From contig OZ024742.1 of NCBI GenBank assembly GCA_964016885.1, positions 93,000,001 through 93,064,000 of the forward strand: a stretch of 64,000 nt of DNA, given 5' to 3'. This stretch comes from Eledone cirrhosa (lineage: Eukaryota). A program made the position numbers and the translations under genes. The notes under the pieces are model-generated. The model did no database searches, was not told the origin of the DNA, and was given only the letters and a program-made list of their open reading frames with translations. The stretch's first letter is position 1; each line of letters starts with the position of its first letter. Below are positions 1-64,000 of the stretch, one piece after another.

Positions 1-3000
1 GCTGGATTACTAGATAACTAGATGGTTGTATGTCTGACTGGATAGTTGGCTGATTGACTGGCTGGCTGGATTACTAGATAACTAGATGGTTGTATGTCTG
101 ACTGGATAGTTGGCTGATTGACTGGCTGGCTGGATTACTAGATAACTAGATGGTTGTATGTCTGACTGGAGAGTTGGATGGTATGACTGGCTGGCTGGAT
201 TACTAGATAACTAGATGGTTGTATGTCTGACTGGATAGTTGGCTGGTATGACTGGCTGGCTGGATTACTAGATAACTAGATGGTTGTATCTCTGACTGGA
301 TAGTTGGCTGGTATGACTGGCTGGCTGAATTACTAGATAACTAAATGGTTGTATGTCTGACTGGATAGTTGGCTGATTGACTGGCTGGCTGGATTACTAG
401 ATAACTAGATGGTTGTATGTCTGACTGGATAGTTGGCTGGTATAACTGGCTGGATTACTAGATAACTAGATGGTTGTATGTCTGACTGGATAGTTGGATG
501 GTATGACTGGCTGGCTGGATTACTAGATAACTAGATGGTTGTATGTCTGACTGGATAGTTGGATGATTGACTGGCTGGCTGGATTACTAGATAACTAGAT
601 GGTTGTATGTCTGACTGGATAGTTGGATGATTGACTGGCTGGCTGGATTACTAGATAACTAGATGGTTGTATGTCTGACTGGATAGTTGGCTGATTGACT
701 GGCTGGCTGGATTACTAGATAACTAGATGGTTGTATGTCTGACTGGATAGTTGGATGGTATGACGGGTTTGCTGGATTACTAGATAACTAGATGGTTGTA
801 TGTCTGACTGGATAGTTGGCTGGTATGACTGGCTGGCTGGATACTAGATAACTAGATGGTTGTATGGCTGACTGGATTGTTGGCTGATTGACTGGCTGGC
901 TGGATTACTAGATAACTAGATGGTTGTATGTCTGACTGGATAGTTGGCTGATTGACTGGCTGGCTGCATTACTAGATAACTAGATGGTTGTATGTCTGAC
1001 TGGATAGTTGGCTGATTGACTGGCTGGATGGATTACTAGATAACTAGATGGTTGTATGTCTGACTGGATAGTTGGATGATTGACTGGCTGGCTATTACTA
1101 GATAACTAGATGGTTGTATATCTGACTGGATAGTTGGCTAGTATGACTGGCTGGCTGGATTACTAGATAACTAGATGGTTGTATGTCTGACTGGATAGTT
1201 GGCTGATTGACTGGCTGGCTGGATTACTAGATAACTAGATGGTTGTATGTCTGACTGGATAGTTGGCTGGTATGACTGGCTGGCTGGATTACTAGATAAC
1301 TAGATGGTTGTATGTCTGACTGGATAGTTGGCTGATTGACTGGCTGGCTGGATTACTAGATAACTAGAGGGTTGTATGTCTGACTGGAGAGTTGGATGGT
1401 ATGACTGGCTGGCTGGATTACTAGATAACTAGATGGTTGTATGTCTGACTGGATAGTTGGCTGGTATGACTGGCTGGCTGGATTACTAGATAACTAGATG
1501 GTTGTATGTCTGACTGGATAGTTGGCTGATTGACTGGCTGGCTGGATTACTAGATAACTAGATGGTTGTATCTCTGACTGGATAGTTGGCTGATTGACTG
1601 GCTGGCTGGATTACTAGATAACTAGATGGTTGTATGTCTGACTGGATAGTTGGCTGATTGACTGGCTGGCTGGATTACTAGATAACTAGATGGTTGTATG
1701 TCTGACTGGATAGTTGGCTGGTATAACTGGCTGGTTGGATTACTAGATAACTAGATGGTTGTATGTCTGACTGGATAGTTGGATGGTATGACTGGCTGGC
1801 TGGATTACTAGATAACTAGATGGTTGTATGTCTGACTGGATAGTTGGATGATTGACTGGCTGGCTGGATTACTAGATAACTAGATGGTTGTATGTCTGAC
1901 TGGATAGTTGGATGATTGACTGGCTGGCTGGATACTAGATAACTAGATGGTTGTATGTCTGACTGGATAGTTGGCTGATTGACTGGCTGGCTGGATTACT
2001 AGATGGTTGTATGTCTGACTGGATAGTTGGATGGTATGACTGGTTTGCTGGATTACTAGATAACTAGATGGTTGTATGTCTGACTGGATTGTTGCCTGAT
2101 TGACAGGCTGGCTGGATTACTAGATAACTAGATGGTTGTATGTCTGACTGGATAGTTGGCTAGGATGACTGGCTGGCTGGATTACTAGATAACTAGATGG
2201 TTGTATGTCTGACTGGATAGTTGGCTGATTGACTGGCTGGATTACTAGATAACTAGATGGTTGTATGTCTGACTGGATAGTTGGCTGGTAGGACTGGCTG
2301 GCTGGATTACTAGATAACTAGATGGTTGTATGTCTGACTGGATAGTTGGCTGGTATGACTGGCTGGCTGGATTACTAGATAACTAGATGGTTGTATGTCT
2401 GACTGGATAGTTGGCTGGTATGACTGGCTGGCTGGATTACTAGATAACTAGATGGTTGTATGTCTGACTGGATAGTTGGCTGGTATGACTGGCTGGCTGG
2501 ATTACTAGATAACTAGATGGTTGTATGTCTGACTGGATAGTTGGCTAGTATGACTGGCTGGCTGGATTACTAGATAACTAGATGGTTGTATGTCTGACTG
2601 GAGAGTTGGCTGGTATGACTGGCTGGCTGGATTACTAGATAACTAGATGGTTGTATGTCTGACTGGAGAGTTGGCTGGTATGACTGGCTGGTTGGATTAC
2701 TAGATAACTAGATGGTTGTATCTCTGACTGGATAGTTGGCTGATTGACTGGCTGGCTGGATTACTAGATAACTAGATGGTTGTATGTCTGACTGGATAGT
2801 TGGATGATTGACTGGCTGGCTGGATTACTATATAACTAGATGGTTGTATCTCTGACTGGATAGTTGGCTGATTGACTGGCTGGCTGGATTACTAGATAAC
2901 TAGATGGTTGTATCTCTGACTGGATAGTTGGCTGATTGACTGGCTGGCTGGATTACTAGATAACTAGATGGTTGTATGTCTGACTGGATAGTTAGATGAT

Positions 3001-6000
3001 TGACTGACTGGCTGGATTACTAGATAGCTAGATGGTTGTATGTCTGACTGGATAGTTGGCTGGTATAACTGGCTGGTTGGATTACTAGATAACTAGATGG
3101 TTGTATGTCTGACTGGATAGTTGGATGGTATGACTGGCTGGCTGGATTACTAGATAACTAGATGGTTGTATGTCTGACTGGATAGTTGGATGATTGACTG
3201 GCTGGCTGGATTACTAGATAACTAGATGGTTGTATGTCTGACTGGCTAGTTGGATGATTGACTGGCTGGCTGGATACTAGATAACTAGATGGTTGTATGT
3301 CTGACTGGATAGTTGGCTGATTGACTGGCTGGCCGGATTACTAGATAACTAGATGGTTGTATGTCTGACTGGATATTTGGATGGTATGACTGGTTTGCTG
3401 GATTACTAGATAACTAGATGGTTGTATGTCTGACTGGATTGTTGGCTGATTGACTGGCTGGCTGGATTACTAGATAACTAGATGGTTGTATGTCTGCCTG
3501 GATAGTTGGCTAGGATGACTGGCTGGCTGGAATACTAGATAACTAGATGGTTGTAAGTCTGACTGGATAGTTGGCTAGTATGACTGGCTGGCTGGATTAC
3601 TAGATAACTAGATGGTTGTATATCTGACTGGATAGTTGGCTAGTATGACTGGCTGGCTGGATTACTAGATAACTAGATAGTTGTATGTCTGACTGGATAC
3701 TTGGCTGATTGATGGGCTGGCTGGATTACTAGATAACTAGATGGTTGTGTCTGACTGGATAGTTGGCTGATTGACTGGCTGGCTGGATTACTAGATAACT
3801 AGATTGTTGTATGTCTGACTGGATAGTTGGCTAGTATGACTGGCTGGCTGGATTACTAGATAACTAGATGGTTGTATGTCTGACTGGATAGTTGGCTGGT
3901 ATGACTGGCTGGCTGGATTACTAGATATCTAGATGGTTGTATGTCTGACTGGATAGTTGGCTGGTATGACTGGCTGGCTGGATTACTAGATAACTAGATG
4001 GTTGTATGTCTGACTGGATTGTTGGTTGATTGACTGGCTGGTTGGATTACTAGATAACTAGATGGTTGTATGTCTGACTGGATAGTTGGCTGATATGACT
4101 GGCTGGCTGGATTACTAGATAACTAGATGGTTGTATGTCTGACTGGATAGTTGGCTGATTGATGGGCTGGCTGGATTACTAGATAACTAGATGGTTGTAT
4201 GTCTGACTGGATAGTTGGCTGATTGATGGGCTGGCTGGATTACTAGATAACTAGATGGTTGTATGTCTGACTGGATAGTTGGCTGGTATGACTGGCTGGC
4301 TGGATTACTAGATAACTAGATGGTTGTATGTCTGACTGGATAGTTGGCTGATATGACTGGCTGGCTGGATTACTAGATAACTAGATGGTTGTATGTCTGA
4401 CTGGATAGTTGGATGGTATGACTGGCTGGCTGGATTACTAGATAACTAGATGGTTGTATGTCTGACCGGAGAGTTGGCTGGTATGACTGGCTGGCTGGAT
4501 TACTAGATAACTAGATGGTTGTATGTCTGACTGGATAGTTGGCTAGTATGACTGGCTGGCTGGATTACTAGATAACTAGATGGTTGTATGTCTGACTGGA
4601 TAGTTGGATGGTATGACTGGCTGGCTGGATTACTAGATAACTAGATGGTTGTATGTCTGACTGGAGAGTTGGATGGTATGACTGGCAGGCTGGATTACTA
4701 GATAACTAGATGGTTGTATGTCTGACTGGATAGTTGGCTGATTGACTGGCTGGCTGGATTACTAGATAACTAGATGGTTGTATGTCTGACTGGATAGTTG
4801 GATGATTGACTGGCTGGCTGGATTACTAGATAACTAGATGGTTGTATCTCTGACTGGATAGTTGGCTGGTATGACTGGCTGGCTGGATTACTAGATAACT
4901 AAATGGTTGTATGTCTGACTGGATAGTTGGCTGATTGACTGGCTGGCTGGATTACTAGATAACTAGATGGTTGTATGTCTGACTGGATAGTTGGCTGGTA
5001 TGACTGGCTGGCTGGATACTAGATAACTAGATGGTTGTATGTCTGACTGGATTGTTGGCCGATTGACTGGCTGGCTGGATTACTAGATAACTAGATGGTT
5101 GTATGTCTGACTGGATAGTTGGCTATGATGACTGGCTGGCTGGAATACTAGATAACTAGATGGTTGTATGTCTGACTGGATAGTTGGCTGATTGACTGGC
5201 TGGCTGGATTACTAGATAACTAGATGGTTGTATATCTGACTGGATAGTTGGCTGATTGACTGGCTGGCTGGATTACTAGATAACTAGATGGTTGTATGTC
5301 TGACTGGAGAGTTGGATGGTATGACTGGCTGGTTGGATTACTAGATAACTAGATGGTTGTATGTCTGACTGGATATTTGGCTAGTATGACTGGTTGGCTG
5401 GATTACTAGATAACTAGATGGTTGTATGTCTGACTGGATAGTTGGCTGGTATGACTGGCTGGCTGGATTACTAGATAACTAGATGGTTGTATGTCTGACT
5501 GGATAGTTGGCTGATTGATGGGCTGGCTGGATTACTAGATAACTAGATGGTTGTATGTCTGACTGGATAGTTGGCTGGTATGACTGACTGGCTGGATTAC
5601 TAGATAACTAGATGGTTGTATGTCTGACTGGAGAGTTGGCTGATATGACTGGCTGGCTGGATTACTAGATAACTAGATGGTTGTATATCTGACTGGATAG
5701 TTGGCTAGTATGACTGGCTGGCTGGATTACTAGATAACTAGATGGTTGTATGTCTGACTGGATAGTTGGCTGATTGATGGGCTGGCTGGATTACTAGATA
5801 ACTAGATGGTTGTATGTCTGACTGGATAATTGGCTGATGGACTGGCTGGCTGGATTACTAGATAACTAGATGGTTGTATGTCTGACTGGATAGTTGGCTG
5901 ATTGACTGGCTGGATGGATTACTAGATAACTAGATGGTTGTATGTCTGACTGGATAGTTGGATGATTGACTGGCTGGCTGGATTACTAGATAACTAGATG

Positions 6001-9000
6001 GTTGTATATCTGACTGGATAGTTGGCTAGTATGACTGGCTGGCTGGATTACTAGATAACTAGATGGTTGTATGTCTGACTGGATAGTTGGCTGATTGACT
6101 GGCTGGCTGGATTACTAGATAACTAGATGGTTGTATGTCTGACTGGATAGTTGGCTGGTATGACTGGCTGGCTGGATTACTAGATAACTAGATGGTTGTA
6201 TGTCTGACTGGATAGTTGGCTGATTGACTGGCTGGCTGGATTACTAGATAACTAGATGGTTGTATGTCTGACTGGAGAGTTGGATGGTATGACTGGCTGG
6301 CTGGATTACTAGATAACTAGATGGTTGTATGTCTGACTGGATAGTTGGCTGGTATGACTGGCTGGCTGGATTACTAGATAACTAGATGGTTGTATGTCTG
6401 ACTGGATAGTTGGCTGATTGACTGGCTGGCTGGATTACTAGATAACTAGATGGTTGTATGTCTGACTGGATAGTTGGCTGATTGACTGGCTGGCTGGATT
6501 ACTAGATAACTAGATGGTTGTATGTCTGACTGGAGAGTTGGATGGTATGACTGGCTGGCTGGATTACTAGATAACTAGATGGTTGTATGTCTGACTGGAT
6601 AGTTGGCTGGTATGACTGGCTGGCTGGATTACTAGATAACTAGATGGTTGTATGTCTGACTGGATAGTTGCCTGATTGACTGGCTGGCTGGATTACTAGA
6701 TAACTAGATGGTTGTATCTCTGACTGGATAGTTGGCTGATTGACTGGCTGGCTGGATTACTAGATAACTAGATGGTTGTATGTCTGACTGGATAGTTGGC
6801 TGATTGACTGGCTGGCTGGATTACTAGATAACTAGATGGTTGTATGTCTGACTGGATAGTTGGCTGGTATAACTGGCTGGTTGGATTACTAGATAACTAG
6901 ATGGTTGTATGTCTGACTGGATAGTTGGATGGTATGACTGGCTGGCTGGATTACTAGATAACTAGATGGTTGTATGTCTGACTGGATAGTTGGATGATTG
7001 ACTGGCTGGCTGGATTACTAGATAACTAGATGGTTGTATGTCTGACTGGATAGTTGGATGATTGACTGGCTGGCTGGATACTAGATAACTAGATGGTTGT
7101 ATGTCTGACTGGATAGTTGGCTGATTGACTGGCTGGCTGGATTACTAGATAACTAGATGGTTGTATGTCTGACTGGATAGTTGGATGGTATGACTGGTTT
7201 GCTGGATTACTTGATAACTAGATGGTTGTATGTCTGACTGGATTGTTGGCTGATTGACTGGCTGGCTGGATTACTAGATAACTAGATGGTTGTATGTCTG
7301 ACTGGATAGTTGGCTAGGATGACTGGCTGGCTGGATTACTAGATAACTAGATGGTTGTATGTCTGACTGGAGAGTTGGCTGGTAGAACTGGCTGGCTGGA
7401 TTACTAGATAACTAGATGGTTGTATGTCTGATTGGAGAGTTGGCTGGTATGACTGGCTGGTTGGATTACTAGATAACTAGATGGTTGTATCTCTGACTGG
7501 ATAGTTGGCTGATTGACTGGCTGGCTGGATTACTAGATAACTCGATGGTTGTATGTCTGACTGGATAGTTGGCTGGTATAACTGGCTGGTTGGATTACTA
7601 GATAACTAGATGGTTGTATGTCTGACTGGATAGTTGGCTGATTGACTGGCTGGCTGGATTACTAGATAACTAGATGGTTGTATGTCTGACTGGATAGTTG
7701 GCTGATTGACTGGCTGGCTGGATTACTAGATAACTAGATGCTTGTATGTCTGACTGGATAGTTGGATGATTGACTGGCTGTCTGGATTACTAGATAACTA
7801 GATGGTTGTATGTCTGACTGGATAGTTGGCTGGTATGACTGGCTGGCTGGATTACTAGATAACTAGATGGTTGTATGTCTGACTGGATAGTTGGCTGATA
7901 TGACTGGCTGGCTGGATTACTAGATAACTAGATGGTTGTATGTCTGACTGGATAGTTGGCTGATTGATGGGCTGGCTGGATTACTAGATAACTAGATGGT
8001 TGTATGTCTGACTGGATAATTGGCTGATGGACTGGCTGGCTGGATTACTAGATAACTAGATGGTTGTATGTCTGACTGGATAGTTGGCTGATTGACTGGC
8101 TGGATGGATTACTAGATAACTAGATGGTTGTATGTCTGACTGGATAGTTGGATGATTGACTGGCTGGCTGGATTACTAGATAACTAGATGGTTGTATATC
8201 TGACTGGATAGTTGGCTAGTATGACTGGCTGGCTGGATTACTAGATAACTAGATGGTTGTATGTCTGACTGGATAGTTGGCTGATTGACTGGCTGGCTGG
8301 ATTACTAGATAACTAGATGGTTGTATGTCTGACTGGATAGTTGGCTGGTATGACTGGCTGGCTGGATTACTAGATAACTAGATGGTTGTATGTCTGACTG
8401 GATAGTTGGCTGATTGACTGGCTGGCTGGATTACTAGATAACTAGATGGTTGTATGTCTGACTGGAGAGTTGGATGGTATGACTGGCTGGCTGGATTACT
8501 AGATAACTAGATGGTTGTATGTCTGACTGGATAGTTGGCTGGTATGACTGGCTGGCTGGATTACTAGATAACTAGATGGTTGTATGTCTGACTGGATAGT
8601 TGGCTGATTGACTGGCTGGCTGGATTACTAGATAACTAGATGGTTGTATGTCTGACTGGATAGTTGGCTGATTGACTGGCTGGCTGGATTACTAGATAAC
8701 TAGATGGTTGTATGTCTGACTGGAGAGTTGGATGGTATGACTGGCTGGCTGGATTACTAGATAACTAGATGGTTGTATGTCTGACTGGATAGTTGGCTGG
8801 TATGACTGGCTGGCTGGATTACTAGATAACTAGATGGTTGTATGTCTGACTGGATAGTTGCCTGATTGACTGGCTGGCTGGATTACTAGATAACTAGATG
8901 GTTGTATCTCTGACTGGATAGTTGGCTGATTGACTGGCTGGCTGGATTACTAGATAACTAGATGGTTGTATGTCTGACTGGATAGTTGGCTGATTGACTG

Positions 9001-11725
9001 GCTGGCTGGATTACTAGATAACTAGATGGTTGTATGTCTGACTGGATAGTTGGCTGGTATAACTGGCTGGTTGGATTACTAGATAACTAGATGGTTGTAT
9101 GTCTGACTGGATAGTTGGATGGTATGACTGGCTGGCTGGATTACTAGATAACTAGATGGTTGTATGTCTGACTGGATAGTTGGATGATTGACTGGCTGGC
9201 TGGATTACTAGATAACTAGATGGTTGTATGTCTGACTGGATAGTTGGATGATTGACTGGCTGGCTGGATACTAGATAACTAGATGGTTGTATGTCTGACT
9301 GGATAGTTGGCTGATTGACTGGCTGGCTGGATTACTAGATAACTAGATGGTTGTATGTCTGACTGGATAGTTGGATGGTATGACTGGTTTGCTGGATTAC
9401 TTGATAACTAGATGGTTGTATGTCTGACTGGATTGTTGGCTGATTGACTGGCTGGCTGGATTACTAGATAACTAGATGGTTGTATGTCTGACTGGATAGT
9501 TGGCTAGGATGACTGGCTGGCTGGATTACTAGATAACTAGATGGTTGTATGTCTGACTGGAGAGTTGGCTGGTAGAACTGGCTGGCTGGATTACTAGATA
9601 ACTAGATGGTTGTATGTCTGACTGGAGAGTTGGCTGGTATGACTGGCTGGTTGGATTACTAGATAACTAGATGGTTGTATCTCTGACTGGATAGTTGGCT
9701 GATTGACTGGCTGGCTGGATTACTAGATAACTCGATGGTTGTATGTCTGACTGGATAGTTGGCTGGTATAACTGGCTGGTTGGATTACTAGATAACTAGA
9801 TGGTTTCTATGTCTGACTGGATAGTTGGCTGATTGACTGGCTGGCTGGATTACTAGATAACTAGATGGTTGTATGTCTGACTGGATAGTTGGCTGATTGA
9901 CTGGCTGGCTGGATTACTAGATAACTAGATGCTTGTATGTCTGACTGGATAGTTGGATGATTGACTGGCTGTCTGGATTACTAGATAACTAGATGGTTGT
10001 ATGTCTGACTGGATAGTTGGCTGGTATGACTGGCTGGCTGGATTACTAGATAACTAGATGGTTGTATGTCTGACTGGGTAGTTGGCTGATATGACTGGCT
10101 GGCTGGATTACTAGATAACTAGATGGTTGTATGTCTGACTGGATAGTTGGCTGATTGATGGGCTGGCTGGATTACTAGATAACTAGATGGTTGTATGTCT
10201 GACTGGATAGTTGGCTGGTATGACTGGCTGGCTGGATTACTAGATAACTAGATGGTTGTATGTCTGACTGGATAGTTGGCTGATATGACTGGCTGGCTGG
10301 ATTACTAGATAACTAGATGGTTGTATGTCTGACTGGATAGTTGGATGGTATGACTGGCTGGCTGGATTACTAGATAACTAGATGGTTGTATGTCTGACCG
10401 GAGAGTTGGCTGGTATGACTGGCTGGCTGGATTACTAGATAACTAGATGGTTGTATGTCTGACTGGATAGTTGGCTAGTATGACTGGCTGGCTGGATTAC
10501 TAGATAACTAGATGGTTGTATGTCTGACTGGATAGTTGGATGGTATGACTGGCTGGCTGGATTATTAGATAACTAGATGGTTGTATGTCTGACTGGAGAG
10601 TTGGATGGTATGACTGGCTGGCTGGATTACTAGATAACTAGATGGTTGTATGTCTGACTGGATAGTTGGCTGATTGACAGGCTGGCTGGATTACTAGATA
10701 ACTAGATGGTTGTATGTCTGACTGGATAGTTGGCTGTTATGACTGGCTGGCTGGATTACTAGATAACGAGATGGTTGTATGTCTGACTGGATAGTTGGCT
10801 GATTGACTGGCTGGCTGGATTACTAGATAACTAGATGGTTGTATGTCTGACTGGATAGTTGGCTGTTATGACTGGCTGTCTGGATTACTAGATAACTAGA
10901 TGGTTGTATGTCTGACTGGATAGTTGTCTGGTATGACTGGCTGTCTGGATTACTAGATAACTAGATGGTTGTATGTCTGACTGGATAGTTGGCTGGTATG
11001 ACTGGCTGGCTGGATTACTAGATAACTAGATGGTTGTATGTCTGACTGTATATTTGGATGATTGACTGGCTGGCTGGATTACTAGATAACTAGATGGTTG
11101 TATGTCTGACTGGATAGTTGGCTGATTGACTGGCTGGCTGGATTACTAGATAACTAGATGGTTGTATGTCTGACTGGATAGTTGGCTGATTGACTGGCTG
11201 GCTGGATTACTAGATAACTAGATGGTTGTATGTCTGACTGGATAGTTGGATGGTATGACTGGCTGGCTGGATTACTAGATAACTAGATGGTTGTATGTCT
11301 GACTGGATAGTTGGCTGGTATGACTGGCTGGCTGGATTACTAGATAACTAGATGGTTGTATGTCTGACTGGATAGTTGGCTGGTATGACTGGCTGGCTGG
11401 ATTACTAGATAACTAGATGGTTGTATGTCTGACTGGATAGTTGGCTGATTGACTGGCTGGCTGGATTACTAGATAACTAGATGGTTGTATGTCTGACTGG
11501 ATAGTTGGCTGATTGACTGACTGGCTGGATTACTAGATAACTAGATGGTTGTATGTCTGACTGGATAGTTGGCTGATTGACTGGCTGGCTGGATTACTAG
11601 ATAACTAGATGGTTGTATGTCTGACTGGATAGTTGGCTAGTAGGACTGGCTGGCTGGATTACTAGATAACTAGATGGTTGTATGTTTGACTGGATAGTTG
11701 GCTGATTGACTAGCTGGCTGGCTGT
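1..11725. repeat. Tandem satellite, 64/65-bp monomer (GGATTACTAGATAACTAGATGGTTGTATGTCTGACTGGATAGTTGGCT[GATT/GGTAT]GACTGGCTGGCT), about 180 copies, running off the left edge
   Basis: GGATTAC recurs at 4, 68, 132 and onward. Monomers are highly homogeneous, no ORFs are called, and the array decays into GGCT/GGAT tetramers at ~11700-11810. Confidence 0.98.
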
Positions 11726-12029
11726 CTTGGTAGTTGGATGGCAGACTGGCTGGCTGATTAGATGGGAGGGATGGCTAGGTGAATAGCTGGATAGATGAAT
11801 GTATAGATGGCTGCTCCATAGAAAACAAACTAGAAAGTTTGCTTCAAATTTATTTTAGTCCTCCTCCTGCTGCTGCTGCCTGTTTTTCTATGCTTGGATG
11901 GAAATCACAGATGTAATTTCAGGCGATTAAACCTTTTTTTTGCTCACTAGTAAGCTGTTTGTCCATCAGTAGTTCAAGATCTGACTGTGGTGACTTGATT
12001 GGTTTAATTTTCCATGTCTGTAGATGGCT

Positions 12030-12445
12030 GTGTGGTTCAAAAGCATGGCCAAATGGTTTAGAAGTTTGCTTTGTAACCTTTAGGTGTTGGGTTTGATCCC
12101 ACTGCTTAGAATCTTGGATAAGTGTCATTTACCATGTTGACCCAAGCCTTTTGTAATTCAAAGGGCCAGCCTTGTCACACACAAGTTCAGCAGATAAGAC
12201 TGTGGATTACTTAGCTTCTTACGTTACAAAGCAAGATGGACTGTACATGTAATTCAGAGGCTCAGTCATGTCATAGACTGTATAATACTAAACCTCCGTA
12301 AGAATTACATTAAAAATACAGCCATTACATTAGAAATACAGCCATTTCATTAAAAATACAGCCATTTATATAGTAATTTCATGAACAGGCTGTCACATTG
12401 ATTGAACAACTGTAACACTCATCACCGAATCCAACAAAGATCCAT
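12030..12445 (+). mobile_element. Old, diverged tRNA-derived CORE-type SINE
   Basis: A/B-box-like head (CATGGCCAAATGGTTTAG...GGGTTTGATCCC). The 3' part (AAGGGCCAGCCTTGTCACAC, TAATTTCATGAACAGGCTG) matches the SINE at 22555-22885. Confidence 0.6.
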
Positions 12446-12622
12446 TCCAGGTAGCTGCTGAGTCAGATTCTGACTTAGAAGTGACCATACTTTATGCACA
12501 TGGGTTTGAAGTGCCAGCTGAGACAGCTTTACATCTGTTTTCTGCTGTCTGGCTATGTCTCTCTTGGGATGATTTTGTGGCTTTATAGCTTACCACACTA
12601 AGTATGTTAGTCTACAATTAAC

Positions 12623-12838
12623 TACTATATATACTTGAATATAAGCTGAGGAATATGTGACAAAAATTTGATAGTAAAAATGAGGGGTGGGGGGTCCTGG
12701 CTTATATACGCCATCTAAACAATGTGTTGATTAGCTGCCTTGGCTTGTAAATGGGGTTTGGATTTTTGCTCATTTCTCAGGCATAGAATCAGGGATCAGC
12801 TTATATTTTGATCGGCTTATATTATAATATATATGGTA
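12623..12838. mobile_element. MITE, Tc1/mariner-pogo-like, TA-flanked
   Basis: Termini TACTATATATACTTGAATATAAGC...GCTTATATTATAATATATATGGTA. A second copy lies at 26926-27169. Confidence 0.7.
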
Positions 12839-14542
12839 TGGAATATATTCACAAATTTGCTACACAGTAAACCTACCATTAGAATGTCAACCTTTGTAAT
12901 ATTTATTTATTTGTTTTCTTTTAAATATATATATATCATCATTATCATTGCTACCATCATTTCTCATCCATTTTCCATGCTGGCATAGACTAGATGGGTC
13001 CTTACAGATCAAATCAGTACTTTATTGGAGCTACTGTACTCCTAGATGGGTTAGGCAAATACATGTTGCTCAAGTATATGCCATTTTGCCATAATTTCTT
13101 TGACTGGATTCTCTTCCTAATGCTAACCACTTTGCAGAGTGTACTGGTTCCATTTTATATTGGTATCAACACAAGAGAGATTATTTCATCCTTAGCATGA
13201 CTGAAGAGACTTCTATATTCCATTTTGGTGTAATTTCTATGGCTGAAGGCGCTTCCTAATGCCAACCATTGGAAGCTGGTAATGCTGGTGACAAGGACAA
13301 GAGCACCAAGTCCTGATGGTTGGCATTAGAAAGGGCATGCAGCTGTAGAAAAGCAAGCCAAAAATGGATCTCATGAGCAAGATGTGGTCACTTGACCTGT
13401 CTAGCTGCATAACATGACAACTTGTCTAACCAATGCAAGCATGGAAAATAGATCTTAAATGACAATGATGATGATGATATCATCATCATCATTATTTAAC
13501 ATCTGTTTTCCCTACTAGCAAGGGCTAGATGGATTGTAACAGACCAAGTCCATATTCACACCTGAGTCCTGACCTCTCAGAGCAGTCGGGGACTGCATCT
13601 TGCTTACATATGCTTCTGTATACTACAGAGTGCACTGGGTACATTTTATCATGGGACCAAAACTATGAAGGTTGTCACAATGGTAGAGACCTTCCAACAA
13701 TTTGACAAGTTACCTATGACTGGATGCCTTTCAACCAGTTTACAGAATGTATCTAGTGCATTTTATCATATATATATGTATGGTTAGTCTTCCACCTGTT
13801 TGTATTTGTTATTGTTGTGGCTACATACTATAGCCCCATACTCCTAGTCAATTTATTCATGGTGTTACACTGATATAACTTTATGTATCGCAGATGATAA
13901 TACTGGGTGAGAAATTTATTAACTTTTCTGGCCATTGAGTACTTTGTAACAGTCCCAGACACAATTTGACTGGTATCTGCCCTATTGAAGTTACAACTTC
14001 AATTTATACCTAATATATATATATATATATAGAAGTGGTAACACAACAGTTAGTTCACCATACCGAGAACAAGTGTTTCACCTTAGTGGATCCTCAGTGC
14101 GTAATCCATATACATAAATATGTGTGTGTGTGCAGAAAGTTCAGTAAATCCGAATAAAACTGGTGAGAGAACCAATGTCAGCACTTGATGCAGAGCAGAG
14201 TGTATATAATAGGTGGAAGTGTTACATAGGAGATTTTTGTTTTTGTTTATAATGGTTTTTTTTTCTTGTAATGCTTGGGATAAGTGCATCTGTTGAATTC
14301 TAGACCGGTGTTTGGTCAATCTATAGGCTTGTTTGTGCCTGGCTGGTTCGTCCACAGATTTGATGTGATTTTTGTTGTGTTAACACTTGTCTGAGAATCA
14401 GGGAGACTTGGAGTCTGGTCTGGGGTGCCAACCCAAATCATGAGCTAGCTGCTTGAGAAACATTTATAACCAGGATTGTTACATAGGAGATGTTACATCT
14501 CCTATGTAACATCTCCATTTTGTTCTTCCTATCATATATATA

Positions 14543-14874
14543 TTCATTCATTCATTTCATTTTACGTCCACTTCTCCCTGCTTGCAAGGGTGGGATGGGA
14601 ACTGATTCTGGCTTGATTTCTACAGCTGGATGCCCTTCCTAACACCAACCTCATTTACAGTGAGTGCTGGGTGCTTTTTTTGCATGGCACCTTCACGACC
14701 ACTTTGCAGTGGAATGATATGGACTCCAGTCCCTATCATCTCATTTCTACAGCTGAGTAAACTGGAGCAATGTGAAATAAAGTGTCTTGCTCAAGGAAAC
14801 AACACATCACCCGGTCTGAGAATTGAACTCATAACCTTTCGATTGCAAGGCCAATGCTCTAACCACTAAGCCAT
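14543..14874 (-). mobile_element. tRNA-derived CORE-type SINE with RTE-derived 3' tail
   Basis: Near-identical to the copies at 21457-21800, 24987-25335 and 34972-35301. Confidence 0.9.
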
Positions 14875-14922
14875 ATATATATATATGTATGTGTGTGTGT
14901 GTGTATATACATATATATATGT

Positions 14923-14955
<33 letters not shown>

Positions 14956-15453
14956 CTTCATTTTTGAATTTGTTTTGCAAGGTTTCTTATCTGAAAACGT
15001 GTGTTGAAATAGATATTGTTATACTTTGGGAGGGTCATGCTGCCAATAAATAACACATGCACCTCAAGGTTTTTACTTCAATTTATTATGAATTTCCATT
15101 TGGTTGGTTGATTGGATAACCAGATGATTTATATATTGTCAAAGCTCTTTCGTCACACATTCCATGACCTCCTAAGTGACCAAGATTTTATTTTGTGTCT
15201 CTTCTTTGTTCTGTCCAACACTATCTTGTTTTTGTGTGTTTTGATATAGGACAAACCAAAGGAGAGACACAAAATTAAAACCCAGTCACTGAAGAGGTCA
15301 CAGAATGTGTGATGAAAGACCTTTGACAATATATAAACAACCATCTGGTTAGCAAACCAACCAATTGACTAGAAATTTATAATAAATTGAAGTGAAACCA
15401 ACATGTGCGTGTGTTTTTATTAGCAGTATGATCCTCCCAAAGTATAACAATAT
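14956..15453. mobile_element. Diverged fold-back element carrying hammerhead-like motifs (Penelope-like, non-autonomous)
   Basis: Imperfect inverted arms ~15013-15225 and ~15243-15453, with a left extension 14956-15012 abutting (TA)n. Hammerhead-like motifs at 15285-15327 (+) and 15138-15180 (-). Confidence 0.7.
15285..15327 (+). ncRNA. Minimal type I hammerhead ribozyme-like motif (diverged)
   Basis: GUCA-CUGAAGA-GGUCACAGAAUGUGUGAU-GAAA-GACC-UU-UGAC: stem I GUCA/UGAC, intact core boxes, imperfect stem II. Confidence 0.6.
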
Positions 15454-15454
15454 A

Positions 15455-15586
15455 TGGTGAGAGCAGACCTCAGATCGCTGAAGCTCATGGTAGAGATGAT
15501 GAAGGACCGCGACAAGTGGAGAGATGCTGTGCTGAATAGGACCTGTCCCACCCTTGCAAGCAAGGAAAAGCGGACGTAAAATGATG

Positions 15587-15589
<3 letters not shown>
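15455..15589 (+). mobile_element. Extreme 3' fragment of an RTE-clade LINE
   Basis: Translates as VRADLRSLKLMVEMMKDRDKWRDAVLNRT (RTE C-terminal DR..WR motif), followed by CCCACCCTTGCAAGC...CGGACGTAAAATGATGAT. Confidence 0.75.
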
Positions 15590-15622
<33 letters not shown>

Positions 15623-15626
<4 letters not shown>

Positions 15627-16075
15627 GAAGTTCTATTTAAATTGTTGGGATACAACAAGCAAATATTTTTATAACTGATATAAAGCACTCAACAAATTAT
15701 TGGAGTAAAAATACGATATATTAACAAATGGAAACAATATATATAAAACCATATTTATTTCATTATACATATTTCAAGGACACCAAGTTAAATTATAGTG
15801 TGCTTTTATCAGATAAAATATAATATAGATCAGTTTTATAAATAAATATTGACATACCCTTAAATAATGCGACCATTTCTGTTGGAAGCTCTATCCAGGA
15901 GCTTCCAACAGAAATGGTCGCATTCTTTAAGGGTATGTCAATATTTATTTATAAAACTGATCTATATTATATTTTATCTGATAAAAGCACACTATAATTT
16001 AACTTGGTGTCCTTGAAATATGTATAATGAAATAAATATGGTTTTATAAATATTGGTTCCATTTGTTAATATATC

Positions 16076-16079
<4 letters not shown>
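15623..16079. mobile_element. (TA)n-flanked near-perfect palindromic element with degenerate hammerhead motif
   Basis: Arms 15711-15891 and 15899-16079 (181 bp, few mismatches) around a 7-nt loop TATCCAG. Left extension 15623-15710. CTGATAA...GAAA-TATG-TA at 15978-16024. Confidence 0.8.
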
Positions 16080-16117
<38 letters not shown>

Positions 16118-16362
16118 AACATTTAGAAGAAACAAGGTGCTGTGTAGTTACTGATAACGTGTATTTAGAAATGAAAGGAAAGCACAAACAATGACAGGTT
16201 CCCTCTTCAGTTGTTTTCTGGGGGTCTCAGACGTTTCAGCGCATTAAAGACAATATGTCTATCCCCAGTGCATCAATAACTTACAAAGTTATTGGGAAGA
16301 GAAAAAAAGAGAGAAAATGAAGAAAAAAATATACCAAAGTTAAACCGGTGGCTGGGCATAAG

Positions 16363-16400
<38 letters not shown>

Positions 16401-16618
16401 GTTAAAAAATGTACATCTACATATGCATACTGAAATACTAGTGTGTATATGAATACACACACGTATACATATGTAGGTGTACCAAGTCTTTCACTGGTCG
16501 CTTTACAGTGAGCGGCCCAGCTATTCTGTATGTAAACACACAGACAAACCGGTTTTTAGAGTCATACTGGTTTTTAGGGGGAACACCTTCCCCCTATTCT
16601 CCAGAAAGCCAGACAAGG

Positions 16619-16663
16619 AATATTGAACTAGTTTCGTTGTTGTTACAACTCATCAGCAATATT
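16619..16663 (-). ncRNA. Minimal type I hammerhead ribozyme
   Basis: Exact reverse complement of 17064-17108. Confidence 0.85.
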
Positions 16664-17063
16664 TACCTATCTACCGGCCTTTCTGGAGAATTGTAAAAGC
16701 ACATATCGTTATATGCTTTTTCTATGAAAATTAGTAGTGGGCAGACCAATTTGCATAGAGTGTGAGTACGCACCGGTTCAGCGGAGACGATAAAAACAAA
16801 TAACGAAACGAAATTAAATTTCGTTTCGTTTGTAACTCACTTTTGTATGACTGACGCTTAAACAATTAAGTTAAAAATGTACAAAAGTGAGTTACAAACG
16901 AAACGAAATTTAATTTCGTTTCGTTATTTGTTTTTATCGTCTCCGCTGAACCGGTGCGTACTCACACTCTATGCAAATTGGTCTGCCCACTACTAATTTT
17001 CATAGAAAAAGCATATAACGATATGTGCTTTTACAATTCTCCAGAAAGGCCGGTAGATAGGTA

Positions 17064-17108
17064 AATATTGCTGATGAGTTGTAACAACAACGAAACTAGT
17101 TCAATATT
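17064..17108 (+). ncRNA. Minimal type I hammerhead ribozyme
   Basis: AAUAUUG-CUGAUGA-GUUGU(AACA)ACAAC-GAAA-CUAG-UU-CAAUAUU: 7-bp stem I, intact core, 5-bp stem II starting with G-C, palindromic stem III region AACUAGUU, GUU cleavage triplet. Confidence 0.85.
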
Positions 17109-17393
17109 CCTTGCTTTCTGGAGAATAGGGGGAAGGTGTTCCCCCGAAAAACCAGTATGACTCTAAAAACCGGTTTGTCTGTGTGTTTACATACAGAATA
17201 GCTGGGCCGCTCACTGTAAAGCGACCAGTGAAAGACTTGGTACACCTACATATGTATACGTGTGTGTATTCATATACACACTAGTATTTCAGTATGCATA
17301 TGTAGATGTACATTTTTAACTTAATTGTTTAAGCGTCAGACATACAAAAGTGAGTTACAAACGAAACGAAATTTAATTTCGTTTCGTTATTTG

Positions 17394-17432
<39 letters not shown>

Positions 17433-17435
<3 letters not shown>

Positions 17436-18746
17436 TCCCATCTGGGAAATGGCCATGCTCAGTGTGTAGGAAAGGAGTAGGCAGAAACTCCATTTTATGT
17501 CCCAAATGCAAAGTATGGGTGCATAAAAGATGTATTGGGATCACAGGTAAGCTAACTAAGAATATAGATTTTATATGTGGCCGGTGCTCTGGTGCAATAA
17601 GTAGCAGCAAGTGCCCACAGAATACTACCTCATTCCATTGCACAGATGGTTCTATAGAAATAGTGGACACCTTCTGTTACCTGGGTGACAAAATCAGCAG
17701 TGATGCAATAAATAGCTGCAAGTGCCCACAGAATACTAGCTTATTCCATTGCACAGATGGTTCTATAGAAATAGTGGACACCTTCCATTACCTGGGTGAC
17801 AAAATCAGCAGTGGTGGAGGGTGCTCTGAAAGTACAGTAGCTAGAGTTAGAATGGGATGGAAAAAGTTCAGAGAGCTTATACCACTATTGGCACTAAAGG
17901 GTTCTCTCTAAAAATGAAAGGCAGGCTGTATGATGCCTGCATACGAACAGCAATGTTACATGGCAGTGAGACTTGGGCATTGTGTGCAGAGGATATACGC
18001 AGACTGGAGAGGAACGAAGCTTGCATGCTCCACTGGATGTGTAATAGTAATATACGTGAACGGCAAAGCATAAATGAACTAAGGGAGAAATTAGGAATAA
18101 GAGGGAACAGATGTTGTTTACTTGAGAGAAAACTACGTTGGTACGGTTACGTGATGCGCATAAAAGACGACAGCTGTATAAAAAAAGTGCAGGGCGATAA
18201 AAATAGACGGTAGCCACGGAGTAGGCAGACCCAGAAAAACCTGGGACGGCTTGATAAATTCTGACCTCACACACACCTCTCCAAGACAATGTCACTGGAC
18301 CGAGATCTTTGGTGCTACACAGTAATACAGAAGACCCGCCTTGCCTAAGTACAAAGCGAAACCTACAGTCAGTAGGCACCTCTAACAAAAATACACCCTC
18401 GTCCAACTACCCCCATCCCATCCCATCCACACCACCCCTTTCAATGTAAAGTTATGTTGGTACCACAACATCCAGTCCGAAACAAATGAGGCGTGTAGGT
18501 GTCACGACAAAAAAACACAGTCCACGCTGTAATGTGACCGTGTAGGTAACACGGTAAAAACCTCCTGGTCCACACTGTAAACATGGTTGGTGTTAGGAAG
18601 GGCATCCAGCCGTAGAAAACCCGCCAGACAGTCCTATGCGAGCAAGACAACAACCACTCTTGCCTCAAGTGGGAAAACTCCCGTCCAAACCCATGCAAGC
18701 GTGGAAGATGGACATTAAACGATGATGATGATGATGATGATGATGA
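17433..18746 (+). mobile_element. 5'-truncated RTE-clade LINE (C-terminal ORF remnant with PHD-like finger, 3'UTR, (GAT)n tail)
   Basis: ORF pieces CSVCRKGVGRNSILCPKC..WVHKRC..FICGRC, VDTFxYLGD, LHGSETW, RKLRWYG; frameshifted; ends GGACATTAAAC(GAT)n. Confidence 0.9.
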
Positions 18747-19029
18747 TAGGTGTGTATATAAAAGTATATACAATATTTTTATACACAATGAAGATATGGT
18801 AGCCTCACTATACATATAAGATTGGCTGTGCAAATGGAAGAAACTAAACTTGGCTGCTCTGTAGCTTACTCTACTAGTGTAAAAGAGTCAGACAATTGAA
18901 TGTCTTCTTTGAGATAATTTTAATAATATTAAAATTTTGATAAGAAGCAGTTGTATAACACCACCACCACCACCACCACCATCACCCCCCCACCCCCCCA
19001 CCCCCACCCCCACCACCACCAACAACAAC

Positions 19030-19086
<57 letters not shown>

Positions 19087-20169
19087 GGAAATAATAATTA
19101 AAAAAAACTTAGAAACAGCAATTCTTTAGAAATTTAAAATAAATGCTTACGAAAATTATATTAATAAAATCATAACTTTAGAATTTGACAGTACTACTTA
19201 TGTGCACACACACACACGTGTAAACTCATGCACATACATACATGCATACATACACACACACATGCACGTACAAGTGCACACACATACATGCACATGCACA
19301 CACGCATGTGTATGTATATATAAAGTATGAAATATTAATTGTTCCTAAATATAATTGATATGATGTTACTTGTTCCTATTTCGCTTTAAGCTGAGAAATC
19401 TCCAAACACAAACACACACACACACACACATAGACGCATACACATGCATATACAGACATATGCATGCACATACATACACACACACATACACACATACACG
19501 CACACACAATCACATGCACACAGACATACAAACACACATAAACACACACTCACACCTGATGGATTCACATTTTCAACAATAAACATTCATTTGTTTGATC
19601 AATTGAACATTTAAATTATGAATTATTTATGTAGCTGGTTGAGTATTCCATGTCGAAACATGGCTGAGTGGTTAAGGAGTTTGCTCTACAGCCTGTTCAT
19701 TCTGGGTTTAGTCTCAATATGTGGCACCTTAGGCAGGTGTAATGGCAATGCAGAGGTTTAGTGAAGACTGGTACCAACTCCCTGGTTGTATAGTAGTTAG
19801 CAGACATTATGTAATTTGTAATGTCTTGTTACAAGTTCCAATAAAATAAAAAATACCTTTATATCTGTCATGTTCTGAGGAATAGTCAATCCTGACTACA
19901 TGGGGTGAATTAATATTTAACAGTGATGGCAGATACAAATAGAACAGGAGATTACGTCTGTTAGAAAGAGGTGCTATGTACCAGTCACAGCAGAAGCAGC
20001 TCAACAAATTAAGAATTTGGAGCAGATATATACTAATTTAAAGTTTCATAATATATATAATATGTATGATGAAAATGTTTCTCAGTAAAAATGCTCTGTG
20101 TTTCTGTAATAATATATATCAATATACATATATTTTTTTTAAATTTGAATTATATATATATATATATAT

Positions 20170-21445
20170 CATCACCATCGTTTAACGTCCATCTTCCACG
20201 CTTGCATGGGTTTGGACGGGAATTTTGCCACTTGAGGCAAGATTGGTTGACTTGCTCGCATAGGACTGTCTGGCGGGTTTTCTATGGCTGGATGCCCTTC
20301 CTAACACCAATCACGTTTACAGTGTGGACTGGGAGGTTTTTTCGTGTTACCTATACGGCCACATTACAGCGTGGACTGTGTGTTTTTTTGTCGTGACACC
20401 TACACGACCTCATTTGTTTCGGCCTGGATGTTGTGGTACCAACATAACTTTACAGGGTGGTGTGGATGAGGTGGGGTAGTGGGACGGGGGTGTATTTTTG
20501 TTACAGGTGCCTACTGACTGTAGGTTTCGCTTTGTACTTAGGCAAGGCGGGTCTTCTGTATTACTGTGTAGCGCCAAAGATCTCGGTCCAGTGACATTGT
20601 CTTGGAGAGGTGTAAGTGTGTGAGGTCAGAATTTATCAAGTTGTCCCAGGTTTTTCTGGGTCTGCCTACCCGTGGCTACGGTCTATTTTTATTGCCCTGC
20701 ACTTTTTTATACAGCTGTCGTCTTTCATGCGCATCACGTGACCGTACCAACATAGTCTTCTCTCGAGTAAACAACATCTGATCCCTCTTATTCCTAATTT
20801 CTCCCTTAGTTCGTTTATGCTTTGCCGTTCACATATATTAATATTACACATACAGCGGAGCATGCAAGCTTCGTTCCTCTCCAGTCTGCGTATATCCTCT
20901 GCACACAATGCCCAAGTCTCACTGCCATGTAACATTGCTGTTCGTATGCAGGCATCATACAGCCTGCTTTTCATTTTTAGAGAGAACCCTTTAGTGGCCA
21001 ATAGTGGTATAAGCTCTCTGAACTTTTTCCATCCCATTCTAACTCTAGCTACTGTACTTTCAGAGCACCCTCCACCACTGCTGATTTTGTCACCCAGGTA
21101 ATGGAAGGTGTCCACTATTTCTATAGAACTATCTGTGCAATGGAATAAGCTAGTATTCTGTGGGCACTTGCAGCTACTTATTGCATCACTGCTGATTTTG
21201 TCACCCAGGTAACAGAAGGTGTCCACTATTTCTATAGAACCATCTGTGCAATGGAATGAGGTAGTATTCTGTGGGCACTTGCTGCTACTTATTGCACCAG
21301 AGCACCGGCCACATATAAAATCTATATTCTTAGTTAGCTTACCTGTGATCCCAATACATCTTTTATGCACCCATACTTTGCATTTGGGACATAAAATGGA
21401 GTTTCTGCCTACGCCTTTCCTAACAATGAGCATGGCCATTTCCCA
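20170..21445 (-). mobile_element. 5'-truncated RTE-clade LINE, inverted partner of 17433-18746
   Basis: 266-aa ORF 20666-21466 with the same motifs, the same internal duplication and the same 3'UTR. Confidence 0.9.
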
Positions 21446-21456
21446 TATATATATAT

Positions 21457-21797
21457 GGAGGCACATGGCTTAGTGGTTAGAGCATTGGCCTTGCAATCGA
21501 AAGGTTGTGAGTTCAATTCTCAGACCGGGTGATGTGTTGTTTCCTTGAGCAAGACACTTTATTTCACATTGCTCCAGTTTACTCAGCTGTAGAAATGAGA
21601 TGATAGGGACTGGGGTCCATATCATTCCACTGCAAAGTGGTCGTGGAGGTGCCACGGCAAAAAAGCACCCAGCACTCACTGTAAATGAGGTTGGTGTTAG
21701 GAAGGGCATCCAGCTGTAGAAATCAAGCCAGAATCAGTTCCCGTCCCACCCTTGCAAGCAGGGAAAAGCGGACGTAAAATGATGATGATGATGATGA

Positions 21798-21800
<3 letters not shown>
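21457..21800 (+). mobile_element. tRNA-derived CORE-type SINE with RTE-derived tail, full length
   Basis: A-box TGGCTTAGTGG, B-box GAGTTCAATTC, core-like TTCCTTGAGCAAGACACTTTATTTCAC, tail GTTAGGAAGGGCATCCAGC...GGACGTAAAAT(GAT)n. Confidence 0.92.
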
Positions 21801-21838
<38 letters not shown>

Positions 21839-21867
21839 TGTAATAAACAAAATAAGATAATTATTTC

Positions 21868-21978
21868 ATTTACCAGTGGTTTCTTGAAAGCAAACAAATC
21901 TGCTTTCAGTCATCAGAATCTCTGAATTTACCAGTGGTTTCTTGAAACCAAACAAATCTGCTTTCAGCCATCAGAATC
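21868..21978 (-). ncRNA. Tandem pair of hammerhead ribozyme motifs (58-nt period)
   Basis: Minus strand reads GAUU-CUGAUG(G/A)-CUGAAAGCAGA(UUUG)UUUG(G/C)UUUCAA-GAAA-CCACUGG-UA-AAU twice. Confidence 0.7.
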
Positions 21979-21984
21979 TCAGAA

Positions 21985-22036
21985 TTTCTGATGACTGAAA
22001 GCAGATTTGTTTGCTTTCAAGAAACCACTGGTAAAT
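21985..22036 (+). ncRNA. Hammerhead ribozyme motif (stem I clipped by the inversion junction)
   Basis: CUGAUGA, 10-bp stem II UGAAAGCAGA/UUUGCUUUCA, GAAA, CC(ACU)GG, GUA triplet. Confidence 0.7.
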
Positions 22037-22554
22037 GAAATAATTATCTTATGTTGTTTATTACATAACTACTAAGCTCTGTAACCTACATAGAGCACTC
22101 TTTTTTCCTGGACCTTTCCGACGGAATTACTTCATTTATATATACACACACATATATAGCAATTATTTGATATCTTGAGCAAGTATCTAAAAGACACTTG
22201 CTCAAGATATCAAATAATTGGATGGAACCCAGTACCTCATGTTGTGAAATGAACTTCTTAGCCACTAAGTTATGTGTGTGTCACTGCTCACATACACAGA
22301 TATGCCCACAAACACATTTACACATACACACATACACATTCACTCACACACATATACACATGCATACACACTCATACTCACACATGTCACATACACACAC
22401 ATACACATAGACACATGCACATATATACACACATATATATATACAGATGCTGACAGATAAACATATGCACATGTACATATACACATACACATTTATACAC
22501 ATACATACAAAATATGTGTATGTATATGACATATTGTTTAGGTAATATGTGTGT

Positions 22555-22885
22555 GTTTGACATCCGTCAATTCCGACGATGAGTGTTCCAGTTGATTTGA
22601 TCAATAGAACAGCCATCTATGAAATTAACGTGCAAGTGGCAGAGCATTCCACAGACACGTGTACCCTTTAATTAGTTCTCAGGGAGATTCAGCATGACAC
22701 AGGGTGTGACAAGGCTGACCCTTTAGATTACAGGTAGAACTCATTTTTGCCAGTTATATGGACTGAAGCAACATGAAATAAAGTGTCTTGCTCAAGGACA
22801 CAATGCATTGCTTATAATCAAACTGATGACCTTACGATTATGAACCAAACACCCTACCCTAACCACTAAGTGATGTGCCTTCATA
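22555..22885 (-). mobile_element. tRNA-derived CORE-type SINE, second family (same head and core, different tail)
   Basis: Minus strand reads GGCACATCACTTAGTGGTTAG...GTCCTTGAGCAAGACACTTTATTTCA, followed by a tail unrelated to the RTE-type tail. Confidence 0.8.
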
Positions 22886-23469
22886 GTTAATGTAGAGTAA
22901 AGCAAACAAAAAAAAAAGTCACTGATTCAAAATCTACTGGGAATTTATTGATTTATTGATTCACTGATTGATTAATTGATTGAGTAATTGATCGATTGAA
23001 TGATTGATCTATCTATTAGTAATTTCCAATACAGTTTCCATATATAGTTCATTCTTAGCTTGTTTCTAAATATGAATAATTCTTATAAAGGCGTTTTTTT
23101 CTTTCTTTCTGTCACTAAGTTCTTTCCTCTTTTTATTTGTTATTTGTTATTTTCCTTCTTTCTTAAAGTTACTTTTTCTTCTTGGTTTTCTTGTATATAT
23201 TAAGAATCTTAATGTCTGTCTGTTTGTCTGTCCAACTGTCTATCTTCCTATCTATCTATCTTCCTATCTAACTATCTTTCTACCTATCTACCCCCCCCCT
23301 CTCTCTTATATATATATATGTGTATCTATCACTTTTTCTGTATTCTCTTTTTTCTCTTCCTATTTTCCTTCTTCCTCTCATTATTTTAAACAATTTATTC
23401 TAGATTCTTGTTCTAAGTTTAGTGACTGAATGTTTTTTTTTAGAGATGTTGGTGATAGTTTTATAATTT

Positions 23470-24110
23470 CACAAATTTTTACCAATAGAGAGAGAGTCGG
23501 TTTCTAACATAGACACAGTATTCTCTCATTGGAATTTACACAACATCAAATAGGTAGATATGTATGTATGCATGCACGTGTAGATATGGATGTTATTGTA
23601 TGTGTGGATGTGTATGTTTTGAGTTGAATGTGTGCATGTGTATATGCTTTGTATCTGTACATGTGTATATGCAGTTATTAGATGCAACATTTTTGGAATG
23701 TTTTACATATTTTTACTGTTCTATTAATGGATTGTACTTGTAATTTCCTAACTAGTTGTGTTCTTTCTGTTCCTGTGAAGCCTAGCTTCTCAAGATTTGT
23801 ATTGAGGCAGTTACTAACATACCCCAGTGCCCCAATAATCACAGACATAAATCTGAAGGTGTAATCAGGGTGGAATATCTGCAGATTTCTCATCAGTTCT
23901 GCATAAATATTCTCCTTTTTGCTAATCTTTGATATTATATTGACATCTGCTGGGCAGCTAACTTCCACTACTGTGCATGCTTTCTTTTCCCTGTCCCATA
24001 TCATTATATCGGGTCTGTTATGCCTGCATTTTATTGGGGTTTTTACTGGAACATTCCACCAGTACTCTTTCATATTTTAATTTTACCCTGTATTGACATT
24101 CATAATCCTC
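23470..24110 (-). mobile_element. 3' fragment of an RLE-type non-LTR retrotransposon (R4/Dong/NeSL-like)
   Basis: ORF 23678-24073 carries the restriction-like endonuclease signature HNRPDIMIWD...VVEVSCP...KENIY...IIGALG. Confidence 0.85.
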
Positions 24111-24349
24111 ATATTATTTATTTCCTATATCTATTAACAATTCTCAGTCATGCTGATGTGCAAAGTAAATATGCTTTACTAAAGGAGATCTAATAAGATT
24201 GAAACATGCCTGTTGCTTTCACCAAATTGACTTAGAGATAAAGTCCATTTCCACAGCTCTGTCTTAAAACTACAGTGTTTCAAAAGGTTTGAGTCAGTCA
24301 GAGCTATAGGAATTATCTTCCTTGCTTGGTTTTTATGACCTGAACACCG

Positions 24350-24578
24350 TTAACCCTTTAGCCTTTACATTACTTTATATTTACTATTATATTTTCACAG
24401 TAAAGTCTTTACCTCACATAATTATCTCACATAATATCGAATCTAGGAGATTTTGATATTATTTATTTTGAGAACAATACCTTAACATCAGTATGAGCAG
24501 CTGATTACAGCTAGTTTAAACAGAAAGAGGTGAAAGAATTCTGGCTGGATACAGCTTGTTTAAATGCTAGAGAGTTAA
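24350..24578. mobile_element. TTAA-flanked MITE (piggyBac-like termini)
   Basis: TTAACCCTTTAGC...ATGCTAGAGAGTTAA. Confidence 0.55.
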
Positions 24579-24986
24579 AGGTAGTTTTGCTCTTCTAATT
24601 GCGAAGATAGTTTAAGTTGATTATTTTTTTTCCCTTACCTGCCATGTTCAGACAGTGGAACTATTAGTATATACACATTTTATGCTGAACATTTTCATCT
24701 TAGTCTGTATTAACACACGTCATTCATCCTCATCACCATTTAATGTCTATTTTCCATGCTTGCATGTGTTAGACAGGGTGTTGTATGCTGAGGCCTGACT
24801 GGTCAGGTGACCTCATCTTCCTCATACTCTTTGTTTTGGCTTGGTTTCTAGTCTGAATATCCTTCCTAGCCTCAACCATATTCTATACATATGTGTACAC
24901 ACACACACACATACACATGTATATATATATATATATGTGTGTGTGTGCACACATATATATATATAATGGTAAGAGTGAATTGGTAT

Positions 24987-25335
24987 ATCATCATCATTCA
25001 TCATCATCATCATTTTACGTCCACTTTTCTCTGCTTGCAAGGGTGGGACGGGAACTGATTCTGGCTTGATTTCTACAGCTGGATGCCCTTCCTAACACCA
25101 ACCTTATTTACAGTGAGTGCTGGGTGCTTTTTTGTTGTGGCACCTCCACGACCACTGTGCAGTGGAATGATATGGACCCCAGTCCCTATCATCTCATTTC
25201 TACAGCTGAGTAAACTGGAGCAATATGAAATAAAGTGTCTTGCTCAAGGAAACAACACATCACCCGGTCTGAGAATTGAACTCACAACCTTTCGATTGCA
25301 AGGCCAATGCTCTAACCACTAAGCCATGTGCCTCC
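24987..25335 (-). mobile_element. CORE-type SINE with RTE tail
   Basis: Near-identical to 21457-21800. Confidence 0.92.
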
Positions 25336-26073
25336 TATATATACCCATCAAATACATGTTTGTTTCCTTGTGTTTGAGTGGGTGATATACATACACATCT
25401 TTTAAGATTTTGAAAATCAATTAAAGATGTTTATCCTTTTTTTCAATTTACAGGGAAATTCATATTGTCTGGCATGTTTACATGCATACATATTAGATAT
25501 GTGTATATATTTATACATGTTGGTACACTATTGATTACACAGTTTGTATTTATATAGATAGAACTTTATATATATATATAGACACATAAGTGTGAAACCT
25601 TAAAGAAAGTGGCACAGCCTTCTCCATTAAATGGAGGATATTGGAAAGGACCCTCCCTTCATCACTGGAGTGAAATTTTGTCTGAAATGTGGAATATACT
25701 CTCACAAGTGTATTCAAAGAAATGCTGCTTAGATACACACCTCGACTGTTTCAATCAATGTCCCCAAGAAAGGAAATTAATTCTGAAAATGGTCTAGATC
25801 AGACTAATATTTTCGACTGTTCAAATTAACTCATGTCTCTTCATGAAACACGAGTTACCTAACTTCTTTCTTTTTAGAGTTAGCTCCCATTTAATTCATA
25901 AAATAAAATTATTTGTCTAATTAAAAGGTAATTTTGGGATTACCTGCCCTATATTTTCAAGAATCTCCCCAGATGTACTCCATTATTATTAGAGCAGGCA
26001 GAATGATTTGGGATAAATAGGTCAATTAAACTTAAGTACCTGTATATGTCACTGTTGTAAATAATCATATATC

Positions 26074-26104
<31 letters not shown>

Positions 26105-26130
26105 TTTAACATCTGCTTTTCTCTGCTAGC

Positions 26131-26445
26131 TATAAATATATAGTATAGTTAATATGCTGGATTGTGAGATATGTAATAAAAGACGGGATATGTTTAAAAA
26201 GACTGGTACAATGCCGTATGAAAATATAAAGGGCAAATGAGGACAAATATACAAAATAAATAACAGATCAATCATTCATTTTGTTTTGAACTGCTTCAGA
26301 TCTACATTTGAAAAGAGGGTGATAGCCCTGAAATATGTTGAAATATACTGGGTAAAACATTACTTCATTTTGTTTTATTTGTGATCATTTGCCCTTTATA
26401 TTTTTCTACTGCATTGTACTGGCTTTTTGAAACTTATTGGTCTTT

Positions 26446-26452
<7 letters not shown>
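26131..26452. mobile_element. Old fold-back element with decayed hammerhead remnant
   Basis: Imperfect inverted arms ~26171-26260 and ~26365-26452. A solo copy of the arm plus tail lies at ~38760-38905. Confidence 0.6.
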
Positions 26453-26496
<44 letters not shown>

Positions 26497-26536
26497 CACA
26501 CCACACACATAAATATATATATGTATATTTTTTCAG

Positions 26537-26622
26537 AGAGAAGGAGAGAAAAAGAGTCAAAATTATCTTCTCCAACAGATTATCTTTATGATCAGGTGAG
26601 AATAAAAGAGGAATTCCTGATG
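26537..26622 (+). CDS. Candidate isolated host exon (ERRREKESKLSSPTDYLYDQVRIKEEFLM)
   Basis: TTTTTTCAG acceptor, G|GTAAGT donor, an open frame and non-repetitive sequence. No recognised homology. Confidence 0.3.
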
Positions 26623-26925
26623 GTAAGTGAGTAGGTGATTCAGTAGTAGTAAAGGTGATAGAATACAAAATGTTTAGTCATTTATTAGTAATAAAGTTGA
26701 CAGAATATAAAAGGTTAGGTCAGTTAAGAAACTATTACTCTTATGTAATAAACATTACAAAGTACTCATAATGGTATATATCCTGCAACTAATGTATTTT
26801 GTTACTGTATAATGTTAGATAAGTAGACATAAATAGATATATGGGTGGATAGGTTTATGGATGAATTGATAAATGAATAGATAGCAAGACAGATACAACT
26901 AAGTAAGTTCAACTGAGTAGCTAGG

Positions 26926-27169
26926 TACCATATATACTTGAACATAAGCCGAGGAATATGTGACCAAACAATCAATGGTAGAAGCGAGGTTGGTTTATAT
27001 TCTGGGTCGATATTTTGACAATTTTTACCAACTTCAAATTTTAGCGTGGAAGATAGACATTAAACGATGATGATGATGATGAAGGTTTGGATTTTTGCAC
27101 ATTTCTCAGACATTAAATGGTGAGGGTCAGCTTATATTCATATTGGCTTGTAATTGAGTATATATGGTA
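26926..27169. mobile_element. MITE, Tc1/mariner-pogo-like, containing a short RTE-tail insertion (27043-27081)
   Basis: TIR TACCATATATACTTGA / TTGAGTATATATGGTA; same family as 12623-12838. Confidence 0.75.
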
Positions 27170-27626
27170 GGTACAATTAGGTAAATATATGGATGGATGA
27201 ATGGATATATTAATAGATGGGTGGATTGATGTGTGCATGGATAAATATATAGATGAACAGATGGATAAACAGATAATAGACTGGCCGGTTGGGTAGTTAT
27301 GAATAAACAGACAGACAGATTCGTGGGTAGATAGATGGCTAAAGATAGATAGATAGATGGATGGAGAGACAGTTTTTTTGTGTGTTGGAGGAAGGATAGA
27401 TGAAGAGATATATAAATAAGTGGACAGCCAGAAGGATGTGTAGATAGATATATGGATAAACATATATAGATAAACAGGCAGACTGGTTTTGAGGGTTGGG
27501 GAAAATGTATGGATAGATGTAAATGAATTCAATGGAAACAAGAGATGGACTGATAAAAAGATTAGAGAAAATGAGAGAGAAAATGAGAGAGAAAATGAGA
27601 CTAAAGTGAGAGAGTGAGAGAAGAAG

Positions 27627-27665
<39 letters not shown>

Positions 27666-28399
27666 AGAATGAAGAGAGAGAGGGGGGGGGGGGCTTTTAA
27701 CCAGAAGGCAATATCTGTCCATATTTACAGAATGTTATCCTACAAATAATTCTTCTAAATCTGTCCCAAGATCTGTTACTGATTAAACATCTCCTTAGCC
27801 TCACCTTCGGCTGCTTACATTTTCACTTTTCTCTTTCTTCTCCCGCACGGTTTTATAATTTTTATTTATGCATTTATTTTATTTATTTATTTGTTTTTCT
27901 GTTTGTGTTTTATACTTCCTTTTATTCCATTCCATTCTACTTCGTTTCCAATGCATCAGTAATTTCAATTAAACACACAGAGGCTGCTATTGAAAAAGAA
28001 CTTTCATTTAGTGGTATCATTCTAACTCAAAATGTTGTTTACACATTACACACATATACAGACACATACACATATACACATACATATGCACAACACACAT
28101 GCACACAACGCCCACAGACACACACCTATAATAAACAATACAAAACACTCACACCCAATATACACATGCATAAACAATATCATACATACATCACATACTA
28201 CCCACATACATAACTACATTCACATAAAACACACAAACTACACACATGCACACACACACTCACAACATTTCCACTCACTGACATACACACATCACACTGC
28301 TCCTACACACAATAAAAGAATATTTTTCATTGAATATGTACCAATTTTCTTAATATCTTCTGATCTAATTTTAGTCAGGCACAACCCATGAAGGTAGCA

Positions 28400-29835
28400 A
28401 ATATATATATATATGTGTGTTTGTACTGGTTTATCTCTCTGTGTATATGAATATGTATGTATATGAATATGTGTGTATGAGTATATATGTGTATAAAAAT
28501 GTGTGTATGAATATGTATGTGTATAAATATGTGTTTGAGTATGTATGTGTATATATATATATATAAGTGTGTATGAATATGTATGTGTATAAATGTATGT
28601 ATTAATATGTATGTGTATAAATGTGTGTATGAATATGTATGTGTATACATGTGTGTATGAATATGTATGTGTATAAATGTATGTATTAATATGTATGTGT
28701 ATAAATATGTGTTTGAGTATGTATGTGTATAAATATGTATGTATTAATATGTATGTGTATAAATATGTGTTTGAGAATGTCTATGTATAAATATGTATGT
28801 ATGAATATGTATGTGTATAAATGTGTGTATGAATATGTATGTGTATAAATATGTGTTTGAGTATGTATGTGTATAAATGTGTGTATGAATATGTATGTGT
28901 ATAAATGTGTGTTTGAGTATGTATGTGTATAAATGTGTGTATGAATATGTATGTGTATAAATATGTGTTTGAGTATGTATGTGTATAAATGTGTGTATGA
29001 ATATGTATGTGTATAAATATGTGTTTGAGTATGTATGTGTATAAATGTGTGTATGAATATGTATGTGTATAAATGTGTGTATGAATATGTATGTGTATAA
29101 ATGAATGTACGAATATGTATGTGTATAAATATGTGTTTGAATATGTAGGTGTATAAATGTGTGTATGTGTATAAATATGTGTATGAATGTTTGCTTTTGT
29201 ATATTTGTATATGAATATAGAATGGATATGTATGTGTCTGTATATATGTTTGTGCATATATATCTGTGTATATATGATTATGTGAATATGTGTATAAACG
29301 TGTATGAATATGTATATGTATATGTGTGTATATATGAGTGTTTGCAAATATTTATGTTGGTGTATTTGAATATATATGTGTATATATGTATGTATATGAG
29401 TGTTTGCACTTGTATATGTATTTGTATATGAATATGTATGTACATATATATCTGTATGTGTGTTAGTATTTGTATATTTATGTGTGTGTGTGTGTATGTG
29501 TGTGTATATATACATGTGTATACAAGTGTTTTACCTTGTATGTCTGTTTGTATACGAATATGAGTCTGTGTATATGTATGAATATGCATGTTAGTGTGTA
29601 TGAGTACTCTTGTATATTTGTGTATTTATGTGAATATGTATAGATATGAGAGTATGTGTATATATATGACTATCTGTATGTCAGCTTGGCTGCTTGTGTG
29701 AGTGTTAGTGTGTATATGTCTGTCTGTATATGTGTATCTGTGTATGCATATGTATGTATGTGTGTGTATGTATGTATGTATGTTTGTATGTATGTTTATC
29801 TGTGTTTGTGTATGTATGTGTGTGTATGATATATA
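28400..29835. repeat. (TG/TA)-derived minisatellite (~28-30-bp unit GTATGTGTATAAATGTGTGTATGAATAT) grading into cryptic microsatellite
   Basis: Regular unit across 28440-29190. The His/Tyr/Thr-rich ORFs here are artefacts. Confidence 0.9.
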
Positions 29836-30584
29836 TGTTAGAGGCAAGGGTTTCTTAGTTATAAACAATTTCTTTATTGTATTTTGTATTTGTTTGCCAT
29901 TGTTGTTTAAAGTATTCCAGCAAGCTATTGATTACTTACAAATGGATATATTTTGGGTCTGTGTGTCTTGAAATATCAAGAAACAAACTGTAAAAGCAGC
30001 ACGATTCTTTCACAAATAGAAATCATTTGAATATAAATTACCTCCCAAAACAACACCTTCTGCCACCACAACCACCACCAATATCAGCAACATTGTCGCC
30101 AATGTATGACCACTCCACCAACCAACAACACCACCACCAATACTACCCATACTGCCATCAACTTACATCATATCTGGCAATCTCCTTCACTACCACCACC
30201 ACTACATATAGTACCATCAAAATAATCAAAAACATTGTCACCAGCATATGTCCACTCCACTAAGCAACAGCAACAACACCACCAATACCACCTCTGTACC
30301 ACCAGCTTACATCACATCTCGCAATCCCCACCACTACCACCATCAACAACATTGTCACCAGCATATGTCTACTCCATCAACCAACAGCAACAACACCACT
30401 AATACTACGTCTACACCATCAACTCACATCACATTTTATAATCCTCACCACCACCACCACCACCAACAACAACAACACTCCTGATTTACATCATTTCCAC
30501 CAATCACAAGCAACTCCATGAAAACCATGAGCAGCACCACCAATACCTGTATCAATCTGGATATGTATTAGATCACCTCCTCCA

Positions 30585-30692
30585 ATCATACAGTGAAATG
30601 ATCAATGGGTATCAATTGATATTCCTAATGGTATTGGATATCATTGACTGAAATGATCAAACCCATGCAAGCGTGGAAGATGGACGTTAAAC

Positions 30693-30728
<36 letters not shown>

Positions 30729-31770
30729 CAATAGGTAGTGATATATTTTTACATTGGTGTTTGATATCATACTGTGAAATGACCAATAAAGAGTGATAGA
30801 TCTTTACACTGGTGTTAGATATCATACACTGAAATGACCATTGGAGAGTGATAGATCTTTGTAATGGTGTCAGATTTGATACTGTGAAATGACAAATAGG
30901 GAGTGATATATCTTTATACTGGAGTTGGATATCTTACAGTGAAATGACCAATGGATATCAATATATCTTTACTATTGTTGTATATCATTCAGTGAAATGA
31001 TGAATGTGATATATTTTTACAATGGTGTTGGATATCATACAGTAAAATGACCAAAATAGTGATAAATCTTTATAATGGTGTCAAATAATATACAGTGAAA
31101 TGACCAAAATAGAGTGATACATCTTTATAATGGTGTTGGATATCATACAGTGAAATGACCAATGGATATTAATATATCTTTACACTGTGTTGGATATCTT
31201 ACAGTGAAATGACCCTTGGAGTGTGATAAATCTTTATAATAGTATTGGATATCATACTGTGAAATGACCAACAGAGGGTGATATATCTTTATAATAGTAT
31301 TGGATATCATACAATGAAATGACCATTGGAAAGTGATAGGTCTTTATATTGATGTCAAATTTCATACAGTGTAATGACCATTGGAGAGTGATATATATTT
31401 ATAATGGTATTTGATACCTTACAGTGAAATGACCAATGGATATCAATATATCTTTACACTGTGTTGGATATCATACAGTGAAATGACCATTGAAGTGTGA
31501 TAAATCTTTATAATGGTATTGGATATCATACAGTGTAATGACCATTGGAGAGTGATATATCTTTATAATGGTATTTGATACTTTACAGTGAAATTTGGAG
31601 TATGATAGGTCTTTATAATGGTATTGAGTATTATTGCCTTAAATGACCATTAGAGAGTGATAGATCTTTATAATGGTATTGGATATCTTACAGTGAAATG
31701 ACCAATGGAAAGTGATAGATCTTTATAATGGTGTTAGATATCTTATGGTGAAATGACCATTGGAGAGTGG
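30585..31770. repeat. ~55-bp minisatellite (GATATCATACAGTGAAATGACCATTGGAGAGTGATAGATCTTTATAATGGTATTG), about 20 diverged copies
   Basis: GTGAAATGACC recurs every ~53-56 bp; the array is interrupted at 30661-30728 by an RTE tail. Confidence 0.9.
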
Positions 31771-32449
31771 TTGTCATTTCATAAAGTAATATACAATACC
31801 GTTATAAAGATCTACTGGATAGTTCTTTATACTACCATTGGATATCCCTACACCACCACCAACATTGTCAACAAAACCAGCCGCAGCTGTTCTAATACAT
31901 AAACAAGTAGTGGTGGTGGTGGGGCTTGTGTTGTTGTTGGTGGTGGTGAAACTTGTTGGTTTTGGTGTTGGTGTTGGTGGTGGTGGCACAGGCTTGTGTT
32001 GTTGTTGTGGGTGTTGGTAGTACTATACTACTACTCCTACTACTAGTAGTATAGGTTGCAGTGAAAATAGTGGAGCTTATCTTGTTGTAAGTGGCAGTAG
32101 TGTAGTAGTAGTGGTCATAGTGGAGGTAGTTGTGGTGGAGGAGTTTGTGATGTTGTTGATGGTAGTATAATATTAGTTGTAGTGGATGTGGTGGTGGAGG
32201 AGCTTGTGTTGTTGGTAGTATAGTAATACCAGTAATAGTGGTTGTGGTCATAACAGTATTAGTAGTGGTAGTGGTAGTAGTAGTACATCAACATAATCAT
32301 TAAACAGAGAACATTTTTCAAAACAAAGTTTTAAAAATTGATTTTGGTGTTGATAACATTTCAGTATTCAAAGGTTTGGTAAAGATTAGAGAAAAGAAAA
32401 GAATAAGAATAAAATTATCTTCATGATATGAATAATAACAATAATAATG

Positions 32450-32519
<70 letters not shown>

Positions 32520-32534
32520 TAAGAATAAAAATAA

Positions 32535-33035
32535 AGCAAGCATGAACAGCTTATATATGAAGAGAAAGAATGGTGGTAGAGATCTCATCAATGTGGATTA
32601 TTGTGTATGGAGTGAAAGGAGATCACTTGACGAATATTTGGTAAACAGTGACAAAGAGTTGTTGTAATATGCAGCAGAAGATATGGGTATACAGATGAAA
32701 TGGCTGGTAAGGAAGAGTTTAACCAAAGAGTTGTTGCAATATGCAGCAGAAGATATGGGTATACAGATGAAATGGCTGGTAAGGAAGAGTTTAACCAAAG
32801 AGTTGAAGAGAAGAGAAAAGATCTTCTAGAAATGAGAATGCATGGGCAATTAAAAGAAATACACAGGATATCAAGGATACAACATAATGGACATGGCTTA
32901 AGCAAGGTGTTTTGAAGTGTACCACTGAATGTCTTATAATCGCAGCCCAAGACAAAGCTCTTGCTACCAATTCAGTGAAGTATAACATCTACAAAACTTC
33001 TGACACCCAGAAATGCAGGCTCTGTGGAAAGAATA
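32535..33035 (+). mobile_element. Fragment of an R4/Dong-like non-LTR retrotransposon next to (TAA)n
   Basis: Frameshifted LYMKRKNGGRDL...MHGQ...TECLIIAAQDKALATN...KCRLCG; 72-bp internal duplication at 32652/32724; preceded by (AAT)n at 32431-32520. Confidence 0.8.
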
Positions 33036-33504
33036 TGGATATAAAGTAGTGGCCATACTCGAAAACAAGTTGGCAGCCACGATAGTGTGTGTATATATAT
33101 ATATTCTTATGCCAGGGAACGTCTTCATGAACCAAAATATCGTCTTCCTGTTTTCCTTCGGTTGCAACGTTTTTCGAAATATTGACATCTGCGTTCACAG
33201 ATTGATTTTTTTTAGTTTCAGAAGATCCCATTAAGGGTGAAAGCAGCGATTCTTTGCTTAAACTTTAATATGTTATTTCAATATAGATATTCGTGTACAG
33301 ATATTTTTGCATACACAAACACAAAATATAAACAAAAAAGGCTGGCGATTACATAATCACATGCATCACTGACAGATATTTTTGCATACACAAAAACATT
33401 TCGAAATATTTACTTCTGCGTTCACAGATTGATTTTTTTAGTTTCAGAAGATCCCGTTAAAGGTAAAAGCAGTGATTCTTTGCTTAAACTTTAATCTGTT
33501 ATTT

Positions 33505-33542
<38 letters not shown>

Positions 33543-33546
<4 letters not shown>

Positions 33547-34510
33547 AATTAAGTTAAAAATGTACATCTACATATGCATACTGAAATACTAGTATGCATA
33601 TGAATACACACACGTATACATATGTAGATGTACCAAGTCTTTCACTGGTTACTTTACTGTGAGTATCCAGCTATTCTGTATGTAAACACACAGACAAACC
33701 GGTTTTTAGAGTCATACTGGTTTTTGAGGAAACACCTTTCCTCTATTCTCCAGAAAGCCAGACAAGGAATATTGAACTAGTTTCGTTGTTGTTACAACTC
33801 ATCAGCAATATTTACCTATCTACCGGCCTTTCTGGAGAATCGTAAAAGCACATATCGTTATATGCTTTTTCTATGAAAATTAGTAGTGGGCAGACTAATT
33901 TGCATAGAGTGTGAGTACGTACCGGTTCAACGGAGACGATAAAAACAAATAACGAAACGAAATTAAATTTCGTTTCGTTTGTAACTCACTTTTGTATGAC
34001 TGACGCTTAAACAATTAAGTTAAAAATGTACATCTACATATGCATACTGAAATACTAGTATGCATATGAATACACACACGTATACATATGTAGATGTACC
34101 AAGTCTTTCACTGGTTACTTTACTGTGAGTATCCAGCTATTCTGTATGTAAACACACAGACAAACCGGTTTTTAGAGTCATACTGGTTTTTGAGGAAACA
34201 CCTTTCCTCTATTCTCCAGAAAGCCAGACAAGGAATATTGAACTAGTTTCGCTGTTGTTACGACTCGTTATGACTCTAAAAACCGTTTGTCTGTGTGTTT
34301 ACATACAGAATAGCTGGATACTCACAGTAAAGTAACCAGTGAAAGACTTGGTACATCTACATATGTATACGTGTGTGTATTCATATGCATACTAGTATTT
34401 CAGTATGCATATGTAGATGTACATTTTTAACTTAATTGTTTAAGCGTCAGTCATACAAAAGTGAGTTACAAACGAAACGAAATTTAATTTCGTTTCGTTA
34501 TTTGTTTTTA
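33543..34510. mobile_element. (TA)n-flanked Penelope-like non-autonomous element, family A, copy 2 (tandem plus inverted units)
   Basis: 466-bp unit 33543-34008, a partial direct repeat 34009-34268, then an inverted arm 34269-34510 ending at the same terminus as copy 1. Confidence 0.85.
33768..33812 (-). ncRNA. Minimal type I hammerhead ribozyme
   Basis: Identical to 16619-16663. Confidence 0.85.
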
Positions 34511-34796
34511 TATATATATATATATATATATAACAAAATATAAACAAACGATAAGGATAAATATATATCAAATATATAAGACCCCCTAGAGAAAATCCCG
34601 AGCAACGCCAGGACATTCTGCTAGTAGTTTTTAAAACATTTAAGAATTGTGAGTTATTTTACCAAATTTCTCCAATGGTAAACAATAGGTGAGATAACTC
34701 TATTATTAAGCTGGTGTTTTGAGTATAACTGAAGAAAGTTTCTTATACATAATGTAGTGTCATTCATTAGAAATAAGGCAATAAAAAGGTTAAAGC

Positions 34797-35467
34797 AGGG
34801 GTTCCCGACCTTTTTTGTGTCATCAGTCACTTTCATATGGAAAAATTTTCCACTGCTTACCTGTATAGTAAATATCCAAAAGCATACCAAAAATATTTGG
34901 TAAAAGTTTGTTACTGGTTTGTTATTCCCATTTAGCCTCCTGTTTTTTTTAATACAAGTTCTTTGCATATAACATCATTTTACGTTCGCTTTTCCCTGCT
35001 AGCAAGGGTGGGACGGGAACTGATTCTGGCTTGATTTCTACAGCTAGATGCCCTTCTTAACACCAACCTCATTTACAGTGAGTGGTGGGTGCTTTTTTTG
35101 CCGTGGCACCTCCACAACCACATTGCAGTGGAATGATAGGGACCCCAGTCCCTATCATCTCATTTCTACAGCTGAGTAAACTGGAGCAATGTGAAATAAA
35201 TCGTTTTGCTCAAGGAAACAACACATCACCCGGTCTGAGAATTGAACTCACAACCTTTCGATTGCAAGGCCAATGCTCTAACCACTAAGCCATGTGCCTC
35301 CATACATATTCTTTGAATATTTGTTTCAGGTAGCATATGGTGAAATACCTTCTTAAAATTCAAAATCCTATTTCGTCTATCAATCACCCACCCCATTCTG
35401 CTCAATGCCCACTCAACAGTTGAAATCGCCCACCAGTGGGTAATATCACCTAGGTTTAGAAATCCTG
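34797..35467. mobile_element. Possible hAT-like MITE interrupted by a SINE
   Basis: Termini CAGGGGTTCCCGACCT ... AGGTTTAGAAATCCTG, an imperfect inverted pair. Confidence 0.4.
34972..35301 (-). mobile_element. CORE-type SINE with RTE tail
   Basis: Highly similar to 21457-21800. Confidence 0.9.
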
Positions 35468-37435
35468 AGTTAAAGTGTTTATATCTATCTAAAAAGCTTC
35501 CACCATAATTTTTCATAAAAACCTTTGTTAAGTTATGTTTTAAACCCAGCTAAATAATGAGAAAGTGATATAACTAAGTCTAAATAAAATTCTTGATTAT
35601 TTCCAAATCGGTTTGAAAATATTAGGTAGTATTTCTTATTAGAAATATGCCAATGAAAGGGTTAAAAAAATCAATTACTCAATCACTTGATCTGGATAAA
35701 CCAGATGACATAGGTGGCAGATAATTGTTTTTCAGTCTTTAGGTATGTCAGATGTGGGCAATGATTGTAGCATTGGACAATGCTTTGAACCTACTAAAGA
35801 ACTACTTGCAAGAGTTCAAGAAAAGCTATGACAGGAAAGACCAAAGCTATTACTATATGTGTGTGGTGTTGGGTGGTACAGATGTGGTATGTTGCAAAGT
35901 GCTGTGATGTGCACTTTGGTGTGATGTAGTTAAGGGAGAGTAGTGGATGTGTGTTTGTGTGTGTGTGAAAGAGAGAGAAATGTATGGAATGGTGTGAGTG
36001 TAATGTTGTATGATATATTGTAGTATGATATATACTTGCATGTTAGTGTGAGTATGTATATGTGTGTATGTATGTCTGTATGCAGGATTTATAAATGAAT
36101 CCCAAGAGCCCCAATTTATAGCAATATAACAGTCAGAGCTAAAAGTAATATTTATGTTGGTTTTTACTCCAAGACATATATTGAATGGCTTCAAAGGAAG
36201 TTGGTTAAATATTGAGGCCACGTCTCTTTATGGTTGGATTACCTTAAGATTTCATGATATTTTCCAATTAAGTAGACTTTAGTATCTACCGTTATGTGCA
36301 TATTTCATCTTTAGCAGAGCTTAATCAAGCATTTTAGTTAATAAGAAAAGAAAAAAAGAAAAATTCCCAGTTGACCAAAAACATTTACAAAACAAACAGA
36401 CATATAAACACACTACAACATATACACATGCTACAGAACACACACATACATTACAAAACACACCGTACTACAACACCACATTACACTGTTTCATATCTAA
36501 TACAACACACATGCACACATACACACACCACAGGCACACACTGCAAAACACACACCCCACTCCACATTATAAAATGCCACACTATTCTACACAGCACCAC
36601 AACTACATCATACAGCATTTCACATGACACCACCTTGCGCACCAAACTACACCACACCACAACACTACACTACACCATGGTACACTGTCCTGTGTCTCAT
36701 ACTCACACACACTACATCCCTCTATACCACACAGACACACATACCACACCAAACTGTACACCCTACCATAGAATACCATTCTATACTACACACACACTAT
36801 AACACACCATTCTATACTACACACATACACGCTCACTACAATACACCATTCTATATTACACATATACAAACACTACAATACACCATTATATACTACACTC
36901 ATACACACACACACTACAACACACTATTCTATACTACACACTACAACACACCAATCTATACTACACACATACACACTCACTACAATACACCATTCTGTAC
37001 TACATACATACAACATTAATGGAAGTAAGGTTGCTAGCCTTGTGCCTCATCACTTCTCCTTTCTTAACACAGACCAAAGTCAAGAGGGAGGGTTTCAGAA
37101 CCCTGGATAAGGACAACTTTTAGGTACTGTTACTCAGAGCCAGCAACTCTGTAATATTTAGTCAGACATAAAGCTCAAAGATATCTAGATAGCAGTCTGG
37201 ATTAAACGTTAAACAAAACAGGCATGTGCTTAAAGCCTCAGATAAAGAGCGGCCCTATATAATTTTTATCCAGTACAGTATATAGGAGTTTTGTTTTATA
37301 TACAGTATAATACCCTAATCTCTTCAGTGTTTAAGGTCTTTAAGTTTCTTAACACTGCCCTGTTAGATAATGTCTAACTATTAATCATTTCTTATTAACT
37401 TGTTGCAAATGTCAAATATGTATATTATACTATGT

Positions 37436-37565
37436 AAAGGCAGTGAATTGATAAAGCTGTTAGAATATTGGACAGAATCCTTTGCAGTATTCGTTCCAGC
37501 TCTCTACGCTCTCTGAGTTCAAATCTCACTGAAGTCGACTTTGCTTTTCATTCTTTTGGTGTTAG
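37436..37565 (+). mobile_element. Diverged 5' part of another tRNA-derived SINE (octopus-type)
   Basis: AAGGCAGTGAATTG...CTGAGTTCAAATCTCACTGAAGTCGACTTTGCTTTTCATTC; recognised from memory only. Confidence 0.6.
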
Positions 37566-37767
37566 AAGTCAACTCTTCCTCTCTATCTCTTTCTCACATT
37601 CTCAACAAGAAATTGGTTGTGTTCAGACAGGGAGAGGGGGGTGGCTTTGCCAGGTTAAAATGTCCATGACATGTCATATGTCACGACCGTGCCCCTACAA
37701 CTCCATCAAGTGTTGCGGATCTATACATACATATGGTATTACAGCATCTCCTTCTAAGATTACTTGT

Positions 37768-38014
37768 TTTACCCTTTTCGTACCAAACACCCTGAAACTA
37801 CTCATTCTACAATACGAAAATGTTTGTTTTAAAGTGTTTATATTTATCTAATAATCTATTATAACTTTACAGAAGAAACTTCATTAAGCTATGTTCCAAA
37901 CACTACTTTAATATGTTATGTTACTAAATCCTTTCAAATTGTTGATTATTTACAAAACTATTTGAAGATCATATGCAATGCTTTTCATTAGAAATTTGGC
38001 AACAAAAGTGTTAA
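37768..38014. mobile_element. TTAA-flanked MITE
   Basis: TTTACCCTTTTCGTACC...GGCAACAAAAGTGTTAA; related left ends at ~38547 and ~38949. Confidence 0.55.
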
Positions 38015-38164
38015 AAAAGCAGTACCAGTATTTAATGGTAGGTGTATGTTGAATGTATATATAATGATGTACATATATATCTTTTATGGATAGGTACTGG
38101 CATAGAGCCACAGAAATTTGATGTCACCAAAAAAATCAGATGGATATTCCCATTAGTTTTTAAC

Positions 38165-38546
38165 TTTCTTTTTCCAGATATTAACCATGGCATCACGCAG
38201 TAATACAGAAGATCTGACCCACCACAGGAACAAGCCGAAGCTGAAGCATATAGACAATATGCCCCCACACCCTACAACTGCAAAGTGGTCGTAGAAGTGC
38301 CACAGCAAAAAAGCACCCAGCCCACACTGTGAAATGGATGGGTAGGCGCCACGGGAAAAAAGCACCCAGCACTCACTGTAAATGAGGTTGGTGTTAGGAA
38401 GGGCATCCAGCTGTAGAAATCAAGCCAGAATCAGTTCCTGTATGAGCAAGACAAGGTCAGCCGACTGGACACTGCCCACAACAGGACAACCTGTCTAACC
38501 TATGCTAACGTGGAAGAACAGACGTAAAATGATGATGATGATGATG
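38165..38546 (+). mobile_element. RTE-family 3' end fragment with (GAT)n tail
   Basis: CAGTAATACAGAAGA is shared with 18320; the downstream region matches the SINE 3' half. Confidence 0.7.
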
Positions 38547-39914
38547 AACCCTTTTGATAGCAACCTGCTCAAAATTATCTTTGGTTCTGTTTTACAGAAC
38601 CACTCATTTTAAATGGTTCCTATTTAAGTTATCCTTCTTTTTGAGGACTCTATCACATGCTTACCATCTTTATTTTTCATTCATCCAATTTCTGAGTGAA
38701 TGTAACCCAGTCTCTGTAACACACATGTGTGAAGTCGTTATAGTAGTCCAATCTATTATTATGTTGAAATATACTAGGTAAAACATTACTTTGTTTTGTT
38801 TGATTTGTCATCCTTTGCCCTTTATATATTTCTACCACATAGTACTGGCTTTTCGAAACCTATTGGTCTTTTATTACATATCGCACAATGTTTCATATTA
38901 ACTAAAGAAAGAAATATTTACCTGGGTTTATACAACACCACAAACATTTTAACCCTTTTGATAGCAACCCATATGAAACTGCCACAGGCTCTATAATACA
39001 AAACTCTTCCCAATGTTCATAACTATATTAAAATCTTTTATCAAAATTTTATGTATGAAGATTCTGTTGTGTTCCAAATAATAACTCAATAATGTAAAGA
39101 TGTTAGCTATTTTATTAAATCCCTCCAAATTCTTGATTATTTACAAAATGAATTGAAACATGTAAGCAGTAGATAGATTTCCTTAGATTAACAAGGACTA
39201 AGGCCATTTTCCCTGCTAATGCAAGAGTTAGTTAGCCCTGTAAGTCCCATGATAGGCTTTATACTCATTATGGGGCGTTGTTGAGAAGTTGTTTTACGGC
39301 CTTATGTTCTTCCAGGCATTAACAGGTTTAGCTATCCCTTATCAGAAGTAATTACAAGCTGTTCCTTTTTTTTCTTTTTACTAGTTTCTGTCATTAGAAT
39401 GCAAACCTACTGAAGCACTGCTGTAAACATCATATCAACCCCAATACTTATTGTTTTATGTTTGGTATTCATGTATTCTATCCATCTCTTTCTTTCAAGG
39501 CACTTTATTTTTCAGTCATCCAGTTTTATTTGTAAAGATTTAAACATATTGTAACCTGTGCATGTAATGTTTTTCTCATCCACCCTGCCTTGTGGCAAAA
39601 ACAGAAAAAGAATTATTTGCCTGGGTTTATAAAGATAACAAAAATATTTCTCCTTCTTCTCCCATTTTTGTTGCAGTTTGTTTCTACCTTTAGATTCCAA
39701 CTTCTCTAAAACAATTATTGAAAGGCTGTGATAAAATAATAAAAATAGCTTCTTCATATTAATGCATCACTAATTAAATAAAAGATAATTAGGAAATAAG
39801 AATGATGAAATTTCATTAAGGAACTAAGTTATTTGAGAAAGATGGGAGCTGAAGCTGTCAGTGATGGTGAACTTGCTGGAATTATTGGGATACATTAAAT
39901 TCTTTATGGAGAGT

Positions 39915-40540
39915 AACGATGATGAATGAAGTGATGAAAGAAATAGAAACATGGCATCACAAAGATGATGATGATGATGATGATGATAATGACTATGATG
40001 GTGGTGGTGGTAGTGGTGCTGAGGCTGTTGTGACGATGAAAGAGAAAATATGGCATCATGAAGGTGATGATGATGGTAGTGGAGGTTATGGTGTTGGCAC
40101 AACAAAGATGGTGGTGGTAATGATGATGATGGTGGTGATGATGCTAGTGGTGATAAAGGTGGTAATGATGATGATGGTGGCGGTAGTGAGGATCATATAT
40201 ATATATATGGCGATGATGGTGGTGGTGAGGCTGGTGTTGATGAAAGGGAAAATATGGAAGTGTGAAGGTGATGATGATGATGTTGGTGATGATTGGGGTG
40301 GTGGTGGTATTGATGATGATTGTGGAGGTGGTGGTTATGATGATGAGGATGGTGGTGGTGGTGATGGTACTGACAAAAGGGAAAATATGGCATCATGAAG
40401 GTGATGATGATGGTGATGATGTTTTGAGTAAGAGGATTTTATGTTGGTGATGATAGTGGTGATGGTTGTGGCAGTAGTTGTGGCTTTTGTGGTTGTGATT
40501 TTGATTGTGGAGGAGGAAGTGTTAATGGTGGTGGCAGTGT
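39915..40540. repeat. (GAT/GGT)n low-complexity tract with a recurring GAAAATATGGCATCATGAAGGT motif
   Basis: Variants of the motif at ~39945, 40044, 40249 and 40381. Confidence 0.8.
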
Positions 40541-43109
40541 TAAAGTTATAATTTTTTTTTAGTAGTCATAAAGATGGGTGACAAAAGCAGTAATATTAAC
40601 TGCCATAATAATAATTTCGTTTAGAAACATGAAGCCATAATACACCTATGTCTCTCTCTCCTCGCTAATGGAAAAGGGATTGCAAATCTATGACGCTGAT
40701 ATCATTCCTAAATACATGAACACAACTCTAGCAATGCCTTCATAAACCAACGTAAAAATCCAAAAAGAATTAAGAACGGAATATTCTGGAAAATACTATT
40801 GCTCTTCCAGAAAATAGAAACAAAACAGAAGCCATTAAAGAACATTTTTAAAAATTTGCAGCATTAAACAACCCAATGATCAAAAATAAGTGTACTCCAA
40901 AACGTCTGTAACTCCCTGATTGGTATAGCAGCAAGATAGCCACAATATTAATGTTTTTGAATGGATTTGTTTTGGATATTTGTTCCACAGAAGTTACATT
41001 GATGTGATTAATTATACTATAGTTTACAAATTGCTATATATAATAACTGTTTTAGTGCCATCTCTCCTGCTAAAGCAGGAATTATAGTTCACAAACTGCC
41101 ATATGCAACAACAACAACAATAAGCATTTTAGAGCCATCTCACTTTACAAGGTGTTCACAGATTTCTGCCTAGAGTTTAAAAAAAAAAAAAAAAATACTA
41201 CAGCAACAAGTGTTTAGCGCCATCACCTCACCTTTGTTAAAGCACAGATTATATTTCCCAACTTTCCGTTTAGAGTTAAAAAAATTCAATATACACCAAC
41301 AATAAGCAATTTAGGGCTTAGCACTACTATCTTCATGACAAGCTTTACACATCGATCTACCTTTCTGTGTGTCAACATTAAGAGTGGTGGCACTGAAATG
41401 CATTACCTTTAAGTAAGGGGGAGTCCAGTTTTGATTGGGTCATCTTTTAGTAACCTTTTTCTTTACTTGAAAGGAAATGTGTGATTGCTAGCTGATGATT
41501 AAATGGTTTTCACACAAGGCTAGATTAACCACCCCCACTACTGTACACAGCACTAACATGAGTAGTCTTACTTCTGTATATACAATTGTTGTTTACATTG
41601 TTTATTGTGTCAGTCAGGGAAGAGGTTTTCTGGCTGCATACCCTTCCTATCATGAGTCATTTTACAATGAGGAATGGGTGCATTTTATCATGCCAAAAGA
41701 ACTAGAGAGGTTCTGTGCCAGGACTTAAGAAACCTTTTTACTCTGTATTAGCTTTTGTATAGAGTAATTGCTCTCCTAGTTGAGGCACCTTTGCTGTGGG
41801 TTATAGAGTATATGTGTACCCTGTAAGTTCTACTTATTTGGAGTGACTTCCCTCATTGATTGACTGCCTTCATCTCAGCTTATGAAGCCCATGTCTATCT
41901 CTTACAGTATTATTTATTCAGAGTTACTGTTCTCCAAGATGGATTGATTTCCCTGTGTCTTATGAAGCCAACACTTGCCAAAAAATATACACACATGTGG
42001 GGTGCATAACTATGGAGAGAGCTACTAATTATATAACTGTAATTATTTAATTTTTGTGGCTTCTAGTGGAGTAATTTCCATGGTGATGATTATGACCATA
42101 ATTCGGTAAGTAGAAGCCATGGGCAGGAAATGGAACCTACATTACAGGAAATAGGCAGTAAGGAGCTTGTGGGTGGGCATGCTTCCTTGATACCTCATTA
42201 TATTTTCTCAGGTATTCTCACTTGTTGAGGAGTTAAATGAGAGTAAACTATTTTTTTTAGATATCTTCAGCTACATTATTTCTTTTAATGATAGTGTATA
42301 AAATAGAAAAGACTTACTACATTTACACTATTTAAAAAGCATATAACATTGAAACAAATTTATATACACACTCTAAAGAGTGTATACAAACACTATCATA
42401 TATACATTCTGTAGATGATGTTTACAGTCTTGAAAATATCTGTCATGTGAATATCAATAATTTATTTTCAAATGTTAGACATTTAATCAAAATGATCTGT
42501 GTTTGTGGCTTAAAATGGTTCATATGTCAGCAAGAGGCAGTTGCCAACAAAACTGTATAAATATTCAGGACAGCGACAGCAAAAACGTAATGGAAATTTG
42601 AAAAAAAAAATAATAACCAAAAGAAATCAAAACAAATTATCTACCATGGTTTCAGGTTCAGACTTAAAGGTCTTCTACAAGAGCCGTGGGTTAACCAAAG
42701 TGGAATTTAGTAAACAGAAACTATATAGAGGCCCATCTCAATATATATATATATATATGTTATATAAATATTAGTGAAGGCCATATGAAGTTGTGCATAA
42801 ATCTATTTGGCTATTATGCATATTTCTCTGGGGTCGATAGTTAGGTGGGGTGATTTCCAATAACCATCAGGCCAAATTCATCAGACAGAATTCAGAGATA
42901 AAGACAATCAACTACTGAAGTTTACTGATTTGAGGGGCATAAAGCCTGTTACCACCTAATTGGCCAGCCCCTATATCTATACTGTATGTATACTCTGCCT
43001 TGGATTACCAAAGTGAACTTGGATTAGTACATGTCAAATGCTTTATTCTATTGGCACTACCATTAACTGATTGGAATGGGGACTGCACAAGTCTAGTCAG
43101 TTAACACCT

Positions 43110-43155
<46 letters not shown>

Positions 43156-43399
43156 CTTTCTTTATTAACCACAAGGGTTTACATAAAGTAGACATTAAGG
43201 ACAGTACAGGACAATACAGGACGGTACAAATGGGCATTTCTGCGTGTAAAAAAAACAGAGGATGTAATAAAAAATAACAATGAAAAATTCCCCAATAGGG
43301 GGGAGACTTCCGAGGGACATTTGTGGAGAAAGCCCATTAAAAGGCCACAGTGACCCTGACCACCAGGGCAAGTGCCCTCTCCCAGTTTTCCACCTTTAA

Positions 43400-46300
43400 T
43401 TTACAGACAGATACTCAGAGTAGGCCCATTCACACGGGCCATACTTGCTTCTTTCACCTATCTTTCAACAAAATGCTGGGAAGGGAGCACTTCTCTCTCT
43501 ACCCTGATTTTCCTTTTCAAATGAAATTTGAAAAAGTTAAACAGGGCATCACTGAAGAGGTAAGTGCTCGTCTTTAGCCCTTTCAAAGGTGTCCACCATA
43601 CTATCTCTTTCGCCATGGCCACCAGACAGATAAAAACTGCCTGCCCTTCCCGGCTAAAGGAAGTGGGCGGGGCAATCCTCACGATGGACTACACGTGACA
43701 GCAGGTGTTCAACATAAACCCACAAGTCAGCAATGTTCGGACACTGGACGAGTGCGAGCAGGACGGTTTCGTCGCCCTGCACGCATCTCGGATATGCCCG
43801 GCTGACGGCACCTCCATGCCTGTAGAGTTTATCCCGAACTGGAAAAGCTCCTCGGTAGCACTGCAAGGCCAGGGATTTCTGGAAGTTGTCCATAGGCCCC
43901 GACCCGAAAGTCCTTCCAAAGAGATTGGCTAGTTGATTTTCGTCGACGCCTAGAGTTTCTCCAAGTACGTCGTCGCTCTTCCCCTCCACTAATCCTCTAT
44001 AGAACGCCAAGGTGGAGTTTCCACCGATCACATTGCCCGATTGGTCGAGGGCTGTGAGCGCCTGAAGACATTCCAGTCTCCAAGCGCTCCCTCTCGGTCT
44101 TCGCTTGACCCAGGACTGCAGCTCCGTCAAGGAGACGAGCTGGGGGAAGACGTGTCTAGTAAACGGCGACCACACCTGATCACCGTCGAGGAAGAGGTGG
44201 AGATGTCGTGGCCTGAGCGCGTGTCTGCGCATCATCAGCCACGGCATGACCAGCCCTCCACGTAGCGGGTGTTGACAGCAGATGGACCGCCTGACCATCG
44301 GAGCGCATCCCTTCCACAAAAATCAAAAGAGCAAACGCTCCAGCGCAGTCAGGCGGGGCTTAGGACAAGGTACGATGGTTAGGCGGTAGTAGATGACGGA
44401 CGCGATGTACGCGTTGGCCACCTCCGCTCGACCTTTCAGGGATAGCTTCCTCTCCGCCCATTTCTGAGTGAGGGAAGCCACCCTGCTCGTCACCTCGTCC
44501 CAGTTTTTGTCCGTCTGGAGGTCCGGACCGAACCAGACTCCTAGCAATTTAACCAGTCCATCCGTCCAGCGCCCGACGACGCTGTTGGACGGCATGGACC
44601 TGCCTCTCCGGGTGTCGAGCTGCAGGCCCACTGACTTTTCCTGGTTGATCATTGCTCCGGACACCGCTTCGTATTCTCTTAGTGTAGTGCCGATCGCCTC
44701 GATGTGTTTGGCGTTCGACACCACTACAGTGACATCGTCCGCATATGCTGACACGGATCTTCCGCATCCTAGTTCGCGCGGGACCCCCCTCAACGTCTCC
44801 AGTGTGTGTGTAGTAATGGCTCGAGAGTCAATACGTACAAGAGGGACGAGAGGGGACATCCTTGGCAGACCGAGCGCATGATGTTGAACGGTTCCGAAAT
44901 GTGACCGTTCACTCTCACCACAGAGCAGATATTGCTGTGCATGGCAGCAATCCAGCCTCTGAAGATGGGCCCAAAGCCAGCCGCCCTCAGGACTGCCGCT
45001 AGGTAACGATGGTCGACCCTATCGAAAGCTTTCGACTGATCTAAATTGATCAAGGACCCACCCGTGCCAGGTTCCCTAGCTACCCTCTCTACGATGTATC
45101 GCATGAGGTGGAGGTTGTCGTGGATGGATCTGTCGGGAATGGCGCACGTCTGCGTCTCTCCCACCAGACCACCAATGACAAGCGCCAACCTCTTTGCTAG
45201 CACCTTGGCCAAAATCTTGAACTCGGTGTTTAGCAAGTTACAGGCCTGAAATTATCTATGTTATCCCCCTTGTTCGGATCCTTTCTCAGCAGCGCCACAG
45301 CTCCTCGGCTCACAGAGCTGGGAATTCTCCCATTCTGTTGCCAGTTGCAGTAGACATCCGCCAAGAGGCCTCCGAACAAGTCTGGCATCTGTACGTAAAG
45401 TTCATAGGGCAGACCATCCAAACCAGGTGATTTACCCCTTGTGCAGCCAGTCATTGCCTCCCTTACTTCAGCGGCTGTTATCGGCTTTTCGCAACACTCC
45501 GCCTCAGTGGCCGAGAGTCGCGGCAGTCCGTCGAGGTAGACACTAAAGTCCATCCCTCGATCCGGCCCGCCGCTGCCCCCGCACAGCTGTGCGAAGTGTC
45601 GCTGAAAAGCTTCACACATTTGCCCGGGATCGAGTAGCATGCGCCCGTCGTGGTCCACCAAAGACCGGATCGTGGCTTTGTTGCCACGACGCGCCTCCGC
45701 CACTCGGGCCCATTGAACAGCTTTCGTCCCCTCGTGTCTGAGAGCACGCACCCTAGCTCTGACAACGCAGCCTTCGTGCTTTTTGCAATGAAGAATTGGT
45801 CAAGGGCCAATTTCGCCGCAAGTACGTCGGTCGCGATGCCTTTGCTAAGCGTCTCGGCTAATTTTCTAACTAATTCTCCCTCTGCTCTATTTTTTTTCTA
45901 TTGCTAAAGCCTTACTAAACCTAATGGACTCTATTATAATTGCTCTTTTCAGAGCAAACCACCACTTGTTGTTCACAATGGCCCCCGTCAACGCCCGCTT
46001 AACTAGTTCACTAATCCGGTCTCTGTAGGCCTTGCACGCTGGTAAGGACGCGTTTAGCTTCCAGTAACCGAGTCCTCGTCTATGAAGCCTATCTAAGTCA
46101 AGCACACACATCACGAATTTGTCGTCTGTGTAGCTGACTATCTTGAATTGTGGACAGCCTATGCTAGACCTATCTATTTCCCTACAAAATACTCTATCTA
46201 GACATGATCTGGATGACCCTATGCGATTTGTCCAAGTCCACATTGGCACATTCGGGAAATCCAATCGGTACCTGTCAGACAGTTCAAAACGCCTGAGCAG

Positions 46301-46800
46301 GTTGGTGAGGCTCTTGCACCCTCCTCCCCTATGCGCTGATCCCACACAGTCCCAGCGTGCATCTAAGATCCCGTTCCAGTCGCCCACTAACACTAAAGAG
46401 CGGGACGTTCCAAGAAAGGTCTCCAGACGCCGGAAGAAATCAGGTCGCCCTGCTCCTGTCGGGGCATAGACGGCCACTAGCCTGAAAGCTTGCCCGTCTC
46501 CGCTGGTCACGTCTAGCACCACCAACTTACCTTCTGGGTCCAGGAAGATGGCCCATATGGCGAGATCCAAACCTCTCCGAAAAAGCACAGCAACTCCTCC
46601 CCCGATCCCAGACGGCTGGGAGATGCGTACACATCGTAGCCGCCGAAGATCGGTGGGAAGGCCCATGCTTCGAAGATTCTGGTCTCGCTGATGGCCACTA
46701 CATCTATGTTTAGTGACCTGAGGTCGTTGAGCAGGTGGCTCTGCTTCCATGATGACCCCAAGCCACGCGCATTTATGCTGCCTATTCTGAGTGAGGTCAT
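43400..46800 (-). pseudogene. LINE ORF2 (APE + RT + Zn knuckle), frameshifted
   Basis: Consecutive ORF-track pieces 46513-46800, 45887-46834, 45230-45751, 44790-45236, 44323-44859, 43654-44319 and 43458-43682. Confidence 0.93.
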
Positions 46801-46834
46801 GTTGAAATGGAGTGGAAAAGATGGGAAAGACCAC

Positions 46835-47997
46835 TTACCTTACTTCTCGTAGAGGAAGGATGGTTTGTCCATCCTTTTCACTGCCTGTGGCCTCCTCCAG
46901 AAGGATGTCCTTATAAATCCTCCTGGAGAGTGTTTGTCGGAAGTCTCCGATGTCTTTGGGGAATTTTTGTTTTAGTGTCGTGTACGTTTTCTGTGTGGTG
47001 CGAGTGATTTGTATGTGTGGAGGTGGTGTGAACTTTTGGGTTGTTGTGTAGTCTTTTTCTGTGATGCTGGTGTTGTGTTGGATGTAGTGTAATAATTGGT
47101 TGTTGTTCAAATTTAATGCTGTGTAATGTGTATCGTTTTGGTTGTTTTGTTTTGTTTGCGTTTGTTGTGGGTTTGTTTCTGTTTCGCTTTTTGGTGACTT
47201 TTGTGGTGTTGGTGAAGGTGGTGTTGGGGTTAATGATGGTGATGGTGTTGGTGTTTGTGGTGATGGGGTTGGTGATGCTGGTGTGGATGGTGGCATATCT
47301 GTCCTAACTTTTTTGTTTGATAGTTTATTTGTTTCCCTCTGTATTTTGTTTTTGGAGGGGGAGGGAGTCTCTGGCCACAATAGCTTGGGACGAGTGTGAA
47401 GTCGTCACTTCTTAATGGGGCCATGGAGTGTTCTCTCGCCTCCTGTGGTGTTTCAAAGAACACGTCCACGGTTCCATATTTCTGCCCACGTCTGATCTGG
47501 ATTTTTTTTGCCCACACATATCCCCAAGCTTTCTGGATTTGGGACTCGGATGCCCGTTCCACTCGGCGCGATTTTATATTAATTGTTCGATAAGACACGG
47601 TGCATAGGCGCCGATGTTCCATTTTATTAGGGGGGCTCACCCTGTATCCATCTCTCTTTACCATTTTTTTGGCTTCTTCTAATTCCTCCTGAGTTACCTG
47701 AAATGCTTTGCACTGTTTTGCTACTCTGGCAAAACTCAGGGTGGTTTTCTTAATGTCATTGTTGCTGTTGTTGTTATCGTTATTTTTGTTATTATTAATT
47801 TTAGTTTCAGTTGTGGTGGTGGTGGCGTCAGTGGTGTTCGGTGTGGAAGAGTTCATTTTGGTTGAATTCATTTCGATATCACGAGTTAATTTATTTTTTT
47901 CTTTTGTTTCTGTTGTCGCTGTGGTGGTGGTGGGGGTGGCGGCTTTAACACCTGCAGTCATTGATAATGGCGGGAAATGAATGTCTGCCTGAGACAA
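46835..47997 (-). pseudogene. LINE ORF1 with internal deletion and frameshift near 47380
   Basis: RRM-like KYGTVDVFFET...LVPSYCG is homologous to element 2, but the segment with the CCHC knuckle is missing. Confidence 0.8.
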
Positions 47998-48685
47998 ATT
48001 TAAAATATTGCTACTGCTTATATTTTTAGTGTTGCAAACGTAGTAATATTTACAATGGTGGTGTCGGTGTGAGGTGTTAGTTTGTGAGGAAGGCTCTCAG
48101 CTACTGAGTCGGCCATGATTTTTCAAAGGAAATTTTTTTTTTTTCTTTGATAATTATAAAAAGTTTAAATTTTGGGCTCAAGGCCCCATCTTTTTGAGTG
48201 TCCTTTTCAGAAATCAATGTATGTGCACTTATATCCAGTTAACAATAAAAAATTTCCATAAATGGCAATTTTAAACAACTGAAAATAACAAACATTTGCG
48301 GAGCTCACGATGATATGATTTACTACGTAGGTCGCCAATAGTAATAGTAATAATAATAATAATAATAATGATTTCTTTATTGGTCACAAGGGCTGACGTC
48401 AAGAAAAACATTACAGACGGCACAAGACGGTACGATGTGGGTTTTGTGCGTGTAAATATTTTTATTATTTATATAAGAAAAGAGAAAAAAAAAGGACATA
48501 AAATATATATATATATATATATAAACAATAAAAATGAAAATTGAAACAATGAAAAATTCCCCAATAGGCGGGAAACCTCCGAGGGTTACTCGTGGCGAAA
48601 ACCACACAAAAGACCAAGGCCACCCTGACCACTAGGGCAAGCGCCCTCTCTCAATTTTTCCATCTCTCAAACTACAGACGTATAT

Positions 48686-51600
48686 TCAGACCATTCTCGC
48701 TACATTCACCCACCTTTCAACAAACTTGCTAGAAAGCAGCACTTGCCTCTCCACCCTGATTTTCTTCTTCAAGTGAAACTTGAAAAAGTTAATTAGGGAT
48801 TCGCCGAAGAGGAAAGTGTTTGTCTTTAACCCTTTTAACCTTGTCCACCACACAATCTCTTTCGCCATGGCCACCAGGCAGATGAAAACCGCCTGCCCTT
48901 CCTCCTCAGCGAGAGCAACTGTTCAACATAGCTCCACAAGTCAGCAATGCTCGGGCACTGAACGAGTGCATGCACAACGGTTTCATCGCTCTGCGCGCAT
49001 CTCGGACAGGCTCGGTTGACGGCACTTCCTTGCCTGTATAGCTTATCTCGAACCGGCAGCGCTCCCCGGTAGCACTGCCAAGCCAGGGATTTTTGGAAGT
49101 TATCCATAGGCCCCGGGCTGAAAGTTCTCCGGAAGAGAGCAAACAGCTGATCTTCTTCGACGCCCAGGATCACTCCGAGAATGTCGTCGCTCTTCCCTCC
49201 ACTAGTCCTCTATAGAACGCCGAGGTGGATGTTCCACCGGTACTGGTGCCCAACTGGGCGAGGGCAGTGAGCGCCTGGAGACATTCCAGTTTCCAAGCGC
49301 TATCCCTCGGTCTTTTTCTGACCCAGGACTGCAGCTCCGTTAAGGGGATGAGCTGTGGTAAAACGTTCCTGGTGAACGGCGACCACACCCGTTCACCATC
49401 AAGGAAGCACCAGAGATGTCGCAGCCTCAGCGCATGTTTGCGCATCATCAGCCATGGCATGCCCAGTCCTCCACGCAACGAGTGTTGACAGCAGATGGAT
49501 CGTCTGACCATGGGAGCGCATCCCTTCCACAAAAAGTGGAAGAGGAGGCGCTCCATTTTGATGAGAGTTGGGCTGGAGCAAGAGACGACGGTGAGGCGAT
49601 ATATGATGACGGATGCGATGTACGCATTCGCCACTTCCGCCCGGCTTTTCAGGGACAGCTTCCTCTCAGCCCATTTCTGGGTGAGGGAGGCCACCCTGCT
49701 CATCACCTCGTTCCTGTTTTTCTCCATCTGGAGGTCCAGTCCGAACCAGACCCCGAGCAATTTAACCGGTCCGTCCGTCCAATGCCCCACGATGCTGTCG
49801 GACGGCATGGACTTGCCTCTCCAGGTGCCGAGCTGCAAGCCCACCGACTTTTCCTGGTTTATCTTTATTTCTGTCACCGCTTCGTATTCCTTGAGAGCGG
49901 TGCCGAGCATCTGGACGTGTCTGGTGCTCGACACCACCACGGTGAAATCGTCAGCGTAAGCTGACTCGGATTTCCCGCATCCTAGTTGGCGTGGGACGCC
50001 CCTCATCGCCCCCAGTTTGTGCAGTAACGGCTCGAGAGCCAAGACGTACATGAGGGACAAGAGGGGACAACCCTGGTGAACTGAGAGCATGATGCTGAAC
50101 GGCTGCGGCAGGTGACCGTTCACCCTCACAACTGAGAAGATGTCGCTGTACATTGCTGCGATCCAACCCCTGAAAACGGGCCCGAAACCGGCTGCCTCGA
50201 GGACCGCCGCCAGGTACCGATGGTCGACCCTATCGAATGCTTTGGATTGATCCAAGTTGATCAGGCCCCACCCTTGCCAGGTTCCTTAACCACCCTCTCT
50301 ATGATGTATCGCATGAGGTGGAGGTTGTCGTGTATGGATCTGTCCGGAATGGCGCATGTCTGCGCCTCTCCCACCAGACCCTTGACGACAAGCGCCAACC
50401 TCGTTGCTAACACCTTGGCCAAAATCTTGAACTCTGCGTTTAGCAGAGTTATGGGCCTGAAATTATCGATAACATCCCCCTTGTTTGGGTCTTTTCTCAG
50501 CTGCGTCACTGCTCCCCGGTTCACAAAACTGGGAATGCTCCCGTTCTGCTGCCAGTTGCAGCATACATCTGCCAAGAGGTCACCGAACAAGTCTGGCATA
50601 AATGCATAAAGCTCGTAGGGCAGACCATCAAAACCTGGCGATTTACCCCTTGTGCAGTTAGCCATCGCTTTCGGTATTTCACCGGCTGTTATTGGCTTTT
50701 CGCAACACTGTGCTGCGGTCGTCGAGAGCCGAGGCAGTCCGTCGAGGTATGCACTGAAGTCCATGCCCCGATCCGGGCCGCCGCCGCTCCCGAACAATTG
50801 AGCAAAGTGCTGCTGAAAAGCTTCACACATCCGCTCGGGTTCGAGTATGACGCACCCGTTTTGGTCAGACAAAGACCGAATTCTGGCTTTGTTTCCACGT
50901 CGCGCCTCTGCCACCCGGGCCCATTGGACGGCTTTTGTCCCCTCGTGTTTCAGAGCACGCGCTCTAGCTCTGTCAACGCAGCCTTCGTGTTTTGCGTTGA
51001 AGAATTGGCCGAGTGCCAATCTCGCCGCAAGCACGTCGGTTGCGATACCTGTCCTAAACGCCTCTTCTAGCTCTCCCTCTACTCTATTTTCCTCTATCAC
51101 TACTCCTTTGCTAAACCTAATCGACTCTACTTTAATTGCCCTTTTCAGGGCGAACCACCACTTGTTGTTGACGACCGCTTAACTAATACGCTAATCTGAT
51201 CTCTGTAGGCTTTGCGCGCCGGGAAAGACGCGTTCAGCTTCCAGTAACCAGACCCTTGTCTATGAAGTCTGTCTATGTCAATCTCACAGATCACTAATTT
51301 GTGGTCTGTGTAGTCGACTATTTTAAATTGTGGACAACTTATACTAGCCTTATCTAGTTCTCTGCAGAATACCCTATCGAGATACGATCTGGATGACCCG
51401 ATGCGGTTTGTCCATGTCCACATTGGCACATTCGGGTGATCCAGTCGATACCTGTCAGACAGTTCAAAACGTCTGAGCAGGTTGGTGAGGCTCTTGCACC
51501 CTCCTCCCCTATCCGCTGACCCCACACGATCCCAGCGTGCATCTAAGATACCGTTCCAGTCGCCCACTAACACTAAAGAGCGGGACGTTCCAAGAAAGGT

Positions 51601-51981
51601 CTCTAGACGTCTGAAGAAATCTGGCCGTCCTGCCCCTGTTGGAGCGTAGACGGCTACTAGCCTGAAAGCATTGCCTTCGCTGCCGGTCACGGCCAGTACC
51701 ACCGACTTACCTTCTGGGTCCAGGAAGATGGCCCGTATCGCGAGATCCAAGCCTCTCCCAAAAAGGACGGCAACCTCTCCCCCCGATCCTGGACGGCTGG
51801 GAGATGCGTATACATCGTAGCCGCCGAAGATCGGTGCGAAGGCCCGTGCCTCGGAGATTCTGGTTTCACTGATGGCCACCACATCTATGTTTAGTGACCT
51901 AAGGTCATTGAGCAGGTGACCCTGCTTCCAAGATGACTCCAGGTCACGTGCATTTATACTACTTATTCTGAGTACAGCCAT
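48686..51981 (-). pseudogene. LINE ORF2 (APE + RT + CCHC), frameshifted
   Basis: Starts MAVLRISSINAR; contains YLDRVF, TDHKLV, FRPITLLN, AYADD and CPRC...HALVQC. Confidence 0.93.
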
Positions 51982-52013
51982 GTTGGATGAGAAACGGGGC
52001 AAGTGAGAAAGGG

Positions 52014-53305
52014 TCACTTACCTTGTTCGTGTGGTGAAGGGACAGTAGAACCGTCCCTTTCGCTGGTCATGGGTGTTTCCAAGAGGATGTCAGTGTATAT
52101 CCTCTTGGTAACCGTCCCTCTGAAGTCTCCAACTGCGTTGGGGAATTTTTGTTTTAAAGGTTTGTACTGTTCTATTGAGATTTTGATGATGCTTATGTTT
52201 ATCGGGAGAGTTCTTGGTGTTGGTGGGGTGTAGTAGTTTTTTTCTGTGATGTCTGTGTGCTGCTTTATATATTGTATGAGTTCTTTTTTTGCCATGTTTA
52301 TGGTTGTGTACTTTTTGGGGGAGGGGTGATTTTGTTGCTGTTTGGTGTGTGTGTCTTGTGTTTGCGTTGTTGGTGTTTGTGGTGGTGATGGTGGTGGTGT
52401 TGCTGCAAGTTTCCTTGCTGCCTTTACCCCTCTTTGTATGCCTTCGCTTTTGGAGGGTGAATCTAAGGGTTTTTTTTTTTTCTTTTTTGTGGCAGACCGT
52501 TTGCCACTTCACTCCCGCCTCAAACTCCATGTCGGATTCTGTGGCGTCTGGGAGGGGTATGTGCTCCACGGCTGTTGGTGGTGGTAGTGGAGCCCTCTTC
52601 GGCAATTTTGTTGCTGGTGTAGCTACTTCAAATGTAGCTATTGGTGTTGCCGCTACTGATGATGCTGCTTTAGTTATCCGTGGCCTTGGTACGGGTGCTA
52701 CGGACGTTGCCCTCCTACTCACCGTGGAAGGGGCTTCTTCGTTTGTTGCCTGCCCTGATCTTGGTAGCAGCGGACCAGGTATTGGAAGGAGAGGGCCCTT
52801 CTTCGCTGTTTTCTGCGGGCAAAAGGCCCTGAGGTGACCCTTCGACCCACAAAGATAACATTTTGGCCGTCTTCCTTCTATACTTATAGGGAGTTAGAGT
52901 CCTTCCTCGATGTCTATGATATCGGGATAGCCTCGATACATTCCTGGTCAGTTTGTATAAACATTTGCATGCCTATACCTGACCAGTTCTCTCTCCCTAT
53001 TTTTTCTACTTGCAGCATGGTCGCCCTGTTCTCAATTCCAGCAAGGACAGACGCGGCCAGCCAAGGTATGGGAACGTCAGGTGGGACCTGGGTCACTTTG
53101 ACCCTCACAATTTTCTGCCCGCAGTAGGAGGGCACCAAGACTATCTCCTCACTCTTTAGGGTTTCCAAAGAGTGAGACTTTGCTTCCTTGGGGGTGGCGA
53201 AAAGTACGTCTACTGTGGCGTACTTTCTGCTTCGGGTGATGTGGGTTTTGCGTGCCCAGACGCACCCCAAGGCCTTTTGGATTTGAGCCTCCGTGGCTCT
53301 CTCCA
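52014..53305 (-). pseudogene. LINE ORF1 with gag-type zinc knuckle
   Basis: CYLCGSKGHLRAFC read on the minus strand at ~52816-52860; Pro/Thr-rich linker; C-terminal block conserved with element 1. Confidence 0.85.
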
Positions 53306-53789
53306 CTCAATGTGAGATTTTGCGGCACTACAACGCTATCAGCTGTCAGTCCAAGCAGCCGATGGAAACAGGCGAAGGTGACGTCACTCGTCAAACATCG
53401 TTTATTTCCGTATTACTACCACGTGTAAGTGGAGTTTTCACGCGTTTTTTTGAGAGAGAGGGGGGGAGGGAGTGAGAGGGGAAGAGAGAGAGAGAGAGAG
53501 AGGGAAGACTTAAAAGGGCCAAATTAGAAAACAAATAGAAAACAAGTCATGGTTATAAAGCATATCGATGTAAGTGGAGTTACTTAAATGAAAATATAGG
53601 TGGCGCTTAAAAGGGCCAAATTAGAAAACAAATTTAAGTTAATTAGAAAACAAGTCATGGTTATCAAATAAATTTGATTTATTCATTTATATTTTCATTA
53701 TTCACCAACCTTATTCAAAAGCATGTTTAGAAACATTTTTTTCACCAACCTTATTCAAATGCATGGAATCAGATGACGGATATGTTCTA

Positions 53790-54608
53790 ATAACCTTTAG
53801 ATATGTTCTAATCTCCTTTAAATTCATACCGGCACATGAATTCAATGAGATGGGTTTGAAGCAAATTTCTGGCTGTCCCGTTTTCCCTTTTATTCCTATT
53901 TTTTACCTGTTTCCACAAGCAGTCTATGTGGCAAATGTTACTGGATCAACAAAATTGATCGAATGGTTCACCGTCAAATGTTGATAGCCTAGCTGATCGA
54001 TCGTATTATAGGAACGCCATAGATCAGATATTATGGTTGTCCCTGGCAATATACGATCCTGTATAATGGTTAAAAGTGTCTCCGCTGTCCTGTCTTCTAC
54101 TGCTACTAAAATACATCTGGTACTTCTTTCCAAAGCACCAAAAACCCACTGTGTTTTCACAGAATGGCCACGATGGTATTTCCTTCTCACGAATGTGCTT
54201 TCATCAATCTCGACAATTCGGTTTGGCCCGCCAAGCTTAATGTTTTGTGCCACATAGTACTCTGCACATACATCACGGCAAAATTTTCGCCAATCTGCTA
54301 CGGCGACATTCGCGATAGGACATTCCTCTGAAATCTTCTTTTGCCCAAAAATATAATATATCAACTATTTGTTCACACTTCAAATTGCTATTTTCTAATA
54401 GAAACCTGTTTTCTACATGGTCTTTTACATGACCAGATAATCCCATCTGACATTTTGTTTCGCTACTTCCAACATACGTTGACCACATGAAGGGCAGACC
54501 TTTTGTGTATTCAGAAGTCCTTGAATTTTCAACCAATTGACGGTATCTGCTGTAGTAGCGGTAGCGATGGTTAATTCCCTTAACACTTGGATATATTATA
54601 GAACTCAT
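53790..54608 (-). pseudogene. Merlin-superfamily (IS1595/ISXO2-like) DDE transposase remnant
   Basis: LGGPNRIVEIDES...RKYHRG...WVFG...GTTIISDLWRSY...HLTVNHSINFVDP, then a frameshifted HIDCLWKQVK...HLIEFMCR. Confidence 0.9.
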
Positions 54609-54669
54609 TTTTCAACTTGCAGATGCGTGTATTATCACAAAGTGAAGATTAAAGTTTATTTATTTACAC

Positions 54670-57600
54670 GTGGTGTTGGTGTGATGTAAATGGTAGGAGT
54701 AGGTGCTCTGTAATAGATTTACCATATAGTGAAGTATGGTTATGGTGTGGATTGGGGTAGATTAATGTGGTGTGGTGTGCTTTGTTATAAGTGAGCATTT
54801 AAATTTCCACTTTGATTTATGTTAGAAAAAAATTTTTCATTCATTTTTGCATGTGCTATCAACTTCCAAGAAGCTCGCTGTGGACTATGCTTTTAGCATA
54901 TTAACAAAAAATATGACTCCCGCTGCAATAAAAAATGACTAGCTTTGTAAATGTTATTTCCACCCACATTCTCCCTCTTTTTTCTACAAAGCTAGTCATT
55001 TTCATCAGGTTTCCATGTCATAACCATTGATATGTGCATAAAATAGTAATTTGCAAGCACCTTTTATATCAAATTGACAAATTTATGTGACAAATTTATG
55101 AAAATTTGTCACACCAAAATCAATAGCTTGGTGTGATGTAGTATGGTGAAGTTTCTATAAAGATAGTCATTTTCGACAGGTTTCCATGTCAAAATTGATA
55201 AGTGGAAAAAAAATAGTCAATTGGGAGCACCTTTAATGTCAGATTGGGTGGTAAGCACACAAACAAAAAAAAAAAAAAGAAACAGGAAGAAAATGTTTCA
55301 CACCAAGATCAATAGCTTGGTGCGATGTAGTATGGTGTAACTTGGTATGGTGTGGTTTGTTTTGGTAAAGTTATGAAATGGAAACCAATTGTAAACGATA
55401 GATTCCCATGTCATATTCTTTGATAATGTGTGGGAAAATAGTCATTTGGAGGCACCTTTGATGTTAGTTTGAGGTGGTAACCACAAAAAAAAAAAAAAAA
55501 AAAAAAAAAGCAGGTAGCAAATTTGTCACATTGATCTCCATACCATTGTTGTGATGTAAATAGTAAATATTTTTCCTTCATTTTTGCATGTGCTATCAAC
55601 TTCCAAGATGCTCGCAGTGGACTATGCTTTTAGCATATTAACTAAAAATATGACTTCCACTGCAATAAAAAATGACTAGCTTTGTAAATGGAATTTCCAC
55701 CCACATCCTCCCTCTTTTTTCTACAAAGCTAGGCATTTTCATCAGCTTTCCATGTCATAACCATTGATAATATGTGCATAAAATAGTAATTTGCAAGCAC
55801 CTTTTATGTAAAATTGGGTGGTAAGCACAAAAAACCCCCCCAAAAACGCCAGATGAAGATTTGTCACACCAAAATCAATAGCTTGGTGTGATGTAGTATG
55901 GTGTCGTTTGGTGAAGTTTCTACAAAGGTAGTCATTTTCGACAGGTTTCCATGTCATGATTATTGATAAGTGGAAAAAAAAAAAGTAAATTGGGAGCAAA
56001 TTTAATGTCAGATTGAGTGGTAAGCACACACTAAAAAAAAAAAGGAAACGGGAAGAAAATGTTTCACACCAAAATCAATAGCTTGGTGCGATGTAGTATG
56101 GTGTAACTTGGTATGGTGTGGTTATGAAATGGAAACCAATTGTAAACGATAGATTCCCATGTCATATTCATTGATAATGTGTGGGAAAATAGTCATTTGC
56201 AGGCACCTTTGATGTTAGTTTGAGGTGGTAGCCACAAAAAAAAAAAAAAGTAGGTAGCAAATTTGTCACATTGATCTCCATACCATGATGTGATGTAAAT
56301 GGTTGGAGTAGGTATTCTGTAATAAATTTACCATATAGTGAAGTATGGTTATGGTGAAGTATATGGTGTGGATTGTGGTAGATTAATGTGCTGTGGTGTG
56401 CTTTGTTATAAGTGAGGATTTAAATTTCCACTTTTATGTTAGAAAAAAATGTTTCCTTTATTTTTGCATGTGCTATCAACTTCCAAGAAGCCCGCAGTGG
56501 ACTATGCTTTTAGCATATTAACAAAAAATATGACTTCCGCTGCAATAAAAAATGACTAGCTTTGTAAATGGTATTTCCACCCACATCCTCCCTCTTTTTT
56601 CTACAAAGCTAGTCATTTTCATCAGGTTTCCATGTCATAACCATTGATAATATGTGCATAAAATAGTAATTTGCAAGCACCATTTATGTCAAATTGTGTT
56701 GTAAGCACAGAAAAAAAAAAAAAAAAAAATTGCTATGTGAAAATTTGTCACAACAAAATCAATAGCTTGGTGTGATGTAGTAAGGTGTGGTTTTGTGAAG
56801 TTTCTACAAAGATAGTCATTTTCGACGGGTTTCCATGTCATAATTATTGATAAGTGGAAAAAAAAAAAAGTAAATTGGGAGCATCTTTAATGTCAGATTG
56901 GGTGGTAAGCACACACAAAAAAAAAAAAAAAAGGAAACAGGAAGAAAATGTTTCAAACCAAGATCAATAGTTTAGTGCGATGTAGTATGGTGTAACTTGG
57001 TATGGTGTGGTTTGGTTTGGTGAAGTTATGAAATGGAAACCAATTGTAAACGATAGATTCCCATGTCATATTCTTTGATAATGTGTGGGAAAATAGTCAT
57101 TTGGAGGCACCTTTGATGTTAGTTTGAGGTGGTAACCACAAAAAAAAAAAAAAAAAAAAAAAAAAGCAGGTAGCAAATTTGTCACATTGATCTCCATACC
57201 ATTGTTGTGATGTAAATAGTAGGAGTAGGTGTTCTGTAATAAATTTACCATATAGTGAAGTATGGTTATGGTGAATTTATGGTGTGGATTGGGGGAGATA
57301 AATGTGCAGTGGTGTGCTTTATTATAAGTGAGGATTTAAATTTCCACTTTGATTTATGTTAAAAAAAATTTTTTCCTTCATTTTTGCATGTGCTATCAAC
57401 TTCCAAGATGCTCGCAGTGGACTATGCTTTTAGCATATTAACTAAAAATATGACTTCCACTGCAATAAAAAATGACTAGCTTTGTAAATGGAATTTCCAC
57501 CCACATCCTCCCTCTTTTTTCTACAAAGCTAGGCATTTTCATCAGCTTTCCATGTCATAACCATTGATAATATGTGCATAAAATAGTAATTTGCAAGCAC

Positions 57601-60600
57601 CTTTTATGTCAAATTGGGTGGTAAGCACAAAAAAACCAAAAACCCCCCCCCCAAAAATGCCAGATGAAGATTTGTCACACCAAAATCAATAGCTTGGTGT
57701 GATGTAGTATGGTATCGTTTGGTGAAGTTTCTACAAAGGTAGTCATTTTCGACAGGTTTCCATGTCATGATTATTGATAAGTGGAAAAAAAAAAAGTAAA
57801 TTGGGAGCAAATTTAATGTCAGATTGAGTGGTAAGCACACACTAAAAAAAAAAGGAAACGGGAAGAAAATGTTTCACACCAAAATCAATAGCTTGGTGCG
57901 ATGTAGTATGGTGTAACTTGGTATGGTGTGGTTATGAAATGGAAACCAATTGTAAACGATAGATTCCCATGTCATATTCATTGATAATGTGTGGGAAAAT
58001 AGTCATTTGCAGGCACCTTTAATGTTAGTTTGAGGTGGTAGCCACAAAAAAAAAAAAAAAGTAGGTAGCAAATTTGTCACATTGATCTCCATACCATGAT
58101 GTGATGTAAATGGTTGGAGTAGGTATTCTGTAATAAATTTACCATATAGTGAAGTATGGTTATGGTGAAGTATATGGTGTGGATTGTGGTAGATTAATGT
58201 GCTGTGGTGTGCTTTGTTATAAGTGAGGATTTAAATTTCCACTTTTATTTTAGAAAAAAATTTTTCCTTTATTTTTGCATGTGCTATCAACTTCCAAGAA
58301 GCCCGCAGTGGACTATGCTTTTAGCATATTAACAAAAAATATGACTTCCGCTGCAATAAAAAATGACTAGCTTTGTAAATGGTATTTCCACCCACATCCT
58401 CCCTCTTTTTTCTACAAAGCTAGTCATTTTCATCAGGTTTCCATGTCATAACCATTGATAATATGTGCATAAAATAGTAATTTGCAAGCACCATTTATGT
58501 CAAATTGTGTTGTAAGCACAGAAAAAAAAAAAAAAAAAAAAATTGCCATGTGAAAATTTGTCACAACAAAATCAATAGATTGGTGTGATGTAGTAAGGTG
58601 TGGTTTTGTGAAGTTTCTACAAAGATAGTCATTTTCGACGGGTTTCCATGTCGTAATTATTGATAAGTGGAAAAAAAAATAGTAAATTGGGAGCATCTTT
58701 AATGTCAGATTGGGTGGTAAGCACAAACAAAAAAAAAAAAAAAGGAAACAGGAAGAAAATGTTTCAAACCAAGATCAATAGCTTAGTGCGATGTAGTATG
58801 GTGTAACTTGGTATGGTGTGGTTTGGTTTGGTGAAGTTATGAAATGGAAAGGAATTGTAAACGATAGATTCCCATGTCATATTCATTGATAATGTGTGGG
58901 GAAAATAGTCATTTGCAAGCATCTTTATTGTTACTTTGAGGTGGTAACCACAAAAAAAAGAAAAAAAAAAAAAAGCAGAGAGCAAATTTGTCACAGTGAT
59001 GTCCATACCATGGTGTGATGTAAATGGTAGGAGTAGATGTTCTGTCATAAATTTACCATATAGTGAAGTATGGTTATGGTGTGGATTGGGGTAGATTAAT
59101 GTGCTGTGGTGTGCTTTGTTATAAGTGAGGATTTAAATTTCCACTTTGATTTATGCTAGAAAAAAATTTTTCCTTCATTTTTGCATGTGCTATCAACTTC
59201 CAAGAAGCTCGCTGTGGACTATGCTTTTAGCATATTAACAAAAAATATGACTTCCGCTGCAATAAAAAATGACTAACTTTGTAAATGGTATTTCCACCCA
59301 CATCCTCCCTCTTTTTTCTACAAAGCTAGTCATTTTCATCAGGTTTCCATGTCATAACCATTGATATGTGCATAAAATAGTAATTTGCAAGCACCTTTTA
59401 TGTCAAATTGAGTGGTAAGCACAAAAAAACAAAAAAAAACAAAAAAATGCCAAATGAAAATTTGTCACAACAAAATCAATAGCTTGGTGTGATGTAGTAT
59501 GGTGTTGTTTGGTGAAGTTTCTACAAAGATAGTCATTTTCGACAGGTTTCCATGTCATAATTATTGATAAGTGGAAAAAAAATAGTCAATTGGGAGCACA
59601 TTTAATGTCAGATTGGGTGGTAAGCACATACAAAAAAAAAAAAAGGAAACGGGAAGAAAATGTTTCACACCAAGATCAATAGCTTGGTGCGATGTAGTAT
59701 GGTGTAGTTATGAAATGGAAACCAATTGTAAACGATAGATTCCCATGTCATATTCATTGATAATGTGTGGGAAAATAGTCATTTGCAGGCACCTTTGATG
59801 TTAGTTTGAGGTGGTAGCCACAAAAAAAAAAAAAAGTAGGTAGCAAATTTGTCACATTGATCTCCATACCATGATGTGATGTAAATGGTTGGAGTAGGTA
59901 TTCTGTAATAAATTTACCATATAGTGAAGTATGGTTATGGTGAAGTATATGGTGTGGATTGTGGTAGATTAATGTGCTGTGGTGTGCTTTGTTATAAGTG
60001 AGGATTTAAATTTCCACTTTTATTTTAGAAAAAAATTTTTCATTTATTTTTGCATGTGCTATCAACTTCCAAGAAGCCCGCAGTGGACTATGCTTTTAGC
60101 ATATTAACAAAAAATATGACTTCCGCTGCAATAAAAAATGACTAGCTTTGTAAATGGTATTTCCACCCACATCCTCCCTCTTTTTTCTACAAAGCTAGTC
60201 ATTTTCATCAGGTTTCCATGTCATAACCATTGATAATATGTGCATAAAATAGTAATTTGCAAGCACCATTTATGTCAAATTGTGTTGTAAGCACAGAAAA
60301 AAAAAAAAAAAAAAATTGCCATGTGAAAATTTGTCACAACAAAATCAATAGCTTGGTGTGATGTAGTAAGGTGTGGTTTTGTGAAGTTTCTACAAAGATA
60401 GTCATTTTCGACGGGTTTCCATATCGTAATTATTGATAAGTGGAAAAAAAAATAGTAAATTGGGAGCATCTTTAATGTCAGATTGGGTGGTAAGCACACA
60501 CACAAAAAAAAAAAAAAGGAAACAGGAAGAAAATGTTTCAAACCAAGATCAATAGCTTGGTGCAATGTAGTATGGTGTAACTTGGTATGGTGTGGTTATG

Positions 60601-61285
60601 AAATGGAAACCAATTGTAAACGATAGATTCCCATGTCATATTCATTGATAATGTGTGAGAAAATAGTCATTTGCAGGCACCTCTGATGTTAGTTTGAGGT
60701 GGTAACCACAAAAAAAAAAGTAGGTAGCAAATTTGTCACATTGATCTCCATACCATGGTGTGATGTAAATGGTTGGAGTAGGTATTCTGTAATAAATTTA
60801 CCATAATATGGTGCTGTTTGATATGGTGTGGTTTGGGGTAGATTAATGTGGTATGATGTGCTTTGTTATAAGAAAGGAATTATATTTCCACTTTGCATGT
60901 GCTATCAACTAATACAACTTCCAAGATGCTCGCAGTGGACTATGCTTTTAGCATATTAACAAAAAATGACTAGCTTTGTAAATGGTATTTCCACCCACAT
61001 CCTCCCTCTTTTTTCTACAAAGCTAGTCATTTTCGACAGTTTTCCATGTAATAATTATTGATATGTGCGAAAAATAGTCAATTGCAGCACCTTTGATGTC
61101 AGATTGGGTGGTAAGAACACACACAAAAAAAAAAAAAGAAACAGGAAGAAAATTTTTCAGTGAGATCAAAAGCATGGTGTGATGTAGAATGGTGTAGTTT
61201 GGATTGTTGTAGTTATGACATGGGAACCTATTGCAAATGATAGGTTTCCATGTTATATACATTGATAATGTGTAAAAAAATAGCA
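54670..61285. repeat. Complex satellite, ~0.85-0.92-kb monomer, about 7.5 copies
   Basis: TTTGCATGTGCTATCAACT recurs at ~54846, 55583, 56462, 57383, 58275, 59180, 60049 and 60892. Confidence 0.95.
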
Positions 61286-63880
61286 TCTGTGTTAACGTGT
61301 GTTAGCGTCTGTGTCAGCATTTTCATTAGTGTTTGCATCAGTGTTTCCTTTAGCTTCTACGTCAATGTTTACATCTGTGTTAAGGTTCACATTAGCATCG
61401 CTGTCATTGTTTGCGTCAGCATTTGCGTTTGCTTTAACATCTGCATCAACATTTGCGTCTGTGTTTGCATTAGTGTCTGCATTTGCTTTTTTTATATCAG
61501 TGTGAGTAGTTGTCAGTGTCCACGTCAGCATTAGAGTCTGTGTAGCATTTACATCAGCGTGTGCGTCAGAGTCTTTGCACCTGCATCAGTATTCACGTTA
61601 GTGTTTGTGTCAACATTTGCGCTAGCGTTTGTGCCAGCATAGCCATCTTCGTCAGTGTCAGGGTTGGCGTTAGTGTTCGTGTTAGTGTTTGATTTTGTAT
61701 TAGTGTTAGCATTTTTGTTAGTGTTAGTGTTTGTGTTAGTGTTCAGGTTAATGTTGACTTAGTTTTCTGGTTAGTGTTAGTTTTCAGGTTAGGGCTCATG
61801 TTACTTTTAGTGTTAGTGCTCAGGTTAGTGGTTTATGGTAGTGTTAGTTTTAGTGGTAGTGTTAGTGTTCAGGTTAATGTTCGTGTTAATGTCAGTTTTA
61901 GTGTTAGTGTTTACGGTAGTGTTAGTTTTAGTGTTAGTGTTTTATTTTGTGTTAGTGTTTCCATTAGTGTTAGTGCTAGTCTTTGTTTTTCTGTTAATGT
62001 TAGGGTTAGGGTTAGTGTTGAGGTTAATGTTAGCTTAGTTTTCTGGTTAGTATCAGTTTTCTGATTAGTGTTTGTGTTAGTGTTTTTTTTAGTGTTAGTT
62101 TTTATGGTAGTATTAGTGTTACTGTTAGTGCTCAGATCAGTGTTAGCGTTTGTGTTACTGTTTATGGTAGTGTAAGTGTTAAGGTTAGTGTTAGAGATTG
62201 TGTTAGTGTTTATTTTTGTGTTAATATTTGTATTAGTATCTCTGTTACCATTAGTGATTGATGTTTCCATTAGTGTTAGTGATTGTGTTAGCGTTAGTCT
62301 TTGTTTTTGTGTTAATGTTAGCATTAGTATTTCTGTTAGTGTTAGCATGAGTGTTTGTGTTAGTGTTCAGGTTAATGTTAGCTTAGTTTTCAGGTTAGTG
62401 TTAGTGTTCAAGTTAATGTTAGTTTTAGTGTTAGTGTTTGTTTTTGTGTTAATATTTGTGTTAGTATCTCTGTTAGTGTTAGTTTTAGTGTAAGTGTTCA
62501 GGTTAGTGTTAGTGTTCAAGTTAGTTTTAGTTTTAGTGTTAAGGTTAGTGTTAGTATTTTTTTTGTGTTAATATTTGTGTTAGTGTCTCTGTTAGTATTA
62601 GTGTTTGATGTTTCCATTAGTGTTAGTGATTGTGTTAGCATTAGTCTTTGTTTTTGTGTTAAGGTTAGCATTAATGTTAGCATTAGTATTTCTGTTAGTG
62701 TTAGCATGCGTGTTTATGTTAGTGTTCAGGTTAATGTTAGCTTAGTTTTCAGGTTAGAGTTAGTGTTCAAGTTAATGTTAGTTTTAGTGTTAGTGTTGAG
62801 ATTAGTGTTAGAGATTGTGTTAGTGTTTGTTTTTGTGTTAATATTTGTGTTAGTATCTCTGTTAGCATTAGTGATTGATGTTTCCATTAGTGTTAGTGAT
62901 TGTGTTAGCGTTAGTCTTTGTTTTTGTGTTAATGTTAGCATTAGTATTTCTGTTAGTGTTAGTGTTCAGGTTAATGTTAGCTTAGTTTTCAGGTTAGTGT
63001 TAGCGTTCAAGTTAATGTTAGTTTTAGTGTTAGAGATTGTGTTAATATTTGTGTTAGTAACTCTGTTAGTGTTAGTTTTAGTGTAAGTGTTCAGGTTAGT
63101 GTTAGTGTTCAAGTTAATGATAAGGTTAGTGTTAGAGATTGTGTTAGTGTTAGTATTTGTTTTTGTGTTAATATTTGTGTTAGTATCTCTGTTAGCATTA
63201 GTGTTTGATGTTTCCATTAGTGTTAGTGATTGTGTTAGCGTTAGTCTTTGTTTTTGTGTTAAGGTTAGCGTTAATGTTAGCATTAGTATTTCTGTTAGTG
63301 TTAGCATTAGTATTTATGTTAGTGTTCAGGTTAATGTTAGCTTAGTTTTCAGGTTAGAGTTAGTGTTGAAGTTAATGTTAGTTTTAGAGATTGTGTTAGT
63401 GTTTGTTTTTGTGTTAATATTTGTGTTAGTATCTCTGTTAGCGTTAGTGTTTGTTTTAGTGTTGAAGTTAATGCTAGCTTAGTTTTCTGGTTAGTATCAG
63501 TTTTCAGATTAGTGTTTGTGTTAGTGTTACTTTTAGTGTTAGTGCTCAGGTCAGTGTTAGTGTTTATGGTAGTGTTAGTTTTAGTGCTAGTGTTCAGGCT
63601 AATGTTTGTGCTAACGTTAGTTTTAGTGTAAGTGTTCAGGTTAGTGTTAGTGTTTGTATTAGTGTTTACGGTAGTGTTAGTTTTAGTGCTGATGTTCAGG
63701 TTAGTGTTAGTGTCAGTTTTAGTGTTAGTGTTCAGGTTAGTGTTTGTGTTAGTTTGCTATTTAATGTTAGTTTTCAGATTTTGTGTTTGTGTTAGTTTTT
63801 ATGTTAGCGCTAAGTTCACTGTTAGGGCATGTGTGAGTGCAAGTGTTAGAGCATGTGTGAGTGCAAATGTTAGGGTAAGT
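61285..63880. repeat. Degenerate hexamer (GTTAGT)n tract with ~270-350-bp higher-order duplications
   Basis: 6-bp periodicity; the block GATGTTTCCATTAGTGTTAGTGATTG recurs at ~62260, 62607, 62877 and 63207. Confidence 0.9.
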
Positions 63881-64000
63881 TATTTTTAAAGTTCGGTTTT
63901 AGCTTAAAGTTAGGTTTTCTACTTTCCAGGAAAAAAGTTGATCCTCTTTAACTTGAGTGGTGTGATATAGTGTGGTAAAGTATAGTGTTTCATAGTCTTG

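What the first reader, a model, noticed from the sequence alone, without database searches (positions are those of the whole stretch)
21833..22138. Compact element with a tandem hammerhead dimer plus a third inverted copy
Seen: a 58-nt unit consisting of essentially only a hammerhead occurs twice in tandem on the minus strand (21868-21978) and once on plus (21985-22036). It has CUGAUGA, a 10-bp stem II preceded by a C.A mismatch, GAAA, a short CC-ACU-GG stem III, a GUA triplet and a 3-4-bp stem I. One tandem copy has CUGAUGG. Inference: the adjacent copies could form an intramolecular dimeric hammerhead that compensates for the weak stems I and III.
Basis: partly seen in the sequence, partly recalled or inferred. 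Interest (0 to 1): 0.75.

Follow-up and report, generated by a model that had tools for sequence, protein, structure and literature searches.

The report
Retrotransposon stub with accidental hammerhead duplication
This is the cut-down, folded-back end of a common jumping gene that carries a known type of predicted self-cutting RNA; the back-to-back pair of those RNA motifs was found only at this one spot in the genome and is likely a copying accident rather than a working two-part ribozyme.

Summary
The three hammerhead motifs are real. They belong to a 306-bp, 5'-truncated end of a Penelope-like retrotransposon (Hydra clade by protein motifs) lying in (TA)n, with a 5' inverted arm and a 65-67-nt tail. 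The family has at least 2,285 exact hammerhead half-motif matches. Longer copies link it to a broken RT/endonuclease ORF, and a sister subfamily has intact 710-aa ORFs with hammerheads about 4.3 kb apart. Family hammerheads have a 7-bp stem I (78 of 96 scored); the 2-4-bp stem I here comes from truncation. The 58-nt tandem junction matched once in 3.0 Gb, is bounded by ATTT microhomology, and its middle copy has a core change (A9G) and a broken stem II. An isolated tandem is predicted to swap helix III (P 0.7-0.87) but not to form the inner stem I. Any read-through RNA is predicted to fold into a 93-bp hairpin about 77 kcal/mol below the dimer. Dimeric Penelope hammerheads are published, and this scan reported Hydra-clade hammerheads before on other DNA of this genome. 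Cleavage is untested. Verdict: ordinary; low interest.

The parts
21800..21834 (.). (TA)n tract, left side of the insertion target
   Evidence: 17.5 perfect copies; family ends abut TA/CA tracts
21833..21919 (-). Inverted 5' arm: left hammerhead copy with intact core, 3-bp stem I, predicted cut between 21871 and 21870, ending at the family's short 3' end
   Evidence: 1 difference in 86 nt from the plus arm; 46 of 117 family hits end at this point
21920..21925 (.). First joint; non-family spacer that replaces the normal 5' strand of stem I
   Evidence: unique in the assembly; bridged by one contig of run X1
21926..21983 (-). Middle copy of the 58-nt tandem duplication: CUGAUGG (A9G, 21968), G.G mismatch in stem II (21948), 4-bp stem I; ATTT microhomology at 21868-71, 21926-29 and 21984-87
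21977..21985 (.). Fold-back joint between the minus copies and the plus arm (5' truncation point inside stem I)
   Evidence: 9 nt between the 51-nt arms; other fold-backs at or near the same place in L024, L089, L002 and
21986..22036 (+). Plus-strand hammerhead of the pseudo-LTR: CUGAUGA 21988-21994, 10-bp stem II, GAA, helix III ACCA-C-UGGU, predicted cut between 22033 and 22034; only 2 bp of stem I left
   Evidence: the family form has UUUCAUU paired with AAUGAAA
22037..22071 (+). Rest of the pseudo-LTR up to the short 3' end
22072..22138 (+). Penelope-type 'tail' (65-67 nt) up to the long 3' end; in the intact sister element this sequence runs on into the 5' leader and the ORF
   Evidence: 54 of 117 family hits end here; L071 5393-5551 continues to an ATG at 5667
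22139..22159 (.). TA/CA microsatellite, right side of the target

Best explanation
The 306 bp are the 5'-truncated, folded-back end of a Penelope-like retrotransposon with Hydra-clade protein motifs in its longer copies, and the 58-nt tandem is likely a one-off microhomology duplication at the fold-back joint that is predicted not to work as a ribozyme dimer. Shown: family membership, the link to an RT/endonuclease ORF, two fixed 3' ends, (TA)n flanks, a 7-bp stem I in most family copies, uniqueness of the joint, ATTT microhomology. Inferred: the element's enzyme nicked a (TA)n tract and began reverse transcription at the long end; copying stopped inside stem I of the hammerhead and folded back, making the inverted arm that stops at the short end; then, during insertion or later, slippage between two ATTT words 58 nt apart duplicated the loop-side part of the arm, and the middle copy gathered two substitutions. 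In intact elements the hammerhead likely cleaves as a helix-III-swapped dimer between successive pseudo-LTRs or two RNAs; this stub is likely inert.
For: Copies 97-99% identical over the plus arm, 1,013 candidates of which 40 scored. None of 29 other top loci has the 58-nt tandem; 19 of 29 have an inverted hammerhead arm with loops of varying length. 713 exact matches of the form with the full stem I 5' strand. 100 of 117 hits in 67 loci end at one of two points, and 78 of 96 scorable copies have a stem I of 7 bp or more (60 of 78 after dropping the 8 loci picked by a pattern that demands it). L034, L035 and L072 carry ORF, 3' region and this hammerhead in one orientation. A sister subfamily (84% identical over hammerhead and tail) has intact ORFs, with direct hammerhead pairs about 4.1-4.4 kb apart in 9 of 15 loci fetched. 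Its protein folds at pLDDT 94 and the top 9 PDB matches are telomerase RTs. Hydra-clade motifs RWK, DKT, CxCX5C, CxxC-E, N-CxH are present, with no Cys between the GIY- and YIG-like motifs. Tandem joint: 1 match each; only this locus spans it among 40 scored of 926 candidates. Read-through RNA: active dimer 77 kcal/mol above the hairpin.
Against: The order of events is inferred from one sequence. The isolated tandem does favour swapped helix III, and the inner core of such a dimer would be made of unmutated parts. Exact patterns miss tandems with substitutions in the probe, and one other short tandem exists (91-nt period, different joint, second copy cut off before GUA), plus a 418-bp direct pair in L036. 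The X1 contig that bridges the first joint leaves the assembly sequence after 21956, which is unexplained. Clade placement rests on motifs, not on a tree with reference elements. No copy of the focal subfamily with an intact ORF was found; L072 is frameshifted and 89% identical to the sister ORF. Pfam gives no RT or GIY-YIG hit on the sister ORF itself; one of 8 homologs scanned has a GIY-YIG hit.
Confidence: 0.88

Rival explanations
1. The tandem, though born by accident, can cleave as an intramolecular dimer when transcribed alone: the damaged middle copy lends its GUA strand to the intact core of the left copy.
For: Swapped helix III P 0.70-0.87 in short constructs; the dimer fold is 7.5 kcal/mol (exact structures) or 2.9 kcal/mol (relaxed) better than two monomers. 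Dimeric and trimeric Penelope hammerhead constructs showed low cleavage where the monomer showed none (PMC4209133).
Against: Inner stem I P below 0.001, because CUGAUGA pairs with the spacer; swap drops to 0.02 when the RNA runs to 21833 and to 0 when it starts at 22036 or beyond. It would need a start site within about 30 nt of the joint; no RNA evidence was obtained.
Confidence: 0.07
2. The 58-nt unit is a selected minimal retrozyme or hammerhead satellite that spreads on its own.
For: Non-LTR retrozymes are tandem type I hammerhead repeats and are proposed to derive from Penelope pseudo-LTRs (bioRxiv 10.64898/2026.07.22.740005, abstract and part 1).
Against: One locus, two units, one mutated; published units are 150-450 bp and often multimeric (PMC7229834 passages).
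Confidence: 0.02
3. The tandem or its second joint is an assembly error at a palindrome.
For: No listed contig spans the whole stretch; 21970-22015 had no cover at 97% likeness; the bridging contig departs after 21956.
Against: The first joint and the 21948 variant are matched letter for letter by that contig; the copies differ at 3 of 58 places; 21924-21975 has low, single-copy-like depth (15-21) in X1 at 90% likeness.
Confidence: 0.04

Closest known systems
Hydra clade of C-terminal EN+ Penelope-like elements, e.g. Hydra-1_Obim and Penelope-13_HM (Craig et al. 2021, PMC8557442; seen: passages, Introduction, section 11, supplement part 2 of 59)
   Same: Protein motifs RWK, DKT, CxCX5C, CxxC/CxH around E and N, no CCHH; (TA)n target; type I hammerhead near the 3' end with a near-palindromic helix III (listed as acca-a-tggt for Hydra-1_oBim, acca-c-tggt here); 5'-truncated inverted copy with a hammerhead on both strands (Penelope-13_HM); tail at one end only.
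   Different: Unit about 4.3 kb with a microsatellite-rich 3' region (published ones under about 3 kb); tail 65-67 nt rather than 30-40; stem II 10 bp; this locus has no ORF and carries a local 58-nt duplication. Sequence similarity to the published elements was not tested.
Minimal/dimeric hammerheads of metazoan Penelope pseudo-LTRs (Cervera and de la Pena 2014, PMC4209133, parts 1-2 of 4 read; Lunse et al., RNA Biol 14:1499, seen only as a reference and through review passages in PMC6765202)
   Same: Type I fold, long helix II, extra unpaired base between position 9 and helix II, weak palindromic helix III thought to work by dimer swap; opposite-strand pairs 100-700 bp apart and many solo truncated copies are described there.
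   Different: Family stem I is 7 bp (longer than the 4-5 bp given for the S. mansoni motifs); G10.1-C11.1 is replaced by U-A after a C/A mismatch; the published tandem partners are kilobases apart, not 58 nt.
Poseidon element PAc of Anolis (Frangieh et al. 2024, PMC11167929, parts 1-2 of 4 read)
   Same: Two fixed ends that define the tail, AT-rich target, hammerhead just upstream of the ORF start.
   Different: There the ORF starts inside the hammerhead, cleavage was protein-assisted and not needed for insertion; here the ORF of the sister element starts about 270 nt after the core; nothing was assayed here.
Animal non-LTR retrozymes (PMC7229834, passages; bioRxiv 10.64898/2026.07.22.740005, part 1 of 5)
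   Same: Head-to-tail type I hammerheads that may act as dimers.
   Different: Units of 150-450 bp in multi-copy families, expressed as circles; here one 58-nt duplication inside an inverted arm.

Membership tests
Type I hammerhead motif | Core CUGANGA...GAA...UH with three helices, ends in stem I | tested here: met
   Left and plus copies have the full core; middle copy has A9G. The family monomer's minimum-energy fold is the hammerhead.
Type I hammerhead motif | Stems kept by compensatory change | tested here: inconclusive
   12 related copies: 95.8% of cells paired, 5 of 20 pairs with two-sided change, 9 of 500 shuffles as high; the rows are related and were hand-picked, helix III is invariant.
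Type I hammerhead motif | Self-cleavage | not testable with these tools
   No assay; no RNA reads of this organism obtained.
Rfam hammerhead families | Covariance-model match | tested here: not met
   No hammerhead family at gathering score or at E up to 10.
Penelope-like element (EN+) | Single ORF with telomerase-like RT | tested here: met
   In longer copies, not in the window: sister ORF folds like TERT; focal-subfamily L072 keeps the motifs but is frameshifted.
Penelope-like element (EN+) | C-terminal GIY-YIG endonuclease | tested here: inconclusive
   VVY...YVG motif at 578-600; Pfam GIY-YIG hit in 1 of 8 homologs, none on the ORF itself; domain not folded and searched alone.
Penelope-like element (EN+) | Pseudo-LTRs with hammerheads, partial tandems, 5' inverted copy, tail | tested here: met
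Hydra clade | RWK, DKT, CxCX5C, CxxC and CxH, no CCHH | tested here: met
   All in P0001; among 118 aligned proteins DKT 114, CxCX5C 117, RWK 87; none has two Cys between the motifs. L072 has GWK in place of RWK.
Hydra clade | (TA)n insertion | tested here: met
Hydra clade | Length under about 3 kb | tested here: not met
   Hammerhead-to-hammerhead unit 4.1-4.4 kb in the sister subfamily; the paper says 'generally short'.
Hydra clade | Placement in an RT tree with reference elements | not tested
   Reference proteins were not available as tool sequences.
Non-LTR retrozyme | Multi-copy family of tandem 150-450-bp units with a hammerhead in each | tested here: not met
   58-nt joint unique; one unrelated 91-nt tandem.
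Non-LTR retrozyme | Expressed as circular RNA | not testable with these tools
   No RNA run with more than 0.08 of the words.

The most novel reading that the evidence does not exclude
The locus catches the birth of a hammerhead-only repeat: a Penelope fold-back joint has produced a 58-nt head-to-tail unit, far shorter than described retrozyme units, that cleaves as a compact intramolecular dimer in which a catalytically damaged copy serves as substrate and helix-III partner for an intact one.
Probability: 0.04. Interest if true: 0.5.

Novelty: new member of a known kind. Interest (0 to 1): 0.12.

Why it matters
As it stands it matters little: it is one of thousands of stubs of a known kind of retrotransposon, and dimer action of such hammerheads is published. 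Its use is as an example that short stems and close tandems seen in a single copy can be scars of truncation and fold-back. The intact sister subfamily (full ORF, hammerheads 4.3 kb apart) would be a better object for testing whether Hydra-clade hammerheads cleave as dimers. If the 58-nt tandem did cleave, it would show how a retrozyme-like unit can arise in one step from a Penelope end.

Tried and rejected
Rfam: no hammerhead model matches; miRNA hits reflect the palindrome only. Pfam and PDB sequence searches on the ORF gave nothing significant; the fold search settled the RT. Naiad clade was considered and dropped: the endonuclease-like motifs are C-terminal and a normal-order hammerhead is present. 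MITE/DNA transposon reading dropped: arms are unequal, loops vary from 0 to kilobases and can hold the ORF, ends follow the two-end tail pattern. X4 and X21 gave no cover of the joints, which proves nothing. A short motif from the loose end of the X1 contig is not in the window. The tblastn of the ORF against the window found nothing. A literature search for the effect of A9G gave no relevant paper, so that A9 is needed for fast cleavage is recalled; only its place in the conserved core is documented in the papers read. The Lunse et al. paper is not held. Supplements of PMC4209133 and PMC7229834 were not opened and could list similar motifs.

Full report
Observation. The window lies at G000:C3:93000001-93064000 in a 3.0-Gb microsatellite-rich genome. 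The reported repeats are there: a 58-nt direct pair at 21868-21925 and 21926-21983 (95%), inside a larger 93-bp inverted repeat (21833-21925 with 21979-22071, 97%). A descriptor scan finds three type I hammerhead motifs with stem I of 3, 4 and 2 bp; the middle one has CUGAUGG and a G.G mismatch in stem II. Both ends of the 306 bp abut TA tracts. Rfam gives no hammerhead hit.

The family. The plus arm has 1,013 candidate matches, 40 scored, at 97-99% identity; the 3' half of the hammerhead has 2,285 exact matches and the form with the full 5' strand of stem I has 713, controls 0. In 29 other top loci none has the 58-nt tandem and 19 have an inverted hammerhead arm with a loop of variable length. 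Over 67 loci (117 hits at 88% identity or more), 46 hits end at the point where the window's inverted arm ends and 54 where its plus arm ends. Stem I is 7 bp or more in 78 of 96 scorable copies; 8 of the loci were picked by a pattern that demands this, and without them it is 60 of 78. The sample leans to close relatives and to contig C1. The short stem I in the window is therefore loss of the upstream strand at the truncation point. Fold-backs at or near the same place recur with other spacers.

The parent element. Inverted hammerhead pairs kilobases apart were fetched. L034 and L035 hold an ORF end, a 3' region and this hammerhead in one orientation, and L072 holds nearly the whole, frameshifted ORF upstream of a hammerhead 95% identical to the window's. 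A protein search gave many open frames of 714 codons. Of 15 loci fetched around such hits, 13 belong to a sister subfamily 84% identical over hammerhead and tail, and 9 show direct hammerhead pairs 4.1-4.4 kb apart. There the sequence runs on past the long end into the ORF, so 22072-22138 is the Penelope 'tail'. The sister protein has 1,507 relatives at E 0.001 or better, nearly all unnamed; Pfam and PDB sequence searches miss it, but its model (pLDDT 94) matches telomerase RTs in the top 9 ranks. It carries the motifs that Craig et al. give for the Hydra clade: RWK 41, DKT 118, CxCX5C 559, CxxC-E 662, N-CxH 684, and no two Cys between VVY and YVG in any of 118 aligned proteins. Their File S2 lists Hydra hammerheads of the same build, and File S1 notes a 5'-truncated inverted copy in Penelope-13_HM. 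No tree was built.

The tandem. Two exact patterns across the joint match once each, at this locus; a DNA search finds only this locus spanning it among 40 scored of 926 candidates. A wider gap finds one other short tandem, of 91-nt period, with a different joint and a second copy cut before GUA; L036 has a 418-bp direct pair. The duplicated 58 nt are bounded by ATTT at 21868, 21926 and 21984, the mark expected of slippage or template switching (inference). The left and plus copies are identical over 51 nt; the middle copy differs at 2. One contig of run X1 bridges the first joint without a difference and then leaves the assembly sequence after 21956; the second joint was not covered at 97% likeness, and the stretch has single-copy-like depth at 90%. 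This departure is unexplained.

Can it act as a dimer? An intact family monomer folds as a hammerhead and two co-fold into the swapped dimer, -37.6 against 2 x -14.3 kcal/mol. For this locus, the isolated tandem swaps helix III with P 0.70-0.87 in short constructs, but the inner stem I has P below 0.001 in all 40 constructs, the swap falls to about 0.02 when the RNA runs to 21833, and to 0 once it includes the opposite arm from 22036 on. The active dimer is 9.5 kcal/mol above the minimum in isolation and 77 above it in read-through RNA. The outer core would also carry A9G; that this harms cleavage is recalled, and a search found no paper on it. Covariation among 12 hand-picked related copies is modest and inconclusive.

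Earlier notes of this scan. My reading was written down before the look-up. Nothing was noted near this place or on this sequence. Several unchecked notes describe Hydra-clade hammerhead stubs elsewhere in this genome; notes on permuted Naiad hammerheads concern another motif. A paper search for octopus, hammerhead ribozyme and Penelope returned only Craig et al.; I make no claim that this family is absent from print.

Verdict. Real motif, known kind of element, one-off duplication, likely inert. Interest 0.12.

Noticed in passing
window 16115-17400 and 33517-34511: A second hammerhead family (CUGAUGA, 4-bp stem II, ACUAGU palindromic helix III, GUU site, 7-bp stem I) at 16619-16663 (-), 17064-17108 (+) and 33768-33812 (-), in a large fold-back element set in (TA)n; the two loci are 93-96% alike. 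Likely another Penelope-like family.
   Followed up: partly
L071 3878-3975 (and the same place in 12 of 13 sister loci): The intact sister element carries a second hammerhead-like motif about 400 bp after its ORF, with CUGAAGA and a GUG triplet in place of GUH, so each unit has one normal and one likely non-cleaving copy 1.1-1.6 kb apart.
   Followed up: partly
window 22160-22220: A 29-bp near-perfect hairpin right of the element; its right arm begins another repeat with 86 candidates, so it looks like a further fold-back stub.
   Followed up: partly
window 21455-21800: A roughly 350-bp SINE-like repeat ending in (GAT)n sits in the same TA tract; at least three more copies of 94-95% identity lie in the window and one inside L072.
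   Followed up: no
window 20669-21469 (-) and 17430-18000 (+): LINE-like ORF fragments with a 111-bp tandem duplication in each, in opposite orientation about 3.5 kb apart.
   Followed up: no
window 21956, run X1: The contig that bridges the first joint continues with 34 letters unlike the window; possibly another allele or a later insertion.
   Followed up: partly
window 22074-22096: A 7-bp hairpin just behind the short 3' end is predicted in both the window and the sister element; no matching second hairpin in register behind the long end was evident in one fold.
   Followed up: partly
window 1-11721: A 65-bp satellite of about 182 copies with strong GC skew.
   Followed up: no
window 43657-52893 (-): GC-rich stretch with several LINE-like reading frames (endonuclease- and RT-like pieces by eye).
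   Followed up: no
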